Part shown: positions 1-64,000 of the stretch, one piece after another | How positions within the stretch are numbered: the stretch's first letter is position 1 | Layout of the letters: every line of letters starts with the position of its first letter | Origin: an uncultured bacterium | GTDB lineage: Bacteria > Margulisbacteria > WOR-1 > CAVSGV01 | Length of the DNA: 64,000 nucleotides | Direction: 5' to 3' | NCBI GenBank assembly: GCA_963699255.1 | Contig: OY969425.1 | Coordinates: 935,112-999,111, forward strand | Position numbers and translations under genes: made by a program | Notes under the pieces: model-generated | Databases searched by the model: none | The model's input: the letters and a program-made list of their open reading frames with translations, nothing else | What the model was told of the DNA's origin: nothing

Positions 1-63
1 GGCGAGGGAGCTAGTTTACTTATGCAATGTTGCATATATCCCAAAAGCAAAAGCTGTTCCAAT

Positions 64-756
64 CTAAGAGGTTTTACTGTTGATTTGATCAATCAACTTT
101 TGAATTTTTCCAATGCCAATAAAGTCATCAACATGTCCCTTAGCCTTTGCCCATTTCATTAGTGGCACCTTTACCTTACCTTTTTCATCTTGTTCTGCTA
201 TTTTATCGATATCATCCCAATAAGTCCCAACATAATAAAAAAGAACCTTCATATCATTTTTCAATCCTTCTTTCAAAAGAAGGCCATTTAAGATTGCGCT
301 TCTGATGCTGTTTGTATCTAAAAAGTTGCCCTTGAACTCAATGAATACAGCCGTACCCCCCTCTTTAGTTTTCAAATAACAATCTGCTCCAATGGTTGCT
401 TTTTCGTTATTTAACTTTATCTCCACATTCCTCCTGGCCTGTTGAATAAGACCACAGCGGGCACTGACTAGCATACCAATCATTGTTTCCATGTAGTGGA
501 CATGGGCATTTGCTCTTCCTGATTTCATGTTAAGCCAATATTCCTGTATCTTATTAAGAACCTCTTCTTTCCACTTTTTTACCTCATTGCTATCCTCTTC
601 AAGAATTTCCAGGCTTTTTCTATACCATGGATAAGCGCAAGCCGTACTGGCATTGCTTGGGGTACATTTTGGCTTCAGGCATTCAATATTCATTTCCTTG
701 AAATTTGGATCATTGATAATCCGGACATTGTTGCAGGGTTTTACATTGTTTAACAT
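64..756 (-). CDS. Hypothetical protein, possible PD-(D/E)xK-type nuclease
   Basis: 230-aa ORF; motif GADCY...TAVFIEFKG fits a D-x14-E-x-K nuclease signature. Assignment by eye only. Confidence 0.35.
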   Translation of the reverse strand: MLNNVKPCNNVRIINDPNFKEMNIECLKPKCTPSNASTACAYPWYRKSLEILEEDSNEVKKWKEEVLNKIQEYWLNMKSGRANAHVHYMETMIGMLVSARCGLIQQARRNVEIKLNNEKATIGADCYLKTKEGGTAVFIEFKGNFLDTNSIRSAILNGLLLKEGLKNDMKVLFYYVGTYWDDIDKIAEQDEKGKVKVPLMKWAKAKGHVDDFIGIGKIQKLIDQINSKTS

Positions 757-776
757 GAGTTATAATATTCGAAGTA

Positions 777-1133
777 TTACGAACCGCCGATGTCGCGAAT
801 GGCCTTGCTTAGTGAAGTCTGCTTAAATGCTCCAAACATATTCCCATAAAAATTATGGCCCCATTCTTTCCATTGTTCTGTATTTTTACAACTGAGGCCG
901 AGATTGTCCAGATAGCTTTGAGGAATCCTAAGGCCAAATTCAATGATATCTTTTAGTACTATTATATCTTTTTGAAATTGATCGGGGTTTTCGTCTGGAT
1001 CCGCGAATCTATTGCGAGATACGTCTCTAATAATATCTATTAGGCGTGAGATATCATCACAGGTATATTCCCCGACATTGAAATTCTCGCTTATTTTCAA
1101 GAGAGCTTTGGCTTGTTCATCATTGAAATCCAT
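777..1133 (-). CDS. Hypothetical protein
   Basis: 118-aa ORF co-directional with and 20 nt from the upstream gene; no recognisable motif. Confidence 0.4.
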   Translation of the reverse strand: MDFNDEQAKALLKISENFNVGEYTCDDISRLIDIIRDVSRNRFADPDENPDQFQKDIIVLKDIIEFGLRIPQSYLDNLGLSCKNTEQWKEWGHNFYGNMFGAFKQTSLSKAIRDIGGS

Positions 1134-1213
1134 ATGTTTACCCCCTTAATTATTCTAATGGATACTATCGGTTGTGTTCGGGAGTATAACACACAGATAC
1201 AATAGGCTCCATC

Positions 1214-1465
1214 ATGAAAGCAATGTCATTCTATAAACCGGACAAAGCACTGCTTAAGGCGATAGCGCAAGAATTCAAATCAACACGGCTAAAGAGAGGA
1301 TTAACAATTGAGGAACTTTCTGATCTTTGCGGTTTACATGAGAAGTATCTGCAGACTATAGAAAGAAATCACAGAAATATATCCTTATCAGTATTTGTCC
1401 AGATAGCGAAAGCTCTTAAAGTATCGCCATCTAAGCTGCTTGAGAAGACACTAACAGCTAGATAG
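1214..1465 (+). CDS. XRE-family helix-turn-helix transcriptional regulator
   Basis: 83 aa; LTIEELSDLCGLHEKYLQTIERNHRNISLSVFVQIAKALKVSPSKLL is a classic Cro/C1-type HTH; divergent from the neighbouring element genes. Confidence 0.75.
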   Translation: MKAMSFYKPDKALLKAIAQEFKSTRLKRGLTIEELSDLCGLHEKYLQTIERNHRNISLSVFVQIAKALKVSPSKLLEKTLTAR

Positions 1466-1476
1466 CTTCTGACAAT

Positions 1477-1800
1477 CTATATCATCCCTCTGGCATCCAT
1501 CACATCTTTTAATGTCTTATCATGAAAATGTAGGTCTCTTTCAATCCCCAGACCGAATTTACCCCTGAAGCTCTCAAGCTCATCAAGACTGAATGTGCCT
1601 AACTCTGCCATCTCTGGGTCTCCCAGGTTGGCATATCCAAAAAATATCCGGTCAACAGGATCATATTCAACAGCATACCATCGACCCCCGCCTGTAGGAT
1701 TAAAGAACTTCACTATAACCTTTATATCCTCTGCATGTTTCTGAGAGGTATCTCCCTGAGCTTCAAAGGCTTCTAATAGTTCCTTAGTTATCAGTTTCAC
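1477..1800 (-). CDS. DUF2958-family protein (plasmid/phage associated)
   Basis: 107 aa; MKLITKELLEAF...IKVIVKFFNPTGGGRWYAVEYDP...RIFFGYANLGDPEMAELGTFSLDELE matches the conserved DUF2958 pattern as I recall it. Confidence 0.6.
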   Translation of the reverse strand: MKLITKELLEAFEAQGDTSQKHAEDIKVIVKFFNPTGGGRWYAVEYDPVDRIFFGYANLGDPEMAELGTFSLDELESFRGKFGLGIERDLHFHDKTLKDVMDARGMI

Positions 1801-2149
1801 TGTTATCGGTCTCCTTCAGTGAGTTCTTGTAAAACTTTGTATCCAGCATTTGCATGTTATCGGCCACAACCTCCGCAAATGACCGCTTCTCTCCGTTCTT
1901 CTCATATTTGCGTATCGTCAGCTTGCCCTCGATAGCCACAGGCTTACCTTTTTTCAGGTATTCCCCACATACCTTCGCAAGACCTCTCCAGGCAACGACA
2001 TTGATGAAATCCACTTCCTTCTCTCCGTTCTTGCCGGATCTTTCTACTGCAAGAGCAAATCTTGCCACAGGAATCTCGTTAGTGGTGTATCTGACCTCTG
2101 GATCCGCAGCAAGCCGCCCCACAAGGATAGTTCTGTTTAAAGATATCAT
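1784..2149 (-). CDS. ssb: Single-stranded DNA-binding protein
   Basis: 121 aa; N-terminus MISLNRTILVGRLAADPEVRYTTNEIPVARFALAVER is the canonical SSB OB-fold start; strong RBS GGGAGGTG upstream. Confidence 0.8.
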   Translation of the reverse strand: MISLNRTILVGRLAADPEVRYTTNEIPVARFALAVERSGKNGEKEVDFINVVAWRGLAKVCGEYLKKGKPVAIEGKLTIRKYEKNGEKRSFAEVVADNMQMLDTKFYKNSLKETDNSETDN

Positions 2150-2301
2150 TTTTTCACCTCCCTTATTTCTTGATCAAAACAATAAACATCATCGGGCTGA
2201 TCTCTATAAGCAAGCTCTTCTTTTGCTTTTTGTTTGCTCTGAGCTTCGATAATATATTTTTGAACGGTGGTTTCAATTATTTCATATTTCTTCATTTTCA
2301 T
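2146..2301 (-). CDS. Small hypothetical protein (51 aa) translationally coupled to ssb
   Basis: Not in the ORF track (below 60 aa). ATG preceded by RBS GGGGGTG; its stop TGA overlaps the ssb ATG (ATGA). Translation MKMKKYEIIETTVQKYIIEAQSKQKAKEELAYRDQPDDVYCFDQEIREVKK. Confidence 0.3.
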   Translation of the reverse strand: MKMKKYEIIETTVQKYIIEAQSKQKAKEELAYRDQPDDVYCFDQEIREVKK

Positions 2302-2332
2302 TTTATTTCACCCCCTTTCTTAGCTCTAACAA

Positions 2333-2557
2333 CTAAATAAGGCTATTTACTGTTTCCACCATGCTTTGAAGTTTCTCTGTTAGCTCCTCGAACTTCTTTC
2401 GCTTGTGTTTATCTTGGCCTTTCTGGTTCAGCTTTGCCTCCACCTTTACAAGATAATCGTAGAGAGCAAAGTGAAGAATCCCTAGTTCATCAAAGCCAAG
2501 CTCCACAGTCACATGATTTCTGTCAACCTTTAACAGCTTCATGTCTGCCTCCGACAA
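2333..2557 (-). CDS. Hypothetical protein
   Basis: 74-aa ORF in the same minus-strand gene string as ssb. Confidence 0.35.
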   Translation of the reverse strand: MSEADMKLLKVDRNHVTVELGFDELGILHFALYDYLVKVEAKLNQKGQDKHKRKKFEELTEKLQSMVETVNSLI

Positions 2558-2782
2558 TCATCATATTTCCTAAATGTAACTCGAATATTTGTCGTTAACG
2601 CAACAGATACTCATTTAGGTCTTCCACATCCCACACTTAAACCACTTGTCCAGAGCCACTTGTCCAGAAAGTGAGAATGTATCCGCAGTTTTCGCCGGCA
2701 CTGTAAATATTTTCATCTCTTACTCTCCTGTACAATCGATTACTTTGATTGCCCCTCATGTGGATCCTGCCCTTTTATGCGA

Positions 2783-3004
2783 CTATACCTGCGTTCCACA
2801 ATAGGCACAGACAATGACCGCTGGTTCAAAATCTTCACACGTCGTGTCTCCTACCTCCGCTATAAGTCGGCCGTCAACCTTGTGGAATTCGACCTCTTGC
2901 GTCACATGCGCAAAACCTCGTTCAAAGAACTTTTTTGTGTTCCCGCAGTTTTGACACGTGTAAACTGCCTCACTTTTCTTAAGCTCTTGCTTGGTTTCCA
3001 ACAT
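2783..3004 (-). CDS. Zinc-ribbon protein (two CxxC pairs)
   Basis: CQNCG...CAYCG motifs; likely start is the ATG at 3004 (M7 of the tracked ORF, which begins on GTG at 3022) preceded by RBS AAGGGGGTG. Confidence 0.5.
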   Translation of the reverse strand: MLETKQELKKSEAVYTCQNCGNTKKFFERGFAHVTQEVEFHKVDGRLIAEVGDTTCEDFEPAVIVCAYCGTQV

Positions 3005-3141
3005 CTTCACCCCCTTGTACACTTATTTTAATTTATTTTATTTGTATTCAAATCGCCTCACTCCGCTTAAGTTCCTGCTTGGCTTTCAGCATGTTTACCC
3101 TCTTGAATTTTTTATTTTATTTATTTTTCAAGCTCAATACG
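2968..3141. repeat. Tandem imperfect duplication (2 x ~87 bp) of the RBS/start region of the zinc-ribbon gene
   Basis: Unit 1 (2968-3055) and unit 2 (3056-3141) align at roughly 75% identity; unit 2 keeps an RBS-like AGAGGGT, an ATG and 14 codons before a stop. Confidence 0.6.
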
Positions 3142-3726
3142 CATATTCACACTCGAACCTCTGCCAGTTATCTCCTGCAACCATCCTAAATCGAGCTGTA
3201 CGCGATGTTCCTGCCGCAACAATATCCTTTTATATCCTGCGCCCCATCTCATCTTACAATCGATTTTCCACGGCCCCTATACCTTGTCCTGAATGTTTTC
3301 GCGTTCTTCTGATCATTTGCGCTCTTACTGACCGATTGCCCCTTTATAAAAATCCAGAAGGAACCTGTGATTTTCACCTGGGCCACGACAAATATTTTTC
3401 TGGAACGGCCCAGTAGTCTTAATATTTTATTTGCGGCTCCTTTCTTCAAACCTGATATTCATGCTCGAACCCCTCCAAAGTATCGCCGTATCCCGCTCCA
3501 AACAGATGTTTACGCTGGTTATAGCATCGAACAATATATTTACCTTCTCTCGAAACTAACGCCTTGTATAACTGATTTTTCAAGACCCAATACCTTGCTT
3601 TTCTCTTACTTTCACGGAAGAAGGCCTCTTTTCTTGTTCATGAACAAGTATCAAGGCCTATTATCATCCTTAGTTATTAACCAATGTATTAATACCCTTT
3701 TACATACTTTGTATTTATAACTTAAA

Positions 3727-4584
3727 CTATTTAATGTCCTCATTTAAATATTTTAAAGATTTAGGCCTTGCCGGTGGGATAGGGATCACTCTGGAAACTT
3801 TTGTGGCTATATGTTTATTAAAATGTTGCTCTCCCGTCTTACAGAGAATCAGTCCATGTTCAACAAGAGAGGTCAGAGTTGGGGTTATAATAGGCACGGA
3901 TAAATGAGCGTGTGTTGCAATAAGGGCTTGTGAAGCGATTATGAGATTGCTCGGTTTCAACCCCCTCTTTTTTTCAAGCTCAACGATTCCGCAGTACGCC
4001 TTGAGCTCGGCCAATTTCAGATACTTCCACCATCCCATATAGAAAAAAGTCGGTATACCCATTCCCCGCATTGATCTTTCTCCATTATTTTTCGGGAAGT
4101 GGCTTTTATAGTAAGGGCAGTTGTCTTTGCCTAGAATACAGTACTGGGATAGCGGGCCGTTACATCCATAAACCTTATAGCCTCCTTTAATTTTTTGGCC
4201 CTCAGCTCCCTGCTTATATGCTGATGGGACACGATACTTCAATTTTTGTGCATCTAATTTTTCTGGTAACCTCGAATTCCATTCATTTAACTCTTGCAAG
4301 GCCTTTTCCTCAGGAAATCCATACTCCCTAAATTCTGTTGCGAGAATGAAGGCTGAATCATTTCTTGAGCCCTTAACTGCCCCAGTTGCCCAAAGGTATG
4401 CCACACAAGGCTTAATGACATCACAGGACACATTCAGTACATTAGACATATTTCGAACATGCTGTAATGCCTCAATCTCAGTATCGGTGTTTATGGTCTT
4501 TTCAATCATTGTTTCTCTAGCTTTCATTACAAGGACAATCCTTTTTACGATTTTTCTCTCATTCGGGTTTGCATGTATTGACAT
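3727..4584 (-). CDS. Replication-associated protein with PriCT-1-like (primase C-terminal) domain
   Basis: 285 aa; GSRNDSAFILATEFREYGFPEEKALQELNEWNSRLPEKLDAQKLKYRVPSAYK resembles the PriCT_1 helical domain of plasmid/phage primase-replicases. Confidence 0.5.
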   Translation of the reverse strand: MSIHANPNERKIVKRIVLVMKARETMIEKTINTDTEIEALQHVRNMSNVLNVSCDVIKPCVAYLWATGAVKGSRNDSAFILATEFREYGFPEEKALQELNEWNSRLPEKLDAQKLKYRVPSAYKQGAEGQKIKGGYKVYGCNGPLSQYCILGKDNCPYYKSHFPKNNGERSMRGMGIPTFFYMGWWKYLKLAELKAYCGIVELEKKRGLKPSNLIIASQALIATHAHLSVPIITPTLTSLVEHGLILCKTGEQHFNKHIATKVSRVIPIPPARPKSLKYLNEDIK

Positions 4585-4936
4585 GTGTCAACCCAATATA
4601 GAAAGTTCACAGCCTTCGTTGTATGATAAAAATCTAGGCACCAACCTCAAGCCACTTACAGGCGGTTGTTATGCCTCTTATTATTTATAATATGTCCGGG
4701 CTGGGTACCAATACCTTTTCTCTCAATGAACCTCCTCCCGTGTCTCAGTTACCTAACACTTTTCATCACCCTGTCACTGAGGCATTATTTTTCGCCTCCC
4801 TCTTTTTACGTGTGAATAGTGCTTCCTTGATTTGGGCTAAGCGCTTGTGTCAAGGTTGCGAATTTCGACATCGATATCTTCCAGTTCCCCTTTTGAATAA
4901 ATCGTGTCATAACAACTTCCTCCCCGTATGATTATT

Positions 4937-5392
4937 TTAGTGATGGTGGAAGTTCCCCCTATCAATTCCCCTTAAAAAGTAATCGTTTTTATCACGGATT
5001 ATCCACTTGAATGCAAAATCCTCGGCTATAGCTATGTCATCTTCTTCTCCAATTTCAACTTTTTTAATATTTTCACCGGATATCATTCCAGGTAAATATG
5101 CCAATATCATCATTTCCTCTTCATTATCTTGTTGACCAGATAAATATTTTTGAGCCTTAAGTAAGACACCTGCCAATTTAGCCCGATCAAACACCGAAGC
5201 AAAAGGATACTCGGCGTAAATGTTATCTTGTACATAATATTTGTTTTCTATTATCGCTTCATTCAGGGTTTTACCATTATCCATTCTTATTAATACGTCC
5301 ATCAAAGTATTAAAAGCATATTCCCCCAAAGACCCTACATATTCTTTTGCCCCGTCTTCGTAAATCACATAGATGTCTTCCATTTCAACCAT
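4937..5392 (-). CDS. Hypothetical acidic protein
   Basis: 151-aa ORF directly downstream of the ParB-like gene on the same strand. Confidence 0.45.
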   Translation of the reverse strand: MVEMEDIYVIYEDGAKEYVGSLGEYAFNTLMDVLIRMDNGKTLNEAIIENKYYVQDNIYAEYPFASVFDRAKLAGVLLKAQKYLSGQQDNEEEMMILAYLPGMISGENIKKVEIGEEDDIAIAEDFAFKWIIRDKNDYFLRGIDRGNFHHH

Positions 5393-5414
5393 CTCCTTTG
5401 TTCACACCTATTAT

Positions 5415-6722
5415 TCAGCGCCCTCTTTTATGCACCCCTTTATCTTTACGTTTGATTAGCGCTTCCCTGATTAGCCCTAGGCGCGAAATGATTGTGCCAA
5501 GGTTTTGAATTTCAACATCGATAGCTTCTGATCCCCTCAGCAAATCGGGTATTATAATTTGCAAGTCTTGGTCGATAATCATGTCAAGAAACCTACAGAT
5601 CGAGCCGATTGCTTTTCTATAATTCTGATAAACCCAATCTTCGGAAGTTTTACGTGTGGTTTCCTTATCAGCTCCCGGCATTAACATCTGTGAATCTTTT
5701 TGACGGATAGCTCGAATGGCATTCACAACATTACTATAGCTACATTTCTCAAAGTCCATATTCTCCGCCAGCTTTATGCGTTGATCAGGGTTAAGTGATG
5801 TTAATTGACTCACGGCTTCTGCTGGCACCTGACCCTCTCGTATCAATTTCTGCCAATAAGCATCTAAGTCCAGTACTGCGAGCTTGTTTACGAGTGCTAG
5901 TTCAGATAATCCGGTGACTTTCATTGCTTTTTCGACCTCCAAACCATCGTTTGCAAAATTTGCAAGCTCAGTCCCGCCTTCGGTGGTTACCTCATCCTTA
6001 CCCAATGCCTGACAAATGCCCCTTGCTTCCTCAATAGGCGTAAGGTTATCCCTATGCATATTTTCGTGAATGGAAACTTGTTTTGCCTTTTCGTCAGAAT
6101 AATTCTGAACTATGGCCTGTATCGTTGTTAAGCCAGCGATTCCATGTGCCCTGAACCTTCTCTCGCCAGCAACAACCTCATAGCCATCCTTATTTGGCCT
6201 TACGATTATTGGCTCGATAAGCCCAATCCCTTTAATAGACTCCGCCAACTCCCGCAAACTGGTCTCAGTAAAGCTTCTCCGAGGTTGGACATCGCACGGC
6301 GTAATCTTTGATATGGGGATTTCATGAACTTGGGCGATGACCTTTTCATTGTCATTATGGGACTGCGGATGCAACTCCTTTTCAATGGCGCTCACAGTCA
6401 ACTTGTCTTCAATGATACGCTTAACCCATTTGTCCCTTTCAGCCTGATCTTCTAATGTAAGCAACAGCCGGCATTTGGCCACCCCCAAATGTTGCATCGA
6501 TTCAACATCAAGTTGCTCTACTACACGAATAAGCTCGTAGGCGTTGGAACGATGCATATCGACATCCTTTTCAAGATATTCCTCGAACGTCTTGTATTTT
6601 TCCTTATACAAGCGGCCGTCTCGTATCTGCTTCAACCTTATCCCAATCTCCCAGCTATTTTTCCGGATATCGTTCCGCAAACTTACAATCTCATCAGTCA
6701 ATTTCTTTAACATTGCCATCAT
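5415..6722 (-). CDS. ParB/Spo0J-like nuclease-domain protein
   Basis: 435 aa; IEPIIVRPNKDGYEVVAGERRFRAHGIAGLTTIQAIV is the ParB N-terminal box. Confidence 0.75.
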   Translation of the reverse strand: MMAMLKKLTDEIVSLRNDIRKNSWEIGIRLKQIRDGRLYKEKYKTFEEYLEKDVDMHRSNAYELIRVVEQLDVESMQHLGVAKCRLLLTLEDQAERDKWVKRIIEDKLTVSAIEKELHPQSHNDNEKVIAQVHEIPISKITPCDVQPRRSFTETSLRELAESIKGIGLIEPIIVRPNKDGYEVVAGERRFRAHGIAGLTTIQAIVQNYSDEKAKQVSIHENMHRDNLTPIEEARGICQALGKDEVTTEGGTELANFANDGLEVEKAMKVTGLSELALVNKLAVLDLDAYWQKLIREGQVPAEAVSQLTSLNPDQRIKLAENMDFEKCSYSNVVNAIRAIRQKDSQMLMPGADKETTRKTSEDWVYQNYRKAIGSICRFLDMIIDQDLQIIIPDLLRGSEAIDVEIQNLGTIISRLGLIREALIKRKDKGVHKRGR

Positions 6723-7085
6723 CTCCTTTTCTTGCTGAACCCGCTCACCTGATTTGCGTTAACCTTTAACCGCCTCCCGTATCTATATCAGGATTTGTGG
6801 CGAGGAATTTCTTCGGTAATTCTTTTGATGTTTCCGTATGGCTTAGGGACAGTGGAAATACCACATTAATTGAAACTGAAGAGAATCATAACGATGCTAA
6901 TGAGTAGGAGAAGTGATTGACAGTAATTATTTCCCAGCCACCCGTGGTACACCCAACAGCCAAGAATCTGTGTAATATCATGGGCTATTTGGACACCATA
7001 GAAAGAAGCCGAAACCCTTTATTTATAAAAGAATCTCGGCTTTTTCTTGTTAATATGCTACAATTTAATAACTGTAGCGGGCAGT

Positions 7086-7237
<152 letters not shown>

Positions 7238-7348
7238 TTTTAAATATTATCTGCTTTAGCAGTAAAAAAGAAGGCTTTTAAGAGATTAATCTTAAAGTTA
7301 AAGGTCTTTTTTGTTGCCATCTAACAAATATCTAATATATACATACAC

Positions 7349-7376
7349 TTGACAAAAATCTCAATTGTTGTATTAT
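7349..7376 (+). promoter_or_regulatory. Sigma-70-like promoter (TTGACA-N16-TATTAT) upstream of the DUF134 operon
   Basis: -35 TTGACA at 7349-7354 and -10 TATTAT at 7371-7376; ATG at 7408. Confidence 0.4.
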
Positions 7377-7407
7377 TAGCATATGCCAATAACTAATTGG
7401 AATATAT

Positions 7408-7914
7408 ATGCCAAGACCCTGTAAATGTAGATGGGTTAGAGGAAGACCTAATTCCAGGTACTTTAAGCCGCAAGGAATCCCGCTGTCATCACTTGAAGAA
7501 GTTGTTTTGACTGTTGATGAATATGAAGCTGTCCGACTTGCGGACCTTGACGGTATGTACCAGGAAGATGCTGCAAAGAAAATGAATATTTCAAGGCAGA
7601 CCTTTGGAAATATCATTGAGGCAGCGCGCAAGAAGATCGCGGATGCGATAGTGAACGGAAAAGCATTAAAGATAGAAGGAGGTGTTATTAAAATGATGGA
7701 AAAACAATTTATTTGTAATGATTGCAAAAATGAATGGACCATGCCCTATGAAACAGGAAGGCCCATGGAATGTCCAAAATGCAAGAGCAAGAACATCCAC
7801 CGTGCTCCTCAGGATAGAGGTTGTAACCTTTCTGGCGGCAGGCAGGGAAGAGGGATGAGAGGCAATGGCAGGGGATGCGGCAGAGGATCTGGAATGGCTC
7901 AGACTGCAAAATAA
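7408..7914 (+). CDS. DUF134-family DNA-binding protein with C-terminal zinc ribbon
   Basis: MPRPCKCRWVRGRPNSRYFKPQGIPLSSLEEVVLTVDEYEAVRLADLDGMYQEDAAKKMNISRQTFGNIIEAARKKIADAIVNGKAL is the conserved DUF134 core; CNDC...CPKC ribbon follows. Confidence 0.75.
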   Translation: MPRPCKCRWVRGRPNSRYFKPQGIPLSSLEEVVLTVDEYEAVRLADLDGMYQEDAAKKMNISRQTFGNIIEAARKKIADAIVNGKALKIEGGVIKMMEKQFICNDCKNEWTMPYETGRPMECPKCKSKNIHRAPQDRGCNLSGGRQGRGMRGNGRGCGRGSGMAQTAK

Positions 7915-7935
7915 TAAAAGGAAGGTGAGCAAGTT

Positions 7936-8301
7936 TTGAAAATATGTATACCAACAACAACTAAAGATGGCATGTCCGCAAAAGTATATGAACACTTTGG
8001 AAGCGCGCCATATTTCACGATCGTTGATATTGAAAATGCTGCTATCGAAATATTAGATAACACTAATTCGCATCATATGCATGGCATGTGCCAGCCGATG
8101 GATGCTTTAAACGGCAAAAAGATCGATGCCGTGATAAGCGGGGGAATGGGGGCAAGAGCTGTTAATAAATTGAACCAAGGCGGGATAAAAGTATTGCGCT
8201 CAAATGGCCTTACGGTAGAAGATACAGTCAAGAACTATAAAAGCGACAAGCTAAAACCTATAACCATAGAAAGCGCATGCATGGACCATTCTTGTCATTA
8301 G
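7936..8301 (+). CDS. NifX/NifB-like (dinitrogenase FeMo-cofactor-binding domain) protein
   Basis: 121 aa; MKICIPTTTKDGMSAKVYEHFGSAPYFTIVDIEN...AVISGGMGARAVNKLNQGGIKV matches the Nitro_FeMo-Co fold family. Confidence 0.7.
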   Translation: MKICIPTTTKDGMSAKVYEHFGSAPYFTIVDIENAAIEILDNTNSHHMHGMCQPMDALNGKKIDAVISGGMGARAVNKLNQGGIKVLRSNGLTVEDTVKNYKSDKLKPITIESACMDHSCH

Positions 8302-8313
8302 GAATAGGGCTTT

Positions 8314-9318
8314 ATGAAAAAACCCTTTGCCAGTCCAGATAAACATGTATTGAGGTATTTTCCCTCATTTATTACCGTTTCTGCCGGCAGGGTTGTAAAC
8401 ATAACGGAGCCTTCTCTTACTTCATGTCCTCTAGCCTGCCATTTCTTCAAAGACTTTAAGAACAGCGGGAAACCGCACAGTAAACCAATAAAACAGATCA
8501 TTAAAAAAGCTATAGAGTCACAAATAAAGGAATATGGATTCTATACAAGTAAAAGACTGTTGCTTATTAGAGATATTACAACACCTTATGGCGCATCTGA
8601 AATATTAATGTGCACCCTGAAAAAGAAAGAGATCGATGCGGCTGTTATTGTCTGTGATGGAGCAGGGACGGTTATCACGGATAACGGAGACCTTGTACAG
8701 GGGATAGGGGCAAAGATGAACAGTTTATTCTTAACCTCACCCATAAAAAAAACTATATCCCGAATAAATAAGCTTGGCGGTCACGTAGTATCAGAAAGTG
8801 CCGCTATCGATCAGATAAAAGGAGTAGAGAGAGCTATACAAATGGGATATAAAAATATAGCTGTAACTGTAAATGGTTATAGTTCTTCAGACAGCTTAAT
8901 AAAGATACGGAAACTCGAGAAAAAACATAAGGTAAGAACAACTATTCTCGTCGTCTGCACAACTGGGGTTAATAATAGAATTGTGGCGAAAATAAAGAAA
9001 TATGCGGACATTGTCTGGAGCTGTGCTTCTCAGGAAATAAGAAAGGATATCGGAGCTGTTGCGTTGCTGCAGATATCAAAACCGATACCAGTATTTGTAT
9101 TGACCGAGAAAGGTTTGGGATTGGCCGCTGCATATGAGCATGGAGGATCTATCCTTAGGTCATTGGACATTAAAAAACAATATTTGATCTCAAATGAGAC
9201 TGGTGGGCGGCCAATAAAACTCGGGTTCCTTAATGCATTCTTATGTGAGAAGAAGCTGCCGGTGTTATCAAACACACGAACAATGCATTGTTATAAGAAC
9301 AATAGGATGGGCAATTAA
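8314..9318 (+). CDS. Conserved hypothetical protein
   Basis: 334-aa ORF tightly packed between the NifX-like and MBL genes; no family recognised with confidence. Confidence 0.5.
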   Translation: MKKPFASPDKHVLRYFPSFITVSAGRVVNITEPSLTSCPLACHFFKDFKNSGKPHSKPIKQIIKKAIESQIKEYGFYTSKRLLLIRDITTPYGASEILMCTLKKKEIDAAVIVCDGAGTVITDNGDLVQGIGAKMNSLFLTSPIKKTISRINKLGGHVVSESAAIDQIKGVERAIQMGYKNIAVTVNGYSSSDSLIKIRKLEKKHKVRTTILVVCTTGVNNRIVAKIKKYADIVWSCASQEIRKDIGAVALLQISKPIPVFVLTEKGLGLAAAYEHGGSILRSLDIKKQYLISNETGGRPIKLGFLNAFLCEKKLPVLSNTRTMHCYKNNRMGN

Positions 9319-9321
9319 ACA

Positions 9322-10029
9322 ATGGACCTAACCCTTGTAGCCGAAGGCTCAACCGGGTGGCAGAGGTTCATTAAACACTGGGGGATTTCCTTTATTGTTG
9401 GGGATGTGTTATTTGATACTTTCGGCAGAGATGTTGTTTTCCGGAAGAATATCAAAAAGTTCAAGATAGACATTTTAAAGATCAAAAAAGTGGTGATCTC
9501 CCATGATGACTGGGACCATATAGCAGGATTGGGAAATTTCCTTGTTCGTAAACCCGATGTCCCGGTATACATATGTAAGAATTCCGCTCAAAGCCTTAAA
9601 GAGATCATAAAGAAAAGCGGCAATCCGTTACATGAGGTTGATAAGCTTACAGAGATATCTCCTGATATATTTTCTCTGGGCGAGCAGCGCGTAAAAACCG
9701 CTCATGGAGTAGTGTGTGAGCAGGCATTGGCGGTAAGATCCGATAAAGGGCTATCAATAATAACCGGCTGCGCACATCCGGGGATCGTTAATATAGTTAA
9801 GCTTGCCATTAGGGAACTCAAAGAAGCTCCTTATCTGGTTTGCGGCGGTTTTCATTTGAAGGATGATTCTCAGGATGAGGTTATGAAGGTGATATACGAA
9901 CTTGGCGGGCTTGGCGTCAAGAAAGTGATACCACTACACTGCACAGGCAAGGTCGCTCAGAGATCGTTTAGATCGATATACGCTGATAATTGCATCGATA
10001 TTTCTGCAGGGGATCGTTTGGATATCTAA
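9322..10029 (+). CDS. MBL-fold metallo-hydrolase
   Basis: ISHDDWDH metal-binding motif and general beta-lactamase-fold organisation. Confidence 0.65.
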   Translation: MDLTLVAEGSTGWQRFIKHWGISFIVGDVLFDTFGRDVVFRKNIKKFKIDILKIKKVVISHDDWDHIAGLGNFLVRKPDVPVYICKNSAQSLKEIIKKSGNPLHEVDKLTEISPDIFSLGEQRVKTAHGVVCEQALAVRSDKGLSIITGCAHPGIVNIVKLAIRELKEAPYLVCGGFHLKDDSQDEVMKVIYELGGLGVKKVIPLHCTGKVAQRSFRSIYADNCIDISAGDRLDI

Positions 10030-10068
10030 GCTTATCCGCCCTCTATCTAACAACTCAACTCTACCGAG

Positions 10069-10097
10069 TTGACATAAATGCTCATATATCGTATAAT
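10069..10097 (+). promoter_or_regulatory. Perfect-consensus sigma-70 promoter (TTGACA-N17-TATAAT) for the ArsR gene
   Basis: -35 at 10069-10074, -10 at 10092-10097; ATG at 10107 only 9 nt after the -10 box and no visible RBS, implying a leaderless or near-leaderless transcript. Confidence 0.5.
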
Positions 10098-10106
10098 CTA
10101 GATATT

Positions 10107-10367
10107 ATGATATATGATTATGATGGAATCGCAAATAAGCTGAAGGCGCTCGGACATCCGGTAAGGCTGAAAATAGCCAAGGGGCTGTTTAAAGACGGAT
10201 GTAACGTTAACAAGATCGTGGAAGAGCTAAAACTGCCGCAATCGACGATCTCGCAGCATATCACGATATTAAAGAATGCCGGGATAATAGCGGGGGTAAG
10301 GAACGGGGTAAAGATATGTTATAAGGTAGTTGACAGGTTTACTCAACAATTATTAAAGGGGGTATGA
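10107..10367 (+). CDS. ArsR/SmtB-family transcriptional regulator
   Basis: LKALGHPVRLKIAKGL...CNVNKIVEELKLPQSTISQHITILKNAGII is the ArsR HTH. Start moved to the internal ATG at 10107 because the tracked ORF start (9990) overlaps the promoter. Confidence 0.75.
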   Translation: MIYDYDGIANKLKALGHPVRLKIAKGLFKDGCNVNKIVEELKLPQSTISQHITILKNAGIIAGVRNGVKICYKVVDRFTQQLLKGV

Positions 10368-10370
10368 ATA

Positions 10371-10694
10371 ATGGGTACAGTAAAAAATATAACAGATAAC
10401 GATTTTGATGCGGAAGTTGGAGCCAGTAAAGGCATTACATTGGTGGATTTTTGGGCTCCGTGGTGCGGACCGTGCAAAATGATGGCGCTGGTATATGAAA
10501 AGGCAGCTGAGAAATTCAATAAAATAAAGTTCTGCAAGATCAACACCGATGAAAACCCTATTAAACCAGGGCAGTCGGATATATCTGGTATCCCATGTAT
10601 CGTGGTTTATAAAGACGGGAAAGAGATCGACCGCCTTATAGGCTTTCGCGAGCAGAAGAATTTTGAATCTGCACTGATGCGGTTAGATAAATAG
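10371..10694 (+). CDS. Thioredoxin
   Basis: 107 aa; WAPWCGPCKMMA active site with thioredoxin-fold spacing. Confidence 0.85.
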   Translation: MGTVKNITDNDFDAEVGASKGITLVDFWAPWCGPCKMMALVYEKAAEKFNKIKFCKINTDENPIKPGQSDISGIPCIVVYKDGKEIDRLIGFREQKNFESALMRLDK

Positions 10695-10703
10695 GATCTA
10701 ATT

Positions 10704-10883
10704 ATGCCAAAAGTAGTTAACTATCTTTGTCCCCAGAATCATCCATGTCCATGCGTGCCTGTATGCCCAGTAAAGGCTATAACCCAGAAGGGCTATGATG
10801 CTCCTGTCATAGATATGTCCATATGCACAAAATGCGAGAAATGCGTAAAAGTATGCCCTATGGGAGCGGTCCAAAAGGACTGA
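10704..10883 (+). CDS. Small ferredoxin-like Cys-rich protein (59 aa)
   Basis: Not in the ORF track; translation MPKVVNYLCPQNHPCPCVPVCPVKAITQKGYDAPVIDMSICTKCEKCVKVCPMGAVQKD contains CxxCxxCxxxCP. Confidence 0.45.
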   Translation: MPKVVNYLCPQNHPCPCVPVCPVKAITQKGYDAPVIDMSICTKCEKCVKVCPMGAVQKD

Positions 10884-10891
10884 TATAAACC

Positions 10892-11458
10892 ATGCATTTA
10901 TTTGATACAAAAAGGCTGGAGCATCTGGACGATCCGCAAAGAACAGCGCAGATCCCCGTGAAAAAGATCGCCCTGGAACTGGGACTGAAAGACGGAATGT
11001 CGGTGGCAGATATTGGGTGCGGCTCCGGTCTTTTCAGCTATGCTTTTGCTGAATATGTTAATCCTCACGGCAAACTGGTCGGTTTTGATATTCAGCAGGC
11101 GTGCATCGACCATTGTGAGAAGAAAAAAACCCCAGCGCATAAGCATGTTTCATTTGTTTTGAATGGATCGGACAGGATAGGAGCAAAGGATGGCAGTTTT
11201 GACGCGGCTGTAATGATAGTGGTGGCGCATGAACTGCCCGAGCCTCAAAAATTCTTTCATGAAGTAGCGAGGATATTAAAGCCGGGAGGCAGGCTGGCGC
11301 TTATAGAATGGCAGATGGCGCAGACAAAGAACGGCCCCGACCTGAGCGAGCGGATAGCTCCTGATACACTTGAGAAGCTTCTCAATGAAGCCGAGTTCAG
11401 TATTGTTAAAAATGAAGTTCCCAGTGAAAACCATTATATGATCATTGCTCAAAAATAG
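10892..11458 (+). CDS. Class I SAM-dependent methyltransferase
   Basis: VADIGCGSGLFS motif I; 188 aa. Confidence 0.75.
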   Translation: MHLFDTKRLEHLDDPQRTAQIPVKKIALELGLKDGMSVADIGCGSGLFSYAFAEYVNPHGKLVGFDIQQACIDHCEKKKTPAHKHVSFVLNGSDRIGAKDGSFDAAVMIVVAHELPEPQKFFHEVARILKPGGRLALIEWQMAQTKNGPDLSERIAPDTLEKLLNEAEFSIVKNEVPSENHYMIIAQK

Positions 11459-11479
11459 AATATTCAAGGGAGGTGACAT

Positions 11480-11680
11480 ATGGTAAATAATATGGGTTTA
11501 ATGGACAGGGTAATCAGGGTCATACTGGCTTTAGTCGTTATAGCACTATATTGTCTGAAGATGATATCCGGACTAGCTGCCATTATACTTGGGGTGATTG
11601 CCGCAATTTTTATTGTCACAGGTTGTATAGGTTATTGTCCGCTATATCAGTTAATCGGGATCTCCTCAAAGGGAAAGTAA
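11480..11680 (+). CDS. DUF2892-family small membrane protein
   Basis: 66 aa; RVIRVILALVVIAL...GCIGYCPLYQLIGIS matches the YgaP-like DUF2892 pattern. Confidence 0.65.
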   Translation: MVNNMGLMDRVIRVILALVVIALYCLKMISGLAAIILGVIAAIFIVTGCIGYCPLYQLIGISSKGK

Positions 11681-11686
11681 TAATAA

Positions 11687-11736
11687 GGGCTATGTTTTGG
11701 AAATGATCTCATCACATAGCCCTTTCGTTTGTTTTT
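11687..11736 (+). terminator. Putative intrinsic terminator after the DUF2892 gene
   Basis: Stem GGGCTATG...CATAGCCC with a 20-nt loop followed by TTTCGTTTGTTTTT. Confidence 0.35.
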
Positions 11737-11870
11737 CCCAATCTAACATTCACCTGCTGTATCTGACGTTTCTGAGGTTATAATCGCCCGTCTTGTAGCT
11801 GGTTTATAAGGAATTTGGCTTATTTTCAGGGAAATAGTGATAGTAGGGCGGGTAAGTTCCAACCAAGACA

Positions 11871-11958
11871 AAATCCCTCCCCCGCTACCTCTTTTATGCT
11901 TCAGTTACGTAGTAGCCAAGGTTCTCCCGCCAAAGGCGGGAAAATCCTACCCCCGCTA
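11871..11958 (+). repeat. Composite att-like repeat copy B: variant 17-mer, 43-bp block, hairpin, 17-mer
   Basis: AAATCCCTCCCCCGCTA at 11871-11887, shared block at 11888-11930 (one or two mismatches to copy A), AAATCCTACCCCCGCTA at 11942-11958. Confidence 0.7.
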
Positions 11959-12025
11959 TTTAACATGATATCATCGAGGGGCGGATCTTAAGATCGTTCC
12001 GCTAAAGTCAAAGACCGCTTGTTTG

Positions 12026-12664
12026 TTACTTATAAAGTATTGATATTCTTGGATAATATTGAGCATTACTATAATCCCAAAGATTGGTCCTGTTGATCGT
12101 TGATGGACCAGATGTACCATATGGGAATACTTTGACCCCATTGTTCGCGGCCGCACCATCGAACCAATCCCGGACAAGCGATGTTACATCGAAATAATTC
12201 CATCCCACAGCAGTGCTGTTTATATAAGAAGCGTTAACCGAACTGATGGAGGGCTCATTGGTCGCGGATATGGCGGCCTTTTGCCAAGCGCCGGTCACCT
12301 GAGTGATAGTTGTTGTACAGCTGGCATCAAAGGTGGTTATATATATGTTCAGGGAAGCGCTTTCTATCGAAACACCCGAGGGGATCTGCGGCATATAGAA
12401 TTGAATATAAACCTCTTCTTTTAATGAAGTGCCACCACCAGCATAGGAATACCATAGATATTCTAAAGTTCCCGTCCCATATGTTGTACCATAATCAACA
12501 ATTCCGCTACTATTGCTAAAACTAGTGAATGCGCTTTGCTCTACGGTAGCAGTTGCAGTGTGCGTCGGCGGGACCGTTGTATTATTGGAGCCTGTCGGGT
12601 TCCCGCAACCGGATACAACAAGTAATAATGCGAACAGTAAAGAAACAAAGAAAGCCTTTTTCAT
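12026..12664 (-). CDS. Secreted lipoprotein, unknown function
   Basis: Signal peptide with lipobox LLVVSGCG; Thr/Ser-rich linker; start taken at M13 of the tracked ORF. Confidence 0.55.
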   Translation of the reverse strand: MKKAFFVSLLFALLLVVSGCGNPTGSNNTTVPPTHTATATVEQSAFTSFSNSSGIVDYGTTYGTGTLEYLWYSYAGGGTSLKEEVYIQFYMPQIPSGVSIESASLNIYITTFDASCTTTITQVTGAWQKAAISATNEPSISSVNASYINSTAVGWNYFDVTSLVRDWFDGAAANNGVKVFPYGTSGPSTINRTNLWDYSNAQYYPRISILYK

Positions 12665-12911
12665 TTTTAACGCCTTTATATTAGGCTGATTTGTTTGCAA
12701 TGATGCCGCAAGCTGATTTATATTTTATCATTTTTATCTTATATTGATATAAAATTGATTCCGTCATATCCCCGACACCTGTCCGACCGTTGCGCCGCCG
12801 AATATTAGGACCGGCTTCCCCTAATTTTATTCTAATAATATATTAATGTATTTTTAACCGTTACAATGTAATATGTTTATGGCTTGAAAGATCCCCGATA
12901 AGGAGGAAATC

Positions 12912-13847
12912 ATGGAAAAGAAAATGGTCTTTTTGGTCCTTCTCCTGGCTATGGTCGCATTGGCAGGGTGCGGTTCACAATCCACTTCAACTTCTTCAAG
13001 TTCCGGAACTTCATTAAATGACGCGATAAACTCTGACCCTGGCCTTTTTGAAGCAGGCAGTTCAGACCCGAGTACCGGTGACAACACTTCAAGCGTTGGT
13101 TCCCCGTTCAGCATCATGATGCCCCCTTATCATAGATGTAATTCCTGGTACAGGGCATTTACTGATATAAGCCCGATAACGATCACTATCATAACGCAAG
13201 AAGCTTCATCATCCGCGGTGATCGAAGTGACCAGAGAGGCTGACGGGATATTATATGGCAGGATGGCTTCATCAACTGAAGCTGCCACCTCAGAAGCCTT
13301 CACTCAGGACTTCACGCGGTATATCACTCTTGTTGCATCTAACGATGCCTGGCGGATAAAGAAGGTGACTCAGGGTATCGCTCGATCAACGGCAAATACT
13401 TCCAGCACATCCATGACATCGGACGTCACCATCGATTCCGTATCCATATATGACGTAACCTCCGGCATAACCTTTGAAATTACTTCAGCTCCATCAGCCG
13501 AAGGGCCATGGATCGATTATGAAACCATCGCGACGACAGAACCTGGCCACAATTTAGTTGTAACGGCTGTTGTTGAACCTAATGCTCACGGGCAACCTTT
13601 GGTGTTCATTTGGCCGAGAATGGATGAAGCCCTAGCCCTATCGCCCTTATTTCACAGGCGTCAATTCCCCTCTCCCACCGGCTCTACTTACACAACATCA
13701 ATTACGGTACCAAGTGCAAGTGTTGTTCACAAAGAAAAAAAGCGGATGATCATAGGCGCTTTTGACACGGGGACTCTGGCTTCGGGCGAGGCGCTGGGAG
13801 CCTACGATTTTACGAGCTGGCATATTCCAGTTAAAGTAGTTAAATAA
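12912..13847 (+). CDS. Secreted lipoprotein, unknown function
   Basis: Signal peptide MEKKMVFLVLLLAMVALAGCGS with lipobox; Ser/Thr-rich linker. Confidence 0.55.
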   Translation: MEKKMVFLVLLLAMVALAGCGSQSTSTSSSSGTSLNDAINSDPGLFEAGSSDPSTGDNTSSVGSPFSIMMPPYHRCNSWYRAFTDISPITITIITQEASSSAVIEVTREADGILYGRMASSTEAATSEAFTQDFTRYITLVASNDAWRIKKVTQGIARSTANTSSTSMTSDVTIDSVSIYDVTSGITFEITSAPSAEGPWIDYETIATTEPGHNLVVTAVVEPNAHGQPLVFIWPRMDEALALSPLFHRRQFPSPTGSTYTTSITVPSASVVHKEKKRMIIGAFDTGTLASGEALGAYDFTSWHIPVKVVK

Positions 13848-13909
13848 AAACTCACAGGAACAGGCCTGGATATGATACAATCCTCCCCGGGTAAAAAGGA
13901 GCGTGCGAC

Positions 13910-14959
13910 ATGAAAAACAGGCGGTATGTTCCGGTCATAGCAGCTCTCCTGGTCCTCTGTTCAATGGCTTTCCTTTACGGCTGCGGATCGGCTTCTACAA
14001 GCGGCGGAGGAGGCTCAAGCACCAGTCCCTGGATATATGTCGGCGCATCGATCGACAACGCCGTATCGATAATTGACGGCTCGAACAATACTCTAGCTGG
14101 AACGATAGAACTCGCGCCAAGGAAGCCGTATCATATCGCGGCATCCGGGGACGGGAAGCATCTCTATGTTTCCACGGACAGCCTTGAAGTCGTCGTGATA
14201 GACACTGCCACCAATACGATATCCGGCCTTATCACTTCAGACGCCGTTACGCAGTCTTACGGCATGACGGTTTCCGCGAACGGCAAGTTCCTTTATTTCA
14301 CCAGATTCAATGACAGCAAGCTCGTGAGAGCCTACCTGAAAAGCTCTCCTGTAACTTGCGAGGTATCGAGCACCACCGCCACCGGGACGCCTCTGGGGAT
14401 CGTTCTGGCCGATGATGATGAAAAATGCATCGTTGGCGAATATCAAAACCTTGAATTTTTCAAAAATACCACATTCACTATTGACGGCACGCTGAATTAT
14501 CCGGGCTGCGACCTGTATTCCGTGGCCGTTAAGAACGGATCGGTCTATGTTCCGCGAACAAGCGGAGCTTATGACGTCGTGATCGCTGATCCGACCAACG
14601 AAGTTCAGCTCGGCCTGATAACGCCCGAAGGCTCGACCTTTTTATTGGGGATAGTTTCCATTCCCGGGAAGAACAAGCTCTATGTAAGCCAGGATACGAC
14701 CCCCGGCAAGATAAATATCATTGACACGTCCCCCGTACCGACGTTTGAAGCTACCATGATAACCGGGGAGGCGGTTAGCAGCATGCCGGTCCCCACATAC
14801 ATGGCGGCTACGGCTGACGGAAGATACGTATATGTTTATGATACGTCAACTCACGATCGGGTCTGTGTCGTTGACACCAGCACGGATAAGGTCATAAAAA
14901 CTATACCCGTCAATAAAGGCGCGGGTATTTATAATAATCCAGTAATTATCTATAAATAA
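13910..14959 (+). CDS. Lipoprotein with YVTN-type beta-propeller repeats
   Basis: Lipobox LYGCGS; repeated units such as YVSTDSLEVVVIDTATNTI and YVYDTSTHDRVCVVDTSTDKVIKTIPV. Confidence 0.6.
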   Translation: MKNRRYVPVIAALLVLCSMAFLYGCGSASTSGGGGSSTSPWIYVGASIDNAVSIIDGSNNTLAGTIELAPRKPYHIAASGDGKHLYVSTDSLEVVVIDTATNTISGLITSDAVTQSYGMTVSANGKFLYFTRFNDSKLVRAYLKSSPVTCEVSSTTATGTPLGIVLADDDEKCIVGEYQNLEFFKNTTFTIDGTLNYPGCDLYSVAVKNGSVYVPRTSGAYDVVIADPTNEVQLGLITPEGSTFLLGIVSIPGKNKLYVSQDTTPGKINIIDTSPVPTFEATMITGEAVSSMPVPTYMAATADGRYVYVYDTSTHDRVCVVDTSTDKVIKTIPVNKGAGIYNNPVIIYK

Positions 14960-15073
14960 CTTACTCCAATGCCGATCGTTGCCGCGGGAAGATAATTGCT
15001 GATGGGCTCCGCGATCGAATATTGCTTTACGGGACGGAATAATATAATATTACGGCGAAAGGGTGATCATCAC

Positions 15074-15952
15074 ATGAAACGCTTTATATTAAAATATATT
15101 TCCTGCATCGTTCTTGTCGCCTTTGTTTCCGTCTGCCTTATAAATCCCTCTCCCGTACGCGCGGCGGCCAACACCGGGACGCTGAAGATATTCTCCGAGG
15201 TAAAGGGCATTGACCTGTTTATTGACGAGCAGCCGCAGGGCAAGGACAAGGCCGAAATAAACGACGTCCAGGTCGGCAGCCATTACGTAAAAGCGGTAAA
15301 AGACGGCGCGACCATATACAGCGAGCTTATAACCGTTGCCGCCGGAGCGACCACCACGATACTTATCAAGGACACGGGCCAGGTGAAAGAGAAGGTCCTG
15401 GAGAGCAAATACAAGGAGCAGCAGGAATACAAGAGCAAGAAGATCGACATACTCCTGAGCAAAGGCATGCAGACCGTGGGGACGGCCTACACAAGCAGCA
15501 ATTATTTCCCGGGATACTACTCGATATTCGGCTCCGGCTGGACCACTTCTTCTTCGTCGACGGCGTATGAGACCACCGACTGGAAGATAATACAGGGAGG
15601 CGTGCAGGAGATATCCGATGTCCAGTTCGCGTCGCTGGTGAACGACAGTGACGCGTTGAAAGTGAACAAGGATGCCTGGGATACTTACAATAATAATGTC
15701 GTCATATTCGGGGTCATAGGTTTGGTCGGAATAGTTGCCACTGTTGCAGGATTGGGCACCGCCGGAGATTCCGGCGCCGCAGTGGCTGCCGTCGGTATCG
15801 CTGCCGCAGTAATAGGCTGCGGCGTATGTTTGGGTGCTAAGGAACCGAGCGGGCATCTGACAAGCCCGGGCGATGCCGCGAAAAAAGCATATGAGTACAA
15901 CCAGGGCCTGAAAAAGCAGCTTGGACTGCCCGAGGATTACGAGCCGCAGTAA
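15074..15952 (+). CDS. PEGA-domain protein with C-terminal transmembrane segment
   Basis: Signal peptide starting MKRFILKY (M27 of the tracked ORF); TGTLKIFSEVKGIDLFIDEQPQGK...VQVGSHYVKAVKDG resembles a PEGA domain; Gly/Ala-rich TM near the C-terminus. Confidence 0.5.
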   Translation: MKRFILKYISCIVLVAFVSVCLINPSPVRAAANTGTLKIFSEVKGIDLFIDEQPQGKDKAEINDVQVGSHYVKAVKDGATIYSELITVAAGATTTILIKDTGQVKEKVLESKYKEQQEYKSKKIDILLSKGMQTVGTAYTSSNYFPGYYSIFGSGWTTSSSSTAYETTDWKIIQGGVQEISDVQFASLVNDSDALKVNKDAWDTYNNNVVIFGVIGLVGIVATVAGLGTAGDSGAAVAAVGIAAAVIGCGVCLGAKEPSGHLTSPGDAAKKAYEYNQGLKKQLGLPEDYEPQ

Positions 15953-15954
15953 AG

Positions 15955-16035
15955 TAGAGATCAGAGACTGGAGACCAGAGATCGGAATAAGATCCAGGAT
16001 TTCTGATTTCTAATCTCTGATCTCTAATCTCTAAG
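15955..16035. repeat. Low-complexity imperfect palindrome (AGAGATC / GATCTCT motifs)
   Basis: AGAGATCAGAGA at the left and its reverse complement TCTCTGATCTCT at the right; shares the 19-mer CTCTGATCTCTAATCTCT with 30805-30823. Confidence 0.6.
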
Positions 16036-16043
16036 GATTTCTC

Positions 16044-16856
16044 ATGAACAAAAGCCCTGAACATAAATGGAACGCCGCCGACTACGCCGGTAATTCTTCG
16101 GCGCAGGCCAGGTGGGGGCGCGATCTTATCGCCAAACTCGAACTGCGGGGGGGCGAATCCGTCCTGGACATCGGCTGCGGCGACGGAAAGCTTACCGCCG
16201 CGCTTGCAAAGCAGCTTCCCAAAGGTTTCGTTCTGGGTGTGGATAATTCTATAGAGATGATCCGGTTTGCCAGGAAAAATTTCCCCTCTGATGGATTCCC
16301 CAACCTTTCTTTCAAGGTATGCGACGCGCGCAAGTTGAACTTTTCAAAAAAGTTCGACCTTGTGGTTTCTTTTTCCACTCTTCATTGGGTGAAAGACCAC
16401 ATGCCGGTACTCAAGAGAATTCTGCTCAGCCTTAAACCGGGAGGCAAGGCGCTCCTGCAGTTCGGAGGAAAAGGCAATGCCGCAGATATTTTAGCCGTTA
16501 CCGATGATGTCATTGCTGGCGGCAAATGGAAAAAACATTTCCGCCGTTTTATCTTTCCCTGGCATTTTTATGAGCCGAAAGAATACGGCGTTTGGGTAAA
16601 GGAGGCCGGTTTAAAGCCGAAGCGGATCGAGCTTGTTGAAAAAGACATGGTCCAGGAGGGCAAGGAAGGCCTTATCGGCTGGTGCAGGACGACGTGGCTG
16701 CCTTATGTCAGCCGCGTTCCGGCAGGTTTGCAGGATGAATTCCTGGCCGAGGTCGTTGATCGATATCTGGAGCGTTATCCGCTGGATGAAAACGGCCGCG
16801 CCCATGTTAAAATGCAGAGGCTGGAAGTGGAAGCATATAAAAAAAGTAAGAAGTGA
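16044..16856 (+). CDS. Class I SAM-dependent methyltransferase (Tam-like)
   Basis: W.AADY...Q..WGRDLI...VLDIGCGDGKLT pattern as in trans-aconitate methyltransferase-like enzymes. Confidence 0.7.
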   Translation: MNKSPEHKWNAADYAGNSSAQARWGRDLIAKLELRGGESVLDIGCGDGKLTAALAKQLPKGFVLGVDNSIEMIRFARKNFPSDGFPNLSFKVCDARKLNFSKKFDLVVSFSTLHWVKDHMPVLKRILLSLKPGGKALLQFGGKGNAADILAVTDDVIAGGKWKKHFRRFIFPWHFYEPKEYGVWVKEAGLKPKRIELVEKDMVQEGKEGLIGWCRTTWLPYVSRVPAGLQDEFLAEVVDRYLERYPLDENGRAHVKMQRLEVEAYKKSKK

Positions 16857-16884
16857 GAAGTTGAAAGGAAGAAGGAAATCGGTA

Positions 16885-17002
16885 CTTCTAACTTCTTCCT
16901 TCTCCCTTACCCCCTGTTCGCATCTCCCATCTCTCATCTCTTCTGTTGTCCCGATGTCCCGATCCGAAAGGCACCGTCTGGGAAATGAGAAAGATAGACT
17001 GA
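16885..17002 (+). repeat. Direct repeat L (~115 bp, pyrimidine-rich) flanking the ORF6N gene
   Basis: CTTCTAACTTCTTCC...CCCGATCCGAAAGGCACCGT(C/A)TGGGAAATGAGAAAGAT; roughly 85% identical to 17650-17759. Confidence 0.7.
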
Positions 17003-17005
17003 GCT

Positions 17006-17530
17006 CTACTCTCTCCCTTTTAGAAACCCGATATTCTTGGCCGTACGGTCCGGCATCTCAATAAGCTCATTTATAGCATCAAACACAGCCTTGAACTGGC
17101 CGTCATATTTTCTCTCAAGCTCTTCGATCTTCCTCCTCAAACCCTCATGACTTGAAAGTAATACTCTCAATTTAGTGAATGTCCGCATGATCTGGATGTT
17201 CACCTGGATAGCTCTTTTGCTTCTCAGGACAGAGGAAAGCATTGCTATCCCCTGTTCGGTAAATGCGAAAGGTTCGGAACCTCCGAAATAAGACTTTGAT
17301 GGTATGCCAAAATGGCAGACCATCTGATCGATCTCTTTTTGGGTCAGAACAAACATGAAATCGTCGGGAAATCTGTCAATATTCCTTTTCACCTGTCTCT
17401 TAAGTTGAAAATTTTCAACCCCATAAAGCGCTGCCAGGTCCTTATCAAGCATTACTTTTTTGCCTCTGAACAGATAAATATTTTTCTCGATAACCTCATG
17501 CGGAACCAGCTCACTTGCCACATTGATCAC
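17006..17530 (-). CDS. ORF6N-domain protein (KilA-N-like, phage antirepressor family)
   Basis: FRGKKVMLDKDLAALYGVENFQLKRQVKRNIDRFPDDFMFVLTQKE is the ORF6N signature; a coiled-coil ORF6C-like tail follows. Confidence 0.75.
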   Translation of the reverse strand: MINVASELVPHEVIEKNIYLFRGKKVMLDKDLAALYGVENFQLKRQVKRNIDRFPDDFMFVLTQKEIDQMVCHFGIPSKSYFGGSEPFAFTEQGIAMLSSVLRSKRAIQVNIQIMRTFTKLRVLLSSHEGLRRKIEELERKYDGQFKAVFDAINELIEMPDRTAKNIGFLKGRE

Positions 17531-17649
17531 CCCGTGGATAGTAGCAGCAATTTTAATTCCGCATATTTTATTCGTATGTAGAGCAAAATCGTGTAGTTAT
17601 TTTTGACAAGAGTAGTAATTCCCGACAGCAGTTCAAATTATACTTATAA

Positions 17650-17759
17650 CTTCTAACTTCTTCCTTTTTCCTTGTCCCTTGCTCCCATCTCACATCTCTC
17701 ACCTCTTCTCCTATCCCGATCCGAAAGGCACCGTATGGGAAATGAGAAAGATCGATTGA
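17650..17759 (+). repeat. Direct repeat R (~110 bp), partner of 16885-17002
   Basis: Same sequence family and same orientation as repeat L on the other side of the ORF6N gene. Confidence 0.7.
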
Positions 17760-17866
17760 TTTTCTTACAGGCAGATATCGTTGCCGGGGAATGTGGATGA
17801 GAAGAAAGTGAAGATTGAGAGGAAAGGAAGTAAAATTATCATCAGATACAATAAAGCTGATTTGTT

Positions 17867-18412
17867 CTAAATATCCACCAAAATGATTTTAACTGGGACT
17901 GACGGGAAATGTCTTTCTAATCTTTCAATATCAAAAACCAGCTGTTCACCATATGACACGCCAGTCGACATATACTTTTGAAGGTTGTGACACGGAACGA
18001 TTTCCACTCCCACATTCGCTCTGTTTGCATTGAAAAAATATTGGAATTTTGCGAGGTCATAAAACATAAAGGGATATTTTCCAAACTGGACTTCAATTAG
18101 AACTTTATCTTTAACAAAATCCACCTGCTTAAATGCTCCGGGGATCTTGATTTTTGAATTTGGAATCGTAAGAACATATTGATCCTTTAATTCCCTAAAG
18201 CCTCTTTTATGGAATGCATCTTTAAACTTTTGATTTAGGTCTTTTGGGGAATAGAGTTTTACACCCATCATAGTTTTTTCTTTGCTTACTTTCGTTTTTG
18301 TAACTTTTGTTATACTTTTAATAACATCATTGATTTCTTTGTTAATAGCAGGAAAAGTAACTTGGAGTATTTCGCTTCCGCCTAAATGAGAATATTCGTA
18401 TACTTTTTTCAT
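17867..18412 (-). CDS. Type II restriction endonuclease, BglII/BstYI-like (probable)
   Basis: 181 aa; QVDFVKDKVLIEVQFGK gives D-x8-E-x-Q spacing like the BglII catalytic triad (from memory); 4-bp overlap with the adjacent methyltransferase. Confidence 0.5.
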   Translation of the reverse strand: MKKVYEYSHLGGSEILQVTFPAINKEINDVIKSITKVTKTKVSKEKTMMGVKLYSPKDLNQKFKDAFHKRGFRELKDQYVLTIPNSKIKIPGAFKQVDFVKDKVLIEVQFGKYPFMFYDLAKFQYFFNANRANVGVEIVPCHNLQKYMSTGVSYGEQLVFDIERLERHFPSVPVKIILVDI

Positions 18413-19344
18413 ACTGCCGCCAACTCTCTGTCTTTGTATCCTAACGGATATGCAAATTGAATGGTTTCAGCTGGAACTTTATATATCGGCTTATTCATCG
18501 GGCGTGTTTTGATCGTTCCCTCAAAAGTTTCTTTAATTCGCTTTTTTGATATCTGAATATACTCGGGCATTATTTCTGCACCTATCGCTCTTCGGTGATG
18601 CAGAAGCGCTGCCACGGCAGTCGTTCCGGTTCCGATGAAAGGATCAAGGACGAGATCATCTTTTCGTGTCATAGCCAGGATCAATCTTTCAATGAGTTCA
18701 ACGGGAAACTGACATGGATGTTGCGTCTTCTCAACATGATTGTTCTTTACGTTTGGAATGTTCCACAGATCACCCGGATTTTTCCCAAGAGGATTACAAG
18801 AGAGCTGCCCCTTTTTGGGCCCTTTAAAATACTTCTTTTGAGGATATTTCTGAGGGATCCTTATTGGATCAAGATTAAATACATAATCATCGCTTTTCGT
18901 GAACCATAAGACCGATTCGTATCGGCCTGAAAGTCTTTTAGAGCAATGCAGGCCATGCTCAAAATGCCAGATTATTCTGTTGCGCAACTTTAACCCGAGT
19001 GATTTAAATATGGGGTATAAAACTGTATCAAGCGGGACTACTTCGCATCTATCAACATAATTTCCAACCTCCCAGCAAATACTCCCGTTTGGCAACAGTG
19101 TTCGCACACATTCCCTGATAACTGATTCCTGGAACGAGAGATATCGATCCAATGAGGTTTTCTTCTCATATTTCTTCCCTATATTATAGGGTGGGGAGGT
19201 AACGATAAGCTGAATTTTTTTGTCCGGTATTTGTTTAAGCAGATCAAGGCAGTCACCTGGGTAAAGGACGACCTTTGCATTTTCAGAGTAATTTTCGCAT
19301 ATTATTTTTGTCATATCTGAACCTAAATTGTCCATATTATACAC
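18409..19344 (-). CDS. DNA methyltransferase, beta-class, probably N4-cytosine
   Basis: Motif IV TSPPYN (SPPY favours m4C) precedes motif I DPFIGTGTT near the C-terminus. Confidence 0.85.
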   Translation of the reverse strand: MYNMDNLGSDMTKIICENYSENAKVVLYPGDCLDLLKQIPDKKIQLIVTSPPYNIGKKYEKKTSLDRYLSFQESVIRECVRTLLPNGSICWEVGNYVDRCEVVPLDTVLYPIFKSLGLKLRNRIIWHFEHGLHCSKRLSGRYESVLWFTKSDDYVFNLDPIRIPQKYPQKKYFKGPKKGQLSCNPLGKNPGDLWNIPNVKNNHVEKTQHPCQFPVELIERLILAMTRKDDLVLDPFIGTGTTAVAALLHHRRAIGAEIMPEYIQISKKRIKETFEGTIKTRPMNKPIYKVPAETIQFAYPLGYKDRELAAV

Positions 19345-19523
19345 CTCCAGAAACAGTATTCAATTTTAATGGTTGCTTTTAATGGTATACAAGTGTATAC
19401 TTAAAACAAAATTTGTCAAGCTGTTGTTTTTGCTAAGGAGACAATTATATTATTAATGGGACAGTAATAGATGTTTTTAAAGACTATAAGAATATTGTCC
19501 AAAAATAACAAGGGGGTGAGAAT

Positions 19524-19727
19524 ATGGCAAAGTATAATCGAAATTCAGGGAAACAGTGGAAAAGCGCTGAAGTGTCGCAATTAATATCCCTGGCAAAGCA
19601 AAATACTCCGACCAGGGTAATTGGGCTAAAATTGGGGAGGACGGAAGCTTCCATATATACGAAAGCATCACAAGAAAATATAAGCCTGCATCCGACCAAT
19701 CAATCACCATATAATAGGAGTAAATAA
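19524..19727 (+). CDS. Small hypothetical protein, possible HTH
   Basis: 67 aa; TPTRVIGLKLGRTEASIYTKA resembles a helix-turn-helix; divergent from the methyltransferase gene. Confidence 0.35.
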   Translation: MAKYNRNSGKQWKSAEVSQLISLAKQNTPTRVIGLKLGRTEASIYTKASQENISLHPTNQSPYNRSK

Positions 19728-19741
19728 AGGAGGAAAATATT

Positions 19742-20038
19742 ATGAAAGTAAGAAACATTAATGGCACAAGTGATAAGACCTGTAAATGTGGTAGCTGGAT
19801 TGATCATTGGAAGAAGTTTAGCGGTCAGTCAATTCCCGAATATTGCCCGGCAGAAGGTTGCTTGAATAAGTCCTTGGTGGGTGCTCATGTTCAGAAGGAT
19901 AGTAATTCTGATAATAACTGGTATATATTCCCACTTTGTAGCACATGTAATAATAAGAAGGGTGAATCTCTGGTTGTTAGCGACACTTATAAGCTGGTTT
20001 CGGCTAACGTCAGTGAGACTTGTGGAAAGCAATATTAA
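19742..20038 (+). CDS. Cys/His-rich small protein, possible zinc-binding HNH-like fold
   Basis: 98 aa; CKCGSWIDHW...CPAEGC...GAHV...PLCSTCNNKKG. The HNH-like reading is speculative. Confidence 0.4.
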   Translation: MKVRNINGTSDKTCKCGSWIDHWKKFSGQSIPEYCPAEGCLNKSLVGAHVQKDSNSDNNWYIFPLCSTCNNKKGESLVVSDTYKLVSANVSETCGKQY

Positions 20039-20523
20039 AAAGGGTTCTCCAATTAGTTGTCTAAATTATTGAAGTAGCGTAAAGAATGCGATGACTCAGA
20101 AGAAAATGTCGTGTAGTCAGTTTTCACTTTCGGTTGAGAACGGCCAGGCGGGGGTTACGGCATTTGCCGGGATGAAATTGGATTTTGATTTCTGAAGGGT
20201 TGTCCAGCCCTCATTTGTTGAGCTACTTTAAGTCAGAGTTAAGCATGGTTTGTCTCCCAACATTTCAATTTAATATGCCAAAATTACTTTATGGTTTCGA
20301 AATAGGTGATAAAATACATAAATATGCTAACTAGTTCAGATATTAAAAAGGCGATCAATAATTATGGGGCGGAATTCTTCTAAATTCAGAAGTAAGAAAG
20401 ATATCCAATTTTAAGGAGATCAGTATCCATTGGGATCAAGAAGGAGTATCTTCTAAGTCACTTGAAATATTTGACAAAAATTGCTACGAGGCAATATCCA
20501 AATTTACGAAGTATTTAGAGGCT

Positions 20524-20898
20524 ATGATGATAAACGAAGGTATTAAATATTCGGGTGTTTACTTGTGGGAGGATACATCTGATCATTTTACAAAAAACCC
20601 TTTTATCTCAGAAAAGTCAGATATTATCTATATCGGTAAAGCAGATAAAAATGTTTCTGCAAGACAAAGAAAAGCATTCGAATACCCAGTTGATTTTGTA
20701 AAAGCACGTATTGCGGCTTGGTTGGCAATTCAAAATAGACTTACCATATGGTTTAAGAAACTTGATGAAGCTATTGTAAAAAAAGAGGAAATAGAACTAT
20801 TAACTGGGCACTTTGCGGCATTTGGATGCTATCCTTTACTGAATATGAGAGTAGAAGCACAATTCAAGGTAAAGGATTGTTTTAATTTAGACAGATAA
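20524..20898 (+). CDS. Stand-alone GIY-YIG nuclease-domain protein
   Basis: 124 aa; SGVYLWE (GIY) followed by IIYIGKADKNVSARQRK (YIG plus conserved Arg). Confidence 0.55.
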   Translation: MMINEGIKYSGVYLWEDTSDHFTKNPFISEKSDIIYIGKADKNVSARQRKAFEYPVDFVKARIAAWLAIQNRLTIWFKKLDEAIVKKEEIELLTGHFAAFGCYPLLNMRVEAQFKVKDCFNLDR

Positions 20899-20931
20899 TC
20901 CCTGATGCGCCCGCAATAGAAGGGGGAAGAT

Positions 20932-21207
20932 ATGTTTGAACTTCTTAAAAGAATCAAAGCTGGTATTATAGGTTTTGCCCAAGGCTTTACTGGAGGTGAA
21001 AATTATCTTGATGCTGTTTCACAGATACCAGCTTGGAGAAAAGAGTATAAAGACCTAGTTGCAGGGTCAGATATCTTGAAGAAACATAACGATGTTCTAG
21101 AACGATTAACAAGAAATGAAAATCCAGAAATAGCTAAACTAGAAGCGGAAATCGCTGTAAAGCAGGCTAAATTGGAAAACCTTAAAGAGGAAATAGAAGG
21201 AAAATAA
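20932..21207 (+). CDS. Hypothetical coiled-coil protein
   Basis: 91 aa; C-terminal heptad-like EIAKLEAEIAVKQAKLENLKEEIEGK; 33 nt downstream of the GIY-YIG gene. Confidence 0.4.
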   Translation: MFELLKRIKAGIIGFAQGFTGGENYLDAVSQIPAWRKEYKDLVAGSDILKKHNDVLERLTRNENPEIAKLEAEIAVKQAKLENLKEEIEGK

Positions 21208-21308
21208 GCATTTTTATCTTCTTCCATCTAACATTTATCTAACACTTCGTTTCATTTTTTGCTGATTTTGACCGACTTACTCCGACTTTTCAATTTCAAT
21301 AAGGGGGC

Positions 21309-21503
21309 TCATTTTTTCCGTCTATCCGCTATCAGCACCCCGCCGACTCCGACATTCTCCGCCGGGTTTTCGGTGATAGTCACGACATAAGCCTGCCGCG
21401 GGAATTTATAAGCTTTCTCCATGGCATCCGTAACTTCCTTCACAAGCTCGCGCTTTGTTTCAATACTTTCTATCTTCGGCCCGTCTATATATGCGTTCGG
21501 CAT
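21309..21503 (-). CDS. Tautomerase-family (4-oxalocrotonate tautomerase-like) protein
   Basis: 64 aa starting MP with the tautomerase beta-alpha-beta pattern. Confidence 0.6.
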   Translation of the reverse strand: MPNAYIDGPKIESIETKRELVKEVTDAMEKAYKFPRQAYVVTITENPAENVGVGGVLIADRRKK

Positions 21504-21504
21504 T

Positions 21505-22185
21505 TTACACGCCTCCTTTTATCGAAATACTCTCCCGAAGAAATGGCTTTCCATGCCCCGGATAGATCGTTCTGATCTTCATTGTTCTTAGTTTTTCCAG
21601 GCTGCTCTTCAATTGCGCGGAATTCTCTATGATATTCGCTTCCGCGGGCTTTGTGCGGTTCGTGAACATATCGCCGCAGAAAAGATCGCCGTCATCGGTC
21701 AGGACAGAGAGCGAACCGGGAGTATGCCCCGGTGTATGAATAACTTTCGCCGAAACACCGTATTCCGCCAAACTCTGGCCGTCAGATAAAAGAATATCCG
21801 GCTTGAACCTTGGGTAACTCATCTTGTTCTTTTGGAACTTCCTCATCAGCATCCTGAAATTGAACATTACCCAGTATATAAAAGGCTTTATCTGGCGCTT
21901 CAACATTACCCCGTTCTCCACCTGCGCAACATCTCCGGCGTGCATGGCGGCCTTCACATTGTATTTTTCACGCAGCTTGGACACGTTACCGGTATGGTCC
22001 CAGTCCCCGTGCGTGATAACTATCAGCTTTAATTTCCAGGGCAGGCATCCTGCAGCGGCCAGCTGGCTGTCCAGGTTCTCCCACATATACGGCAATCCTG
22101 TATCGATAAGGACGAATCCGTCCTTTGCTTTTAAAAGAAAAGCATTTACCATGCCGAGGTCGATCGTTCTTATCGTTTCATCCAT
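21505..22185 (-). CDS. MBL-fold metallo-hydrolase
   Basis: ITHGDWDHTG motif; HTPGHTPGS downstream. Confidence 0.7.
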   Translation of the reverse strand: MDETIRTIDLGMVNAFLLKAKDGFVLIDTGLPYMWENLDSQLAAAGCLPWKLKLIVITHGDWDHTGNVSKLREKYNVKAAMHAGDVAQVENGVMLKRQIKPFIYWVMFNFRMLMRKFQKNKMSYPRFKPDILLSDGQSLAEYGVSAKVIHTPGHTPGSLSVLTDDGDLFCGDMFTNRTKPAEANIIENSAQLKSSLEKLRTMKIRTIYPGHGKPFLRESISIKGGV

Positions 22186-23629
22186 TTGGACTTTCAGCTA
22201 AGCCTCCCTCTTCCCAATCCGGCTCCGGGCCGCGCAGATAAGATATGAAAGCAGCTATCAGGCTGAATATGAATGAGATAGTGAACGCCACCCTTAAACC
22301 GGAAATAAAATGCGCGATGGCTATCCCCTCCGACCCCACCTGTGCGCCCACGAACAATTTTAGCAGGGTTTTCTGCGAAATGCTCGAGGATATCGCCACC
22401 ATCGCCAGCGCGATGCTTACCACCATTCCGGCATTGTTCATCATCGTCCTTGTGGCCGCGGCGATACCGCGCCTGTCAGACGGCACCGATTCCATGATGG
22501 ACCGCGTGTTGGGAGAAAAGAACATCCCCGAACCGAAACCCATGATGGACATCCAGATAATGATCTCACAGATGGAGGTTTCCGGGCTCAGCTTCATGAA
22601 ACCGAACAGGCCTATGGCCGAGATCAGCAGCCCCAGCGAACTCAGCTCCCTGGAGCCGTATTTGTCCGAAAGAAATCCGCTGATGGGAGAGCTTATCATC
22701 ATCGAGACGGCGAAAGGCGTCAGCAGTATGCCGGACAGGAGCGGATCGTAACCCTTCACGCCCTGGAAATAAAATATCAAAAGGAAGGTCACTGCGCCTC
22801 TCGCGATGCCGTTCAACAGGTTGCTCCCGAAAGCGAAACCGAGGACCCTTGTCTCCAGAAGCCTCATGTCCAGCATCGGCTGTTTGGAACGGCTCTCGAT
22901 GAACACGAACAGGGCAAGCAAAATGACCGAGCTTACAAGCATGATCAGGATATTCCTGTTAAGCCAGCCGACGAAGCCGCCGAACGTCAGTGCGATGAGA
23001 AGCAGCAGCATCCCGACGGAAAAAACTATCGTCCCCTCCCAGTCGAATTTCTGGTGCTCCGGCAGTATGTCCAGCTCTTTCAGCTGCAGCCACGCCCAGA
23101 ACGTGCCGACGATCCCGAAAGGCACGTTCACGAAGAAAATGCTCCGCCATCCTATGGTCGCCAGGAAGCCTCCCAGTATAGGGCCTATAACGGACGCTAT
23201 GCTGATGATCATGGCGTTTATGCCCATCGCTTCGCCCAGCTGGTTCCTGGGAAAAGCGTCGGTCACGATAGCGGTGCTGTTCGCCACAAGAAGAGAACCC
23301 CCGACAGCCTGCACCATCCTGAAAATGAGAAGCTGGGTCCCGTTCACCACCATGCCGCACAGAAGAGAGCCCAGAGTGAATATCGCGAAACCGCTCACGT
23401 ACAGATACTTCCTGCCGTACATGTCGGCGACGCGCCCGATGGACGGGACCAGTATCGTCAGGGCAAGCATATATCCCATGACTGTCCACAGGATGACAGC
23501 TATGCCGGCATGAAGGCTTTTTATTATCTCCGGAAGCGCGATTATCAGGGTGCTTCCGTTCAGAACGGAAAAGAACGCGCCAAGCGATGTGCACGATAAG
23601 GCGATCCATTTATATTCGATGTTCTTCAA
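22178..23629 (-). CDS. MFS transporter, DHA2 (EmrB/QacA-like) family
   Basis: 483 aa, about 14 predicted TM segments, motif A GRVADMYGRK. Confidence 0.85.
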   Translation of the reverse strand: MKNIEYKWIALSCTSLGAFFSVLNGSTLIIALPEIIKSLHAGIAVILWTVMGYMLALTILVPSIGRVADMYGRKYLYVSGFAIFTLGSLLCGMVVNGTQLLIFRMVQAVGGSLLVANSTAIVTDAFPRNQLGEAMGINAMIISIASVIGPILGGFLATIGWRSIFFVNVPFGIVGTFWAWLQLKELDILPEHQKFDWEGTIVFSVGMLLLLIALTFGGFVGWLNRNILIMLVSSVILLALFVFIESRSKQPMLDMRLLETRVLGFAFGSNLLNGIARGAVTFLLIFYFQGVKGYDPLLSGILLTPFAVSMMISSPISGFLSDKYGSRELSSLGLLISAIGLFGFMKLSPETSICEIIIWMSIMGFGSGMFFSPNTRSIMESVPSDRRGIAAATRTMMNNAGMVVSIALAMVAISSSISQKTLLKLFVGAQVGSEGIAIAHFISGLRVAFTISFIFSLIAAFISYLRGPEPDWEEGGLAESPNG

Positions 23630-23644
23630 TGTTCTCTCCTAATA

Positions 23645-26600
23645 TTACTTTTCTTCCCCCGCGATCGCTTCAACTTTGACATGCCTGGAACCAATTAAGC
23701 TATACGCGCAAGGGACGACGAACAGCGTCAGCAGGGTCGAGATGAACAGTCCGCCGATGACGGCTATCGCCATAGGCGTGCGTATCTCGGCTCCGGGTCC
23801 CCACGCCAGCGCCGGCGGTATCGCCCCGGCGATCGTCGCGACCGAAGTCATGAGGATGGGTCGAAGCCTTATAGGACACGCTTCCAGAAGCGCCTCCCTC
23901 ACCGGCATTCCCTTTTCCCTCATCTGATTGGTGAACTCCACCAGAAGTATCGAATTCTTTTTCACGATCCCCATCAGGAGGATAAAACCTATCATGCTGT
24001 ATATGTTCAGCGACTGGCCGGTCACATAAAGCGCGATAAAAGCTCCCGAGAAACTGAACGGCAAAGCGGCAAGGACGACCACAGGGTCGCTGAAACTGTT
24101 GAACTGCGATCCCAGGACCATGTAAGCGATGACTATGCCGAGTATCAGCGCGAATATCAGACTTTCAAAGGATTCCTTGTAAGCCTGCGCATTCCCGCTG
24201 AAGATCACATGATAACCTTCCGGCAGGGTCGCTTTCGCTATCTCATCTATCTTTGCGAGAACTACCGCCTGCGACCTGCCCGGCGCGACATTGGCCGATA
24301 TGGTTATGGCACGCTCCCTGTCCTGGCGGGAAATGCTCTGCATCGCCGGCCGCTCCACAAGACGCGTTACCTTATCCAGGCTGACCAGCTCTCCCCTGTT
24401 GTTGCGGACATAAACGCCTTTCATTATATCCGCCCTGGTATGCTCGGCTCCGATCATCTTTACCGTGATATCGTACCTGTGCCCGCCGTGTTCATATGTC
24501 CCCACCTTCAGGCCGCCCACAAGGGTCGAGATGGTCTGCCCGATGACCGCAAAGCTCACCCCGTGGCGCGAGGCAAGGTCGCGATCCGGCACGACATCGT
24601 ATTCCGTCAGGCCGAGAAGATAATTACTGTTCAGGTCCGTGGTCAGGCCGGTTTTATCTATTTCACTCATCAGCTTTACGCTTAGGTCTCCAAGCTTGTC
24701 CCAGTCGGGGCCTCTCAGGGTCAGCTCTATGGGATATCCGCCCGTTGAAGCGAAGCCGCGCAGCGAAGTATCCATTATGTATACCTGAAGGTCGGGAATT
24801 TTTTTCAGGTCGCTGCGGACGGCTTTCATCGACTCCGCCTGGGAAAGCCTGTGATGGAGCACGGGATCTATCCCGCGCTGGCCCTTGGGCTTCAGCGTAA
24901 GGAAAATAAAAGATTGGTTCAGCCGCCCGCTTCCCCCGAAACCTCCGACCGCGGCGAATACCGAATCCGCTTCCGGCCGTTTCGCGATAATTGATTCCGC
25001 CAGCCTGGATTTTTCATCCATATACGCAAGCGATGCCCATGCCGGCGTCTGGAGGCGCACCGCATATTGGCTCTGGTCCTGAGGCGGAACAAGCTCGCTT
25101 CTCAGCGCCCTGGCTACGGAGAAAGTAATGACAAAAAATATCACCGATGACCATATGATAAGACCCCTGCGGTCCAGCGACCAGGCAAGCGCCTTGCGGT
25201 AACCTCTGTTCAGCCGCTTGAAGCTCCTGTCCAGGAACGCGGCGAACCGGTTCTCCCTGGTGCCCACCTCGACGAACTGCGAGCAGCGCATGGGAGTAAG
25301 GGTAAGCGCCTCAAAAAGCGAGAGCAGTACGGCGACGCTTATCGTCATGCCGAACTGGTAGAAGTATTTCCCGATTATCCCTTTCATGAACGCCACCGGC
25401 AGGAATATCGCGATTATCGCGATGCTCGCCGCCATCGCCGCGAAAGTTATCTCCCGCGCGCCTATCAGCGCGGCCGAAACCTTTTCTTCGCCTTTCTCCT
25501 GGTGCCTCATGATGTTCTCAAGCACCATTATTGCGTCATCCACCACTATGCCGATGGCAAGGCTCAGCGCCATGAGGGTGAACATGTTCAGGGTGAAGCC
25601 CATGAAGTAAACGAATATGAAAGTCCCGATGATGGATGTCGGTATCGCGAGCCATACGTTCAGGACCGCGGACCACGACCCCAGGAAGAACCAGCAGACG
25701 AGCCCGGTAAGTATCGCGGAGAGGAGGAGCGTCACTTTCAGCTCATTCACGGCATCCTCTATGAATTTCGTGTTATCCATCCTTATGGAAAGGTCCATGC
25801 CTTTCGGCAGTTCTTTCTGGACCGCTTTCATTTTTGCGCGGACGGCTTTCGCCACTTCCACGGCATTGGTGCCTCTCTGTTTCAGGATGCCGAGCCCGAC
25901 CGCCGATACTCCGTTGGCGCGCGCCATGTGCTCGATGTCCGCAAGGTCGTCTTTTATGCTCGCCACCTTCACCAGCGCCACGGGAGAATAATTCGGCTGG
26001 CCTCCGCGGTAGTTGAGACGGATATTCTCGAATTCCTGTACGGTTTTTGCCTCTCCGAGGGTCCTGACGGTGTGTTCCGCTTTTACGTCCGCAACGTATC
26101 CGGCGGGCAGCTCCACATGCTCGTTCTGCACCGCGCTCACGACGTCCTGGGCGGTAAGCGCGTAGCGGTTCAGGTCGGACTTCCTCACCTCCACCCGGAG
26201 GTTCGGGTCAACGTATCCGCCGAACACCACGTCCCCGACGCCGGAGACGGTCGTGAACTTATCTTTTAATATATCGTTGACGTAAGCCATGGCATCGCGG
26301 GTCGAGATGCCCGTGGTGTTAAGCGACAGCCATATTATCGGCTGATCGTCGGGATTTGTTTTTGTGATGATGGGCGGATCTATGTCGTTGGGAAGCAGCC
26401 GCTGCGCCTGGGATATCTTGGACTGTATCTCCTGCACCGCCACGTCTATGTTCTTGCTCAGTTCGAATTCCACCGAGATGCTCGTGCTGCCGTCGCGGGA
26501 AGTGGAGGTGACGGTCCTTACGCCTTCCACGCCCATGACCGCGTCCTCTATGTAATCGGCGACGTCCGTTTCCATTATCTGGGGTGAAGCTCCCGGATAA

Positions 26601-26749
26601 GTGACGCTGACGGAAACGACGGGGAAATCCACGTCCGGCATCAGGCTGACGCCCATCCTCATGAAAGAGATCGCGCCGAAAAGTATCAGCGCGAACATCA
26701 TCATCCACGCGAACACGGGCCGCTTTATGGATATGTCAGATAAGATCAT
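23645..26749 (-). CDS. RND efflux transporter permease (AcrB/HAE1-like)
   Basis: 1034 aa; N-terminus MILSDISIKRPVFAWMMMFALILFGAISFMRMGVSLMPDVDFPVV is the RND signature. Confidence 0.9.
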   Translation of the reverse strand: MILSDISIKRPVFAWMMMFALILFGAISFMRMGVSLMPDVDFPVVSVSVTYPGASPQIMETDVADYIEDAVMGVEGVRTVTSTSRDGSTSISVEFELSKNIDVAVQEIQSKISQAQRLLPNDIDPPIITKTNPDDQPIIWLSLNTTGISTRDAMAYVNDILKDKFTTVSGVGDVVFGGYVDPNLRVEVRKSDLNRYALTAQDVVSAVQNEHVELPAGYVADVKAEHTVRTLGEAKTVQEFENIRLNYRGGQPNYSPVALVKVASIKDDLADIEHMARANGVSAVGLGILKQRGTNAVEVAKAVRAKMKAVQKELPKGMDLSIRMDNTKFIEDAVNELKVTLLLSAILTGLVCWFFLGSWSAVLNVWLAIPTSIIGTFIFVYFMGFTLNMFTLMALSLAIGIVVDDAIMVLENIMRHQEKGEEKVSAALIGAREITFAAMAASIAIIAIFLPVAFMKGIIGKYFYQFGMTISVAVLLSLFEALTLTPMRCSQFVEVGTRENRFAAFLDRSFKRLNRGYRKALAWSLDRRGLIIWSSVIFFVITFSVARALRSELVPPQDQSQYAVRLQTPAWASLAYMDEKSRLAESIIAKRPEADSVFAAVGGFGGSGRLNQSFIFLTLKPKGQRGIDPVLHHRLSQAESMKAVRSDLKKIPDLQVYIMDTSLRGFASTGGYPIELTLRGPDWDKLGDLSVKLMSEIDKTGLTTDLNSNYLLGLTEYDVVPDRDLASRHGVSFAVIGQTISTLVGGLKVGTYEHGGHRYDITVKMIGAEHTRADIMKGVYVRNNRGELVSLDKVTRLVERPAMQSISRQDRERAITISANVAPGRSQAVVLAKIDEIAKATLPEGYHVIFSGNAQAYKESFESLIFALILGIVIAYMVLGSQFNSFSDPVVVLAALPFSFSGAFIALYVTGQSLNIYSMIGFILLMGIVKKNSILLVEFTNQMREKGMPVREALLEACPIRLRPILMTSVATIAGAIPPALAWGPGAEIRTPMAIAVIGGLFISTLLTLFVVPCAYSLIGSRHVKVEAIAGEEK

Positions 26750-28039
26750 TGCGCTTCCTTCCCGTCCGGAACATCTACTGATGCCGTTATCGCCATTAGC
26801 GCGTTCATGTCGGATTTTAAGTTGTATATGGCTTTGTTAAGGGAACGCTCCACGTCCTGGTAAGAGGTCATGGCCTGCAGGACATCCAGGTTCGACACCA
26901 GACCGAGGTCGTAATCGCCGGATACCGCGATGTAATTCCTCTTCGCCAGATCCACGGCGTTCTGGAATTCTTTTACCTGCGACATGTCATACGTCAGCCG
27001 CTGGTAGGTCGTCCTCAGGTCCTGCTTAGCCAGGCGTTCCACGCGCTCCAGGTCGTTCCGGCTCTGCCGCAGGAGCGATTCGGCTTCCGCGTGGCGGGAA
27101 GTGTTGAGCCCTCCGGTGAATATCGGAAGTGTCGCGGTGATCGTAGCGTCCCACTCGCTGTTCTGCAGGGTTCCTTTCGGGCGGCTGAAATAATAATCCG
27201 CGGAAAGGTCAGCCGACGGCAGGTATGCGCCTTTTGCGATATCCACGTTGTTTCCCGCCGCTTCGGTCCTTGCGAGCGCCGCTTTTATGTCGGGGCGGCC
27301 GGATAATCTAGCGTTATAAGATTCAAAGCTTCCGATCGATGAAGGTATTTTATCCGCATCGGAAAGTTCCACCGACGGCGAGAGTCCCGTCAGGAAAGAG
27401 AGAAGTTCCCTGGCCGTGGACAGCTGCGACTTCACCTGCTCCACCTGGGCCATGAGCGTCGCGCGCGAAACCTGCACGGTAAGCACCTCCGTGGACCTGG
27501 ACCTGCCTATCGCCACGCGCGCGCGCAGTTCCGTTATCCTCTTATCATACAGGTCCGCTTCCTTGCGTAATATAGCGATGTCGTTCTCAAGGGACAGGAC
27601 AAGGTAGAAAGCGTTCGCGGTGTCCTGGTAAAGCTGAAGGGCCGCCCACTGGTAAGACCGCTTCTGCGATGTAATAAGGTTCTGGTTCAGCTTCAGCGCC
27701 GCGAAATCGCGGAAGCCCCTGAAGAGCGGCTGCGAAATTGAAAGCCTTGTCGTCGCCTGGTCCTTGTAAAGCGAAGTGTCGGTCGTTTCGGGGACAAGGT
27801 CCGAAGTGTCTTCATTAAAATATGTATAGCCTGCCGATATCCCCGGCATGCATCGCCGCCAGCGCCTGCCTGTAGTGCTCTTCGGCCTGCCGCACAAGCT
27901 CCTGATCGTCGGCCATGACCTCGCTCTGTTTCAGCGCCGACCGGAAACACGATTCAAGGCTTATTCCGTCGGCTGAACACTTAACGGCGGATCCCGCTAT
28001 CATAAGACATATAATAATGTATATACTAAATTTTTTCAC
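26746..28039 (-). pseudogene. Outer-membrane efflux protein (TolC/OEP family) with an apparent 1-nt frameshift near 27846-27852
   Basis: The N-terminal ORF (28039-27815, signal peptide MKKFSIYIIICLMIAGSA) and the main ORF (27897-26746) are in different frames and overlap; removing one base near GCATGC would give a continuous ...ALAAM-LPGISAGYTYF... join. May be a sequencing error. Confidence 0.55.
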
Positions 28040-28160
28040 GAATTGAATATTTTATCAGCAAATCGGAGGGTATGGCAAGTAAAATCTATGTAAAGATCGG
28101 GTAAAATCCATGGAACGACATTGCCTGTGCCGTTGAATTCATTGAAAGCTGCCGATCTTA

Positions 28161-28637
28161 TCAGAATCCCATCTTTCCAAACCCTCGGCCTCCGCCCATG
28201 CCTCCCCTTTTGCCCCCGCCTTTTCTTCCGCCCGCCTGGCTCTGCTGGGCTTTCTGCATGTCTTCCAGCTTCTTCATTTGATCATCGGTCAGGTACTGCG
28301 CCAGCTTATTGTTCGTCTGGATCTGGAGGTCGTTCATCGCGCTTTTTATCGCATCCCGGTTCCCCTGATCGTTCTTTATTATTTCGCTTCTCTTCGCCAT
28401 ATCTTCTTCAACGACCGGCTTTATCTGCTGAGCCTGCTTGTCGGTCAACGAAAGATATATGGCCATTTTGCTTACGACCTGATCGGCCGTTAGAGGCGCC
28501 TGCCGTTTCTGTTCTCCCTGTTTCTGCTGGTCGGCTGAAGGCGCTGCTCCGCCCATAGCGTACGCGGCGGCGCTTAACATCGAAATAATACTGAACATCA
28601 GAATGAAAACAAAAACAATATTTTTCCTGTGGAACAT
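28161..28637 (-). CDS. Periplasmic LTXXQ-motif protein (Spy/CpxP-like)
   Basis: Signal peptide; two LTxxQ motifs (LSLTDKQAQQ, LTDDQMKKL); Gly-rich tail. Confidence 0.55.
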   Translation of the reverse strand: MFHRKNIVFVFILMFSIISMLSAAAYAMGGAAPSADQQKQGEQKRQAPLTADQVVSKMAIYLSLTDKQAQQIKPVVEEDMAKRSEIIKNDQGNRDAIKSAMNDLQIQTNNKLAQYLTDDQMKKLEDMQKAQQSQAGGRKGGGKRGGMGGGRGFGKMGF

Positions 28638-28655
28638 ATTTTCACCTCGCTCTGT

Positions 28656-28690
28656 CTGTCATATAAGAAAAAAGCCCTCCGAATTCCCGG
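28656..28690 (-). terminator. Intrinsic terminator (potentially bidirectional) downstream of the 28708-29013 gene
   Basis: GC stem GCCCTCCG/CGGAGGGC flanked by an A9 run on one side and T4 on the other. Confidence 0.5.
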
Positions 28691-28707
28691 AGGGCTTTTC
28701 GGTCGCA

Positions 28708-29013
28708 TTACTTTACGCTTTTTGCATGAACATGATGCCTGTGCATCCCCGCTCCTCCGGTCACATTCGATTTTTCCGTAGTGGTCATATTTGAAGCTCC
28801 CTTGTCGGATCCGTATTCATGGTGCATGCGTCCGAAAGAACGCGCGCCGTATAGAACGGATATCAACGCAAGAACGATTATGACAACAGAAATGACCGCT
28901 CCGGTCGTTTTCATGCCGCCTTCCTCTTTGGCAGCCAGCACCCAGATGATGTACGCAAGCCCCAAAGCCGATAAAAGTTTCAATAAAGCCGAGCAAATTA
29001 ACATTAATCCCAT
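28708..29013 (-). CDS. Small membrane protein with His-rich C-terminus
   Basis: Two hydrophobic helices; RBS AAGGGGGTG before the internal start MGLMLICS; C-terminal GMHRHHVHAKSVK. Confidence 0.4.
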   Translation of the reverse strand: MGLMLICSALLKLLSALGLAYIIWVLAAKEEGGMKTTGAVISVVIIVLALISVLYGARSFGRMHHEYGSDKGASNMTTTEKSNVTGGAGMHRHHVHAKSVK

Positions 29014-29177
29014 TAGTTTCACCCCCTTATTATGCGATCTTAACACGCATTGTATTACTAATGCATTAGATTAACATTAAAACGGGATTAGAACTTAATT
29101 AAAGCATTGAAGCGTGATATTTTCGGGTATAGTATATATGTAAGCGATAATATTGCCCGTTAAAGGAGGTAATTCAT

Positions 29178-29894
29178 ATGAATAAGCTTTTAAAGGATAT
29201 TTGTGAGAGGCGTTCTGACAGGGTGTTCTTTGATCCCGGTCGTCCTATAGCAAAGAAGGCCCTGGATCAGATACTTGAGGCGGCGCGCTGGGCGCCCACG
29301 GCCCACAACATGCAGAACTTCGAGCTGATAGTTGTTGACGATAAAAAGATACTCGGGGCCATCTCAAAGATAGAACGCCCGATGTCCGAAGCGTTCATCC
29401 GCGAGAATTATCCGCTGCTTTCTTTTTCAAAAGAGGAGCTCCTCAAAAGGAAAGTGGGGATACTGGGCACTACGTTCCCGCCGTCATGGAGGGATCCCGC
29501 AAAACTTGACGAAGCGGTCAAAGAAGCTACGCCGATGCCTCTCGGCGACCAGATCAAAAAAAGTGCCGTATTGCTTATCGTGGTCTATGACCCGGCAAGA
29601 AGAGCTCCGGCTTCTGAAGGCGATTTCCTGGGCCATATCAGCCTCGGCTGCATGACGGAGAACATGTGGATCATGGCTAATTCACTGGGGATCGGTTTCC
29701 ATATAGTCAGCACGGTGGGTTCCGATCCTGCGGAAAAAGAGGTAAAGGATATCCTGAACATCCCGAAAAACCTTAAGATAGTTTACGGGATACGCCTGGG
29801 GTATGTCGCGGGTAAAGCGGCCCAGCCGCTCAGGGTGCGCCGTGACATAAATGATTTTACATACCATAACAGGTACGGGAGCAAGGGGGAATAA
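29178..29894 (+). CDS. Nitroreductase-family protein
   Basis: RRSDRVFFDPGRPIAKKALDQILEAARWAPTAHNMQNFE is typical of NAD(P)H nitroreductases. Confidence 0.8.
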   Translation: MNKLLKDICERRSDRVFFDPGRPIAKKALDQILEAARWAPTAHNMQNFELIVVDDKKILGAISKIERPMSEAFIRENYPLLSFSKEELLKRKVGILGTTFPPSWRDPAKLDEAVKEATPMPLGDQIKKSAVLLIVVYDPARRAPASEGDFLGHISLGCMTENMWIMANSLGIGFHIVSTVGSDPAEKEVKDILNIPKNLKIVYGIRLGYVAGKAAQPLRVRRDINDFTYHNRYGSKGE

Positions 29895-29895
29895 T

Positions 29896-30651
29896 ATGAA
29901 CTTATCCGGCAATACGGTCCTGATAACCGGCGGAGCGACGGGGATCGGATATGCGATGGCGGAGGCGTTCCTTGAAGCCGGCAGCGAAGTCCTGATCTGC
30001 GGGCGCAGGGCGACCAGGCTGCGCGAAGCGCAAAAGAACCATCCCGAATTCCATAATAAAGTTTGCAACATTGCGGATGATAAGGATAGAAAGTCCCTTT
30101 TCGAGTGGGCGACGTCGAATTTCAGGGATCTGAACGTCCTTGTGAACAATGCCGGCATTCAGCGCGACATAGACCTGACAAAGGGCCTTTATGAGATCAC
30201 CTCGGGCGAAAACGAGATAAAGGTAAACCTGGAAGCGCCGATATATCTCTCCGCGCTGTTCATCCCGTTCCTGGCGAAAAAGAAAGGTGCGGCGATAATA
30301 AACGTATCATCCGGGCTTGGTTTTGTGCCGGCAGTCAAGATGCCGATATACAGCGCGACAAAAGCCGGCGTCCACGCTTACAGCATGGTCCTGAGGCAGC
30401 AGATGTTAAAGATCGGCATAAAAGTTTATGAAGTGATACCGCCGACGGTGGACAGCGAGCTGAACAAAGAAGGAAGGGCGAAGAGGCACATGCCGGCGCC
30501 GGAGCTTAAGCCGAAGGAATTCGTAGCCGCCGTAATGAAGGGGCTTCAGCAGGATGAACCAGAGATAGGTTACGGCATGTCGGCAGGGTTCAAGACCGCT
30601 TCAAGGGCCGATCTGGACAAGAGTTTTCAGATGATGAACAGCAGAATGTAA
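29896..30651 (+). CDS. Short-chain dehydrogenase/reductase (SDR)
   Basis: TGGATGIG cofactor motif, NNAG and catalytic YSATKAG; start moved to the ATG at 29896 with RBS AGGGGGA. Confidence 0.85.
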   Translation: MNLSGNTVLITGGATGIGYAMAEAFLEAGSEVLICGRRATRLREAQKNHPEFHNKVCNIADDKDRKSLFEWATSNFRDLNVLVNNAGIQRDIDLTKGLYEITSGENEIKVNLEAPIYLSALFIPFLAKKKGAAIINVSSGLGFVPAVKMPIYSATKAGVHAYSMVLRQQMLKIGIKVYEVIPPTVDSELNKEGRAKRHMPAPELKPKEFVAAVMKGLQQDEPEIGYGMSAGFKTASRADLDKSFQMMNSRM

Positions 30652-30654
30652 ATG

Positions 30655-30830
30655 ACAAAACCCAAATGTCAAAATCCAAATGAATCATTTAAAGCCAAAT
30701 AACAAACCGGTCTTTCGTGTTCATTTGGAATTGGTCATTCTGTCTTGATTCATTTGTCATTTGATATTGGACATTTGTCATTATGCCCCCGTTAATCTCT
30801 ATTCTCTGATCTCTAATCTCTGCTTTTGTG
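30655..30830. repeat. Intergenic low-complexity repeat element (TGTCATTTG / AAATGACAAA motifs plus CTCTGATCTCTAATCTCT)
   Basis: Imperfect palindrome; the segment at about 30745-30786 (GATTCATTTGTCATTTGATATTGGACATTTGTCATTA) recurs at about 63113-63149, and the 19-mer recurs at about 16013-16031. Confidence 0.65.
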
Positions 30831-30856
30831 ATAGAATTGCCTCCGAGGTGATATTA

Positions 30857-31084
30857 ATGAATAGATGGCAAATGGTTCTTATGTGGCTCGTAGGTTTATA
30901 TGTTTCGCTTATTATTTCCGATACCGGTCTGAAGCTCCTAATCCACGCCAAAAAGTCCGCGGAGACGCTTGAAACGGGATATCCTTTTACAGTGCTGGCT
31001 GGCACCGCCTGGGCTTATATTATTCCGATCATTATCATCGGGGCGTTGGTGTTCATAACTGTTAAGGAGAATAAGAAGAAATAA
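30857..31084 (+). CDS. Small membrane protein
   Basis: 75 aa from an internal ATG with RBS GAGGTGA; two hydrophobic segments. Confidence 0.35.
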   Translation: MNRWQMVLMWLVGLYVSLIISDTGLKLLIHAKKSAETLETGYPFTVLAGTAWAYIIPIIIIGALVFITVKENKKK

Positions 31085-31136
31085 TAATCAGATACAGTTT
31101 CTAGACTATACCTTGCGGCGAAAGGTGGTCAGCGTC

Positions 31137-31397
31137 TTATCCCTTTATTTTCCATCCTTGTTTCTTATAAGTCTCGACTATTATCCTCTCCGCGAAAAAA
31201 GGATATATCAGGATGGATATCCCGCCGGAAATGACGGCTAAAATGCCCGAAACCAGAGCGGAATCCCAGATCCCCAGATAGGCAAAATAGAACGGGCCGA
31301 ACAATAATGTCCAGAGAAAAACCCTGCTTAGCTTGACCTCTCTCTGCCCCGTCGGCGAAACCAGAACGACCGCCATAAGATATATTCTCCCCTGCAT
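31137..31397 (-). CDS. Small membrane protein
   Basis: 86-aa ORF with two or three hydrophobic helices. Confidence 0.4.
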   Translation of the reverse strand: MQGRIYLMAVVLVSPTGQREVKLSRVFLWTLLFGPFYFAYLGIWDSALVSGILAVISGGISILIYPFFAERIIVETYKKQGWKIKG

Positions 31398-31625
31398 AAT
31401 TCTATAGCCCCCGCTCCAGATCAGTCAAGCGCAATGATGGTCTTCAATTATATTATCAGGCTAATATGAAAACTACAAAAAGGTATTACTGCTACAATAA
31501 TGTAATCAATCGTTAAACAACCAACAAAAATGTAACAGTTAAGCGCTCTTGATAAGATACCTTCTCACAGATAAGGATGGCAATATTATTGCTGCTTATT
31601 ACGTGTAAGAAGGGATGTGAGGGAG

Positions 31626-31751
31626 ATGGACATGACAGATTGCCTGGTATTAACGGTCTTCATTCTCATGTTCATAGGCATAGCAGGAATGATCGTAAAT
31701 AAAGGAGAGACTGTCAGCTATGACCCGACACAAGATTATTACCGCGTTTAG
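31626..31751 (+). CDS. Possible 41-aa hydrophobic leader/small membrane peptide upstream of the permease gene
   Basis: Not in the ORF track; RBS GAGGGAG before the ATG; translation MDMTDCLVLTVFILMFIGIAGMIVNKGETVSYDPTQDYYRV. Confidence 0.25.
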   Translation: MDMTDCLVLTVFILMFIGIAGMIVNKGETVSYDPTQDYYRV

Positions 31752-31787
31752 ATTCGGAGCTGAATTTAATAAAGGGGGCTGGTTAAT

Positions 31788-33653
31788 ATGAACAAAAGTA
31801 AAATTGATTCGGCAAAACTGGTGAAACCAACGCTGGGATTATTGGGGGCGTCAATGAACGCGATGGCGCTGATAGCTCCGGGCGCGTTCCTGTGGATCAC
31901 CTATCAGCTGCAGGCCGCGGCGACCGCGCCCAGCGGCGCATCCGTCGCCGGCGACATCTGGGCGGGAATAGTCCTGGCCCTGATAGTCGCTTTTCTCACG
32001 GCTGTTTCATATTCCGAACTCGCGAAAATATATCCCGAAGCCGGTTTCGCCAGCGTCACGTATTTCGCGGAGAAAGCTTTCCTCGACCGCGAAGGCGCGA
32101 AAAGGTCCGCTCCGGCCTCCCTGGCCAGGATAGCGAAACTTATCACCGGCTGGGCGGCCCACCTGTTCTACTGGGTGTACCCCGGCATAATGGTCGCCAT
32201 GATGGCGAACCTCATCGGTTACATATATACACAGCTGACCGGGCTCACTTTATCTGTCATAGCGCTCACCATGATCGGCGTCGTCTTTACCGCAGTGACC
32301 GGGTACATAGCGTACCGCGGAGTAACGGGCTCCACAAAAACATCGATATGGATCAACGTCATTCAATGGGTAACCCTCATAATATTCAGCGGACTTGCCA
32401 TCTGGTACCGCGTTGCCAACCCGCAGGGCGTCACGGTGTGGGCTTTCAGCAGCGCCTGGGATGTCGTACGCCCACATACTATTAACGGCGTACTTGTACA
32501 GTCGACTCTCGCCATATTGATATTGGTCGGATTCGAAAGCTGCACGGCCCTCGCAGCTGAAACGAAAGAGCCGGAAAAGAACCTGCCGAAAGCCATTATC
32601 ATTTCTCTGATCATACAGGGGCTGATCGCGTATCTTCTTGAATATTTCGCGGCTGCCGCAATGATAGGAGACAAACTGGTCAACGGGAAGGTTTCCGGAA
32701 TGGCCGCGGCTGCGGCATCAGCCGCCCCCATCGGCGACCTTGCGAAGCTCATCGGCAAAAGCCTGCTCGGAGGCATAGGCTTCGGGCTCATGATAACGAT
32801 GGCGGTCACAGTGGCGATAGCCATCATCGGGACCACGCTCAGCTGCATGAACACCGCAATGAGGATAAGCGCCGGGATGGCGGAGGACAGGGAGCTTCCC
32901 ACGATGATGGGATTCATGTCCAGGAAATTCAGCACTCCCCACATGTCGCTTCTGATGTTGATACTGGTCTCGTCCGTAATAGCCGCCGTCGGCGTGCGGT
33001 CGGTCGTCGGATTGACGGGGATAACTCTCGCTTCGAACCTCGGCACTTTCATCCTTTACGGCCTGACGTGCATTTGGACTATAGTGGCATTCAAGGACAG
33101 GATCGAGTTCAATCTCCTGAAACACGGGATCATCCCTTTCCTAGGAGTGGTCACAAACATCATAATGGCGGTCGCCATCGTTTACCTGTACGCCGTCGGG
33201 AATGCGGACGCTAAAGCCGAAGCGGATATCTGCTTCCTCATCGCGGGCGCATGGGGGCTTGTCAGCGTCGCTTATGTTGTGCTCACCAGCGTCAAGAGGT
33301 CGTACAGCCTTAAAATGGTCTCGGCGATGATCCGCCCGGAATCATTGAATGCTCTTGTGGACGTTCTCCAGGACGAAGAGCTCATCCTCGGGATAACGGT
33401 CACGAAAGTGAAAGGGTTCGGAAGGCAGAAAGGCAAGATAGACGCGGATGCGGAGCCCATCAATGACAAAATATCCTTCATCCCCAAACTGCGCGTGGAT
33501 CTTGTGGTGAACGACTGGGATGCTCCGGAGGTCATGAAGATAATGAGGGACGCATTGTTCACAGGCAATATCGGGGACGGGAAAATATTCGTCATGGATG
33601 CAGCCGACGCCATGAGGATAAGAACGGGAGAACGCGGCGTGTTCGCCGTCTAA
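31788..33653 (+). CDS. APC-superfamily amino-acid/polyamine permease fused to a C-terminal PII (GlnB-like) signal-transduction domain
   Basis: About 500-aa polytopic domain with the APC motif GFESCTALAAETKEPEKNLPKAI; the last ~110 aa (MVSAMIRPESL...KVKGFGRQKGK...GNIGDGKIFVMDAADAMRIRTGERG) carry PII T-loop and GDGKIF signatures. Confidence 0.7.
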   Translation: MNKSKIDSAKLVKPTLGLLGASMNAMALIAPGAFLWITYQLQAAATAPSGASVAGDIWAGIVLALIVAFLTAVSYSELAKIYPEAGFASVTYFAEKAFLDREGAKRSAPASLARIAKLITGWAAHLFYWVYPGIMVAMMANLIGYIYTQLTGLTLSVIALTMIGVVFTAVTGYIAYRGVTGSTKTSIWINVIQWVTLIIFSGLAIWYRVANPQGVTVWAFSSAWDVVRPHTINGVLVQSTLAILILVGFESCTALAAETKEPEKNLPKAIIISLIIQGLIAYLLEYFAAAAMIGDKLVNGKVSGMAAAAASAAPIGDLAKLIGKSLLGGIGFGLMITMAVTVAIAIIGTTLSCMNTAMRISAGMAEDRELPTMMGFMSRKFSTPHMSLLMLILVSSVIAAVGVRSVVGLTGITLASNLGTFILYGLTCIWTIVAFKDRIEFNLLKHGIIPFLGVVTNIIMAVAIVYLYAVGNADAKAEADICFLIAGAWGLVSVAYVVLTSVKRSYSLKMVSAMIRPESLNALVDVLQDEELILGITVTKVKGFGRQKGKIDADAEPINDKISFIPKLRVDLVVNDWDAPEVMKIMRDALFTGNIGDGKIFVMDAADAMRIRTGERGVFAV

Positions 33654-33666
33654 AGGAGGAACCGAC

Positions 33667-34005
33667 ATGAAAAGGATAGAAGCGATAATCAGGCCCGGCA
33701 AGGTAAATGACGTGTGCGGCGCGCTTGATAAAGTGGGCCATCCGGGAGTGATGGTGTCGGAGATAGAAGGCCACGGAAAGCAAAAAGGACTGGAGCAGCA
33801 GGTGCGCGGAAAGACGTATAAGGTGGATCTCCTACCCAAAGCCCGCCTGGAAGTGGTGGTAAAAGACTCGGACGTGGAAAAGACGGTAACGGCGATACGG
33901 GAAGCGGCGTACAGCGGCAATGTGGGAGACGGGAAAATATTCATTTATCCCGTGGATGACACGGTAAGGATACGCACCGCCGAGCATGGTGATATTGCGA
34001 TATAA
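33667..34005 (+). CDS. PII-family nitrogen regulatory protein (GlnB/GlnK-like), stand-alone
   Basis: 112 aa; MKRIEAIIRPGK...EGHGKQKG...GNVGDGKIFIYPVDDTVRIRTAEHG aligns along its length with canonical GlnB; T-loop residues diverge (KTYKVD). Confidence 0.85.
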   Translation: MKRIEAIIRPGKVNDVCGALDKVGHPGVMVSEIEGHGKQKGLEQQVRGKTYKVDLLPKARLEVVVKDSDVEKTVTAIREAAYSGNVGDGKIFIYPVDDTVRIRTAEHGDIAI

Positions 34006-34131
34006 TCTCCGGACCAAAAAGCGCGGATCAAAAAAGCGGGCTCATTTATTGATGCCGCAAGGCCCATCACGAACAAAAGCCGAAGGGCATTTCTGGCCTT
34101 CGGCTTTATCTTGGTCGGAACGGGAGATTAT

Positions 34132-34395
34132 CTATTGTGTCGGCGTAGTTGGCGCGGGCTGAGTCGTCGCTTTCGCCTTCCTTTTCGCGCGTCTTGCCGC
34201 ACGTTTCGCCTTCATGGCGGCCTTTAGATCTTTCCTTTTCTGTTTCCTATCCTGCATTAATTTTTGCCTGTCAGCTTTTATCTTTTGCGTATCCTGTTTC
34301 ACCGGTGCAACAGCCTGATCCGCATAAGCAAGCTGCGTCGCGAAACATCCCAGGACCAATAACAACACGAATAGTGAAGAGATGCTCTTTTTCAT
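34132..34395 (-). CDS. Secreted Lys/Arg-rich small protein
   Basis: Signal peptide MKKSISSLFVLLLVLGCFATQLAYA after RBS AAGGGGGGA; mature part is highly basic. Confidence 0.45.
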   Translation of the reverse strand: MKKSISSLFVLLLVLGCFATQLAYADQAVAPVKQDTQKIKADRQKLMQDRKQKRKDLKAAMKAKRAARRAKRKAKATTQPAPTTPTQ

Positions 34396-34438
34396 CTGAT
34401 ATCCCCCCTTTACATATGTATTCTTACATATATTAAGT

Positions 34439-34909
34439 TTAATATCCATTTCCGGACGGAGATGGCGCTACCGGAGGCACAGGAGCCGGAGCTTCGGGAG
34501 CCATAGGAGCCGAAGGAGCTGGAGCTTCCGGAGCCGCAGGCGCCACAGGAGCCGGAGCTTCCGGAGCCGGGGTCACAACAGGCGCCGCCGGTGCCGCCTC
34601 AGGAGCCGTTGCCGGAACTGTCGCAGTCGACGTCGGTACCACTACGGGAGCCGGAGCTGCTGCCGGCGCCACAGCCGGTGCCGCAGCCTTGACCGGTTTA
34701 GCCGCCTTTGGAGCCGCCTTTTTTACAGCCGCTTTCTTCACTACCCTCTTTATCTTTTTAACCTTTTTGACCTTTACAACTTTGGAAGCTTCGGTCGTGG
34801 ACGCTGGTTTCGTCATTGACGGAGCATTTACAACATCAGCCGAGGCCACAAGAGAGAACGCACCCAGGCAGAAAGCCGCCATAACAAGCCAACTTATCTT
34901 TTTCATCAT
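34439..34909 (-). CDS. Secreted protein with Lys-rich and Ala/Pro-rich low-complexity regions
   Basis: Signal peptide MMKKISWLVMAAFCLGAFSLVASA; KVKKVKKIKRVVKK block then APxAP repeats; the DNA is internally repetitive. Confidence 0.5.
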   Translation of the reverse strand: MMKKISWLVMAAFCLGAFSLVASADVVNAPSMTKPASTTEASKVVKVKKVKKIKRVVKKAAVKKAAPKAAKPVKAAAPAVAPAAAPAPVVVPTSTATVPATAPEAAPAAPVVTPAPEAPAPVAPAAPEAPAPSAPMAPEAPAPVPPVAPSPSGNGY

Positions 34910-35163
34910 TTAATTCACCTCCTTATCCTTATATTATTATTATGTAACGATCTTGATGCGTATTCTAATACTATCGCATTAGATTTACATTAAAACATAA
35001 TTAGAATTCGATTAATGCGAACAAGCCTGATATCGCCTTGTAATGCTCATAGAGCGATGATATTTTCCGTTGCGGCTTCATCCGTCCGTTATCCAAACAC
35101 TTGACGGAAATTAACGTATGTGATATAAATCTAACGTTTTAATGTTCTTGCGGAGGTAAAAAA

Positions 35164-35862
35164 ATGAAAAAGCAAATGATCCTGGTCCTGGGCTGCGTTC
35201 TTATTTTCGCGTGCGGCTTCGGCGGTCCGGCCCCTACGGCATCTTCCGGCGGCAGCTCCGCAACATCTTCAAATATATACATGATCGATGATTTCGAGGA
35301 CGGCGACTATACGACCAATCCCGAATGGTGGAAGTTCGACAACATCACCGCTTCGATAGCCGACAACACGCTTTACCAGACCGGCGATCCCGCCGTTGTC
35401 GCGGCGGTCGGGAAAAACTCGCTCAACATAACAGGGAGCGCCTCCGACTGGTATGCGGGAGGGATGGGAACATATCTCGCGAGAAAGAACAACGACCTCG
35501 GCAAATATAACGCGGTGCAGATGGATGTTTTCGGCAACGGCCCCGGATCGGGCACGATAAAGATAGAGCTGGTGGATGACGACAAGGGCAACTGGCAGGT
35601 GGAGCAGGATTCAAAAGGCGTGCCGCTTTATGATGATAAGTTCGTATACAACGTGAACGTGGACTGGAAAGGCTGGAAAAGTGTCGTCATACCGTTCAGC
35701 GATTTCGCCCTTGAAAACCCGGGCAAAGGCGACGGCGTCCTGACAGTCGGGCAGGAGAACGGGCACGGCGGGCTGCTCCAGATGCAGTTCATTTTCATCG
35801 CGTCCCAAAAGGTCGGTTCATTGAATTACAACCTGGATAACATATCGCTGGTAAAACAATAA
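35164..35862 (+). CDS. Secreted lipoprotein, unknown function
   Basis: Lipobox LIFACGF; Gly/Ser linker; predicted beta-rich mature domain. Confidence 0.55.
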   Translation: MKKQMILVLGCVLIFACGFGGPAPTASSGGSSATSSNIYMIDDFEDGDYTTNPEWWKFDNITASIADNTLYQTGDPAVVAAVGKNSLNITGSASDWYAGGMGTYLARKNNDLGKYNAVQMDVFGNGPGSGTIKIELVDDDKGNWQVEQDSKGVPLYDDKFVYNVNVDWKGWKSVVIPFSDFALENPGKGDGVLTVGQENGHGGLLQMQFIFIASQKVGSLNYNLDNISLVKQ

Positions 35863-35892
35863 GATCTTTGGGGGCGGGTCGGGCGTCAGGGT

Positions 35893-36624
35893 CTATTTTA
35901 CCGCCCCGTAAACGGCGAAGTTGTAATACTTAAAGTGCGCATCGGCTGAACTGAACCCGGCTTTTCTAAGCCACTCCAGTTCGAGGTTCAGCTTGTTCGG
36001 CCTGTCTTCGCGATTATATCGCTCCAGGTTCTCCTTCATGTCTTCCTGAGGCAGATTGCTTATGACGAATTCCCCCCACTTTTTCAGGTATACCTCCTGG
36101 ATTTTTTCGTCATCTGCCAATATGATGTCAGCGTTCAAAAATATCCCGCCCGGGTTGAGAGCCTCGTATAGTCTGCGGTAAAATCCCATTTTGTTCTTAT
36201 CCGGTTCCAGATGATGCAGCGCCAGGGAAGAAACGACCGCGTCATATTTTTCCTTGAATTTGTAGGCGGCCAGATCGGCCTGCTCATACTTGATGCCGGA
36301 AAACCCGCCCAGCTTCTTTTTGGACATTTCCAGCATCTGCGGGGCGATGTCCATGCACGTTATCCGGGCCTGGGGAAACGCCTGTTTTATAAGGCAGGCA
36401 GCAGTTCCCGTGCCGGCGCCCAGGTCAAGCACGGAAAATTCCTGCTCCCCGGTGAAAGGCAGAAGACTGACCATGACCGCCAGCATTTCCTTATAATATG
36501 GGACCCTCTGCAAGGCCCTCGTATCCCAGATGCCCGCTTCCGAGTTGAAATGATCTTTAACGGTCCTCATTCTGTCTTCGCCCATGATCGGGACATTATA
36601 GACAGTAGTTCCCGCCGTGTCCAT
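35893..36624 (-). CDS. Class I SAM-dependent methyltransferase
   Basis: VLDLGAGTGTAACL motif I; about 240 aa. Confidence 0.75.
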   Translation of the reverse strand: MDTAGTTVYNVPIMGEDRMRTVKDHFNSEAGIWDTRALQRVPYYKEMLAVMVSLLPFTGEQEFSVLDLGAGTGTAACLIKQAFPQARITCMDIAPQMLEMSKKKLGGFSGIKYEQADLAAYKFKEKYDAVVSSLALHHLEPDKNKMGFYRRLYEALNPGGIFLNADIILADDEKIQEVYLKKWGEFVISNLPQEDMKENLERYNREDRPNKLNLELEWLRKAGFSSADAHFKYYNFAVYGAVK

Positions 36625-36825
36625 ATCGTTGCATAATTAATAATTAATAATATTGTTTTTCACAAATGTTTTGATATAATATGAAAGGCAGTGAGGTTTC
36701 CCTGAAAGATTCGATCTTCGGATTCGATCGCCTCTACCAAAGACCGGTTAAATGGTTAAGGGGGGTTTTTTGTTCAGAGGCGCTGCCAGATGGCTGATGG
36801 ATAGAAAAGAAGGGGGAAAATAAAA

Positions 36826-39060
36826 ATGTCAGAATCAAGCGTCATGCTTCCGTTGTTAGGGGCTCTGGAGAACAATCTTCTGTGGATGGTATTCGGGTCG
36901 GCGATAATCGCGCTTCTTTACGGGGCGTACCTCGCCTGGAAGGTCTTGAAGGCTCCGCAGGGGTCGCAGGCCATGATCGACGTGTCAAAAGCCATCCAGC
37001 AGGGTTCGGCAGCTTACCTCGCCCGCCAGTTCAAAGTGATGGGCATCATCATATTTTTACTGACCATAGGTCTGTATTTAATGTACAGGCCGATCTATAC
37101 CAATAATCCGTTCCTGCCGATCGGCATAGCGGGCGCTTTCCTGCTGGGTTCCATGGCATCGGCCGGCGCAGGTTTTGTGGGAATGAACCTGGCCGTACGC
37201 GCTAATGTGCGCGTGGCCAACGCGGCCCTGACCAGCTATAAGAAAGCCCTGGAGATCGCCTTCCAGGCCGGCACAATATCCGGCATGTTCACCGTAGGGC
37301 TTGGATTGCTGGGAGCCACCATCATATTCATGATATTCAAGCAGGATGCCATGAAGGTCCTTATCGGTTTCGGTTTCGGCGGCTCGCTGGTCGCTCTCTT
37401 TATGCGCGTCGGCGGCGGCATCTTCACGAAAGCGGCTGACGTAGGCGCAGACCTGGTCGGCAAAGTCGAGAAGAACATTCCGGAAGACGATCCGAGGAAC
37501 GCGGCGGTCATAGCCGACAACGTCGGCGACAACGTCGGCGACTGCGCCGGCATGGCAGCCGACGTTTTTGAGAGCTACGAAGTGACCCTGGTCGCGGCGA
37601 TCATACTTGGCGCGGGGCTCCTGCTCGACAGCGGCTTCAAGGCGTTCTACGGGGCGGGCGCGGCGGCCATGGCTCTGAAGCTTATCCTTTATCCTCTATT
37701 GGTCCGAGCGGTCGGGGTTTTCGCGTCGATCATCGGGACACTGCTGGTGCGCGGCAAAGACACCGAGGAGATCGGCGATCCCATGCAATCGATCAATTTC
37801 GGCTTCTGGGCGGCGTCCATAACCGCGACGATCGGTTTCGGCGCGGTCAATTATTTTTATCTTAAGGATTGGCGATTTTTCTTCGCGACCCTGACCGGGA
37901 TCATCCTGGCGATCGTGATCGAATGGATAACGAATTACTTCACTCACACGTCAAACCGTCCGGTCCAGGAAACAGCTTACGCGTCAAAGACCGGCCCGGC
38001 GACACTCCTGCTTTCAGGTTTCGGCCTGGGCAAGGAATCTTCTGTCTGGGCGATCCTTGCCATTGCCGCGACTATATTCGTATCAACAAGCATTTTCGGC
38101 GGGAACATAGGGCTCTCGGCTTACGGCATAGCCCTGGCGGGACTGGGGCTTTTAACGACCACCGGCTTTATCCTGGCCGAAGACACTTTCGGGCCGATCT
38201 CGGATAACGCCAGCGGAATTTTTGAAATGTCCGGCGCCAACAAAGGTGCCGGCAAACGCGCGCAGGAAATAACGATCAAGCTCGACGCGGTCGGGAACAC
38301 GACCAAAGCCCTGACAAAAGGTTTTGCCATAGCCACGGCGGTCATCGCGGCCATCGCGCTGTACAGGTCATTTATCTCCGAAGGCGGGCTCCTGCTAACG
38401 GGCATTCAGCTCAATATGCCGGATGTATTCATCGGCCTGCTGATAGGAGGCGCTGTGCCGTTCCTTTTCTCTTCGCTATTGATAAACGCGGTCGGACGCT
38501 CCGCTTTCTTCGTGGTCGAAGAGGTCCGTCGCCAGTTCAGGGAGATCCCCGGGATCATGGAAGGCAAAAATAAGCCGGAGTACGACAAGTGCGTGGACAT
38601 CGTGACCATCGCCGCGCAGAAAGAGCTGGTCGGTCCGGTAATAATCGGGGTTTGCACCCCTATCGCCGTCGGTTTCGGCCTGGGCGTCGCGGCGCTCGGC
38701 GGCTATCTGGCGGGCACTATACTTGTCGGACAGCTTCTCGCGGTCATGCTCTCGAACTCCGGTGCGATCTGGGATAACGCCAAGAAGGTAATTGAGATGG
38801 GCGCGCACGGGGGCAAAGGCAGCGAGTGTCACAAGGCGGCGGTCATCGGCGATACGGTCGGCGATCCATTCAAAGATACGGCCGGTCCGGCGCTCAACCC
38901 GTTGATCAAGGTAATGAACCTGGTATCGATCCTGATCCTGCCGCTTCTTCTTCTCGGATTTGATATAAAGATCCGTTTGGGCATCGTGATCGTTTGCGTT
39001 CTTCTGATCATTTTCGCGCTCTGGCTGTCGAAAAAAGAAGGGATAATGACCGAGCGATAA
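36826..39060 (+). CDS. hppA: Membrane-bound proton/sodium-translocating pyrophosphatase
   Basis: 744 aa polytopic; hallmark DNVGDNVGDCAGMAADVFESY and GDTVGDPFKDTAGPALN motifs. Confidence 0.9.
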   Translation: MSESSVMLPLLGALENNLLWMVFGSAIIALLYGAYLAWKVLKAPQGSQAMIDVSKAIQQGSAAYLARQFKVMGIIIFLLTIGLYLMYRPIYTNNPFLPIGIAGAFLLGSMASAGAGFVGMNLAVRANVRVANAALTSYKKALEIAFQAGTISGMFTVGLGLLGATIIFMIFKQDAMKVLIGFGFGGSLVALFMRVGGGIFTKAADVGADLVGKVEKNIPEDDPRNAAVIADNVGDNVGDCAGMAADVFESYEVTLVAAIILGAGLLLDSGFKAFYGAGAAAMALKLILYPLLVRAVGVFASIIGTLLVRGKDTEEIGDPMQSINFGFWAASITATIGFGAVNYFYLKDWRFFFATLTGIILAIVIEWITNYFTHTSNRPVQETAYASKTGPATLLLSGFGLGKESSVWAILAIAATIFVSTSIFGGNIGLSAYGIALAGLGLLTTTGFILAEDTFGPISDNASGIFEMSGANKGAGKRAQEITIKLDAVGNTTKALTKGFAIATAVIAAIALYRSFISEGGLLLTGIQLNMPDVFIGLLIGGAVPFLFSSLLINAVGRSAFFVVEEVRRQFREIPGIMEGKNKPEYDKCVDIVTIAAQKELVGPVIIGVCTPIAVGFGLGVAALGGYLAGTILVGQLLAVMLSNSGAIWDNAKKVIEMGAHGGKGSECHKAAVIGDTVGDPFKDTAGPALNPLIKVMNLVSILILPLLLLGFDIKIRLGIVIVCVLLIIFALWLSKKEGIMTER

Positions 39061-39123
39061 CCGGCCTTCGCTCGATACGGGGCTATTTGATCGACTCTGA
39101 TGATCCGGTCAGGAAGTGACCTG

Positions 39124-40359
39124 TTAATGGTTCACGCCGTTTTCTTTCTTAAATTGAGCGACCAGAGCCGGGATATCCAGATACGCGCGCATCGAATCCG
39201 TACAGCAGAAGAATTTTTTCGCGTTCTTATCCACGTATTTTTTTATCGCGGGGAAATCGTCCTGAAGTTTCAGCAGCTGGACCATCGCCTCTTTCATTAA
39301 GAACATCTTGATAAGTTTCTTTTCGTCTCCCGTGGCGCCGTCGTGATCAAAAAAGCGGGACAGGGGCTTTTCCAATACCTGATAATAGAAAGGATCCACA
39401 AAACCCCTGAAATGTTGCATGGTGTCGATCTTTGCCGCCGCAACATACGAATATGTCCTGAGGACAAGCGGATCGTCCGCCCATGTAAGCGCTTTCAGGT
39501 TCTTTATATATTGTCCGTATTCACCCGCAAAACAGACGTATTTATCCACATTAGATAAATAGGCTGCTCCAATCTCCTTTTTTACGTCCGAGCCGGCTTC
39601 AGACATCGCCTGATTAATGACTCTCGAGACTTTCCTGTCCGCGATATTCCCTTCTATGATCGCAATGTCATTATTTATTGCCCGCTCTCGCAGATAATTG
39701 AATGATTCCATGGTGAACAGCCACTCGTTCTGGTAAGGCTTAAGGGACGTCTCCCCTGTCCAAATATGAAAGAACGAATACAGGAATATATCCCTCAGGA
39801 ATCTTTTTTCAGGGTTGGTCAACATTTCCGTTAACAGGGCGAATTCTTCCGCGTCTTTTATTGCACCCCTTGCATACTGGAGATTTTTCTGGGCTATCAT
39901 CATATTACCACAACCCTCGTTTTTTATGGGATCGCTGATATCAAAAATATGCTTCGAGATCGCGCTCAAGAGTTCGTTATCATCCTGAATGGCAATGTTT
40001 CGTGCCTCCTTGATGAGCATGGCGCTTTTTGCAAAAGCAAGGAATTCAAAAGGATTCTTTGTGATCTTTAATAATGTCTTTATCGCCGAAAGGTGGTCGG
40101 CAACATCAACGGAAACATCCACTATTATCGATTTCTGCGGCTTAATTTTGCATATGTGATCGAAGTTCTGATGGCTGCCGATCCCTAAATATATCCCTTT
40201 TGTCTCCCTCTGACCATAAGTAAATCCGGACAATCTTTCATTGGAATGGATGTCTCCAAATCCCCCGCTTTCAAACCCCACCGTACATCCCGGCGGACGT
40301 ATCTTCTTAATATAAGCGGGAGCCTTTATTCTCGTAACCGCCTTTGAAAATATGCTCAT
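39124..40359 (-). CDS. Hypothetical cytoplasmic protein (411 aa)
   Basis: Long ORF with no signal peptide and no motif I can place. Confidence 0.5.
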   Translation of the reverse strand: MSIFSKAVTRIKAPAYIKKIRPPGCTVGFESGGFGDIHSNERLSGFTYGQRETKGIYLGIGSHQNFDHICKIKPQKSIIVDVSVDVADHLSAIKTLLKITKNPFEFLAFAKSAMLIKEARNIAIQDDNELLSAISKHIFDISDPIKNEGCGNMMIAQKNLQYARGAIKDAEEFALLTEMLTNPEKRFLRDIFLYSFFHIWTGETSLKPYQNEWLFTMESFNYLRERAINNDIAIIEGNIADRKVSRVINQAMSEAGSDVKKEIGAAYLSNVDKYVCFAGEYGQYIKNLKALTWADDPLVLRTYSYVAAAKIDTMQHFRGFVDPFYYQVLEKPLSRFFDHDGATGDEKKLIKMFLMKEAMVQLLKLQDDFPAIKKYVDKNAKKFFCCTDSMRAYLDIPALVAQFKKENGVNH

Positions 40360-40524
40360 GATATCTTCTTATCGATAAAATCAATGAAAAATCCCACTTT
40401 TCACAGCGGATCCCCGCGCGAAGCAACACTACTGGTCAGAAAAGCCATGCCTCCAAAACAATGCAAGTTTACGGCGCCATCTCCCGATATATATCATGGA
40501 AGATGAAGCAAAGGAGATGTGCAA

Positions 40525-40776
40525 ATGAGCGGATCAATAAGCGGATTATCCTTAAATTCCAGTACCGCAATATCAAGTGCGCAAGACGAGACGAATTTAT
40601 TCGATGCGATCAACAGCATCGCCACAAGTTCATCGTCAGATTCGGATTCGGATGCTATTGATTCCATGGCTTCATCCCTGAATAGTTCAGCGCCATCCAG
40701 CACAAGCACAAGCGGTACCAGCTCTGTATCAAATCCCTTTTCAACTTCGGGGACGATAACGAACACCATAGCTTAG
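40525..40776 (+). CDS. Ser/Thr-rich low-complexity small protein
   Basis: RBS AAGGAG then ATG; translation is over 40% Ser/Thr (SSSSDSDSDAIDS...). Coding status uncertain. Confidence 0.3.
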   Translation: MSGSISGLSLNSSTAISSAQDETNLFDAINSIATSSSSDSDSDAIDSMASSLNSSAPSSTSTSGTSSVSNPFSTSGTITNTIA

Positions 40777-40833
40777 GAACGCCGCTCCCTCGTTTTGCTC
40801 ATGCTCCCGCCGAAAAAACCAAAACGCCTTCAA

Positions 40834-40862
40834 TTTACATTGCTTATTTTATTCACTATAAT
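40834..40862 (+). promoter_or_regulatory. Sigma-70-like promoter (TTTACA-N17-TATAAT) ending 6 nt before the rpoN ATG
   Basis: -35 at 40834-40839, -10 at 40857-40862; rpoN ATG at 40869 with no room for an RBS, so a leaderless transcript is predicted. Confidence 0.45.
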
Positions 40863-40868
40863 GCCCAC

Positions 40869-42236
40869 ATGAACAAACTGGGGCTCGGATATGAACTTAA
40901 CCTCTCAAATACGCTTGAGCTGATGCTCTCGCCGCGCATGATCCAGATGCTCAGGATGCTGAACCTCTCCTATGTGGAGCTTGTGGAGGAGATAGAGAAA
41001 AGATCCGAAGAGAACGTGATGCTGGAGCTGGAACACCCGGACAGGCTGCTGGAATACCTGAAGCACATAAGCACCGAGAGGATATCTAAAAAGGAGATCC
41101 CTTATGAAGAGCTGCCGGGAATAGAGAGCCTGGCCGACACGGCAGAGACCCTTGAGGACCACCTCCTCAAGCAGCTTGATCTTGAAGAGCTGAATGAAAA
41201 GAAAAGAAAGATCGCTGAATTCATCATAGGCAGTATCGACACGAGAGGTTATCTGCAGAATTACGAGCAGATCAGCGGAGCGATAAAAAAGGAACTGGGC
41301 GCGAGCCAGAATGAGATAGACAGCACGCTGGAGGTGATCCAGGATCTGGAGCCGGATGGCGTGGGAGCAAGGGCCCTGAAGGAATGCCTCCTTATACAGG
41401 TAAGGGAATACAACTTTGAAAGCGAAGAACTGGAAGATTTGCTGACAAAGGCGATAGAGGACCACCTGGATGACTTCGCGGAAAAGAAATTCGACAGGAT
41501 CGCGAAAGCGCTGAAGATCGGAAGGGACGGCGCCGAAAAGCTCGCCGAGTTCATAAAGAACAACCTCAATCCCAACCCGGGATCGATGTTCGCCGAGAGG
41601 CTTCCCTGCGTGATCCCTTCTTTTTCGATCGTAAAAGAAAAGGACAAATACAAGGCCGTTAACCTGGAAAAGACCTACGGCCCGTCGCTCAAGATCAGTC
41701 CCGTGTATGAAAAAATGCTGAGAGACCCGAAAACCGACGCGAAGAGCCTTGAATTCCTGAAGGAAAAACTTGAAGCGGCAAAGGATTTCCTGGAGAACAT
41801 CGCGAAACGGCATGAAACGATCGAAAAAATACTTGACCTGATAATCGCGGCCCAGAGCGGATCTTTTGAAGGCGGCAAGCTTAAGTTGAACCCTCTTATG
41901 CAAAAGAACATCGCAAAGGACCTCGGCCTTCACCCGTCCACCATCTCAAGGGCGATCGCGAACAAATATATACAGACCCCCCGCGGGATCATCCTCCTGA
42001 AAACCCTCTGCCCCCGGGAGATAAAAGGCACGACCGGCGAAAAGATCCATAAGCTTATACAGGTCATCATCGATTCGGAAGACAAAAAAGATCCGCTGAC
42101 GGACGAGGAGATAGCCGAAAAGCTGAAGAGCGACGGCCTGTACCTTGAGAGAAGGACCGTGGCTCTGTACAGGAAAAAGCTGGGATTTGAAATAGCTTCG
42201 AAAAAGAGTGAAATTTTAAGTCGGAACATACGATAA
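40869..42236 (+). CDS. rpoN: RNA polymerase sigma-54 factor
   Basis: Region I LELMLSPRMIQMLRMLNLSYVELVEEIE; HTH LGLHPSTISRAIANKYIQTPRGIILLKTL; RpoN box ERRTVALYRKKLG. Confidence 0.9.
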   Translation: MNKLGLGYELNLSNTLELMLSPRMIQMLRMLNLSYVELVEEIEKRSEENVMLELEHPDRLLEYLKHISTERISKKEIPYEELPGIESLADTAETLEDHLLKQLDLEELNEKKRKIAEFIIGSIDTRGYLQNYEQISGAIKKELGASQNEIDSTLEVIQDLEPDGVGARALKECLLIQVREYNFESEELEDLLTKAIEDHLDDFAEKKFDRIAKALKIGRDGAEKLAEFIKNNLNPNPGSMFAERLPCVIPSFSIVKEKDKYKAVNLEKTYGPSLKISPVYEKMLRDPKTDAKSLEFLKEKLEAAKDFLENIAKRHETIEKILDLIIAAQSGSFEGGKLKLNPLMQKNIAKDLGLHPSTISRAIANKYIQTPRGIILLKTLCPREIKGTTGEKIHKLIQVIIDSEDKKDPLTDEEIAEKLKSDGLYLERRTVALYRKKLGFEIASKKSEILSRNIR

Positions 42237-42266
42237 TATAGCGTCAAAACACCTATTCGCAAGGCC

Positions 42267-43721
42267 TTGACGGAAGCGGGAGAAAAAATGACCGACGGTA
42301 AAGCAGACATATTGATAGTTGAAGATGAAAAAAACGTAAGAGCCGCGCTCTCCCTTGCTCTCTCGGATAAATACAACCTCTTTTCGGCATCCGACGGGAA
42401 AAAGGCCCTCGAAATGATCTTTGAAAGGAACATCGACCTGGTGCTTCTGGACATAAGGCTTCCCGAAGTGAACGGGATGGACGTCCTTAAACAAATAAAG
42501 GACATGAGCAGCTCGATCCCGGTGATAATGCTTACGGCAGTCAGGACCGTTGATTCCGCCGTATCAGCCATGAAGCTCGGCGCCTACGATTACGTGATAA
42601 AGCCTTTTGACATAAACGAACTGATGGCGCTGATCGAAAAAGCGCTTGAAAAAAGGAACCTTGAAAAGGAGAACGTTTTTCTGAAGAACGAGCTTGAGAA
42701 GACCGGCGGCTTTGAAAAGATCATAGGCATGAGCGAGAAAATGAGGGAAATTTTCAAGCTGATAAAAAGCGTGGCGAGAGGCGACGCAACGGTGCTTATC
42801 ACAGGAGAGTCCGGGACCGGCAAGGAACTTGTCGCGAGGGCGATACACCACCAGAGCAAGAGGGCAAAAAAACTGTTCGTCCCGGTGAACTGCGCGGCGA
42901 TCCCCGAGAACCTTCTCGAGTCCGAGCTCTTCGGCTATGAAAAGGGCGCTTTTACGGGGGCGTATGAGCGGCGTCTGGGTAAATTCGAGATCGCCAACGG
43001 CGGAACGATATTCCTGGATGAGATAAGCACAATGCCGCTCCCAATGCAGGCAAAGCTACTCAGGGTCCTTCAGGAGCGCGTCATAGACAGGGTGGGCGGC
43101 ACGATCCAGGTAGAGATCGACGTGAGAGTGATCTCCGCCACGAATTCGGACCTTAAACAGGAGGTCGACAACAAAAAATTCAGGGGCGACCTGTTCTACA
43201 GGCTTAACGTGATCCCGATGGTCATCCCTCCGCTCAGGGAGCGAACGGAAGACATACCTCTGCTGGTGAACTATTTCCTTGATAAGTACAACAAGGAGTT
43301 CGGCAAAAAGATAAAAGAGTTCGACGCTGATGCCATGCACGTTCTCACTTCCTATCCCTGGCCGGGCAACGTCAGGGAACTGGAGAACCTGATAGAGCGG
43401 CTCGTGGTCCTGAGCGACAGGAACATTATCACAAAAGACAAGCTCCCTCCCGAGATATACAAAAAGCTGATGGACGAACACGCGAAAAGATTCGAAATGG
43501 ACTTCATAAAACAAGCCATACAAAAATCCAACTTGAACGAACGGCAGCTGAAAGCGATAGAACTCGTCAAAAGCCAGGGGAAGATAACGAAGCAAACCTA
43601 TATCAAGCTGACCAACACCCCGAAAACCACTGCTTTCAGGGACCTGCATACGCTCGTAAAGCTCCACATATTGACCCAGAAAGGCATCGGAAAGAGCTCC
43701 TGCTACACGCTCTCGGATTAG
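42267..43721 (+). CDS. Sigma-54-dependent response regulator (NtrC/PilR-like activator)
   Basis: REC domain; AAA+ domain with Walker [15 protein letters not shown] loop and Walker B FLDEI; the C-terminal DNA-binding region is not the usual Fis-type HTH. Confidence 0.9.
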
Positions 43722-43743
43722 CGCCCGGAATCCAGTCCACTTA

Positions 43744-43781
43744 GGACCGCAAACGGACCGCAAAACGGACCGCAAAACGGA
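43744..43781 (+). repeat. Three tandem copies of GGACCGCAAA(A)C
   Basis: GGACCGCAAAC GGACCGCAAAAC GGACCGCAAAAC GGA, 23 nt after the activator stop codon and about 110 nt before the next gene. Confidence 0.7.
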
Positions 43782-43888
43782 AACTCATCATATTTACCCG
43801 CGTCCATTATGGCTTTATTTGGTATGATAATTGCTATATAATAGATGGAACCAATGTTTAGGCACGATCCTATAAAGGAGTGATCTAC

Positions 43889-44290
43889 ATGGCAAGGCTT
43901 GAGCCCGGTGAGCAGAATGAACAAAAAGAGATGAACCCGAAGTTCCTTTCCGTGATCCTTGACAGGGATTTCCAGAAACAGCAACTCGAGGAAAAAGACA
44001 GATCAAAGGTGGAGCTGTTCGAGCGCGGGCTCGCGTGTGAGCTATTAACGTCCGATACCATCGACAGGTCCGTGGAAAAGATAGTGAAAATGGCCCTTGC
44101 CTGCGAATTCGGCGCGGAGCTGGTAACAAAACCGGCCGCAAAAAAAATGGTCTCCGTTATAAGCCGCGGCATCCTGTCGGACAGGGATCTGAGGAGATCC
44201 GCTCTTATCATAGCCGACAGGTTCGCGACCAGCAGGAAGACCAAGATCGTGCCTCTTAGGGGGAAGGGAAAGTCCGTGATAAATGGCTGA
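43889..44290 (+). CDS. Hypothetical protein (133 aa) between the two activator genes
   Basis: RBS AAAGGAG then ATG at 43889 (the tracked ORF starts on GTG at 43880); its stop overlaps the start of the next gene. Confidence 0.5.
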   Translation: MARLEPGEQNEQKEMNPKFLSVILDRDFQKQQLEEKDRSKVELFERGLACELLTSDTIDRSVEKIVKMALACEFGAELVTKPAAKKMVSVISRGILSDRDLRRSALIIADRFATSRKTKIVPLRGKGKSVING

Positions 44291-45587
44291 TATTAAACCA
44301 GTAATACTTGTCGTCGATGACGAAACGAACATAAGAGAATCTTTCACCCTCATTCTGGAGAAAGAATTCAATGTGATCACCGCCGCCTCAGGAGAAGCCG
44401 CGCTTAAAAGGATCATAGACGAGAAGGTCGACCTGGTATACCTCGACATAAGAATGCCGGGAATGAACGGCATGGAAACGCTTAAGAGGATAAAAGAAAT
44501 AGACAGCAGCATTGAAGTTATAATGGTCACCGCACTGAATGACGTTGGAGGCGCGGCCGCCGCGATCAAGCTCGGGGCCAAAGATTACATCGTAAAGCCT
44601 TTCGACGTGAAGGATATCCTGAACAGGACGAGAAGCTTTGTGATAAAAGCCCAGACAAAAGCCATAAAGCCGCCAATGGAGGATGAACTGATAGGCAACA
44701 GCAGGCAGATCCAGAACATAAGGAAAGTTGTGGAGCAGCTATCGCAAAAGGGCTCTTCCGTACTGATCATCGGGGAGAAGGGACTCGAAGCCGAACAGAT
44801 CGCCGCGATCGTGAACGGCGAATCCGAAAAGGAACTGAAGAAGCTGGACGCGTCTTCCGATCTCGGAAGTTGGGTCCTTTTTGGGCGCGAGAAGGGTTCT
44901 TTCACGTCTGAGTTCGAAAAAGAAGCCGGCATGCTGGAGGAAGCGAACGGTGGCATACTGTTCATAAGGAACATAGAACTCCTTCCCATGGACGTTCAGA
45001 AAAAGCTGGGACAGGCGCTTTCAAAAAAAGAATTTTCCCGCGACGGCTCCTCTGCGGCGATACACGTGGACTTGAGGGTTATAGCGGAAACATCCGCAGA
45101 TCCGGCTGAACTCATAAAAGAAGGCAGCTTTGACAGGGACCTTTATAACGCCATAAGCAGAACGGTGATCGAGCTGCCTCCGCTCAGGATGAGGGAAAGC
45201 GACATACCGATACTGATAAACCACTATGTTGATAAATTTTCGATCAAATACGACAGGCAATTAAAAGTATCCCCCGAAGCCCTTGAAATACTCGCGGGCT
45301 ATCCATGGCCCGGGAATCTGGCCGAGCTGTCGAACGTTATAGAGGCGATCATGCTGTCGAGCAAAAAGGAAGTGCTGGAACCGGACGATCTCCCCCTGGA
45401 TATCCTGATAAAAAGCCCCGCCGGAGGAAGGCCATTCACGACGCTTGAGAATATCGAAGGAAAGTTCGAAAAAGCCCATATCCTTAGCGTTTATAAAAAA
45501 GCCGGGGAAAGCAAAGAGAAGGCTTCGGCAATGCTCGGTATAGGGCTGAAGACCCTGGAATCCAAGCTTGAATCGATCAACGCCTGA
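44283..45587 (+). CDS. Response regulator with degenerate sigma-54-activator AAA+ domain
   Basis: Intact REC; Walker A position reads GEKGLEAE (no GK), GAFTGA position reads GSFTSEF, Walker B position reads FIRNI. Confidence 0.7.
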   Translation: MADIKPVILVVDDETNIRESFTLILEKEFNVITAASGEAALKRIIDEKVDLVYLDIRMPGMNGMETLKRIKEIDSSIEVIMVTALNDVGGAAAAIKLGAKDYIVKPFDVKDILNRTRSFVIKAQTKAIKPPMEDELIGNSRQIQNIRKVVEQLSQKGSSVLIIGEKGLEAEQIAAIVNGESEKELKKLDASSDLGSWVLFGREKGSFTSEFEKEAGMLEEANGGILFIRNIELLPMDVQKKLGQALSKKEFSRDGSSAAIHVDLRVIAETSADPAELIKEGSFDRDLYNAISRTVIELPPLRMRESDIPILINHYVDKFSIKYDRQLKVSPEALEILAGYPWPGNLAELSNVIEAIMLSSKKEVLEPDDLPLDILIKSPAGGRPFTTLENIEGKFEKAHILSVYKKAGESKEKASAMLGIGLKTLESKLESINA

Positions 45588-46243
45588 TGGCCTCAAGACT
45601 TATCCCGATAGACCTCCTTATCCTTGACTTTGACGGCACGCTTACGGACTCGATCCCGCCCGCGGTCGCCGCGATACAGAAAATGCTCAAAAAACTGGGC
45701 CTTCCCTACAGATCAAAGAAAGAGATCAATGAACACGTCGGCTACGGAGAGCCCCCGCTTCTTGAAGGGTCAACAGGTTCCAAAGACCCGGAGCTGCTGA
45801 AGAAAGCGATGAGCACCTATGAGAAGATATATATGAAAGAAGGGATCAAAAAAGTCACATTATATCCCCACGTGAAGGGATTCCTTGAATATTTCAAAGA
45901 TAAGCCAAAAATTATCGTTTCCAACAAAAAAGATCTTTTCATAAAAATGATACTCAAGAACCTGGGGTTGACGAAGTATTTTAAAGAAATTCATGGAGGG
46001 GATACCCTGCCCTGCCTTAAGCCGGACCCGCACGCGATAAACATCATGATAAAGAAATACCGGGTTTCGAGGAATCGGGTGTTGTTCATCGGGGACATGA
46101 CGGTGGACATCGAGACCGGAAAGAACGCGCATGTGCGCACATGCGCTGTGACCTACGGATTTGACAGCGTGAGCAAATTAAAGAAGCACAAGCCTGATAT
46201 CCTGATCGATAATCTGATGGAGCTGAAGGATCTGATAGAATGA
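45587..46243 (+). CDS. HAD-superfamily hydrolase (phosphoglycolate phosphatase-like)
   Basis: Motif I LILDFDGTLTDS and motif FIGDMTVD. Confidence 0.75.
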   Translation: MASRLIPIDLLILDFDGTLTDSIPPAVAAIQKMLKKLGLPYRSKKEINEHVGYGEPPLLEGSTGSKDPELLKKAMSTYEKIYMKEGIKKVTLYPHVKGFLEYFKDKPKIIVSNKKDLFIKMILKNLGLTKYFKEIHGGDTLPCLKPDPHAINIMIKKYRVSRNRVLFIGDMTVDIETGKNAHVRTCAVTYGFDSVSKLKKHKPDILIDNLMELKDLIE

Positions 46244-46244
46244 A

Positions 46245-46329
46245 TGCCCAGAGTCGGACTCGAACCGACATGACCTATTCGGTCAAGGGATTTTAAGTCC
46301 CTCGCGTCTACCAATTCCGCCATCCGGGC
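46245..46329 (-). tRNA. tRNA-Leu (anticodon UAA)
   Basis: Reverse complement GCCCGGATGGCGGAATTGGTAGACGCGAGGGACTTAAAATCCCTTGACCGAATAGGTCATGTCGGTTCGAGTCCGACTCTGGGCA folds by eye into a cloverleaf with a long variable arm; no encoded CCA. Confidence 0.8.
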
Positions 46330-46354
46330 TGGTAAAAGAAAGCGGCCGGAGCTC

Positions 46355-46801
46355 CTAAAACTTCTTGGGTTTCTTGCCTTCCTGTTTTACCTGTATGTTC
46401 CGCTTCCAATCAAGCAGTTTTTCTTCGCTCTGTTTCAGGAAATTGGTCATCTTTTCCTCGAAAGAATTGGAGAATTTCCTCGGTTCGCGCCTTTCATATC
46501 TCCTTGGGCCGCCCGCCGGGCCGCCCGCCGACTGGCCGGGCCTGTCGAATTTCTTCTCTTCCCGCTTCTCCAGCTGCTTTATCGAGAGGTCATACTTGCC
46601 GTCCTTGGTCACGCCTATGACCCTTACCTTAACGGTGTCCCCTACTTTTAAATGCTGGGCCACGTCCGTGACATAAGTGTTCGATATCTGCGAAATATGG
46701 ATAAGCCCCACGTTCCTTTCGCCAAGATCAACGAACGCGCCGAATTTCATGATGCCCGTCACGCGTCCCTCAACGATACTGTCAACTGCTATAGACCCCA
46801 T
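46355..46801 (-). CDS. S1 RNA-binding domain protein
   Basis: VEGRVTGIMKFGAFVDLGERNVGLIHISQISNTYV...VKVRVIGV is an S1 domain; basic C-terminal tail. Confidence 0.75.
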   Translation of the reverse strand: MGSIAVDSIVEGRVTGIMKFGAFVDLGERNVGLIHISQISNTYVTDVAQHLKVGDTVKVRVIGVTKDGKYDLSIKQLEKREEKKFDRPGQSAGGPAGGPRRYERREPRKFSNSFEEKMTNFLKQSEEKLLDWKRNIQVKQEGKKPKKF

Positions 46802-46823
46802 ATTCTCCCCTCCCGAAGATCGA

Positions 46824-48468
<1,645 letters not shown>

Positions 48469-48478
48469 ACCATATCGT

Positions 48479-49174
48479 TCACCATATCAAAATTGAAACA
48501 ATTGCCCCCAAAGCGAGGAAAGGCGCGAACGGAATATAATCCTCCCTGTTCAGCTTTTTCAGCAGGATTAGCGCTATGCCCGCTGCGGCTCCGGTCAGCG
48601 AAGCGAAGAGAACGGATAGAAGCGTCCTCTCGATGCCGAGATTTGCCCCGAGCATGATAAGCAGCTTTATATCCCCGTCGCCCATCGCCTCTTTTTTTAA
48701 CGCGTATTTTGCCGCCGACGAGATCAGGAACATGAACGAAAAACCGAAACAAGCGCCGGTCAGGCTTTCGATAAAGTTGCCGCTATAAGCCGAATACGCG
48801 AGCCCCGTGCCGATCCCGATCAGCATCAGGAAATCGGGGATCACCATGTGTTCAATGTCAATAAAAGAAATAAGGACCAGCAGGATCGAGAATATTAAAA
48901 TAGCGGCGAACCGGACTGAAAAACCCACCTTTAGATAGAAGATCAATAACAGCGCCGCGGTCAGGGCTTCAACAACAGGATAGCGGATGGATATCTTTTC
49001 CCCGCAATATCTGCAGCGGCCGCGAAGGATCAAATAACTGATCAGGGGAATAAGGTCGTAAGCTCTCAAAGTTGACTTGCATTTCGGGCAGTGGGACGGC
49101 GGGTAAACGATCGATCCCTCTTCAGGGATCCTGGAAATACATACGTTCAGAAAACTTCCCGTAACAAGGCCCAA
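48479..49174 (-). CDS. pilD: Prepilin peptidase (A24 family)
   Basis: Zinc-binding CPKC...CRYCGEKIS and catalytic region MGDGDIKL; multiple TM helices. Confidence 0.8.
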   Translation of the reverse strand: MGLVTGSFLNVCISRIPEEGSIVYPPSHCPKCKSTLRAYDLIPLISYLILRGRCRYCGEKISIRYPVVEALTAALLLIFYLKVGFSVRFAAILIFSILLVLISFIDIEHMVIPDFLMLIGIGTGLAYSAYSGNFIESLTGACFGFSFMFLISSAAKYALKKEAMGDGDIKLLIMLGANLGIERTLLSVLFASLTGAAAGIALILLKKLNREDYIPFAPFLALGAIVSILIW

Positions 49175-49229
49175 AACAATTATTAGTGAGTAAATCGCTG
49201 CCGTTTCTACTTTAATGCCGCCTCTTTTC

Positions 49230-49258
49230 TTGACTTTACCAGCAAATAAATATATATT
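49230..49258 (+). promoter_or_regulatory. Sigma-70-like promoter (TTGACT-N17-TATATT) for the REC-pilB-pilC operon
   Basis: -35 at 49230-49235, -10 at 49253-49258. Confidence 0.4.
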
Positions 49259-49288
49259 AGTATATCTTTGAAGTCAAATCCGTCTTGA

Positions 49289-49308
49289 CCTGCCTGCCGG
49301 CAGGCAGG
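49289..49308 (+). promoter_or_regulatory. Perfect 20-bp GC-rich palindrome CCTGCCTGCCGGCAGGCAGG in the leader of the pilus operon
   Basis: Exact inverted repeat (10+10) between the predicted promoter and the ATG at 49322, with no following T-run. Confidence 0.5.
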
Positions 49309-49321
49309 GGCAGAAAGATCT

Positions 49322-49675
49322 ATGAAAAAAATCCTAGTGGTGGACGACGAGGAAAGCGTAAGAATCATATTAAAACAGATGCTTGAAAAGGGCGGCTACA
49401 GCGTTGAGGTCAGGAGCGACGGAGAGGAAGCGCTGGGGGCGCTAAAAAGCGGCCGTTTTAACATGCTTATCACCGACATTAATATGCCGAAAATGAACGG
49501 CATTGAACTCCTTTATAAAACAAAAGAAGAGTTCCCCGCCATGCCTGTGGTCTTTATCACCGCTTACGGAAAAGACAAAACGATAATTGAGGCAATGAAA
49601 ATGGGGCTCTCCGATAACATAGAAAAACCGTTCAGGATGGATGATGTCCTGAAGACCGTTAAAGACCTCATTTAA
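49322..49675 (+). CDS. Stand-alone response-regulator receiver (CheY-like)
   Basis: 117 aa; KILVVDDEESVR...MLITDINMPKMNG with acceptor Asp; no output domain. Confidence 0.8.
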   Translation: MKKILVVDDEESVRIILKQMLEKGGYSVEVRSDGEEALGALKSGRFNMLITDINMPKMNGIELLYKTKEEFPAMPVVFITAYGKDKTIIEAMKMGLSDNIEKPFRMDDVLKTVKDLI

Positions 49676-49692
49676 AGAAGGGACGTGAGCAG

Positions 49693-51390
49693 ATGCCCGT
49701 CAGGCAAAGAAAATCCCTCGGGGAAAGCCTTGTTGAACAAAAGATAATATCCGAAGAGCAGCTCAGGACCGCCGTAAAAGAAAGCGAGAACAGCGGCGAA
49801 CCGCTGAGAAAAACGCTTGTAAAGACCGGATTGGTCTCTGAAGAAGACATCTGCGGCTTCTTTGAGGAACAGCTAGGGATCCCCAGAATAGACCTGAAAA
49901 ATTACCTGATAGATCAAAAGATACTTTCGCTGATCCCCGAAAGTCTCGCCAAGAAATACAACCTGATCCCGCTTTTCAAGACCGGGGATACCCTGACGAT
50001 AGCCACCGCCGACCCTCTAAATGTCGTGGCTATGGATGAGATCAGGATAAAGACCAAAAGCAACATTGAACCCGCGGTGGCGACAGAAACCGAAATAAGG
50101 AACTCGATAAACCAGTATTACGGGGTAGGCGGCTCCATAGAAGACATCATCAGGAGCATTGACATAAAATCGCTCGCCATAGATGAAGGCAAGGAAGAAA
50201 TAGAGCCGGAAAAGCTGAAAAATATCGCGGAAGAAGCGCCCATAATCAAGCTTGTGAACCTGATAATCCTTCAGGCGATAAGGGATAAAGCTTCCGATAT
50301 TCACGTGGAACCGGAAGAGGACAGCCTGCAGATCAGGTTCAGGGTCGATGGGATCCTGCATGAGCAGGCCACCATCCCGAAACAGATGCAGGCGGCGGTG
50401 CTTTCCAGAATGAAAATAATGTCCGACATGAACATCGCGACAAAAAGGATCCCTCAGGACGGAAGGTTCAGGTTGAACATAGAGGGAGGACAGATAGATA
50501 TGAGAGTGTCATCCCTCCCGACCATCTTCGGCGAAAATATCGTGATGAGGCTTCTTGATACGACAAGCATACTTATCGGTCTGGAAAGGCTGGGCTTTGA
50601 CGAAAAAAACCTTGAAAAATTCAAGTCCCTTATCGTCAAACCGCACGGGATAATCCTTGTTACGGGTCCTACAGGTTCCGGGAAAACAACGACGCTGTAT
50701 TCCGCTTTGAACACCATAAACACTCCGGACAAGAACATCATTACGGTCGAAGATCCGGTGGAATATCAGCTGAAAATGATCCGCCAGTCGCAGATAAACC
50801 CGAAAGCGGGGCTTACTTTCGCGACGGGACTGCGTTCGATCTTAAGGCAGGATCCGGACGTAATAATGGTCGGTGAAATAAGGGACCTGGAGACGGCTGA
50901 AATATCGATCCAGGCGGCGCTGACCGGGCATCTGGTGTTTTCCACCCTTCACACGAACGATGCCCCCAGTTCGCTGACCAGATTGACCGACATGGGGGTT
51001 GAACCTTTCCTTATATCCTCTTCCGTGATCGGGATCATCGCCCAGAGACTTGTAAGAACGATATGTCCGTCCTGCAAGCAATCCTATACCCCTTCCAAGG
51101 AGGCCCTTGATGATATAGGCGTAACACTTCCGGAAGGACCGCTGAAGTTCTACAGGGGCGCCGGATGCAAGGTCTGCAAGAACACCGGATACAAAGGCAG
51201 GATAGGGATATTTGAAATGCTCCTGCTTGATGACAAGATCAGGGACCTGATCCTTGCCAAAACCTCGAGTGCTCAGATAAAACACCTGGCGCAGGAATCC
51301 GGCATGAAGACGCTGCGCGAGGACGGGGTCGTAAAAGTGCTCGCGGGCGCTACCACGATAGATGAAGTTATCAGGGTAACTCAGGAATAA
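49693..51390 (+). CDS. pilB: Type IV pilus assembly ATPase (GspE/PilB family)
   Basis: N-terminal GspE-type domain, Walker A VTGPTGSGKTTTLYS, C-terminal tetracysteine CPSC...CKVCKNTGYKGRIGIFE. Confidence 0.9.
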   Translation: MPVRQRKSLGESLVEQKIISEEQLRTAVKESENSGEPLRKTLVKTGLVSEEDICGFFEEQLGIPRIDLKNYLIDQKILSLIPESLAKKYNLIPLFKTGDTLTIATADPLNVVAMDEIRIKTKSNIEPAVATETEIRNSINQYYGVGGSIEDIIRSIDIKSLAIDEGKEEIEPEKLKNIAEEAPIIKLVNLIILQAIRDKASDIHVEPEEDSLQIRFRVDGILHEQATIPKQMQAAVLSRMKIMSDMNIATKRIPQDGRFRLNIEGGQIDMRVSSLPTIFGENIVMRLLDTTSILIGLERLGFDEKNLEKFKSLIVKPHGIILVTGPTGSGKTTTLYSALNTINTPDKNIITVEDPVEYQLKMIRQSQINPKAGLTFATGLRSILRQDPDVIMVGEIRDLETAEISIQAALTGHLVFSTLHTNDAPSSLTRLTDMGVEPFLISSSVIGIIAQRLVRTICPSCKQSYTPSKEALDDIGVTLPEGPLKFYRGAGCKVCKNTGYKGRIGIFEMLLLDDKIRDLILAKTSSAQIKHLAQESGMKTLREDGVVKVLAGATTIDEVIRVTQE

Positions 51391-51401
51391 GATAATTCAG
51401 C

Positions 51402-52616
51402 ATGCCAACTTTTTCCTATAAAGCGAGAGACGAAACCGGCAAGCCGATCTCCAGCATAATGGAAGCGTCAAATAAAGATGCCCTTGCCTCAAGGCTGCAA
51501 AAGCTCAAGTACACGGTCATCTCAATTTCCGAAAAAGCGATCCCGTTCACAATAGATAAGTTCCTGCGAAGGTTCACCAGAGTAAAGATCAATGACCTGG
51601 TAATGTTCAATGTTCAACTTGCCAATATGATAGGCGCCGGGATCCCGTTGCCATCGAGCCTTATGACCCTTTCGGAACAGATCGAGAACGAAAGATTAAA
51701 GGATGCCGTAAGCGACGTATATAACGAGATAAAGGGAGGCCAGACCTTCGCTGACTCCTTAAAAAAACATCCCGATATTTTCCCCCCGCTTTTCACGAAC
51801 ATGATACATGCCGGCGAGGTCGCCGGGAACCTGGATGAAATATTGAACAGGCTGGCGACATTCGTGGAACACGAATCGGAGCTGAGGCAAAAAATAACCA
51901 CGGCGCTGTTTTATCCGATGATCCTTGCCGTATTCGGCACTGCCGTCGTGGTGTTAATTATTGTTACTATACTTCCCTCTTTCGCCAAAATATTCATCGA
52001 AGCTAATGTTCCGCTGCCGCTGCCGACAATGGTGCTTTATAACCTGAACCTGGTAATAAGGGCTTACTGGAAGCATATTATTGTGGCGATTGCAGCGCTG
52101 TTCTTTCTCGCGAGGTGGTACAAAAGGACCCCGACCGGGAAATATTACCTGGACAGCGCCATGCTCAATATCCCTGTCTGGGGAAAACTGATAAGGGAGT
52201 CAACGGTCGCCCGCCTCACAAGGACACTTGCGTCGCTCATTTCAGCCGGCGTCCCGATGCTGCAGTCACTTGAGGTAACGGAGAAGACAATAGACAACTC
52301 GATAATCTCCGGGGTTCTGAAGGACGTATATTCATCGGTAAGCAAAGGCGAGACTATTTCAGAACCGCTAAGGAAAAGCGGCCAGTTCCCGGCTATGCCC
52401 ATCCACATGATAGCCGTTGGTGAAGAAACCGGTGCACTGGATACAATGCTCAACAAAGTTGCCGATTATTACGACATGGAAACAGAATACAGCATAAAAA
52501 GGATCACTTCGCTTCTTGAGCCTATTTTTCTGGTCATTATCGGCGGTATGGTGGGATTCATTTTTGCATCTATACTGCTGCCCATATTCCAGATGGTGAA
52601 GACGCTGAAACACTAG
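51402..52616 (+). CDS. pilC: Type IV pilus inner-membrane platform protein (GspF/PilC family)
   Basis: Two-repeat GspF architecture with three TM segments; 404 aa. Confidence 0.9.
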   Translation: MPTFSYKARDETGKPISSIMEASNKDALASRLQKLKYTVISISEKAIPFTIDKFLRRFTRVKINDLVMFNVQLANMIGAGIPLPSSLMTLSEQIENERLKDAVSDVYNEIKGGQTFADSLKKHPDIFPPLFTNMIHAGEVAGNLDEILNRLATFVEHESELRQKITTALFYPMILAVFGTAVVVLIIVTILPSFAKIFIEANVPLPLPTMVLYNLNLVIRAYWKHIIVAIAALFFLARWYKRTPTGKYYLDSAMLNIPVWGKLIRESTVARLTRTLASLISAGVPMLQSLEVTEKTIDNSIISGVLKDVYSSVSKGETISEPLRKSGQFPAMPIHMIAVGEETGALDTMLNKVADYYDMETEYSIKRITSLLEPIFLVIIGGMVGFIFASILLPIFQMVKTLKH

Positions 52617-52768
52617 AGGAGCTAGAAGAACTAGATGTTAAGAGGTGAAAAGGTTGAGAAGAAAAAGAGGAAGGACCTCTTTACCTCTTCCACTTTTAGC
52701 TCCCCTAGCTCTTCTAATTCTTGCGTATTATTATTACGGTAGTATAATGTTTTTCGTCTCTGGTACAT

Positions 52769-53815
52769 ATGGAAATAAACAGCTTACTTAAAATAGTAGT
52801 TGAAAAAAATGCTTCGGATCTGCTCATCGTATCCGGAACAGCTCCTGTACTCAGGATCAACGGGGCGCTTTCTCCCATAGATTCCGCGAGACTCTCTGAA
52901 AGCGAAGCAAAATCCCTGATCTACGGTCTTCTCACTCCGAAACAGATAGAAACCTTCGAGAAAACAAAGGAACTTGACTGCGGTTATGAACTTAAAGGCG
53001 TATCAAGGTTCAGGGTCAACGTTCACTATCAAAGAGGCACGGCAGCAGCGGCACTGAGGCTTATCCCTTCCGAGATCCCGACGCTCGAGGACTTAAGGCT
53101 CCCAAATGTTGTTGCCGATTTCGCCAACCTTGAGCGGGGGCTGGTGCTTGTGACCGGACCCACGGGATCCGGGAAAACCACAACGCAGGCGTGCATGGTG
53201 GACATTATCAATGCGAGCAGGAGCCGCCACGTGATAACCATAGAAGACCCCATCGAATACGTCCACGGAAACAAAAGAAGCATTGTGGAACAAAGAGAGG
53301 TCGGACTCGACACCGAATCCTTTGATTCCGCCTTGAAGAGAGTGCTAAGGCAGAACCCTGATGTCATACTGATAGGGGAAATGAGAGACCTGGAAACCAT
53401 ACAAACCGCTATAACAGCCGCGGAAACAGGCCACCTTGTCATATCCACCCTTCATACGAACGACGCTGTGCAGGCGGTAGACCGCATTATCGATGTTTTC
53501 CCGCCATACCAGCAGACCCAGGTAAGGATGCAGCTTTCGCTGTCCCTGCAGGGGATAATGGCCCAGCAGCTTATACCGAGAATAGACAAGAAGGGACAGA
53601 TAGTCGCCACAGAGGTCCTTATTGCCACTTCGGCCGTCAGGAATTTGATCAGGAAAGGCACCACCCAGGAGCTATATTCCACACTGGACATAGGCGCGAA
53701 ATTCGGGATGCAGAGCATGGATGCCTGCCTTAAGAATCTATACAAGAACAAGTTGATATCATACGACGAAGCTTTCGCGCACGCGATAAACCAGGAGCAT
53801 TTCGAGAAACTTTGA
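52769..53815 (+). CDS. pilT: Twitching-motility retraction ATPase
   Basis: 348 aa; LVLVTGPTGSGKTTT Walker A, GHLVISTLHTND and general PilT length. Confidence 0.9.
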   Translation: MEINSLLKIVVEKNASDLLIVSGTAPVLRINGALSPIDSARLSESEAKSLIYGLLTPKQIETFEKTKELDCGYELKGVSRFRVNVHYQRGTAAAALRLIPSEIPTLEDLRLPNVVADFANLERGLVLVTGPTGSGKTTTQACMVDIINASRSRHVITIEDPIEYVHGNKRSIVEQREVGLDTESFDSALKRVLRQNPDVILIGEMRDLETIQTAITAAETGHLVISTLHTNDAVQAVDRIIDVFPPYQQTQVRMQLSLSLQGIMAQQLIPRIDKKGQIVATEVLIATSAVRNLIRKGTTQELYSTLDIGAKFGMQSMDACLKNLYKNKLISYDEAFAHAINQEHFEKL

Positions 53816-53839
53816 CATTTCGTCCCGTTATAATATAAT
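53812..53839 (+). promoter_or_regulatory. Sigma-70-like promoter (TTGACA-N16-TATAAT) for the pilin gene
   Basis: -35 at 53812-53817, -10 at 53834-53839, then RBS AGGAGGGGG and ATG at 53864. Confidence 0.45.
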
Positions 53840-53863
53840 GTAAAAAAAGGAGGGGGTGAAAAA

Positions 53864-54316
53864 ATGAAAACAAGCAAAGGCTTTACTCTTATCGAGTTAC
53901 TCATAGTCATGGCGGTCATAGCCATATTGATCGCTATAGCGATCCCTAGCTTCAGAGGCATGCAGCAGGAAGCAAGGAAGACAAAGGCTCAGGGCGACGT
54001 CAGGGTAATAAAGATTGCTATCGAATCTTACTACAAGAATCATAACAATCAATACCCGGCTACTGGAGTCGACTACCAGACAACACTGCAAAACGCTGTA
54101 CCAAGGATACTTGAAGGAACGTTGAACGATCCTTTCAGCGTAGGTGCAAATGTGCCTTATCAGTATGCTCTAAGCGGTGCAGACCCAACGAGTTCCGATT
54201 ACTATATCATATGGTCAGTCGGACCGAATCAATCAGCTGTACCGGCCACAGTGTCAACATCAGGCATTGTTACGGCAACAAATGAGGTGATCTGGGAATC
54301 GAACGGTCACATGTAA
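53864..54316 (+). CDS. Type IV pilin (major pilin candidate)
   Basis: Class III signal MKTSKG/FTLIELLIVMAVIAILIAIAIPSF with Glu5 after the G/F cleavage site; 150 aa. Confidence 0.85.
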   Translation: MKTSKGFTLIELLIVMAVIAILIAIAIPSFRGMQQEARKTKAQGDVRVIKIAIESYYKNHNNQYPATGVDYQTTLQNAVPRILEGTLNDPFSVGANVPYQYALSGADPTSSDYYIIWSVGPNQSAVPATVSTSGIVTATNEVIWESNGHM

Positions 54317-54350
54317 TCACGGAATGTCTTTAAAGACATGTTGATTTAAA

Positions 54351-54381
54351 GGGAGCTGACTAGTCGGCTCCCTTTCTTTTT
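54351..54381 (+). terminator. Intrinsic terminator after the pilin gene
   Basis: Stem GGGAGC...GCTCCC followed by TTTCTTTTT. Confidence 0.55.
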
Positions 54382-54384
54382 AAT

Positions 54385-54545
54385 TTCCAATGACCAATCC
54401 CAAATAAATACCAATTAATTTGCAATTACCAATTTGACAATTGACCGCTAAGTACAAAAGCGCACAATTTGTCTTATTTCATTGACTAATTGGACATTGG
54501 TCATTAATTTGACATTTGACACTGGAAATTGGTAATTGATTTTCC
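54385..54545. repeat. Low-complexity intergenic repeat (CCAAT / ATTGG and TTGACA motifs)
   Basis: CCAATGACCAATCC...CAATTACCAATTTGACAATTGACC...TTGGACATTGGTCATTAATTTGACATTTGACACTGGAAATTGGTAATTG with inverted symmetry. Confidence 0.55.
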
Positions 54546-54564
54546 TTTGTGTTATCATTTCTTC

Positions 54565-54924
54565 ATGAAATCAAAGGGTTTTACTCTACTTGAGATCCTC
54601 CTGATAATAATCATCCTTATTTTAGTTTTCTTTCCGCTTTTGGAGATGCTCTCAAGCGGCCTTCTGGTAAGCGACAAAGTAAAAAGCACGAACACCGCCA
54701 TGATACTTGCCCAGCAACAAATGGAGGCCGTTAAGAATTCCTCCTTCACTTCCATAAGCAGCACACCTCAGACCACGATCGCGTCATACCCGGCCTATAG
54801 CTCACAGGTCATAGTAAGCACGCCTCAAACTAATTTAAAGGATGTTCAGGTGATAGTATACTGGCTTTCGGTCACAGGATCACAAACAAGTGTATCTATT
54901 GAAACATTTATATCGAATTTCTAA
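54565..54924 (+). CDS. Minor pilin / pseudopilin with prepilin-type N-terminus
   Basis: MKSKG/FTLLEILLIIIILILVF; start taken at the internal ATG at 54565. Confidence 0.65.
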   Translation: MKSKGFTLLEILLIIIILILVFFPLLEMLSSGLLVSDKVKSTNTAMILAQQQMEAVKNSSFTSISSTPQTTIASYPAYSSQVIVSTPQTNLKDVQVIVYWLSVTGSQTSVSIETFISNF

Positions 54925-54937
54925 GGAGCTCACACAG

Positions 54938-55501
54938 ATGCTTGGATTTGCTCAGCATGACACACAATGTCGCTCTGAACGAAGTGAAGGATCTGCCTTG
55001 AAGGAAAGTCTGCGGCGTTCTGCAGGGTTCACCTTAGTGGAATCCGTTTTAGTGCTGGCTATGCTCGGTTTTTTGATGGTCGTGATCTTTTACGCCTTCA
55101 CGGCCTCCATGCGCATCTTCACGAGTGAGATGTCCGAAGCCGATACATCCCTGGAAACGCACAGGGCCATGGAGCGGATGACAAAAGAGCTGAGGGGCGC
55201 CCTTCAGATAGTTTCGGCGGAGGCTTCAAGCATAACCTTCTGGTATAACGATCTAAATGGTGATGGAACAATGGAAGCGAATGAAACCGTAACATATTCC
55301 TGGACAGGAGCATCTCCGGGATACATAAACAGGACTGTGCAAACTTCGACACAGGAGGTCTCGTCCGGGATCATGAACTTTTCTCTTACATATAATGACC
55401 CGGACCCGTCCAATATCAACTTCATCACCATATTTATGGCCGCTCAGAATGGCTCTACCATGAGCACGCTCGAATCCAGTGTGGACTGCAGAAATTTATG
55501 A
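54938..55501 (+). CDS. Minor pilin / pseudopilin with long leader
   Basis: RRSAG/FTLVESVLVLAMLGFLMVVIFYAF after a ~30-aa leader; RBS AAGGAG before the ATG at 54938. Confidence 0.6.
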   Translation: MLGFAQHDTQCRSERSEGSALKESLRRSAGFTLVESVLVLAMLGFLMVVIFYAFTASMRIFTSEMSEADTSLETHRAMERMTKELRGALQIVSAEASSITFWYNDLNGDGTMEANETVTYSWTGASPGYINRTVQTSTQEVSSGIMNFSLTYNDPDPSNINFITIFMAAQNGSTMSTLESSVDCRNL

Positions 55502-55513
55502 TATAATCAGGTT

Positions 55514-57130
55514 GTGCCGGGAAATAATATAGTTATTGGACTGGACATAGACGGAAAATCTGTCAAGTTCGCAAAGCTTAAGAAAACTGACAGCGAAACG
55601 ACCCTTTTAAAATACGCCGTCCGCGAAGTTCCCCCATCAGAAGATAAGATCAAAGCGGTCTCAGACATCCTTAAAGACCTGTTCAAGGGCGAAAGACAGG
55701 ACACCGAAGTTTACACCTGCGCGTTCGGGACAAATGTTAGCTTAAAACGCCTGACCATCCCCGTGATGCCGGATGAAGAGATAAGGGAAGCCCTGCAGTG
55801 GGAAGCCAAAAACCTGGTCCCCTTCCCTATCGAGAATTCCACATTGGATTTCTACAAGATAGGCAAGATATCCGACAAGGCTGTGGAAAAGTATGACGTC
55901 ATGTTCGCCGTCGCCGGTGAGGAATTGCTCAGCTTCCTGACCTCCGTCTCAAAAGAATCCGGGATCCGATTTTCAGGGATATCGCTTATCCCTCTTGCGC
56001 TAAGCGCGCTCCTGCTCCACAACAAAAAGTTCGATAAAGATAAGATCAATGCCATCATAGATATCGGGGCCGAAGCTGCCAGCATAAACCTTTTCAAAGG
56101 CGATGTGCTTAACTTCACAAGGGTGATAACCGTTGCAGGCGACTCCCTCACAAAAGCCATGACAGGGCTCCTTGTGGCTGACCGATGGCAGCTGAATCTG
56201 ACCTATGAACAAGCCGAGGAAATAAAGAAAAAATACGGCATACCAAAAAAAGACACGACCGAGGTCACGGACAGCGGGATACCGCTGGTCCACATCTACG
56301 AGATGATGGCTCCAACACTGCGCAGGCTCCAGAACGAGATCCTAAGATCTTTCGATTATTATAAAGAGGAATTCAGGGAGGAAAAGATCGACAGAATATT
56401 CCTTACAGGCGGCACCTCACACCTGATCAATCTGGAAGAATTCCTCTCCAACGCGCTCGGAATAAAGGTAGAGACCTTAAATCCCTTTGAAAACCTGAAA
56501 ATAGACCCATCATCAGGAATAGCCCCCGCAGCATTAAAAGAAGCGTCGCCAAGGCTTGCCCTTGCTGCAGGTCTTGCCCTGGAACAAAGCGAAAAAATAA
56601 ATTTCCAGAGGAAAATGGAAAAGTCGCGAAAGCTGATAGGCCTGGAAGGGATGTTCGGCAAGATCAAATTAAAGATCCCGGTACAGATCCCGGTAAATCT
56701 TTTCGCCTATGGTTTAGTGGCGTTATTGATCCTTGCTTTCTCATATAACTTTTACCTGACAAGACTTAGGGATCACTACAAAAAAGAGATCGCGTCAAAA
56801 CAAGCCATTCTAACGGATGTTAAGACCCTTATTGACAAAAGAACGATCCTTGAACAGATCTCAAAGGAAGAAACCCACATAAGAGAAACCCTGTCGCAAA
56901 TGACGCGGGTGCTGCCCGCGGGCATAACCCTGACGGACCTTACATACGATAACTCGCAGCGCCAGATATGGCTGGCAGGCGCCGCCAGTGACACAAATGC
57001 GGTCGGCAGACTGCTGAAGAACTTTGAGGATTCTCCGAACTTCAAAAAAGCGGTGCTGATAGAAGCGCGCAAAGGGGCGTTTGAAGGCGTCCAAAAGGTC
57101 ATTTTTAAGATTACTTTTAACCTGACTTGA
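55514..57130 (+). CDS. PilM-PilN fusion protein
   Basis: N-terminal actin-like PilM domain (IGLDIDGKSVKFAKL..., IDIGAEAASINLF), then a TM helix and PilN-like periplasmic region; 538 aa. Confidence 0.75.
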   Translation: MPGNNIVIGLDIDGKSVKFAKLKKTDSETTLLKYAVREVPPSEDKIKAVSDILKDLFKGERQDTEVYTCAFGTNVSLKRLTIPVMPDEEIREALQWEAKNLVPFPIENSTLDFYKIGKISDKAVEKYDVMFAVAGEELLSFLTSVSKESGIRFSGISLIPLALSALLLHNKKFDKDKINAIIDIGAEAASINLFKGDVLNFTRVITVAGDSLTKAMTGLLVADRWQLNLTYEQAEEIKKKYGIPKKDTTEVTDSGIPLVHIYEMMAPTLRRLQNEILRSFDYYKEEFREEKIDRIFLTGGTSHLINLEEFLSNALGIKVETLNPFENLKIDPSSGIAPAALKEASPRLALAAGLALEQSEKINFQRKMEKSRKLIGLEGMFGKIKLKIPVQIPVNLFAYGLVALLILAFSYNFYLTRLRDHYKKEIASKQAILTDVKTLIDKRTILEQISKEETHIRETLSQMTRVLPAGITLTDLTYDNSQRQIWLAGAASDTNAVGRLLKNFEDSPNFKKAVLIEARKGAFEGVQKVIFKITFNLT

Positions 57131-57209
57131 AAATAGAAATTGAAGACCCGAGACTAAAGTCTCGGATAAGTTAACCGCGACTTCAGTCGCAAGGTTTAGG
57201 AAAAATAAT

Positions 57210-58028
57210 ATGCAGGAATTCTCATCTAAATGGCAGAATTTAATAGTGTGGACACTGGCGGTCCTCCTTCTGCTCTACGGCGCATACCATTATCTTTATC
57301 AACCCAAGCTGAAGGAGATCGAAACCCTGAAAAGCTCGCTGAAAATGATCGACAACGAAATAATGATGATAGAAGGCGGCGACCTTTTGCTCAAGGACCT
57401 GAACGCGGCCAAAGTCATGCTGAAGAAAGAACTGGAAGAGCTTTCAGTAAAGATCCCTTCGGAGGTGGACACCCCCTATCTGATAAATAACTTCATCTCT
57501 GTTGTTGGCAAAGGATTGAATATAGATTATAATCTTATCCAGCCTTCGGGTCTTGAGGATGAGCAGAAATATAAAAGACTTCCTCTTAAAGTTGAATTTG
57601 AGGGGGATTACTCTGGCCTGAATTCGTATCTGGCACAGTTAAAGAAGTTGCCGGTCACAATAAGAGTGGATTCCATGGAGCTTCGCAAGGTATCCGGGAC
57701 CAACAAGCTTACCGTAAGCATGATGCTTTCTGCGTTCGTAATGCCCGGGGGACCCGAAAAACCGCCGGGAACAGTAAGAGGGTATTCTTACATGTTCGAT
57801 CCTTTTTACGTGGGAAGCGGGAAGGCAAAACAACAAAAGCCTGAAGGAATTCAAGGTTTGCAGTACTCCGGCTACTTTAAGGGCAGGGAAATAAAGGCCA
57901 TTATTAACGATGAGCCCCTTCAGGCCGGGGAAAGCATACAGGGGTTCAGGATATTGAAAATTTACAAGGACAGGGTTATCCTTATTAAGGACAAAAAGTC
58001 GTATGTGCTTACTCTTGAGGGAAAATAA
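57210..58028 (+). CDS. PilO-like protein, possibly with PilP-like C-terminal domain
   Basis: N-terminal TM plus coiled coil typical of PilO; the C-terminal ~80 aa resemble a PilP beta-domain. 272 aa is long for PilO alone. Confidence 0.55.
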   Translation: MQEFSSKWQNLIVWTLAVLLLLYGAYHYLYQPKLKEIETLKSSLKMIDNEIMMIEGGDLLLKDLNAAKVMLKKELEELSVKIPSEVDTPYLINNFISVVGKGLNIDYNLIQPSGLEDEQKYKRLPLKVEFEGDYSGLNSYLAQLKKLPVTIRVDSMELRKVSGTNKLTVSMMLSAFVMPGGPEKPPGTVRGYSYMFDPFYVGSGKAKQQKPEGIQGLQYSGYFKGREIKAIINDEPLQAGESIQGFRILKIYKDRVILIKDKKSYVLTLEGK

Positions 58029-59852
58029 ATGAGATACATTTCGGAAACAATGAACCTGCGACTAAACCCCAACCAGGGTGTTGGGGTAAACGTCGCGGTT
58101 CCTTTTAGTGAACGTAAATCGCTCAGATTTTGGAACCGAGAAGTTTATTCTCAGGTTCCAAAAATTATTTGTTTATTGATCGTTTTGACCGCGGCATCTG
58201 CCGCCTTTCCGGCATCATCACACAGCATCCCGAACCAGACCGCGAACATATCCGCAACAAGAGCTGAGGCTTATTTCGCGCAGGGATATCTTTACTTCCT
58301 GGAGAAAAGTTATAATGAAGCCATACCGGAATTCGTTAAAGCGCTCCAGCTTGTGCCCGATATGGTTAAAGCTCGTTACTGGATGGCAAAGACTTATTAC
58401 CAGTTAGGGCGGTACAAGAACGTCGTAAATCAATGCTCCGCGGCTTTATCTGTCGCCCCGAAATATAAGAACGCGAGATCCCTTCTGCTTCGCGCGCAGA
58501 CAATGCTTGATACCGAAAAGGCACCACGGACAAAGGCGGTCAGGGCAAGGAAAAGAACAGGGATAAGAAGAACCATAACAAGAAGGACTGAAACAAGAAG
58601 AACTGAAACAAGCACGGCCACGGTAAACAGCAACTCACAACACACGATCTCCCTGGATCTAAGGAACGTGGACATAAGTTCGGTGCTTCAGATCCTCTCA
58701 AGGGAAACAGGTATCAGCATAATTGCCGGCTCCGACGTATACGGAAAAGTAACGGCCATATTGAACAATGTTCCGCCCCAGGAAGCTCTTGATACCATAC
58801 TTAAATCCAACGGCTATACATACACGAGGCAGGGCGACATCGTTCAGGTGTTCTCTTCATCCGAGCCCGCAAGAGTGGAAGAGCTTCCCGGAGGTGTATT
58901 TGTAAGGACGTTCATTATCAATTATGTGGGTCCCGACGAGCTTCTCTCGACCCTGACAAAGCTTATGCCCGAGGATACCAGCATATACACAACAAAAGGA
59001 AGCAAGACCGTGGTCGTAAAAGGATCCGCCAATGATATCAGGAGAGCGGAAGTCCTGATAAGGAACCTGGACATTCCCCCCCGTCAGGTAATGGTTGAGG
59101 CCAAGATAATCGAGGTGGACCTGAACGAAACTCAAACCTTGGGAATGAACAACTCCTGGACCAATCCGGACAACGCCACTCAGAACCTTCAAACAACTGG
59201 ACTTGCGAATCCGCCGACCGCCACCGGAGCAACAGGGCTTTATTACTCGATCACGGACCAGAACATCACATCCCTTGTTGAAGCGCTCTCAACCAGAACA
59301 GGCTTCAACATACTTTCCAGCCCGAAGGTCATGGCCCTGAACGAACAGAAAGCAGAAATAATGACCGGCTCGCAGCTTGGTTACTACGTAAATACCGTCA
59401 CGACCACCGGACTTGTGCAGAACGTTGAGTTCATGGATGTCGGCACAAAACTGGACATAACGCCATCGGTAAAGAGCGACGGCATGATCGTAATGGACAT
59501 TCACCCCGAAATATCTGACGGTTCGATCGTGAACAATCTCCCTCAAAAGAATTCAACGGAAACAACGACCCAGCTTATAGTGAAGGACGGGCAGACCATA
59601 ATAATCGGCGGGCTGGTAAGGGACACTCAACAAAAAGAGGTCCACGGAGTCCCTGTTCTTATGGACATACCGGTTCTTGGAGCCTTTCTTAAAAGGACGG
59701 AATATACTTCCGAGAAAAAGGAGATCATAGTGCTGATGACCCCCCACATAGTGAATTCGAAATATATAGAAGAAATGGAAAGTAAAGCCTCGGACATGGA
59801 AAAACAAAGAAGGGATATCACCCCCTCAATGCCTCTCGACCTTGTAAGGTAA
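58029..59852 (+). CDS. pilQ: Type IV pilus secretin (GspD/PilQ family) with N-terminal TPR-like region
   Basis: Secretin N-domain ISLDLRNVDISSVLQILSRETGISIIAG and C-terminal signature GVPVLMDIPVLGAFLKRTEYTSEKKEIIVLMTPHIV. Confidence 0.8.
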   Translation: MRYISETMNLRLNPNQGVGVNVAVPFSERKSLRFWNREVYSQVPKIICLLIVLTAASAAFPASSHSIPNQTANISATRAEAYFAQGYLYFLEKSYNEAIPEFVKALQLVPDMVKARYWMAKTYYQLGRYKNVVNQCSAALSVAPKYKNARSLLLRAQTMLDTEKAPRTKAVRARKRTGIRRTITRRTETRRTETSTATVNSNSQHTISLDLRNVDISSVLQILSRETGISIIAGSDVYGKVTAILNNVPPQEALDTILKSNGYTYTRQGDIVQVFSSSEPARVEELPGGVFVRTFIINYVGPDELLSTLTKLMPEDTSIYTTKGSKTVVVKGSANDIRRAEVLIRNLDIPPRQVMVEAKIIEVDLNETQTLGMNNSWTNPDNATQNLQTTGLANPPTATGATGLYYSITDQNITSLVEALSTRTGFNILSSPKVMALNEQKAEIMTGSQLGYYVNTVTTTGLVQNVEFMDVGTKLDITPSVKSDGMIVMDIHPEISDGSIVNNLPQKNSTETTTQLIVKDGQTIIIGGLVRDTQQKEVHGVPVLMDIPVLGAFLKRTEYTSEKKEIIVLMTPHIVNSKYIEEMESKASDMEKQRRDITPSMPLDLVR

Positions 59853-60545
59853 TCTGGGAACGGATTCAAGAAGCAGCTTCGTATAAGGATGCTTCGGATT
59901 CGAGTATAGCTCTTCAACCCCGCCAGTCTCTATTATCCGGCCGTTCTTCATGACCGCCAGCACGCCGCACATGAATTTAACGACTGACAGGTCATGGGCG
60001 ATAATAAGGAAGGTCAAAGCGAATTGAGCCTTCAGCTTCTTTAAAAGTTTCAATATCTCAAGCTGTACGGTCATATCAAGCGAGGAAACCGGCTCATCAA
60101 GAACGATGAATTTAGGCCTGATGCTCATGGCGCGCGCGATGCAGAGCCTCTGCCTCTCCCCTCCCGAGAGCTCGTGCGGATATCTATCCGCGTAGCTTTC
60201 ATCAAGGTCCACTTCGCGCAGGATCTCACTGATGTCCCTGGTTATCCCGTGAATTTTAAGCGGTTCCGCAAGGGCCTCCCCCACCTTCATCCTGGGATCG
60301 AGCGACGTATACGGGTTCTGGAATACGATCTGATAGTCCTTCCTTGAGAAGCCCGGAGAATATGTAACTTCTCCCGAAGAAGCGGATATCAGCTTCAGTA
60401 TGATCCTCGCGAGCGTCGTCTTGCCCGATCCCGATTCCCCGACAAGCCCGAAAGATCCGCCCTCGTCGATCGAAAAGCTCACGCTATCGAGCGCTTTTAA
60501 TCCGCCAAAAAGTTTTGAAATATTATTTACTTCCACTGATCTCAA
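59826..60545 (-). CDS. ABC transporter ATP-binding protein (OppF/DppF-like)
   Basis: Walker A GESGSGKTT, signature LSGGERQR, Walker B IVLDEP. Confidence 0.9.
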   Translation of the reverse strand: MRSVEVNNISKLFGGLKALDSVSFSIDEGGSFGLVGESGSGKTTLARIILKLISASSGEVTYSPGFSRKDYQIVFQNPYTSLDPRMKVGEALAEPLKIHGITRDISEILREVDLDESYADRYPHELSGGERQRLCIARAMSIRPKFIVLDEPVSSLDMTVQLEILKLLKKLKAQFALTFLIIAHDLSVVKFMCGVLAVMKNGRIIETGGVEELYSNPKHPYTKLLLESVPRLPYKVERH

Positions 60546-61327
60546 GGGTTCATCTCCCTGTAAGAGCTCACGAGCTTAGCCGTATAGGCGTCCTTCGGGA
60601 CGGCGATGATATCGCTGGAGCTCCCCTCTTCCACGATCCGGCCGTTCTGCATCACGTATATCCTGCCGCAAAGCATGGAGACAAGCGCTATGTTGTGAGA
60701 GATGAAAAGCATGGTCGTCTTAAGCTCCCGCAAAAGATCCAATATGTTCTTCTGCATCGTCACATCAAGGGCCGTTGTCGGTTCATCTGCAATAAGAAGG
60801 TCCGGAGAAAGCGCGTAAGCCATAGCCACCGCGACCCTCTGCTTCATCCCGCCGCTGAACTGGTGCGGATAGTCGTTCGCCCGCTGATGCGGGTCCTTTA
60901 TGTGTACCAGGTCCAGAAGTTCAACCGCCCTGTCCCAGGCCTGCTTCCTTGGAAGCCCCTGATGGATCCTGAACACCTCCGCTATCTGCTCTCCTATCTT
61001 GAATACCGGGTTCAGTGAGGAGAACGGGTCCTGGAACACCATTGAGATATCCCCGCCCCTTATTTCCTGCATCTCCGCTTCGGAAAGATTCAGCAGGTTC
61101 CTGCCTTTCCATTTGATCTCGCCATATATCTTTCCCGGCGGGTCGATCAACCTGAGTATCGCGAGCGCCAGCGAAGATTTGCCGCAGCCCGATTCCCCCA
61201 CAAGCCCCACGATCTCGCCTTTTTGAATGTAAAGACTCGCGTTCTCAACGGCTTTTTTGATATCATCCTTGTAGCCGTAGTGAACGGAAAGTTTTTGTAT
61301 GTCCAGCAGCCTGTCTTCCGTGTTCAT
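60542..61327 (-). CDS. ABC transporter ATP-binding protein (OppD/DppD-like)
   Basis: Walker A GESGCGKSS, signature FSGGMKQR, Walker B LIADEPTTALD. Confidence 0.9.
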   Translation of the reverse strand: MNTEDRLLDIQKLSVHYGYKDDIKKAVENASLYIQKGEIVGLVGESGCGKSSLALAILRLIDPPGKIYGEIKWKGRNLLNLSEAEMQEIRGGDISMVFQDPFSSLNPVFKIGEQIAEVFRIHQGLPRKQAWDRAVELLDLVHIKDPHQRANDYPHQFSGGMKQRVAVAMAYALSPDLLIADEPTTALDVTMQKNILDLLRELKTTMLFISHNIALVSMLCGRIYVMQNGRIVEEGSSSDIIAVPKDAYTAKLVSSYREMNP

Positions 61328-62148
61328 TCCTTTGGATTCAACTCCTCCCTTAAAGCTTCACCGACAAAGTAAAGAGAAAGCACCGCAAGAACTATCACAA
61401 GCCCGGGAATGACCGCCATCCACGGAGCATCCAGAAGATAAGACTGAGAATCCATCAGCATGTTCCCCCAGCTCGGCATGGGAGGCTGCACTCCGAGGCC
61501 GAGAAAGCTCAAGGCTGATTCGGTAAGTATCGCTCCGGCCGCCCCCAGAGTGCCGGCCACAATAACAGGAGGCAGAGCATTGGGAAGGATGTGCCTGAAT
61601 ATGATCCTGAGATCGCTGCAGCCTATCGCCCTAGCCGCTTCCACGAATTCGCGCTCCTTTATGGCCAGGAACTCCCCTCTTACAAGCCGCGCTATACCCA
61701 TCCAGGAAGTCGCGCCGATCACGATCATCACGTTGAATATGCTGGGCGTCAGGACCGACTGTATCGCTAGTATCAGAAAAATGGTCGGAAAGGAGAGCAT
61801 GATATCCGTAAAACGCATAATCACTTCATCAAGTATCCCGCCGTAATAGCCGGATACGCACCCGAACAGGATCCCGATCGTCAAGGAAACGGAAACAGCT
61901 ATCAGAGCGACCGAAAGGGATACTCTTCCCCCATATAAAAGGCGGCTGAAAATATCGCGCCCAAGATCATCTGTCCCGAATATGTGCCTCACCGAAGGCG
62001 CGGCGATATGGTCTTCCAGTATATCGTTCGGATCATACGGGGCAATAACAGGAGCGAACACCGCCAGAAAGAACAGAGCTGACAGTATTATCAGTCCGAA
62101 TAATGCGAGCTTATTTTTTTTCAGCATATCTGATCCTCGGGTCAACAA
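61324..62148 (-). CDS. ABC transporter permease (OppC/DppC-like)
   Basis: Polytopic; EAA-like loop FVEAARAIGCSDLRIIFRHILPN typical of binding-protein-dependent permeases. Confidence 0.85.
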   Translation of the reverse strand: MLTRGSDMLKKNKLALFGLIILSALFFLAVFAPVIAPYDPNDILEDHIAAPSVRHIFGTDDLGRDIFSRLLYGGRVSLSVALIAVSVSLTIGILFGCVSGYYGGILDEVIMRFTDIMLSFPTIFLILAIQSVLTPSIFNVMIVIGATSWMGIARLVRGEFLAIKEREFVEAARAIGCSDLRIIFRHILPNALPPVIVAGTLGAAGAILTESALSFLGLGVQPPMPSWGNMLMDSQSYLLDAPWMAVIPGLVIVLAVLSLYFVGEALREELNPKE

Positions 62149-63025
62149 CAGCGTACCCTATATCGGCCAAAAGGTTGCACAGGACTATCAAGACGGCGGT
62201 GAACAGGGTTATCCCCATGATAACAGGGTAATTCCTTGAAAATACGGCGGAAACGCCCAGCCGTCCCATTCCCGGCCATGCGAATATCGTCTCGATGATG
62301 AACGCGCCGCCGAAAAGGTCGGGAACCGAAAGACCGAGCAGCGTGACTATGGGTATGAGCGAATTCCTCAGCGCGTGCTTGAAAATGACTATGTTCTCCG
62401 GGAGCCCTTTCGCCCTGGCGACCTTAATGTATTCCTGTCCGAGCACTTCCAGCATGCTCGCCCTCTGGTACCTTGTTATTCCGGCAAGTCCCGAAATAAC
62501 CATCACCGCACATGGAAGGGCCAGATGGCCGAAAGGCGGGACCCATTCGAGCTTGAGAGAGAAAACAAGCATGAATATAAGGGCCAGCCAGAAGGACGGC
62601 ATGGACATGAAGACGAATGATATGACGGTAAAAAGATTATCGAAGACAGATCCTTTTTTTACGGCCGATATGACGCCGACAGGTATGGAGATAAGGAGGA
62701 TCAAAATGAACGAAAGGCCCGTTAACAGTAGCGTCGCGGGAAGTCTCTCGAATATCTCCTCGGCAACAGGTTTGCCGGAAATGTATGAATATCCAAAATT
62801 CAGGACCGCGGCGTTCTTAAGCCACATGACATACTGGACGGCTACGGGCTTATCGAGTCCCCAGTTCGAACGGATCCTGGCGAGTTCCTCCGGCTTCACG
62901 TTCGGGTCCGTGAAAAGTGATGTCGGATCCCCGGGAGCAAGATGCATCACAAAAAAAGTTATTAGGGTAATCCCTATTAACAAAGGTATTAGCTGTATTA
63001 ATCTTCTTACTATATATTTTTTCAT
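62111..63025 (-). CDS. ABC transporter permease (OppB/DppB-like)
   Basis: MKKYIVRRLIQLIPLLIGITLITFFVMHLAPGDP N-terminus and EAA-like loop YIKVARAKGLPENIVIFKHALRN. Confidence 0.85.
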   Translation of the reverse strand: MKKYIVRRLIQLIPLLIGITLITFFVMHLAPGDPTSLFTDPNVKPEELARIRSNWGLDKPVAVQYVMWLKNAAVLNFGYSYISGKPVAEEIFERLPATLLLTGLSFILILLISIPVGVISAVKKGSVFDNLFTVISFVFMSMPSFWLALIFMLVFSLKLEWVPPFGHLALPCAVMVISGLAGITRYQRASMLEVLGQEYIKVARAKGLPENIVIFKHALRNSLIPIVTLLGLSVPDLFGGAFIIETIFAWPGMGRLGVSAVFSRNYPVIMGITLFTAVLIVLCNLLADIGYAVVDPRIRYAEKK

Positions 63026-63029
63026 ATAA

Positions 63030-63150
63030 TTTCAAAATCCAAATGACAAAGCTCAAAGGAATCTATTAAATCCAAATCAAACAAAAACATTTCCCTTGAT
63101 TTGTCATTCTCAGATTCATTTGTCATTTGATATTTGTCATTTGTCATTAC
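63030..63150. repeat. Second copy of the TGTCATTTG-type intergenic repeat
   Basis: GATTCATTTGTCATTTGATATTTGTCATTTGTCATTA at about 63113-63149 nearly matches 30745-30786; it overlaps the last codons and stop of the substrate-binding gene. Confidence 0.65.
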
Positions 63151-64000
63151 TCTTTATGTAAACTTTCTCGATATCAACGAACAATCCTGCCGGGCCGGGT
63201 TCGGATAATCCTCCTACCCTGTCCCTTACCCCGGTCAGGACGTTCGGATACCACAGGAACACGTAAGGAGCGCTCCCCGTGATCTCCTTGTACATCCGCG
63301 CGTATATCTTCTTCCTGGCGGCTTTTGACTGTTCCCGTCTTCCGGCGTCAAGAAGCCTGTCCACTTTCGGATCGCTGTATCCGATAAAATTAAGCCCCGC
63401 CGGATACTGGCTTGAATGCCATATCGAATATGAATCGGGATCGATGCCCGTGGACCAGCCGATTATGACCGCGTCAAAATCTTTCGGGTCCTTTCGCGCG
63501 TTGATCACCTTCAGCAGCGCGCTCCATTCAAGCACCCTTATGTTCATCTTTACTCCGACCCGCTTGAATTGCTGTTGAAGTATCGTCGCGGCCTTTTCCC
63601 TCTCTTTGTTCCCGTGGTTCACCAGGACGGTGAATTCAAGGTTCCTCACTTTTGCCTTACGCAGAAGTTCCTTTGCTTTTGCGGGATCGTATCCATATTT
63701 ATCCACGTCATCGCTGTAAGCCCAGGAAACAGGCGCGGAAGGAGAGTATGCCGGCGAAGCCAATCCCATGAAGATAAGGCCGATTAGCTGCTTCCTGTTG
63801 ACCGCGTAAGACAGGGCTTTTCTAACTCTTACATCCGAGAACTTTGGCGACCTGAGGTTGAATCCGAGATAGGTATACAGAAGCGCGTCGTACTTATAAA
63901 GGTTCACGTGTTTTATCGGATGGAAATCTTTCGGAGGAATGTCCGTTACATCAATGTCCCCCGACCTGAGGGCTACAAGCGCGGTGTTCTCATCGGGGAT
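63137..64000 (-). CDS. ABC transporter substrate-binding protein (family 5, peptide/nickel type), N-terminal part outside the window
   Basis: C-terminal 256+ aa resemble Opp/Dpp-type binding proteins; the reading frame stays open to the window edge. Confidence 0.7.
   Translation of the reverse strand: MPDENTALVALRSGDIDVTDIPPKDFHPIKHVNLYKYDALLYTYLGFNLRSPKFSDVRVRKALSYAVNRKQLIGLIFMGLASPAYSPSAPVSWAYSDDVDKYGYDPAKAKELLRKAKVRNLEFTVLVNHGNKEREKAATILQQQFKRVGVKMNIRVLEWSALLKVINARKDPKDFDAVIIGWSTGIDPDSYSIWHSSQYPAGLNFIGYSDPKVDRLLDAGRREQSKAARKKIYARMYKEITGSAPYVFLWYPNVLTGVRDRVGGLSEPGPAGLFVDIEKVYIKSNDK

Follow-up and report, generated by a model that had tools for sequence, protein, structure and literature searches.

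A nine-gene DUF2099 island as a possible compact variant of an orange-protein-type metallocluster neighbourhood

A gene island of an uncultured anaerobic bacterium, in which a DUF134 regulator and a NifX-like protein stand beside an ArsR repressor, a thioredoxin, a ferredoxin, a methyltransferase and a DUF2892 membrane protein, raises the question of what such a combination acts on. An earlier note on this DNA had compared the arrangement to metal(loid)-stress cassettes. Here, we examine the island within the 64-kb stretch of DNA that was analysed (the window) and ask which of several functions its genes, and the neighbourhoods of their relatives, best support.

Layout and boundaries of the island

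The island consists of nine closely packed genes on the + strand, from 7408 to 11680, arranged in two units, each with a sigma-70-like promoter ahead of it (Table 1). The gaps are 3–21 nt inside each unit and 77 nt between the units, and all nine reading frames are intact. Every gene that the earlier note had named was found on the + strand at the place assigned to it; its list was incomplete, however, as it lacked the ninth gene, which encodes the 235-aa MBL-fold protein at 9322–10029. The proposal of two units with their own regulators at the head (DUF134 in unit 1, ArsR in unit 2) holds, as does that of a mixture of metal-cluster-binding and thiol-redox domains across them.

Table 1. Features of the island and its borders (window coordinates)
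Feature	Position	Strand	Evidence or remarks
Truncated tRNA-Met(CAU)-like remnant	7074..7128	+	acceptor-like stem, T arm, anticodon loop CUCAUAA; no D arm
Direct repeat, left copy	7111..7251	+	families D1 and D2, 92-93% identity
Promoter-like site P1, TTGACA-16-TATTAT	7349..7376	+	11/12 consensus; 32 nt 5' of DUF134 gene
DUF134 (UPF0251) putative DNA-binding regulator	7408..7914	+	PF02001 8.3e-25
Single-domain Nitro_FeMo-Co (NifX/NafY/orange-protein-type "Di-Nase") protein	7936..8301	+	PF02579 1.1e-22
DUF2099/methanogenesis-marker-8 protein, 334 aa, bacterial ~330-aa type	8314..9318	+	PF09872 2.6e-75
MBL-fold protein, 235 aa, TM1679/7DCK type, motif SHDDWDH	9322..10029	+	weak Lactamase_B match
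Promoter-like site P2, TTGACA-17-TATAAT	10069..10097	+	12/12 consensus
36-bp palindrome, 18-nt arms, no spacer	10082..10117	.	inverted repeat I5, 83% complementary
ArsR/SmtB-family repressor, 86 aa, cysteines C32 and C70	10107..10367	+	NF033788 71 bits vs cut-off 55
Thioredoxin, WCGPC active site	10371..10694	+	PF00085 1.2e-28; TIGR01068 97.4 bits vs cut-off 96.8
Ferredoxin, 59 aa, 8 Cys	10704..10883	+	Fer4, Fer4_7, LdpA_Fe-S-bd matches near 1e-7
Class I SAM-dependent methyltransferase, 188 aa	10892..11458	+	Methyltransf_11/25/31 matches
DUF2892/YgaP-like two-helix membrane protein, GYCPLY motif	11480..11680	+	PF11127 1.1e-17
Terminator-like hairpin, 11-bp stem, then T-rich tail	11685..11736	+	unit 2 end; dG -18.7 kcal/mol, z -4.0
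Direct repeat, right copy	11871..11972	+

An independent assembly (Logan ERR10755942, contig L001) matches window positions 7211–11924 at 99.98% identity, and both ends of this contig fall at the direct repeats of the island. The left repeat, which is longer than the right copy by about 40 nt, contains two copies of the tRNA 3'-end 17-mer AAATCCTACCCCCGCTA together with the hairpin TCCCGCCAAAGGCGGGA; the 17-mer occurs four times, against 0.01 expected. Folding gives the tRNA-Met-like remnant a T arm and an acceptor-like stem of 8 bp (dG -20 kcal/mol, z -3.1), and neither ARAGORN nor Rfam calls a tRNA there. The island lies in DNA with a GC content of 0.41–0.43, compared with about 0.50, and the flanking DNA is rich in mobile elements, with SSB/PriCT/ParB and restriction–modification genes. 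The low GC, these flanking genes and the tRNA-fragment repeats suggest that the island was probably acquired horizontally. It thereby resembles tRNA-gene-associated islands and CIMEs as generally known, in which cargo lies between direct repeats holding a tRNA 3' end, in a low-GC region adjoining plasmid- or phage-type genes. However, neither an integrase nor an intact target tRNA was found within the 64-kb window, and the repeats are composite (about 100–140 nt, with two tRNA-end copies each) rather than possessing the simple att core of a CIME.

The DUF2099 protein and its neighbourhood in other bacteria

The 334-aa protein, which the earlier note had left unassigned, was identified by a profile search as a DUF2099 protein. 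The Pfam match is clear over 251 residues, and the score against TIGR03275 is just below the cut-off (226.4 vs 232.7). Archaeal Mmp8 proteins are ~286 aa long and sit in unrelated gene contexts, whereas the type found in the island carries a C-terminal extension. The family alignment shows four invariant cysteines (C38, C114, C215 and C237), and two methods indicate a distant FrhB-like fold. Identity to the FrhB family (F420-reducing hydrogenase/dehydrogenase beta subunits, HCAR, Fsr) amounts to 16–22% over a partial alignment, and the corresponding Pfam scores are under the gathering cut-off. A literature search found no paper on DUF2099 nor on any DUF2099-containing neighbourhood.

Gene context was compared across 80 DUF2099 loci, among them loci of Omnitrophota, Elusimicrobia, Actinomycetota, Spirochaetota and Clostridia. 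Same-strand neighbours no more than 6 kb away were counted for the 42 of these loci, all outside the phylum of the island, whose contigs extend 6 kb or more to each side of the gene. The most frequent are Orp3/Orp4-like CbiA+Fer4 ATPases (37/42), followed by a TM1679-type MBL hydrolase (34/42), a SAM methyltransferase (32/42), a NifX-like Di-Nase protein (29/42), NifU_N (26/42) and DUF5320 (25/42). A small standalone ferredoxin (<100 aa) is present in 16 of the 42 loci, Fur in 15, thioredoxin in 10, DUF134 in 5 and ArsR in 2; DUF2892 occurs in the neighbourhood of none of 79 loci. Thus, most of the island's families recur together. Densities per 10 kb fall from 0.72 near DUF2099 (0–5 kb) to 0.08 farther away (6–10 kb) for MBL, from 0.52 to 0.06 for NifU and from 1.01 to 0.44 for Di-Nase, whereas class I methyltransferases are nearly equal at the two distances (0.97 and 0.75) and thioredoxin is not enriched (0.12 near vs 0.17 far). 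None of these neighbours accompanies five of the DUF2099 loci, nor two archaeal Mmp8 loci.

Two loci (L039 and L071) read DUF134–DiNase–ATPase–ATPase–DUF2099–MBL, which is the order of the window with the ATPases added. The first 92 aa of the DUF134 protein are 77% identical to the product of the DUF134 gene heading another cluster, L074, and the MBL protein shares 40% identity over its full length with that conserved near DUF2099. As to unit 2, locus L079 contains a thioredoxin, a 57-aa ferredoxin and a methyltransferase, all within the DUF2099 cluster, and in L048 an ArsR (49% identical) followed by Trx and, farther on, a methyltransferase shares the strand of DUF2099 and lies 5.4 kb downstream of it. 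The order ArsR–Trx–Fdx–methyltransferase was found again, as an operon, on an ENA metagenome contig, and a second metagenome contig, from JGI, has no called ferredoxin gene and reads ArsR–Trx–methyltransferase–DnaJ–Nitro_FeMo-Co–66 aa. The methyltransferase of the window is only 25–33% identical to those of the DUF2099 clusters; its own clade is very small, with 8 relatives at 65–100% identity and the next at 37%, and in two related contigs a 66–67-aa gene follows or lies close to its homologue.

The earlier note had named, as a finding that would contradict it, matches of the methyltransferase and the 334-aa protein to unrelated housekeeping families with no co-conservation of the cluster; the cluster proves to be co-conserved, and the 334-aa protein is no housekeeping enzyme. 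The relatives carry Fur, FeoAB, Zip, ferritin, NifU and Mrp genes alongside the island families, a context that points to iron and Fe–S metabolism. We consider it an even chance, judging from these comparisons, that the nine genes make up a compact form, probably gained by horizontal transfer, of a DUF2099-centred, orange-protein-type metallocluster neighbourhood of anaerobic bacteria.

Protein domains and control elements

The DUF134 protein ends in a Cys4 zinc ribbon (CxxC...CxxC) and a Gly/Arg-rich tail and also matches Sigma70_r4_2 and HypA/zinc-ribbon weakly. The Nitro_FeMo-Co protein has the His/Cys-rich motifs HHMHGMC and CMDHSCH, with TM1816, TM1290, MTH1175 and the D. gigas ORP (2wfb) as PDB relatives. 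The MBL-fold protein matches 7dck (2.8e-32) and TM1679 (3h3e, 6.9e-27), and the 59-aa ferredoxin combines one canonical CxxCxxCxxxCP motif with an atypical one. The nearest PDB entry to the methyltransferase is 3dh0, of unknown function.

The perfect consensus promoter reported ahead of the arsR gene was confirmed at 10069–10097. Promoter-like sites are not in excess across the region as a whole (13 vs 14.9 in shuffles), and by back-of-envelope arithmetic 5.4 kb should hold only about 0.002 sites that match at 12/12 positions. The 36-bp palindrome, which occurs once in the window, covers the -10 hexamer of P2 and the arsR start codon, making it a candidate ArsR operator. The arsR homologue in L048 likewise has a promoter (TTGACA-16-TAATAT) overlapped by an AT-rich inverted repeat, with ATATCGTA in common. 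The terminator-like hairpin was passed over by a consensus scan because of its long loop.

Alternative explanations

A metal(loid) or selenium cassette would have ArsR sense arsenite, antimonite or selenite, the methyltransferase volatilise the metalloid, and thioredoxin and ferredoxin act as reductants. As in ars operons, an ArsR/SmtB repressor heads the unit, with its promoter overlapped by a palindrome and with a SAM methyltransferase and thioredoxin among its genes; the ArsR scores above the cut-off of a metalloregulator subfamily (71 vs 55), the methyltransferase finds its best NCBIfam matches in ArsM-fusion selenoprotein models (58–61 bits), algal ArsM (5evj) is among its PDB matches (9.5e-7), and an HMA-domain gene adjoins the ArsR–Trx–methyltransferase operon in the JGI relative. 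However, the ArsM-type scores of 45–61 bits compare with cut-offs of 263–575 and cover the generic SAM-binding core alone. The methyltransferase, which the earlier note had proposed to check for an ArsM-like character, is not ArsM (PRK11873, 45 bits vs 263): it lacks the ArsM-type cysteine set, its only invariant cysteines are C43 (in the SAM motif) and C75, and at 188 aa it has no space for an arsenic-binding C-terminal domain. The As(III) site CVCDLC is missing from the aligned ArsR, and profile searches confirmed the reported absence of arsenate reductase and efflux genes, with ArsC, ArsB/Acr3, ArsA and ArsM all absent from the island. Together with partner families that indicate Fe–S metabolism, these findings do not bear out the likeness to a metal(loid)-stress cassette, and we regard this function as very unlikely.

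The two cysteines of ArsR, both kept in the L048 homologue, shifted in L049 and missing in L074, also invite comparison with BigR/YgaV–YgaP modules. Here, a BigR/YgaV-like ArsR would sense persulfidation and, in response to reactive sulfur (sulfide, persulfide or sulfite), turn on thioredoxin, DUF2892 (the TM domain of the YgaP rhodanese, PF11127) and a possible thiol/sulfide methyltransferase, with the MBL-fold enzyme included through read-through or co-regulation. BigR is the second-best NCBIfam match of the ArsR and its third-closest solved structure, after PagR and 8qkf, and DsrE-like sulfur-carrier genes lie near DUF2099 in 5 of the 42 loci, adjoining the MBL gene in two mapped loci. However, the BigR score of 52 bits is one third of the cut-off (155), and no cysteine of BigR (3pqj) aligns opposite Cys32 or Cys70. 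The island also lacks a rhodanese domain, its MBL protein has no persulfide dioxygenase among its PDB relatives, and DUF2892 is absent from the surroundings of all 79 DUF2099 loci. A strict anaerobe would, moreover, gain little from a dioxygenase. This sulfur-sensing role thus appears unlikely.

In the case of the closest DUF2099 homologue (81% identical), an ATPase gene and nifU are still in place on either side, so the island is possibly a decaying fragment. Unit 1 would then be the leftover of a full DUF2099 cluster after loss of the ATPases and NifU, joined to an unrelated operon by recombination, with no joint function. The low-GC, mobile-element-rich surroundings and the bracketing repeats with no integrase found are consistent with this, as is a relative of the methyltransferase that stands without ArsR or Trx, in a genome whose enolase (93% identical) marks it as closely related. 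In contrast, the intact frames, tight spacing and two near-consensus promoters speak against decay, as do the thioredoxin, small ferredoxin, methyltransferase and ArsR–Trx pairs that recur in or beside DUF2099 clusters of other phyla and the JGI relative that joins such an operon to a Nitro_FeMo-Co gene. We rate a decaying fragment as quite unlikely.

A model of metallocluster handling

Because the island looks like a stripped-down copy of a neighbourhood that many other anaerobes have among their Fe–S cluster assembly genes, metal–sulfur cluster handling under thiol-redox control seems more likely than arsenic detoxification. We infer the following steps for such handling. The DUF134 protein would govern unit 1 through P1, providing a small cluster-binding protein, a Cys-rich protein of FrhB-like fold and a metallo-hydrolase. 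Unit 2 would repress itself and be the source of thiol and low-potential reductants (thioredoxin and a 2x[4Fe–4S] ferredoxin) and of a methyltransferase, along with DUF2892; ArsR would occupy the palindrome across the -10 box of P2 and be released once its two cysteines are oxidised or metal-bound. Thioredoxin and ferredoxin might then keep the Di-Nase and DUF2099 proteins reduced, at their cysteine ligands as well as their clusters, and these two proteins may hold, transfer or repair Fe–S or other metal–sulfide clusters. The partners that accompany DUF2099 most constantly, namely the Orp3/4-like ATPases, NifU and Mrp, are not encoded in the 64-kb window; the ATP-driven Orp3/Orp4-like components and the NifU scaffold would be needed from elsewhere in the genome.

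The nearest described system is the ORP cluster of Desulfovibrio vulgaris and D. alaskensis (Orp3, Orp4, Orp5, Orp8 and MrpORP), in which Orp3 and Orp4 are [4Fe–4S] proteins, Orp8 is a Di-Nase protein and MrpORP passes Fe–S clusters to them, in a role given only as "putatively cell division" (PMC6345978). Both are anaerobe-specific and contain a single-domain Nitro_FeMo-Co protein, and the island's relatives carry two MinD-like 2x[4Fe–4S] ATPases, like Orp3/Orp4, plus an Mrp/ParA-type ATPase. In contrast, the window lacks Orp3/Orp4 and MrpORP, and the island centres on DUF2099 and an MBL hydrolase, which are not among the ORP components in PMC6345978. Control differs as well: the ORP cluster uses sigma-54 and an enhancer-binding protein, whereas the island apparently uses DUF134 and a sigma-70-type promoter.

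Gene content and regulatory signals of the island

The island comprises nine genes in two units, the first running from the DUF134 regulator gene to a gene for a metallo-beta-lactamase (MBL)-fold protein and the second from arsR to the DUF2892 gene, with gaps of 3–21 nt within each unit and 77 nt separating the two. The gene list of the earlier note was correct apart from two points: the MBL gene had been overlooked, and the 334-aa protein that was called unassigned belongs to a named family, DUF2099.

Features of the island and of its surroundings, in window positions
Feature	Position	Strand	Match
SSB, PriCT_1 primase-like and ParB-like genes	1-6722
Truncated tRNA-Met(CAU)-like minihelix	7074-7128
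Left direct repeat	7111-7251
Promoter-like site, 11/12	7349-7376
DUF134 with C-terminal Cys4 zinc ribbon	7408-7914	+	Pfam/NCBIfam
Nitro_FeMo-Co, single-domain, NifX-like ('Di-Nase')	7936-8301	+	PF02579 1.1e-22
DUF2099, 334 aa	8314-9318	+	PF09872 2.6e-75
MBL-fold protein, 235 aa	9322-10029	+
Promoter-like site, perfect TTGACA-17-TATAAT	10069-10097
Palindrome, 36 bp	10082-10117
ArsR/SmtB repressor, 86 aa	10107-10367	+
Thioredoxin (Trx), WCGPC	10371-10694	+
Ferredoxin, 59 aa, eight cysteines	10704-10883	+
Class I SAM methyltransferase, 188 aa	10892-11458	+
DUF2892/YgaP-like membrane protein, 66 aa	11480-11680	+
Hairpin with T-rich tail, end of unit 2	11685-11736
Right direct repeat	11871-11972
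Second class I SAM methyltransferase, 270 aa	16044-16856
ORF6N gene and restriction-modification pair	17006-19344
Second MBL-fold protein, 226 aa	21505-22185
Permease–P-II fusion, 621 aa	31788-33653
RpoN and two enhancer-binding proteins	40869-45587
tRNA-Leu	46245
Enolase	47086-48381

A promoter scan yielded promoter-like sites in a number not above that of shuffled sequences, and thus only the two near-perfect, well-placed sites listed in the table are counted as evidence. The palindrome, which is unique within the window, overlaps both the −10 box and the start codon of arsR and is a natural candidate for an ArsR operator. The island was also found in an independent assembly (Logan, ERR10755942), in which a 4714-bp contig, L001, corresponds to window 7211-11924 with 99.98% identity.

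The DUF2099 protein

The 334-aa protein matches PF09872 over residues 19-269 with 253.4 bits (gathering cut-off 25), placing it within the family, and narrowly misses the curated cut-off of TIGR03275 (methan_mark_8), with 226.4 bits vs. 232.7. The host is no methanogen but a diderm bacterium, whose genes include those for sigma-54, the secretin of a type IV pilus and an RND pump that has its outer-membrane factor. The gene for sigma-54 (RpoN) lies 30 kb from the island, with genes for two sigma-54 enhancer-binding proteins of the response-regulator type behind it. The DUF2099 family is small: among 1.84 billion representatives, a profile search found 364 proteins, which divide into a bacterial type of ~330 aa, an archaeal one of ~286 aa and a number of longer fusions. 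Uncultured anaerobes, chiefly Candidatus Omnitrophota, account for most of the 468 homologues of the 334-aa protein; the best named matches are from Omnitrophota, at ~60%.

Four cysteines, C38, C114, C215 and C237, are invariant across 20 diverse DUF2099 members, all 20 of which also show a weak Pfam match to FrhB_FdhB_N, in each case in the same position (E-value of 1e-3 at best). We conclude that DUF2099 is likely a remote FrhB-like protein; it is probably a redox protein with a cluster, for which we infer cofactor binding. Literature searches on DUF2099 and on methanogenesis marker protein 8 (Mmp8) returned nothing relevant, as did those on DUF134 and DUF5320, and a paper that describes the activation complex of MCR makes no mention of Mmp8.

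The DUF2099 neighbourhood in other bacteria

Three homologue loci from Omnitrophota each form one long cluster with all genes on the same strand, which begins with Fur-DUF5320-two Nitro_FeMo-Co-(peroxiredoxin or ferritin)-SAM methyltransferase-two CbiA/ParA ATPases with 4Fe-4S domains and continues after the ATPases with DUF2099-NifU_N-(Mrp/ParA, Zip)-236-aa MBL-(small ferredoxin, DsrE, FeoAB). For a broader comparison, 80 DUF2099 loci were taken from one-genome-per-species contigs, and their six-frame ORFs were searched with the proteins of the window and with the neighbours of the bacterial DUF2099 locus L002. The counts below cover the 42 loci that have 6 kb or more of sequence to either side, and genes no farther than 6 kb from DUF2099 and on its strand; the densities compare distances of 0-5 kb (near) with 6-10 kb (far) from DUF2099.

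Genes found beside DUF2099, as loci out of 42 and as density per 10 kb
Gene	Loci	Near	Far
CbiA+Fer4 ATPases	37/42
MBL	34/42	0.72	0.08
Methyltransferase	32/42	0.97	0.75
Nitro_FeMo-Co	29/42	1.01	0.44
NifU	26/42	0.52	0.06
DUF5320	25/42
Standalone small ferredoxin	16/42
Fur	15/42
Thioredoxin	10/42	0.12	0.17
DUF134	5/42
ArsR	2/42
DUF2892	0/42

MBL, NifU and Nitro_FeMo-Co are strongly concentrated near DUF2099. Methyltransferases and thioredoxin show little or no such concentration, and therefore their linkage to DUF2099 is looser and rests on individual loci. Two loci from Actinomycetota, L039 and L071, read DUF134-DiNase-ATPase-ATPase-DUF2099-MBL, which is unit 1 of the window plus the ATPases, and the cluster of a further bacterial locus, L074, is headed by a DUF134 gene 77% identical to that of the window. 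The order in locus L079 is Zip-DUF134-DUF5320-DiNase-DiNase-Trx-57-aa ferredoxin-...-methyltransferase-ATPase-ATPase-DUF2099-NifU-MBL. The Omnitrophota locus L048 has ArsR (49% identical)-Trx-Zn ribbon-DnaJ-methyltransferase on the same strand, 5.4 kb downstream of DUF2099. Over positions 11151-16258 of L048, the genes behind DUF2099 encode a methyltransferase, two radical SAM proteins and two CbiA+Fer4 ATPase modules fused into one 616-aa protein, and the ArsR-to-methyltransferase series comes next.

Along its entire length, the MBL of the island shares 40% identity with that of the conserved neighbourhood; its nearest solved relatives, 7DCK and TM1679, are both uncharacterised, and a search for papers on these structures found nothing usable. 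A Gly/Arg-rich tail of the DUF134 protein, considered as a fused DUF5320, showed no similarity to it.

Five bacterial DUF2099 loci have none of these neighbours. [quoted passage not shown] The association thus belongs to a bacterial subgroup, that of the ~330-aa type, rather than to the whole family.

Comparison with the ORP complex

In Desulfovibrio, Orp3 and Orp4 are [4Fe–4S] MinD-like proteins and Orp8 is a Di-Nase, and MrpORP passes Fe–S clusters to Orp proteins; the physiological role of ORP is given only as 'putatively cell division' (PMC6345978). The island shares with the ORP cluster a single-domain Di-Nase of the Orp8 type, which matches the D. gigas ORP structure 2wfb at 4.7e-5. However, the ORP cluster encodes two MinD/ParA-type ATPases with two [4Fe–4S] motifs (Orp3/Orp4), whereas tblastn found no CbiA+Fer4 ATPase (with L002 queries), NifU or Mrp in the 64-kb window. 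MrpORP, an Mrp/NBP35 ATPase fused to a Di-Nase, accordingly has no counterpart here, and its model NF041136 is matched by the Di-Nase part alone (46.9 bits vs. a cut-off of 450). The genes of the ORP cluster have sigma-54-dependent promoters and an enhancer-binding regulator of their own. In the island, near-consensus sigma-70-type sites and a DUF134 gene stand at the head of a unit, and the genes for RpoN and two enhancer-binding proteins are 30 kb away. The gene for the closest DUF2099 homologue (81% identical) is still flanked by an ATPase gene and nifU. With these partners absent from the window, the island is a reduced and rearranged derivative.

Unit 2 and alternative functions

The methyltransferase of unit 2 belongs to a tiny clade of eight proteins at 65-100% identity, the next ones being at 37%. 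An ENA contig carries ArsR-Trx-60-aa ferredoxin-methyltransferase in an order identical to that of the island, and a JGI contig reads ArsR-Trx-[uncalled gap]-methyltransferase-DnaJ-Nitro_FeMo-Co-66 aa. One other contig thus keeps the unit 2 operon and a second keeps part of it, the genes in the latter being linked once more to a NifX-like one. In the genome of a close relative (enolase 93% identical), a 67-aa gene comes after the methyltransferase, which is found there without ArsR or Trx. A scan of metagenome contigs for further close relatives confirmed none.

Metalloid methylation is one rival reading, and the earlier note had likened the arrangement to metal(loid) or redox-stress cassettes. 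The metal(loid) part of this comparison is not supported. The profile searches that gave the 334-aa protein its family did not make the methyltransferase an ArsM: ArsM models score 33-61 bits vs. cut-offs of 263-575 (45 bits for PRK11873, where 263 are needed; 33 bits for NF040538, where 500 are needed). Conserved As(III)-binding cysteines of the ArsM type, outside the SAM fold, were likewise rejected: the protein stops at residue 188, and no cysteines but C43 and C75 are invariant throughout its clade. The solved structure closest to it is that of an Aquifex enzyme, also uncharacterised. ArsR is a member of the ArsR/SmtB family (HTH_5 PF01022, 1.4e-10; NF033788 metalloregulator, 71 bits vs. 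55), and it passed no NCBIfam equivalog model. The As(III) site CVCDLC is absent from it, the alpha-3 region reading KDGCNVNKI with a single Cys. A second Cys lies in the wing, and both cysteines are common to the L048 homologue.

In a rival reading as a reactive-sulfur response module, ArsR would be a BigR-like sensor. However, a BigR-type sensing site was rejected on cysteine positions. ArsR scores 52 bits against the BigR cut-off of 155, and neither of its cysteines aligns with a BigR cysteine (3pqj): the BigR cysteine in LVCTL stands opposite a lysine, and non-cysteines stand opposite Cys32 and Cys70 of the window's protein. At L048, a TTGACA-16-TAATAT promoter of the arsR homologue is overlapped by an AT-rich inverted repeat sharing ATATCGTA, and this like arrangement lends weak support to ArsR autoregulation. 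The island might also be a decaying juxtaposition of unrelated operons, and it would have little importance if it were a mere decaying fragment on a mobile element.

Proposed roles of the two units

The best-supported reading sees in the island a compact version of an ORP-like metallocluster neighbourhood, and the co-conserved module of metal-cluster and thiol-redox functions that the earlier note had envisaged is supported. The Fur, Feo, Zip, ferritin and NifU genes of its relatives give it an iron/Fe–S flavour, and it is from these genes and the ORP likeness that roles for the two units are proposed. Unit 1 would hold or process metal–sulfur clusters, and unit 2 would supply thiol and low-potential reductant, with a cysteine-based ArsR switch in control.

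The more useful and more general outcome is an apparently FrhB-like DUF2099 embedded, in a bacterial subgroup, in an ORP/NifU/MBL neighbourhood, which provides a testable handle on a 'methanogenesis marker' without a known role. The biogenesis of Fe–S clusters and complex metalloclusters in strict anaerobes is poorly understood, and ORP function is unsettled; as a natural minimal version, the island could show which parts work without the ATPases.

Flanking repeats and genes of mobile-element type

The island lies in a ~21-kb stretch with a GC content of 0.38-0.45 (about 0.40 over 1-21 kb), vs. ~0.50 in the rest of the window. Genes of mobile-element type lie on both sides of it. Those upstream encode SSB and two further proteins, one PriCT_1 primase-like and one ParB-like (435 aa). 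On the downstream side, lipoprotein-like genes are found together with an ORF6N anti-repressor-like gene and a restriction-modification pair, in which a BglII-type endonuclease is joined by an N6/N4 DNA methylase. The nine genes are bracketed by composite direct repeats of ~100-140 nt that are 92-93% identical and contain four copies of a 17-mer resembling a tRNA from T-loop to 3′ end, where 0.01 are expected. The minihelix adjoining the left repeat lacks a D-arm.

ARAGORN found no tRNA at the flanking repeats or the remnant. Rfam did not recognise the remnant either, and the repeats had no Rfam match even at E <= 1, so that an RNA gene was rejected as their explanation. An exact search of metagenome and viral collections with the 34-nt repeat core gave no match. 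L001 starts and stops at the flanking repeats; by our reasoning this fits graph branching in a de Bruijn (k=31) assembly, and it could also reflect a circular or multi-context form.

Islands integrated at tRNA genes, and cis-mobilizable elements (CIMEs), are flanked by direct repeats that stem from a tRNA 3′ end, and such repeats are present here. However, an island also has an integrase, a CIME has a partner element whose integrase recognises the same att sites, and both have an intact target tRNA, whereas the ORFs of at least 120 aa scanned in 1-30 kb include no recombinase domain and the sole tRNA of the window is tRNA-Leu. The resemblance of the repeat-flanked region to a scarred tRNA-associated island or cis-mobilizable element is suggestive only; the repeats and tRNA remnant may be an att-site scar or such an element.

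One joint reading, which we regard as rather improbable, takes the bacterial DUF2099 neighbourhood (Orp3/4-like ATPases, NifX-like proteins, NifU, TM1679-type MBL and SAM methyltransferase) as an undescribed anaerobe machine that builds, stores or repairs a metal–sulfur cofactor under Fur or DUF134, with DUF2099 as an FrhB-derived redox subunit. The island would then be a mobile 'accessory kit' of carrier protein, DUF2099, hydrolase, its own reductants and a thiol-sensing ArsR, cis-mobilised between tRNA-derived att-like repeats.

The same low-GC stretch holds, outside the repeats, the second methyltransferase, 27% identical to that of the island, and the second MBL-fold protein, which is canonical. 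Elsewhere in the window, the enolase has Candidatus Kuenenia sp. as its best named match and other close matches at 90-94%, while the best named matches of DUF2099 are from Omnitrophota; the island may come from a lineage other than that of its host. The 621-aa ORF appears to be an unusual fusion, of an amino-acid permease with a P-II nitrogen-regulatory domain at the C-terminus.

Follow-up and report, generated by a model that had tools for sequence, protein, structure and literature searches.

An imperfect hairpin of heptamer arrays in a Margulisbacteria-like genome resembles known bacterial short tandem repeat pairs

That bacterial genomes carry an excess of heptamer repeats has been recognized since 2007 and is still unexplained. 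Enterobacteria have REP and BIME elements, imperfect palindromes found in spacers that are transcribed, lack promoters and separate co-directional or convergent genes. These elements are generally taken to serve as mRNA 3' stem-loops of a generic kind; they have a conserved consensus of about 35 nt in common and are tied to RAYT transposases. The STRR of filamentous cyanobacteria are usually 7-bp repeats and form hairpins close to gene 3' ends and between hupS and hupL; no function is known for them, and stabilization, translational coupling and pausing or termination have been proposed (PMC2670836). About 90% of the (GGGANTN)n arrays of Xanthomonas are intergenic; they are found 28 nt from the upstream ORF and seldom between divergent genes (Rehm et al. 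2015, PMC4692102). Each genome holds 70-75 convergent inverted pairs of these arrays, which vary between species and for which no function was found, and a polymerase-slippage hypothesis for the heptamer excess is cited in the same work (PMC4692102). Direct TAACTGA heptamer repeats occur in Beggiatoaceae, Cyanobacteria and Bacteroidetes, with 7-nt indels between strains (MacGregor 2015, PMC4679880), and their sets are almost all direct, with 1 inverted among 170 (PMC4679880).

The element described here lies in a 64-kb stretch of DNA from a Margulisbacteria-like genome, which as a whole is referred to as the window. It occupies the 91-nt spacer (15953-16043) between a PEGA-domain gene (Pfam; 14996-15952, TAA stop codon at 15950-15952) on the 5' side and a class I SAM methyltransferase gene (Pfam; 16044-16856, ATG at 16044) on the 3' side. 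In order, the spacer and the start codon read AGT AGAGATC AGAGACT GGAGACC AGAGATC GGAATAAGATCCAG GATTTCT GATTTCT AATCTCT GATCTCT AATCTCT AAGGATTTCTC ATG; that is, AGAGATC, AGAGACT and GGAGACC units precede their complements GATTTCT, AATCTCT and GATCTCT. On the plus strand, a purine-rich 5' arm of four heptamers (15955-15983) begins 3 nt past the PEGA stop codon and is followed by a loop or inner imperfect part (GGAATAAGATCCAG, 15984-15997), delimited by folding and inverted-repeat search, and by a pyrimidine-rich 3' arm of five heptamers (15998-16032) that is 49% T. This 3' array adjoins the Shine-Dalgarno sequence (SD; AAGGA, 16033-16037) of the methyltransferase gene.

Tandem, imperfect 7-bp units are evident at this site, as TRF finds arrays of period 7 and period 14 at 15956-15981 and 15998-16034, and 7 is the sole enriched lag in self-matches. 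An inverted-repeat search pairs arms at 15955-15983 and 15998-16026 (29 nt, 83% complementary, 14-nt loop), which makes this the second-longest inverted repeat across the window. The resulting hairpin is imperfect, with AGAGAYC-type heptamers in its 5' arm and complementary RATCTCT heptamers in its 3' arm; its stem has about 43% GC and ends 6 nt before the SD, the sequence past the stem being ATCTCTAAGG. The sequence-only reading had described a hairpin-forming, low-complexity, intergenic stretch, and its coordinates, composition and hairpin potential are all correct. The RNA folding that it proposed as a check agrees: 15955-16032 folds with a minimum free energy of -39.7 kcal/mol (z = -3.77), and none of 200 shuffles was equally stable.

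A terminator had been suggested as one identity of the stretch, and this is not borne out. Intrinsic terminators combine a GC-rich stem, a 3-8-nt loop and a T-run, whereas the present element has a stem of moderate GC content, a 14-nt loop and no T-run. A terminator and promoter scan of 15500-18000 flagged neither kind of signal in the element and no promoter-like site in the spacer. Because the hairpin ends so close to the SD and the spacer contains no promoter-like site, efficient termination would silence the methyltransferase gene, and the element is at most a weak attenuator. The suggestion of a small RNA likewise finds neither a promoter nor an Rfam family, nor conservation in orthologous spacers. 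At the gathering score of Rfam 15 a tRNA is the sole match in the window, sub-threshold matches amount to miRNA-hairpin noise (22-25 bits against the 70-99 needed), and 18 foreign loci gave no match. When both strands of 37 pairs were folded, the sense strand was the stabler in 15 and the antisense strand in 21 (p = 0.08); there is no sense-strand advantage, which argues against a G·U-tuned structure in sense mRNA.

Two structured-DNA identities were also considered and rejected. No GGG occurs in 15955-16032, where the units are RGAGAYY, and the arms thus lack the runs of a G-quadruplex. The published grammar of intrastrand triplexes (ITxF/TMECO) asks for three blocks in a row, each homopurine or homopyrimidine and 6-15 nt long, with loops of 1-6 nt (PMC4666352); here T or C interrupts every unit, and a 14-nt loop separates just two blocks. 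As the arms contain no GGG runs and are not homopurine, G-quadruplex and triplex models are inapplicable.

Part of the 3' arm had been reported to recur near 30.8 kb, and this recurrence is real. The quoted string of 18 letters is exact at 16015-16032 and 30804-30821, with 0 occurrences expected in shuffles, and the full exact match is 19 nt long (TCTCTGATCTCTAATCTCT, 16014-16032 and 30803-30821), with flanks that differ on both sides. It stands above random background in window shuffles and in a cross-genome search, so it is not a string occurring at background frequency. The second copy belongs to a solitary pyrimidine-strand heptamer array of TAATCTC type (30793-30822, plus strand), which lacks an inverted partner and is followed, 35 nt downstream, by the ATG (30857) of a 75-aa ORF. 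Similarity between the 16.0-kb and 30.8-kb sites stops at the array edges, and the shared stretch is limited to the 19 nt. Because arrays of TCTCTRA units need to agree at only about two variable positions, the shared 19-mer is a coincidence of repeat units rather than a product of common descent or transposition. The specific relationship between the two loci that the sequence-only reading had implied is thus replaced by a common 7-base unit. It would be a mistake to take the match for a mobile element, a small RNA or a regulatory link between the loci, and a suitable annotation of the focal element would be heptamer simple-sequence inverted repeat.

The same 18-mer occurs at no fewer than 118 places, spread over many phyla, in a collection of species-representative genomes. 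By our own arithmetic, a random 18-mer would be expected about 17 times over both strands of 596 Gb. Carriers among the matches listed include Chloroflexota, Acidobacteriota, Bacteroidota, Kiritimatiellota, Saccharibacteria, Zixibacteria, Clostridia and others; the matches listed often come several to a MAG, and their flanks are always unrelated. An inverted partner made of AGAGAYY or GGAGAYY units lies upstream in 46 of the 110 listed arrays with full flanks (42%) and downstream in 2, compared with 2 upstream and 0 downstream in shuffled controls. Convergent inverted pairs able to form stem-loops are therefore frequent, being found at the focal site and in these 46 foreign arrays. Since an inverted repeat reads alike on both strands, the purine-first order holds whichever way the element is transcribed. 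Arms are also more complementary to their own partner than across loci (21 of 24 cases, p = 0.0005).

These foreign arrays occupy recurrent positions relative to genes. The hairpin-type elements nearly fill their spacers, 28 of which are co-directional, 3 convergent and 2 divergent, so that divergent spacers account for 2 of 33 elements as against about 20% of the intergenic DNA in the same loci (binomial p 0.02-0.04). Solitary purine-sense arrays start at a median of 4 nt past a stop codon, with 13 of 18 within 6 nt (p = 0.0014), and solitary pyrimidine-sense arrays lie at a median of 20 nt from the downstream start, a preference that is not significant (n = 12, p = 0.55). With the matching region masked, 824 kb of foreign loci contain 47 further lag-7 blocks, against 0-7 at lags 4-12; these have many unrelated unit types, and several form nearby inverted pairs. 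As the masked loci hold so many more blocks, heptamer arrays are a genome-wide habit of the organisms that carry the 18-mer. The ORF caller used was crude and placed 26 of the 118 foreign arrays (L004-L117) inside ORFs, several of them clearly wrongly. In 25 of these 26 the purine strand is the sense strand, and some may be genuine in-frame arrays.

The cross-genome search also bears on the view that a mobile element (MITE- or REP-like) or a small-RNA gene was copied between 16.0 kb and 30.8 kb. This view, which draws on the presence of an exact 19-mer at both loci where shuffles predict 0 and on the palindromic structure, is essentially refuted: identity ends at the array edges without terminal inverted repeats or target duplications, the 30.8-kb site has no partner arm, the 18-mer is found in unrelated phyla with unrelated flanks, and the element contains no internal promoter-like site and belongs to no Rfam family. 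Membership among MITEs or other transposed repeats was rejected, the homology of the two loci being confined to 19 nt inside arrays.

Within the window, at least eight heptamer-periodic inverted pairs of at least four unrelated unit types are present, and the top inverted repeats (I1, I2, I3, I6, I8 and I9) are all heptamer-periodic and all intergenic. A self-match of the window gives 4 strong blocks at lag 7 against 0-1 at each other lag from 2 to 15, and a relaxed self-match with a shorter matching window gives 9 against 0-2 at lags that are not multiples of 3. The longest inverted repeat in the window is a plus-strand hairpin of a second family (30651-30782; AAATGAC, AAAACCC and AAATGTC units answered by TCATTTG and ACATTTG), which begins at the stop codon of an SDR gene and has arms at 30651-30687 and 30746-30782. 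A GAAG-type hairpin (GAAGTTGAAAGGAAGAAGG ... ACTTCTAACTTCTTCCTTCTCC; 16857-16905, plus strand), for which Rfam returned only a noise match, stands in a convergent spacer directly past the methyltransferase stop codon. An ATCG-type hairpin (48392-48458; TAATCGG AAATCGC TAATCGA TAATCGA and their complement), with arms at 48400-48423 and 48435-48458, lies between the minus-strand enolase and prepilin peptidase genes. A low-complexity hairpin with purine-rich and pyrimidine-rich arms (52617-52730, plus strand) directly follows the stop codon of the gene at 51402-52616. An inverted pair of ATTGGAC/ATTTGAC type (54382-54530, plus strand; arms 54382-54409 and 54503-54530) is found before a pilin-like gene, and one of AAATGAC/TCATTTG type (63028-63148; arms 63028-63060 and 63119-63143) lies between two minus-strand genes and overlaps the stop codon of the upstream gene. 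The sole exception to the purine- or A-rich-first order in the window is a large pair with a long spacer at 17640-17835, where CTTC-type arrays precede GAAG-type arrays.

All eight pairs are situated between co-directional or convergent genes and none in a divergent spacer, most begin 0-5 nt past a stop codon, and in seven of the eight the purine- or A-rich arm comes first. The dispersed copies are thus biased towards intergenic DNA, with at least eight pairs or arrays in 64 kb, all within the 11% intergenic share of the window. At the focal site, in the foreign loci and elsewhere in the window alike, the purine strand is the coding strand and the arrays lie close behind the upstream ORF and are rare between divergent genes. 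Membership in the REP/BIME group was rejected, as the window pairs have unrelated units and no common consensus. A separate direct repeat of about 115 nt with 83% identity (16888-17000 and 17648-17765) flanks an ORF6N gene (17006-17530, minus strand); its core is CCCGATCCGAAAGGCACCGTNTGGGAAATGAGAAAGAT, with CT-heptamers just before it, and among the fetched loci it is seen only in this genome. As a structured RNA this repeat was discarded, since on neither strand is its folding better than that of shuffled sequence.

The positional regularities raise the question of transcription. A non-canonical, bidirectional attenuator or terminator might act if the hairpin formed while RNA polymerase stood on the weak pyrimidine-RNA/purine-DNA hybrid of the 3' arm, and the purine-first order would confer this property on both strands. 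Such a device would account for the purine- or A-rich arm coming first (46 of 48 listed foreign pairs, 7 of 8 window pairs), for the placement of elements just past stop codons and their depletion between divergent genes, and for a 3' arm that is 49% T; the absence of a folding strand preference fits a role on two strands, and STRR hairpins have been proposed as pause or termination sites (PMC2670836). We nevertheless consider it unlikely, as there is no T-run and the terminator scan was silent, the stem lies 6 nt from the methyltransferase SD in a spacer without a promoter-like site, the foreign hairpins likewise occupy tight, operon-like spacers, and the element is not conserved in orthologous spacers. 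Canonical GC-rich terminators with T-runs are also present in the window. One such terminator-like hairpin (GGGAGCTGACTAGTCGGCTCCC followed by a T-run, about 54352-54382) directly precedes the heptamer pair at 54382-54530, which suggests that heptamer pairs are not mere terminator substitutes.

Related loci indicate how quickly such arrays change. Among the fetched loci, L001 is 100% identical to the window and is the same genome. In L121 (methyltransferase 76% identical), the PEGA-methyltransferase synteny is retained together with the 5' purine arm directly past the same TAA; the focal 3' arm is missing, with GAAG-type heptamers in its place, and a near-perfect AGAGAYC hairpin is found instead past the methyltransferase stop codon. 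In L120 (78%), a remnant of PEGA retains the same C-terminus; behind it come GTATCAG-type repeats, which are unrelated, and a Fic gene that has been inserted. None of 13 distant PEGA orthologues (51-70% identity), which are informative on absence only, has an array past the stop codon, and an exact 21-mer from the conserved PEGA 3' end had 0 matches in metagenome contigs. Elsewhere in the window, L139 aligns with 35894-52298 as one block of 87% identity and lacks the 48392-48458 hairpin (its spacer is 40 nt, against 97 nt in the window), while the tRNA, promoter regions, three GGACCGCAAAAC 12-mer repeats and the H+-pyrophosphatase leader are conserved. Rapid variation in length and sequence among related genomes is thus seen in L121, L120, L139 and the 13 PEGA orthologues. 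Because relatives lose or replace arrays yet conserve the tRNA, promoters and 12-mer repeats, the arrays appear to be lineage-specific, with a turnover much faster than that of functional non-coding DNA. A single long purine-rich array in L120 (11640-11760) drifts in unit from AGGGAYW through AGGAAGA to AGAGAYC; unit families therefore interconvert within one array.

The sequence-only reading had also suggested a recombination hotspot; what the rapid gain, loss and replacement of arrays in relatives supports is a mutational hotspot. This turnover also bears on a DNA-level structure (cruciform, slipped-strand or triplex) that would act on supercoiling, replication or recombination and thereby create a hotspot of instability. 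Strand-symmetric folding and rapid turnover at the sites are in keeping with this, and the purine/pyrimidine asymmetry of the arms recalls triplex-prone DNA, intrastrand triplex motifs having been tied to instability in enterobacteria (PMC4666352). It is very improbable here, however: with arms that are not homopurine and a third block missing, the published triplex grammar does not apply, and GGG runs are absent; 83% complementarity with a 14-nt loop would be unfavourable for cruciform extrusion; and neither the purine-first order nor the orientation relative to genes is predicted.

The relatives also bear on translation. A translational cis-element would use the SD-adjacent pyrimidine array as a platform for a CsrA-like factor, a cold-shock protein or ribosomal protein S1. 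The SD-like purine arm would mask this platform until a ribosome terminating on the upstream gene uncovered it, giving translational coupling as proposed for the TAACTGA repeats. The CT array does adjoin the SD at 16033, the purine arm 3 nt past the stop codon would be within reach of a terminating ribosome, and solitary pyrimidine-sense arrays lie nearer the downstream start (median 20 nt). TAACTGA repeats are found one to a few nucleotides before start codons and Csp proteins bind heptamer units (PMC4679880), and coupling has been proposed for STRR (PMC2670836). We judge this quite improbable, since CT-sense arrays show no significant positional preference (n = 12, p = 0.55), orthologous methyltransferases manage without the element (a 23-nt spacer in L120, overlapping genes in L122, no CT arm in L121), the AAATGAC and ATCG families of the window have no SD or anti-SD character, and the sense strand has no folding advantage.

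Taken together, we estimate a probability of about 65% that the focal element is one copy of a genome-wide class of heptamer-array inverted pairs, like the STRR and the Xanthomonas/Nostoc pairs. It is an ordinary member of a known repeat class and not a dedicated terminator, small RNA or mobile element. The most likely origin is 7-nt slippage combined with inverted duplication in promoter-free spacers: arrays would expand and contract as slipped strands mispair in a 7-nt register, the second arm would arise and stay similar by inverted duplication or intrastrand template switching, and arrays would persist only where promoters are undisturbed. The coupling of arms is also compatible with selection for pairing rather than template switching. 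On a PEGA-methyltransferase co-transcript, the predicted stem-loop of about -40 kcal/mol would begin 3 nt past the stop codon and end 6 nt short of the SD. Its most likely effect, if any, would be that of a generic, sequence-tolerant intercistronic stem-loop that makes 3'-to-5' decay of the upstream cistron slower, partly attenuates read-through, or both, and a role at the RNA level would be at most of this kind. An effect of this sort has been suggested for STRR hairpins but never shown.

Two regularities stand out against neutral slippage alone, which predicts neither the purine-arm-first order (46:2) nor the hugging of stop codons. Both are robust yet unexplained, and they hint at selection or a strand-specific mechanism. 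They could be the grammar of a functional cis-element, with RGAGAYY arrays and hairpins kept convergently across phyla as generic intercistronic insulators rather than as slippage debris. This has a small chance of being correct; if it is, the element would be read by a conserved machine such as the terminating ribosome, an RNA polymerase sensitive to hybrid stability or an OB-fold heptamer binder (S1, Csp), and the bacterial heptamer excess would have a functional reason. To our knowledge, cyanobacteria lack Rho. Avoidance of Rho was therefore not adopted as the cause of the purine-after-stop rule, which Nostoc also follows (PMC4692102).

Several other features of the window and its relatives were observed alongside the heptamer arrays. 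A plus-strand gene block of about 4.7 kb is bracketed by two identical 31-nt direct repeats (CCCGCCAAAGGCGGGAAAATCCTACCCCCGC; 7205-7235 and 11926-11956), whose similarity reaches to about 37 nt and which could be attachment sites of an integrated element. The PEGA-rpoN segment of about 25 kb (15953-40868) contains methyltransferase, ORF6N and efflux genes and a BglII-type restriction-modification pair (17867-19344) that L120 and L121 lack. In L126, a 70% PEGA orthologue, an rpoN-like promoter and start (3136-3230) that resemble the window at about 40830-40880 come directly past the PEGA stop codon, and the segment may therefore be variable. All organism-labelled relatives of RpoN (40869-42236; 47-55% identity) belong to Candidatus Margulisiibacteriota/Saganbacteria, a neighbourhood that is the sister lineage of Cyanobacteria. 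The window thus probably derives from this neighbourhood, a placement that such modest identities leave tentative.

Beside rpoN and between two sigma-54 activator genes, the three GGACCGCAAAAC repeats (43744-43781) lie upstream of a sigma-54-type promoter-like TGGYATGATAATTGCT. Relatives of 87% identity conserve them (L139, 12840-12875; L140, 4930-4965), and because they are conserved in this way, unlike the heptamer arrays, they are probably enhancer-binding sites. Three direct (C)TTGACGAT repeats with a period of about 11 nt, upstream of genes in L120 (4895-4945) and L121 (2880-2915), look like a repeated -35 or operator arrangement. The H+-pyrophosphatase leader (36690-36815; L139, 5760-5900) is well conserved (...AAGGCAGTGAGGTT...CCTCTACCAAAGACC...) and matches no Rfam family; a structured 5' leader is one possibility.

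Among described systems, the REP and BIME elements differ most plainly from the arrays described here, whose arms are low-complexity tandem heptamers of many unrelated units without a common consensus. The TAACTGA repeats resemble them in being intergenic heptamers with a patchy distribution across phyla, and their pyrimidine-leaning forward arrays before start codons recall the CT arrays at 16032 and 30822. They differ in that 42% of the listed foreign arrays here have an inverted partner and in that the unit here is TCTCTRA; the focal array is partly alike in adjoining an SD but is one arm of an inverted pair, and does not belong to the TAACTGA group specifically.

The (GGGANTN)n repeats of Xanthomonas and the GGGGA(C/T)T repeats of Nostoc share more with the focal class: heterogeneous heptamers close behind the upstream ORF with the purine- and G-rich strand coding, mostly in convergent inverted pairs with stem-loop potential, and strong variation in length and sequence among related species. 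Their G3-4 tracts, which in four or more units have G-quadruplex potential, are absent from the focal element, which therefore has no G4 or i-motif potential. The drifting array of L120, which passes from AGGGAYW to AGAGAYC, links the G-rich and RGAGAYY unit types. G-quadruplex formation is unlikely to be the property that unifies the heptamer class, because RGAGAYY arrays follow the same positional grammar and cannot form such structures.

No description of an RGAGAYY family emerged when the literature was searched for its unit strings (AGAGATT and others). What the present comparison adds is the occurrence of RGAGAYY hairpins in Chloroflexota, Acidobacteriota, Bacteroidota, Kiritimatiellota and Saccharibacteria as well as in a Margulisbacteria-like genome, and a strongly constrained arm order (46:2). 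These regularities extend a described phenomenon rather than reveal a new one, and are of little import for this window alone. Like the STRR, the focal class consists of 7-bp units dispersed through intergenic DNA, with hairpins between co-transcribed genes or behind the preceding gene; unlike them, it has RGAGAYY, GAAG-type, AAATGAC and ATCG-type units and a host that is not a filamentous cyanobacterium, and the RGAGAYY architecture is found in many other phyla. The focal element shows every defining feature of the heptamer or STRR-type kind, and departs from it only in the family-specific units and in G-quadruplex potential.

Follow-up and report, generated by a model that had tools for sequence, protein, structure and literature searches.

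Small candidate defence genes sit embedded in, or beside, restriction-modification and other immune loci. The PDC families ('phage defence candidates') came from a search for genes lying inside type I restriction-modification, BREX and DISARM loci, in a study that did not address the route by which embedded genes enter these loci (bioRxiv 10.1101/2024.01.29.577857). One representative of the family PDC-S05, which carries a RhuM domain, is reported to cut the plating of phages T7 and T5 about 1000-fold (bioRxiv 10.1101/2024.09.26.614923). In layout, the closest described systems are the integrative islets found at the ends of tRNA, tmRNA or conserved genes, together with their recombinase-less derivatives, the cis-mobilizable elements (CIMEs); in both, the inserted DNA has on either side direct repeats that consist of target sequence, and in CIMEs the recombinase is missing in cis.

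The locus described here resembles these systems in both respects. Within the window, by which we mean the whole 64,000-nucleotide stretch of DNA analysed, a clean one-gene cassette lies between two long direct repeats, R1 and R2, with the following parts:

16884-17002, plus strand: repeat copy 1 (R1), 119 nt
16884 to about 16955, within R1: period-7 pyrimidine tract
16947-16963, within R1: 8-nt tandem duplication
16957-17002, within R1: 46-nt core, whose final triplet is TGA
17006-17530, minus strand: ORF6N-domain gene, 174 aa, GTG start (the public gene call P0001 is the same protein with 171 aa)
17531-17648, minus strand: cassette-internal upstream region, 118 nt
17649-17759, plus strand: repeat copy 2 (R2), 111 nt, with the same build of tract and core as R1
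17714-17759, plus strand: core of R2

A first-pass annotation of this DNA had proposed near-identical direct repeats at 16885-17002 and 17650-17759 with about 85% identity. These repeats are real: aligned as 16884-17002 and 17649-17759, they show 96 matches, 15 mismatches and one 8-nt gap, that is, 86.5% identity over aligned columns and 80.7% when the gap is counted, the gap being the TGTCCCGA tandem duplication in R1. Over its left ~70 nt, the repeated segment (R) is a period-7 pyrimidine array of degenerate units (TRF units CATCTCT and ACTTCTA). Between the two copies the tract is identical at 52/63 positions and the 46-nt core at 43/46. The conserved core that had been claimed is likewise borne out, as its 38-nt pattern CCCGATCCGAAAGGCACCGTNTGGGAAATGAGAAAGAT occurs exactly twice in the window, with 0 occurrences expected from 100 shuffles. 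No third copy of R was detected within the 64-kb window by blastn with 7-nt words or by nhmmer profiles of the repeat and of its core, no further copies were found in the homologous loci L001-L087 by sensitive blastn and nhmmer, and an exact scan with a 23-nt core gave 0 matches in each of the genome, viral and metagenome collections. R1 and R2 are no assembly artefact, since an independent Logan assembly (run ERR10755942; a 6.4-kb contig) is identical over its alignment to window positions 16701-18000.

On the minus strand, R1 starts 3 nt past the ORF6N stop codon, R2 is placed 118 nt upstream of the ORF6N start, and the right edge of R2 abuts the relic of a gene resembling those of small heat-shock proteins (sHSP). 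The three core differences (16978, 16996 and 16999) all fall in one codon phase, and none of them alters the peptide read in the plus-strand frame PDPKGTVWEMRKID; the repeat's last triplet is the stop of this frame, which is continuous with the sHSP-like relic. This peptide gave no match by tblastn against the loci, nor in a large protein search with core plus relic. Any argument from codon phase would be a weak one, resting on three sites and a peptide with no detectable homologue. An identity of about 86% together with an indel may point either to an old event or to two different sources.

As the first-pass annotation stated, a single ORF6N gene lies between the repeats. Its product matches Pfam PF10543 (E 2e-31, 108.6 bits against a cut-off of 27.8, residues 17-101) and the PADLOC profile PDLC04856 of PDC-S05 (E 3.2e-53, residues 7-164); two further PDC-S05 profiles also match, so that the family match is full-length. 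Judged from these profiles, the product is a member of the candidate defence family PDC-S05, and any protection that it gives against phages is putative. The structure model predicts an N-terminal winged-helix/KilA-N-like DNA-binding domain followed by three C-terminal helices, with no catalytic fold in the modelled chain. The description of the gene as antirepressor-like is doubtful: the PDC-S05 match is full-length, and 'antirepressor' is a poor label because just 3/50,697 phage records carry a homologue. Homologues at 51-69% identity are found in Margulisiibacteriota, Omnitrophota, Planctomycetota, Nitrospirota, Patescibacteria, Bacteroidota and other phyla, a spread that implies frequent horizontal transfer. 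Plasmid homologues are 40-51% identical, too distant for an empty-site comparison.

Two boxes in the upstream region are common to the four closest homologous loci (coordinates read from the sequence):

about 17591-17610: box 1, cTTGTCAAAAATAACTACAc
about 17541-17565: box 2, CGGAATTAAAATTGCTGCTACTAT, -10-like

Together they are probably the ORF6N gene's own promoter or operator. The upstream box GATAATTGCT was also considered as a general cassette feature and rejected, as it is not enriched (21/179 vs 25/267) and is confined to the closest subfamily.

The gene lies at the edge of a 4.4-kb islet that looks foreign because GC content falls there. The islet contains the ORF6N gene, a restriction-modification pair and four small ORFs, and its surroundings are arranged as follows:

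16044-16856, convergent with the ORF6N gene: SAM-dependent methyltransferase gene, left border of the islet
16848-16878, plus strand: purine-rich segment into which the SAM-methyltransferase gene runs with its final codons and stop (16854-16856)
16860-21300 (approximate), no strand assigned: low-GC islet, GC 0.32-0.44 vs 0.50-0.57 in the flanks
17760-17870, plus strand: relic 3' end of an sHSP-like gene, FSYRQISLPGNVDEKKVKIERKGSKIIIRYNKADLF and stop, which includes the right-hand 'purine arm'
17867-18412, minus strand: BglII-like endonuclease gene of a type II restriction-modification pair
18409-19344, minus strand: N6/N4 DNA methyltransferase gene of the same pair (17867-19344)
21505-22185: metallo-beta-lactamase-fold gene, right border of the islet

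The restriction-modification pair is the upstream neighbour of the ORF6N cassette, on the same strand and in the same islet. Among the ORFs tested over 5.4-26.7 kb of the window, there was no integrase or transposase.

The sequence touching each outer edge of the repeat pair looks native. On the left, the purine-rich segment at 16848-16878 and the first ~25 nt of R1 form a purine-arm/loop/pyrimidine-arm heptamer pattern, and the same pattern follows two other stop codons in the window (15953-16034 and 30651-30821); this edge appears native because the purine arm and the R1 tract resemble those other post-stop hairpins. On the right, window positions 17762-17842 share 89% identity with the closing codons (5660-5740) of an sHSP-like gene in L087, a related metagenome contig. 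This edge appears native because the homology to L087, which starts no more than 2 nt from the outer edge of R2 and has no counterpart to its left, resumes there. When the 36-aa relic was searched against 1.84 billion representatives, the L087 protein was the sole homologous cluster. The two edges and the synonymous core differences would fit a single original R, with the methyltransferase gene on its left and the relic on its right, that was duplicated on entry of the cassette.

Near-identical ORF6N coding blocks (88-94%) occur in unrelated flanks in the pairs L035/L118, L064/L068, L119/L125, L068/L162 and L135/L161, and their homology stops at or near the ends of the CDS, or a few hundred bases beyond. 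In the related genome L086, an orthologue of the window SAM-methyltransferase (82.5% nucleotide identity) is followed by a convergent ORF6N gene of another lineage, with about 65% nucleotide identity to the window gene over part of the gene. In L087, no ORF6N gene follows the orthologous methyltransferase; the slot is filled by other genes and R is absent. The slot after the SAM-methyltransferase is thus variable and has been used at least twice, as its occupants differ between the window, L086 and L087. The first-pass annotation had set two observations against a mobile cassette, namely a repeat with no other occurrences and a site without polymorphism: no other copy of R was found in the window, the homologous loci or the three collections scanned, and the slot is polymorphic, with a different ORF6N gene in L086 and none in L087. 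An empty-site allele with a single R was seen neither in L086 and L087 nor in the core scans of the genome, viral and metagenome collections. A difference between L037 and L110 at the ORF6N stop proved to be a microhomology deletion and not an insertion with repeats.

In order to place the repeat pair in the context of its gene family, 700 nt upstream and 700 nt downstream of each homologue were compared on the same strand, with a threshold of at least 28 bits for a direct repeat. In named genomes, flanking direct repeats are present at 19/68 loci, compared with 2/114 shifted positions in the same loci (Fisher p=1e-7). A gene-centred control on other ORFs of 120-260 aa from the same loci gave 3/109, and an independent metagenome set gave 13/54 loci. 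After pooling and removal of duplicates, the count is 28/118 for all genes; with tandem ORF6N arrays set aside and counted separately, solitary genes in other genomes show repeats in 20/105 cases against 3/109 in the control (Fisher p=1e-4). Flanking repeats are therefore about 7-fold enriched around the ORF6N family in many phyla, with none detected at about 80% of the solitary homologues, and at some of the loci with repeats the match stems from low-complexity tracts.

The repeats of the family are 22-306 nt long and 77-100% identical. They are genome-specific in every case inspected and, where identifiable, consist of flanking-gene or intergenic sequence, with no shared element end. The following loci (given by their handles) illustrate this:

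L009: last 67 nt of a comM-like gene, stop included
L033: last 75 nt of the upstream gene
L066: 128 nt, including the 5' end of the downstream gene
L072: 128-nt intergenic segment
L003: 25 nt, the last 10 nt of a tmRNA gene (confirmed) plus 15 nt

The downstream copy begins -11 to +33 nt from the ORF6N stop in 7 of the 20 solitary repeat-bearing loci (p=2e-4); in the window, this distance is +3. Recurrent sites are comM 3' ends and one tmRNA 3' end, with at least 12 homologues lying directly after the 3' end of comM in several phyla. In a comparison made to see whether the end of comM travels with the cassette, the last 120 nt of comM have a mean identity of 65.5%, compared with 47.9% for upstream comM, a difference to be read with the C-terminus being the protein's most conserved part and with some contigs being short. 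Across the family, no conserved cassette ends were found beyond the subfamily promoter boxes. Inverted repeats scoring at least 24 bits occur with 7/118 genes and 0/143 controls; most are palindromes within the direct repeats, and they were discarded as a general feature.

Together, our findings point toward R1 and R2 as the two halves of the insertion scar of a recombinase-free single-gene cassette. We regard this as the best explanation, and as one that stands about evenly poised between right and wrong. The mobile, scar-type reading is supported by the family-wide excess of repeats, a comparative result that we take as decisive, and by the near-identical ORF6N blocks found amid unrelated flanking sequence. 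The comparison, which covers about 120 homologous loci, thus supports the earlier suggestions of a mobile cassette and of a recombination footprint. To the observed repeat, gene family, islet, family-wide excess and stop-codon position, this explanation adds one pre-existing R and a route of recombination, both of which we infer. A single R of about 115 bp would first have lain with the 3' end of the SAM-methyltransferase gene on one side and the sHSP-like relic on the other, R being made up of the pyrimidine arm of a usual post-stop heptamer hairpin and 46 nt of adjoining sequence. A 643-bp cassette, comprising its own promoter region and the ORF6N/PDC-S05 CDS and ending at about the stop codon, would then have entered at R and left R on both sides. 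Entry may have proceeded by a long target duplication; alternatively, the cassette may have been in circular form with a homologous R of its own, which underwent a single crossover with the chromosomal R. Codon-phase counts and the synonymous and non-synonymous counts in the coding repeats of L009, L033, L133 and L143 fit in-situ duplication and an imported copy alike, and would be consistent with either mechanism of integration. The R copies would have diverged later to about 86%, or may never have been identical. Because the cassette encodes a DNA-binding protein only, recombination must come in trans, and could be the work of the host's homologous recombination or of a recombinase whose gene lies elsewhere.

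A close rival to the insertion scar, which we nevertheless hold to be rather unlikely, takes R1 and R2 to be terminal direct repeats that belong to the cassette. In that case 16884-17759 would be the mobile unit, its arrival in or beside the sHSP-like gene would have truncated that gene, and excision and integration would occur by recombination of the two tracts with each other, or of one of them with a similar heptamer tract among those scattered through intergenic sequence. The return of L087 homology at the outer edge of R2, with nothing homologous leftward, also suits this proposal, and the closest relatives carry a low-complexity purine or pyrimidine tract before the promoter boxes and another tract after the gene: in L003 the tmRNA-derived repeats enclose both tracts, and the tract-gene-tract layout recurs in L088 and L002. 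However, the tracts of L003 have no similarity detectable by blastn or repeat search and those of L088 share a 27-nt match only, unlike R1 and R2; R is absent beside the other ORF6N genes examined, and the clearest of the other loci have repeats made of host gene ends rather than element ends. Local duplication without mobility, in which R and the gene were duplicated in tandem and then partly deleted, or in which slippage or template switching copied R across a resident gene, seems to us quite unlikely. Period-7 tracts are prone to slippage, R1 bears an 8-nt tandem duplication, and patchy extra partial copies lie beside the repeats in L072 and L066; yet at least two events would be needed, no trace of a second ORF6N copy is seen, and both the ~7-fold enrichment in the family and the position of the downstream copy at the stop codon would be left unexplained.

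The other alternatives assign a function or a known element class to R itself. Each copy is found downstream of a minus-strand gene, the endonuclease gene in the case of R2 and the ORF6N gene in that of R1, and the core is better conserved than the tract, as might be expected if R were a cis element following each minus-strand transcription unit: a terminator or 3'-UTR structure, a small RNA, a binding site of the ORF6N protein, or a dispersed REP/MITE-like member. We consider such a role decidedly improbable, in view of the structural and copy-number results. Purine-rich segments do exist at 16848-16878 and 17799-17830, as the first-pass annotation said, and minimum-energy folds pair both with the repeats, but the fold energies of repeats plus purine partners do not differ from those of dinucleotide shuffles (z = -0.13, -1.17, -0.17 and -0.10 over both strands). 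The hairpin reading of R was dropped on this ground, with stability equal to shuffles on either strand, and the right-hand purine segment is ruled out as a hairpin arm, being the coding 3' end of the sHSP-like relic. No intrinsic terminator (GC-rich hairpin plus T-run) occurs on either strand of 16700-18000; the promoter scan of the same interval gave five weak promoter-like matches, none in R or in the minus-strand region upstream of the ORF6N gene, and no strong promoter. Rfam 15 covariance models gave nothing at gathering scores and, at E<=10, only chance matches of miRNA type. With no terminator-like site, strong promoter, Rfam match or fold signal, the proposal of a duplicated regulatory or terminator module finds no support. 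As for a dispersed repeat of REP or MITE type, R has two copies in 64 kb and 0 in the three collections, and a dispersed family may yet exist in the rest of the source genome; in structure R does not conform to a MITE, as it contains no inverted repeat, no terminal inverted repeats and no palindromic unit. Insertion sequences and transposons were set aside as well, there being no transposase and the family repeats spanning 22-306 nt instead of a short fixed length. Scarcely credible, finally, is an integron-like cassette array (CALIN) with R as an attC-type site. Defence genes are known integron cargo, the locus has a gene-repeat-gene-repeat layout in which the repeat follows directly on the 3' end of the cassette ORF, and 111-119 nt is within the range of attC lengths. 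Against this, the RYYYAAC and GTTRRRY boxes at the ends of R and an imperfect palindrome are absent on reading the sequence, which led us to reject attC, and no fold signal supports it; only two copies of R are present, no integrase is found among the ORFs tested (5.4-26.7 kb), the cassette has its own conserved promoter-like boxes, and the repeats of other genomes are host gene ends.

In line with the insertion-scar explanation, the insert is bracketed by direct repeats of target sequence, here by R1 and R2 and in an analogous way in 20/105 solitary homologues, and the 875-bp block encodes the ORF6N gene alone, with no integrase or recombinase inside it. In this regard, the feature acts as an att-type duplication would on either side of an islet that lacks a recombinase.

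Our quick survey suggests that this flanking-repeat signature is present at about one fifth of the relatives, in many phyla and often at comM or tmRNA, both classic targets of integration, with no recombinase in the cassette. If the pattern holds, one could test directly how embedded defence genes spread, by searching for excision circles and empty sites and by asking whether RecA, Xer or an integrase acting in trans is required, and flanking repeats would serve as a sequence signature for recently acquired defence genes. A wider proposal, which we judge unlikely and put forward as speculation, is that ORF6N/PDC-S05 genes are previously unrecognised minimal mobile elements, each consisting of one DNA-binding gene with its promoter, ending at the stop codon and lacking a recombinase. 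Their insertion sites would be intergenic tracts and the ends of conserved genes (comM, tmRNA, restriction-modification genes), with long, variable, host-derived direct repeats left behind and both neighbours intact; the ORF6N protein might direct or stimulate the recombination, and this would be how genes become 'embedded' in defence loci.

In relation to known systems, the recurrent targets found here, a tmRNA 3' end (L003) and the comM 3' ends of 12 loci, are shared with integrative islets. In contrast to integrative islets and CIMEs, the insert is one gene of 0.5-0.9 kb, the repeats vary between 22 and 306 nt and between 77 and 100% identity, and no cognate integrase was identified; moreover, the target in the window is intergenic low-complexity sequence and not an RNA gene, as it may be in islets. 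Integron cassettes are likewise small and mostly single-gene, have the repeat directly 3' of the ORF, and show repeats that are similar within a genome and different between genomes, as here; R differs from attC in having no palindrome or boxes, and the cassette differs from integron and CALIN members in the lack of IntI, in its own promoter-like boxes and in the host coding sequence that forms the repeats elsewhere. The left 70 nt of R and several intergenic tracts of the window, as degenerate period-7 arrays, recall the STRR, the short tandemly repeated heptamer sequences of heterocystous cyanobacteria, whereas lineage and units are different and the window arrays are usually complementary purine and pyrimidine arms after stop codons.

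Campbell-type integration by a single crossover yields the same segment-insert-segment layout, allows any repeat length, and gives imperfect identity if donor and recipient differ. It is normally a laboratory or plasmid phenomenon, and we know of no description of it as the routine spread of a natural single-gene cassette; here, the circular form is a postulate. With regard to PDC-S05 itself, the window protein consists of the ORF6N part only and is assigned to the family by sequence, whereas the phage-tested representative carries a RhuM domain; the likeness lies in the full-length profile match and in the restriction-modification pair that adjoins the window gene.

Degenerate period-7 arrays lie 3' of stop codons at several places in the window, frequently as paired complementary purine and pyrimidine arms (AGAGACC... 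with GATCTCT..., and AATGACA... with TGTCATT..., for example), and look like an intergenic sequence type specific to the lineage.

Period-7 arrays 3' of stop codons (window)
15953-16034, array
30651-30821, array
54502-54538, array
63040-63149, array

Similar heptamer tracts also flank ORF6N genes of other phyla (loci L029, L079, L088, L104 and L134). In L088 and L002, two loci among the closest relatives, inverted purine/pyrimidine heptamer tracts bracket each ORF6N gene and each 23S_rRNA_IVP gene, the latter encoding four-helix-bundle, bAvd-like proteins, in the order Py-ORF6N-Pu-IVP-Py.

Tract-bracketed small genes
L088, 2700-4030
L002, 2100-4000

This arrangement would give each of these small genes a very long potential stem, with the gene itself in the loop. 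Inverted-repeat bracketing is not a general feature of the ORF6N family (7 of 118 genes as compared with 0 of 143 controls).

Diverged ORF6N paralogues commonly stand in tandem arrays, as in L002, L007, L010-L013, L050, L160 and L171. In the last of these (Parabacteroides distasonis, NZ_OY725801.1, 1840-3573), leuS lies directly downstream of three tandem ORF6N genes separated by spacers of 24 nt. Two tandem ORF6N genes of L007 (Margulisiibacteriota), which at best match the window protein at just 54% and 65% identity, are each followed by a copy of a conserved ORF of about 44 aa (MYKVIYRMPYNCLREIYMRPSELRTWLKWHWLRRRIVTYE...), the two copies being 87-92% identical in nucleotide sequence; the same ORF is found with ORF6N in L005, a MAG labelled only 'bacterium'.

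Conserved ~44-aa ORF
L007, 3800-3935, copy
L007, 4500-4635, copy
L005, about 3800-3935, copy

A comM/yifB-like gene lies 2-47 nt upstream of a co-oriented ORF6N homologue in 12 loci from several phyla (L006, L009, L015, L018, L020, L021, L045, L054, L091, L100, L105 and L123), the predicted ORF6N start overlapping the comM stop in L006. A second, diverged comM sequence is retained 3' of the ORF6N gene in L009, as the 3' end of the gene, and in L020, as a fragment from its interior. Either this site is a target to which insertions return, or the two genes form a conserved operon.

Beside repeat R2, the window carries a gene relic.

17760-17870, plus strand, relic 3' end of an sHSP-like gene

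The stop codons of the relic (17868-17870) and of the BglII-like endonuclease gene convergent with it (17867-17869) overlap. An intact version of the sHSP-like gene, 210 aa long, is known solely from one related metagenome contig, L087.

Elsewhere in the window, a GGAGCN-type run at 34464-34577 (9-nt period; seven overlapping 39-nt copies) probably codes for a repetitive stretch rich in Gly and Ala. Two further direct repeat pairs, 92-93% identical, bracket about 4.7 kb encoding DUF134, NifB/NifX-like and DUF2099 proteins, an ArsR regulator, a thioredoxin and a methyltransferase.

Direct repeat pairs
7111-7170 and 11871-11930, pair 1
7204-7251 and 11925-11972, pair 2

Within these pairs lies a tRNA-3'-end-like sequence, GGTTCAAATCCTACCCCCGCTAC. 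By their layout, the repeat pairs resemble att sites flanking an integrated islet, but ARAGORN predicted no tRNA at the repeats, Rfam gave no match there at E<=0.1, and an integrase is lacking.

Follow-up and report, generated by a model that had tools for sequence, protein, structure and literature searches.

An imperfect hairpin repeat (copy 1; Table 1) occupies most of the gap between an adh_short (SDR) gene (29851-30651) and an ORF for 75 amino acids in the 64-kb stretch of DNA analysed here, which is called the window throughout. Both genes are on the plus strand; the repeat starts with the TAA stop codon of the SDR gene, and the 75-aa ORF begins 70 nt past its end. The two arms, 37 nt each, were 78% complementary in an inverted-repeat search, and the fold of the element had an MFE of -37.5 kcal/mol (z = -3.4). 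The original prediction, a dispersed palindromic repeat of AAATGACAAA / TTTGTCATTT words following the SDR gene, was borne out by these arms, by the starting point and by further copies in the window. The range that it assigned to the repeat was 30655-30830, but the true span is that of Table 1, and the tail of the range is a separate (AATCTCT)4 array, 93% identical to positions 16006-16032, the 3′ arm of another hairpin (15955-16032).

Each arm is a tandem array of heptamers, CAAA-N3 in the 5′ arm and N3-TTTG in the 3′ arm, with the three remaining bases variable. Period 7 (or 14) was returned for every arm by Tandem Repeats Finder, with period 7 at 30750-30782, 63116-63148 and 54489-54532, plus other places. 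The termini, TAATGACAAA and TTTGTCATTA, are conserved and are reverse complements of each other. The element is non-coding: copies are 124-158 nt long and no ORF is confined within them. The word TTTGTCATT occurred 10 times in the window (0.91 expected), a count reached in 0 of 100 shuffled sequences. The 7-nt periodicity of the arms and the third copy of the element are both absent from the earlier description.

Table 1. Positions of the hairpin repeat family and of other heptamer arrays in the window
Feature	Position	Strand	Remarks
Hairpin, AGAGATC / GATCTCT words	15955-16032	.	MFE -39.3, z -5.8
Intergenic hairpin, same build, other words	16844-16901		
Intergenic hairpin, same build, other words	17678-17830		
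Copy 1, TGTCATT-type hairpin repeat	30649-30785	.	nhmmer E = 6e-22; 137 nt, imperfect
Copy 1, 5′ arm	30651-30687		A-rich: AAATGAC, AAAACCC, AAATGTC, AAAATCC...
Copy 1, centre	30688-30745		Non-palindromic
Copy 1, 3′ arm	30746-30782		T-rich, TCATTTG x ~5
Solo (AATCTCT)4 heptamer array	30793-30821	+	Different family from copy 1; no inverted partner nearby
Hairpin, AATCGNT words	48400-48458	.	Between prepilin peptidase and enolase genes
Hairpin, purine-rich then pyrimidine-rich arm	52614-52716	.	Between T2SSF and T2SSE (PilT-like) genes
Copy 3, diverged member, CAATGAC / AATTGGT words	54382-54539	.	nhmmer E = 4e-9
Copy 2	63027-63150	+ (orientation as copy 1)	nhmmer E = 7e-18

Copies and related hairpins in the window

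A family profile was constructed from two window copies and 29 look-alikes from other MAGs, and exactly three copies were detected with it in the window by nhmmer. Copy 2 is located in a minus-strand ABC operon between the gene for a solute-binding protein, whose stop codon (63137-63139) falls within the element, and the permease gene (start 63025); the transcribed strand was predicted to fold at -33.2 kcal/mol (z -3.8 to -4.0). Copy 3, with an inverted-repeat score of 22.4 and arms of 70 nt, lies between a pilin-like gene, whose intrinsic terminator it directly follows, and a pseudopilin gene. All three lie at gene ends or junctions without a fixed orientation relative to transcription, copies 1 and 2 having the same orientation in the DNA and opposite orientations relative to transcription. 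The lack of further copies and of conserved termini had been named as evidence that would speak against a repeat; three family members with conserved, complementary termini were found. An association with a particular gene class, which had been suggested as a check, was not observed, the neighbours being SDR, ABC peptide transporter and pilus genes. The element accounts for three intergenic regions of the window.

Copies 1 and 2 were 80% identical over about 135 columns when aligned in the same orientation (75% in the opposite orientation), and the alignment includes the non-palindromic centre; they have in common the order of variant heptamers and the non-periodic centre GAATC-TTAAA-CCAAAT...ATT-GTCATTCT. 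The 37-mer GATTCATTTGTCATTTGATATTGGACATTTGTCATTA is found exactly at 30747-30783 and with 2 mismatches at 63113-63149 (chance expectation, none), in agreement with the near-identity of the 3′ parts noted before, and direct reading located AAAATCCAAATGA in both copies, as had been stated. The likeness in the 3′ part is therefore real, but homology covers the whole element and not that part alone. Similarity between copies 1 and 2 (78 bits) is no closer than that to elements of other genomes (75-85 bits), so that part of it could stem from a limited set of heptamers instead of recent shared ancestry. Their long exact words were considered as a sign of very recent common origin and found to be unexceptional within the family (longest common word, 22 nt; family median, 18). 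Stronger conservation of the T-rich arm (35 of 37 positions identical in copies 1 and 2) was likewise discarded as a family feature, not being general in other genomes.

At least five further intergenic hairpins of the heptamer build, with other words, were recognised in the window (Table 1), of which the one at 15955-16032 takes up the whole space separating a PEGA-domain gene from a methyltransferase gene. Thirteen matches were returned by an inverted-repeat finder, against about 3.4 in shuffled sequence, and by a combined count heptamer arrays occupy about 8 of the 36 intergenic gaps that measure at least 50 nt. All copies fold into long hairpins (z -3 to -5.8).

Corresponding sites in relatives

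Relatives were located through individual proteins; the relative that covers the SDR site (L218) was located through the H+-PPase gene. The site of copy 2 was empty in three relatives, whose binding-protein and permease genes share an ATGA overlap (...AAAGAAATGAAAAAATAT...): L130 (permease 97% identical in amino acids; coding DNA 82-90% identical in nucleotides) and L131 and L132 (permease 91% identical). Compared with these, the window has about 120 nt extra at this junction, no intermediate length was found, and the junction is otherwise conserved to the base; the whole element is either present or absent. The C-terminus of the binding protein is VYIKK* in the empty-site relatives and VYIKSNDK* in the window; one insertion thus broke a translationally coupled junction and rewrote a protein terminus. 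The ancestral site already held AAATGA. In the single clean filled-versus-empty pair no unambiguous target-site duplication was found at copy 2: ATGA is present at both junctions, yet it belongs to the heptamer word of the element, and the left flanks differ (GTA against A). In a further group (L122-L129, 88% identical in amino acids), the same junction contains an unrelated 150-nt hairpin made of other heptamers (-53.5 kcal/mol, z -5.6).

At the site of copy 3, only the terminator was present in L131 and L217, and a strongly diverged hairpin was present in a third relative, L130/L216 (family profile E = 1e-3). At the site of copy 1, homology between the window and L218 (SDR gene 87% identical, 75-aa ORF 84%) ends exactly at the SDR stop codon and restarts 33 nt ahead of the 75-aa ORF; L218 contains three other genes there, and where the window has its (AATCTCT)4 array, ahead of this ORF, L218 has another heptamer array that is pyrimidine-rich. 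Two loci found through permease/P-II fusion homologues (L213 and L214) were syntenic with the window only from 31579 on. The copies in the window, being absent or replaced by different or decayed hairpins in relatives, are lineage-specific gains at gene junctions.

The other hairpins were also variable. That at 48400-48458 is missing in L216 and L217, where the gaps measure 40 and 37 nt, and the enolase-leader segment on which it seems to be built has opposite orientations in these two relatives; the hairpin looks as if it had grown from local sequence, possibly by a local inverted duplication. At 52614-52716, the window and L130 have 12-bp outer stems in common, and the interior in L130 is about twice as long and could not be aligned; L217 has a short stem-loop only. 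A resident copy loses similarity at about the rate of unconstrained DNA and retains hairpin potential and period 7.

Distribution across bacteria

The pattern AAATGACAAA-N60-90-CATTTGTCATTTG was matched in at least 119 contigs in a scan of 596 Gb, for which the chance expectation is about 0.5 with equal base use and up to about 5 for A+T-rich DNA. All matches were hairpins with heptamer arms. The phyla among the matches listed were Omnitrophota, Planctomycetota, Acidobacteriota, Verrucomicrobiota, Patescibacteria, Bacteroidota, Chloroflexota, Desulfobacterota and others, and the complete genome of Ca. Velamenicoccus archaeovorus (Omnitrophota) was included. Omnitrophota elements end in ...CATTTGTCATTTG-N3TTTG-N2ATTTGTCATT, as in the window, with about 70-75% identity in full-length alignment. 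Within single MAGs there were families of several copies whose non-repetitive centres or flanks are conserved, which is consistent with amplification. Another 57 heptamer hairpins with quite different words, some of them G+C-rich, were found in the fetched loci. As a control, 654 kb of loci carrying SDR homologues of at most 71% identity from unrelated soil and peat bacteria was examined; no element was present 3′ of the gene, and none of 90 inverted repeats was a heptamer hairpin. The architecture is thus present in contigs of many phyla and absent from the control loci. No match was obtained in curated plasmid and phage collections, few matches (1, 0 and 1) were obtained from viral contigs searched for arm polarity, and no paper on the repeat sequence of the window was found in the open literature.

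The hairpins were located in 110 co-directional, 21 divergent and 16 convergent contexts, proportions near those of neighbouring genes in general; a terminator-like avoidance of divergent gaps was not seen in these contexts. Their median distance from the upstream stop codon was 7 nt, the stop codon often lies within the first arm, and the elements fill the intergenic gaps. Among hairpins selected independently of the pattern and with a clear base bias, the purine-rich arm came first in 38 of 46 and the pyrimidine-rich arm in 8; a purine-first polarity reads identically on both strands. All three frames were closed in 33-42% of arms read inward, against 6-14% read outward and 1% of ordinary inverted repeats; in the copies of the window at least one frame stays open.

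Heptamer-array hairpins are widespread in uncultivated phyla and turn over fast at gene junctions. The class, hairpins of inverted heptamer arrays, is little described. The element in the window is a real, ordinary-looking small repeat, and the surprise is at the level of the class.

Identities that were rejected

The TTGACA/TGTCAA cores had been suggested to double as protein-binding sites. A promoter scan of 30300-31200 gave three sites, all on the minus strand, against 1.4 +/- 1.2 expected, and none around copy 2; the reading as promoters or -35 boxes was rejected for want of an excess in consensus scans, and the core that is conserved across related elements is CAAA/TTTG at 7-nt spacing, not TTGACA. 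An intrinsic (Rho-independent) terminator consists of a short G+C-rich stem with a loop of 3-8 nt, followed by a U tract. Terminator-like sites did not overlap any copy in a consensus scan, the element has no G+C-rich stem with a U tract, and copy 3 follows a separate canonical terminator. In an Rfam scan of the whole window at gathering scores, only a tRNA-Leu passed, and a permissive scan of 30400-31000 gave chance-level matches only (E 0.57 and 5.2). Integron attC sites stand co-oriented after each cassette, carry RYYYAAC / GTTRRRY cores and are accompanied by an intI gene. The copies here are situated in housekeeping operons 9-32 kb apart and end in TAATGAC / GTCATTA, with no integrase among the 50 window ORFs, and the attC identity was rejected. 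CRISPR and small-RNA readings were ruled out on anatomy.

Origin and possible role

We regard the element, with somewhat better than even confidence, as a dispersed hairpin repeat of about 125-160 nt that is non-coding and non-autonomous and behaves like a MITE or REPIN. This reading rests on the homologous copies, the presence or absence of the whole element, the consensus that persists and the multi-copy families elsewhere. New copies would arise from existing copies, through transposition in trans or through template-switch copying at microhomology such as AAATGA, which would account for a family consensus that outlasts the decay of single insertions. Resident hairpins would then be remodelled and lengthened through slippage in the heptamer arrays and intrastrand template switching between the arms. 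Against a classical MITE speak the lack of a clear target-site duplication, the lack of a transposase and the fact that copies within the genome are no closer than cross-genome pairs. A Pfam scan of the 50 ORFs of the window gave no transposase, integrase or Y1/RAYT gene, and inverted arrays 0.3-4.5 kb apart in the fetched loci enclosed only ordinary genes, flanked by neighbouring hairpins, and no mobile-element enzyme gene. No result points beyond a small repeat that is mobile or grows by itself.

When transcribed, the element would form a long AU-rich stem-loop between genes. At copy 2 this stem-loop would break the ancestral ATGA coupling between binding protein and permease as well as supplying the new C-terminus; by analogy with intercistronic REP sequences it probably shields the upstream message at its 3′ end and lowers expression of the downstream cistron, and it may equally be just tolerated. 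Such an intercistronic role is plausible, since the same junction gained an unrelated hairpin in another lineage.

The interior remodelling at 52614-52716 and the possible inverted duplication in the enolase leader show that in-situ processes clearly act as well. Pure in-situ growth, in which nothing was transposed, would make the elements palindromic heptanucleotide microsatellites seeded by short local palindromes or AAATGA-like words, expanded by replication slippage and kept complementary through intrastrand template switching (quasipalindrome correction), and the likeness between loci and genomes would come from a restricted vocabulary of favoured heptamers. We hold this to be unlikely as the whole explanation and retain it as a serious rival, since in-situ remodelling was seen. 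It would account for the many unrelated words of the tandem-heptamer arms here and in other genomes, for the interior at 52614-52716 that is remodelled and doubled in L130 under a conserved outer stem, for an enolase-leader hairpin seemingly built on a segment in opposite orientations in L216 and L217, for the AAATGA of the ancestral copy-2 site, for the lack of a clear target-site duplication at copy 2 and of a transposase in the 50 window ORFs, and for within-genome copies no closer than cross-genome pairs. Heptamer repeats are also over-represented in bacteria, an excess noted since 2007 without explanation and for which polymerase slippage was proposed as the cause (PMC4692102). However, the variant-heptamer order and non-periodic centre common to copies 1 and 2, the conserved non-repetitive centres and flanks of multi-copy families in other MAGs, the step from 0 to about 120 nt at the copy-2 junction with no intermediate and a relative at 97% permease identity, and a family consensus held across genomes though orthologous copies decay all speak against it.

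It is also doubtful that the hairpins are primarily selected RNA elements, that is, intercistronic or 3′-UTR stem-loops setting mRNA decay or partial termination, in which structure would be under selection and sequence free to drift. A long hairpin of unrelated sequence at the binding-protein/permease junction in two lineages (the window and L122-L129) would fit this well, as REP stem-loops act at just that junction in enterobacterial ABC operons, and so would the hairpin potential that outlives complete sequence turnover, the purine-rich arm preceding a U-rich arm in most biased hairpins and the slight folding advantage of the sense strand (57 vs 49, p = 0.03). The advantage is marginal, both strands folding about equally well, and against selection on RNA stand two of four lineages without a hairpin at that junction and with overlapping genes, the near-background frequency of elements between divergent genes, the missing G+C-rich stem with U tract and the lack of any Rfam match; covariation among 15 family members gave no signal, and none was possible, all predicted pairs being invariant. 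As protein-binding sites, the arrays would offer either TTGACA-like cores to promoter recognition or a regulator, or (N3TTTG)n as a putative pad for OB-fold proteins (cold-shock or S1-domain proteins), which would bind one heptamer each and melt the hairpin. The tetranucleotide conserved at exact 7-nt spacing in many genomes, the report of Bacillus subtilis CspB on heptamer repeats with one protein per heptamer (PMC4679880) and one promoter-like match on the minus strand of copy 1 (TTGACA-16-TACATT) are in its favour, but promoter-like sites are not in excess and are missing around copy 2, a link to gene class was not found, and the heptamers of other hairpins of the class, which are entirely different and even G+C-rich, do not suit any one sequence-specific binder; we consider this reading very improbable. 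Finally, the window element would be one instance of a distinct, multi-phylum class of DNA elements if inverted-heptamer-array hairpins were not IS-derived, were made or propagated by a common mechanism that measures 7 nt (candidates are a slippage register of a polymerase or primase, or an OB-fold protein covering one heptamer) and were kept as bidirectional "gene-end caps", in which a purine-rich first arm on both strands closes incoming frames and a stem-loop follows. We rate this proposal as rather improbable.

Masking or annotation of such elements is needed to avoid mistaking them for regulatory sites or small RNAs. Heptamer hairpins that come and go at orthologous junctions provide a concrete system for asking why the unit is seven, and whether the hairpins are selfish, mutationally self-generating or used to set expression ratios in operons.

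Comparison with known repeats

Bacterial MITEs (Correia/NEMIS, ERIC, RUP and the cyanobacterial Nezha), as defined by Delihas 2011 (PMC3184786), resemble the element in being shorter than 200 nt, non-coding and dispersed in intergenic DNA, with inverted termini and a long stem-loop, in differing by presence or absence between relatives, and in fusing to the 3′ end of an ORF with an altered C-terminus. Unlike MITEs, the element showed no clean target-site duplication, and no cognate insertion sequence or transposase was found in the 64-kb window or the fetched loci; its arms are tandem heptamer arrays instead of unique terminal inverted repeats, and the interior of resident copies changes as repeat units are gained and lost.

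REP/BIME/REPIN elements, mobilised by RAYT transposases (Bertels and Rainey 2011, PMC3116915), are similar in that two inverted units, about 100-150 nt together, form a hairpin in extragenic DNA, and in standing at gene ends and in operons, for example after a binding-protein gene, with a plausible effect on mRNA (effects of REP on mRNA stability are reviewed in PMC3184786). REPINs have no target-site duplication, and no unambiguous one was found at copy 2. The arms of the element here are, in contrast, A+T-rich, 7-nt periodic and not individually palindromic, carry no GTAG/CGTC tag and do not conform to the definition of a REP arm as a short G+C-rich imperfect palindrome; no RAYT (Y1_Tnp) gene was found among the 50 ORFs of the window.

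Known heptanucleotide repeats are the STRR-type repeats of Calothrix and Nostoc, the GGGAATC repeats of Xanthomonas, with occasional inverted pairs (PMC4692102), and the TAACTGA repeats of Beggiatoaceae, for which CspB-like binders, one per heptamer, have been proposed (PMC4679880). Like the arms described here, they are intergenic tandem heptamers, and at conserved positions they differ in length and sequence from one close relative to the next. Inverted pairs able to form stem-loops, occasional there, are the rule here; words are mixed within one array (N3-TTTG), the unit of about 135 nt is dispersed with a non-repetitive centre in common, and the dominant word is TTTGTCA, not TTGGTCA. The organisation of heptamers into hairpin elements is not as described in the papers on STRR-type repeats. 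The hosts of STRR repeats are heterocystous cyanobacteria, whereas the host here is probably not a cyanobacterium, and the nearest named homologues of the window's proteins are from Margulisiibacteriota, Saganbacteria and WOR-1 (for Margulisiibacteriota/Saganbacteria, H+-PPase 80-84%, enolase 80%). Copies 1 and 3 each contain a single TTGGTCA, the word of STRR2.

Heptamer hairpins and possible leader arrays compared with relatives

In the window, a hairpin (48400-48458) separates the prepilin peptidase gene from the enolase gene; this hairpin was missing from the orthologous junctions of two relatives, L216 (9961-10000) and L217 (9964-10000), where a short ancestral segment, compared on one strand, reads TTCGGAAC in the former and GTTCCGAA in the latter. 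Because both versions, TTCGGAAC and GTTCCGAA, are present in the window as the arms of the hairpin, comparison of these sequences suggests an origin by local inverted duplication. At the T2SSF/PilT-like ATPase junction, the outer stem (CTAGAGGAGCTA...TAGCTCCNCTAG) of the hairpin at 52614-52716 was retained in the relative L130 (19998-20198), as was a promoter-like TTGCGT-N16-TATAAT downstream of the hairpin, and the interior was doubled in L130 and could not be aligned with that of the window.

The solo (AATCTCT)4 array (see the table) was 93% identical to 16006-16032, the 3' arm of the hairpin at 15955-16032, and both may be CU-rich leader arrays. The start codon of a methyltransferase gene lies directly downstream of that hairpin, and another pyrimidine-rich heptamer array occupies the position of the solo array in the relative L218.

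Features located in the window and on other contigs
Feature	Location	Remarks
SSB, PriCT_1 primase and ParB genes	64-6722	left of 4.7-kb segment
ORF6N-domain gene	17006-17530	minus strand
BglII-like restriction-modification pair	17867-19344	after ORF6N region
Solo (AATCTCT)4 array	30793-30821	immediately 5' of 75-aa ORF
GGAGCN-type 9/33-nt periodic repeat	34464-34577	within 156-aa minus-strand ORF (34439-34909)
Hairpin, AAATCCN/AAATGAC heptamer type	L002, 5780-5990	IMG/VR contig, predicted viral
Inverted arrays (GGGGACT)n/(AGTCCCC)n	L065, 4275-4533	Planctomycetota MAG; 185 nt apart

Heptamer hairpins on other contigs

In the Planctomycetaceae MAG D1_Bin_10, the (AAATGAC)4-5 arms of the hairpins at six loci (L013, L020, L032, L083, L101, and L116) were strongly conserved, and their G+C-rich centres of about 70 nt were not (column identity, 35%); the arms therefore bracket variable inserts. 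The heptamer of the L065 arrays is that of STRR1 (CCCCAGT), one of the heptanucleotide tandem repeats of cyanobacteria. The location of the L002 hairpin points to a possible route of spread between hosts.

ORF6N gene region

Direct repeats of about 120 nt with 83-93% identity (16884-17002 and 17649-17759) lie on either side of the ORF6N gene. These repeats are built from pyrimidine-rich heptamers, and their purine-rich partner arms are found at 16844-16880 and 17795-17835. The region as a whole (16840-17835) looks like a small mobile cassette set within heptamer hairpins.

Partial tRNA and att-like repeats

A tRNA 3' half, running from the anticodon loop (CAU) through the T arm to the acceptor end, was seen in the region of 7074-7251 and 11871-11972; neither ARAGORN nor Rfam called this partial tRNA. 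Four copies of its 3' end, AAATCCTACCCCCGCTA, form direct repeats of att-like type that surround a segment of 4.7 kb, and this tRNA-associated region is probably an integrated element. The segment carries genes for DUF134, DUF2099, a metallo-beta-lactamase fold, ArsR, thioredoxin, and a methyltransferase. A similar TCCCGC...GCGGGA repeat adjoins a PF05635 (23S_rRNA_IVP) gene in the relatives L122, L124, and L130.

Other repeats

An 86-nt A+T-rich segment was found in two places (29035-29120 and 34948-35033, 76% identity), and may be a regulatory leader common to the genes that follow, for a nitroreductase (29178) and a carbohydrate-binding-like protein (35164), respectively. The 156-aa ORF containing the GGAGCN-type repeat had no Pfam match; the predicted product of the repeat is a low-complexity, Gly/Ala/Ser/Pro-rich protein.
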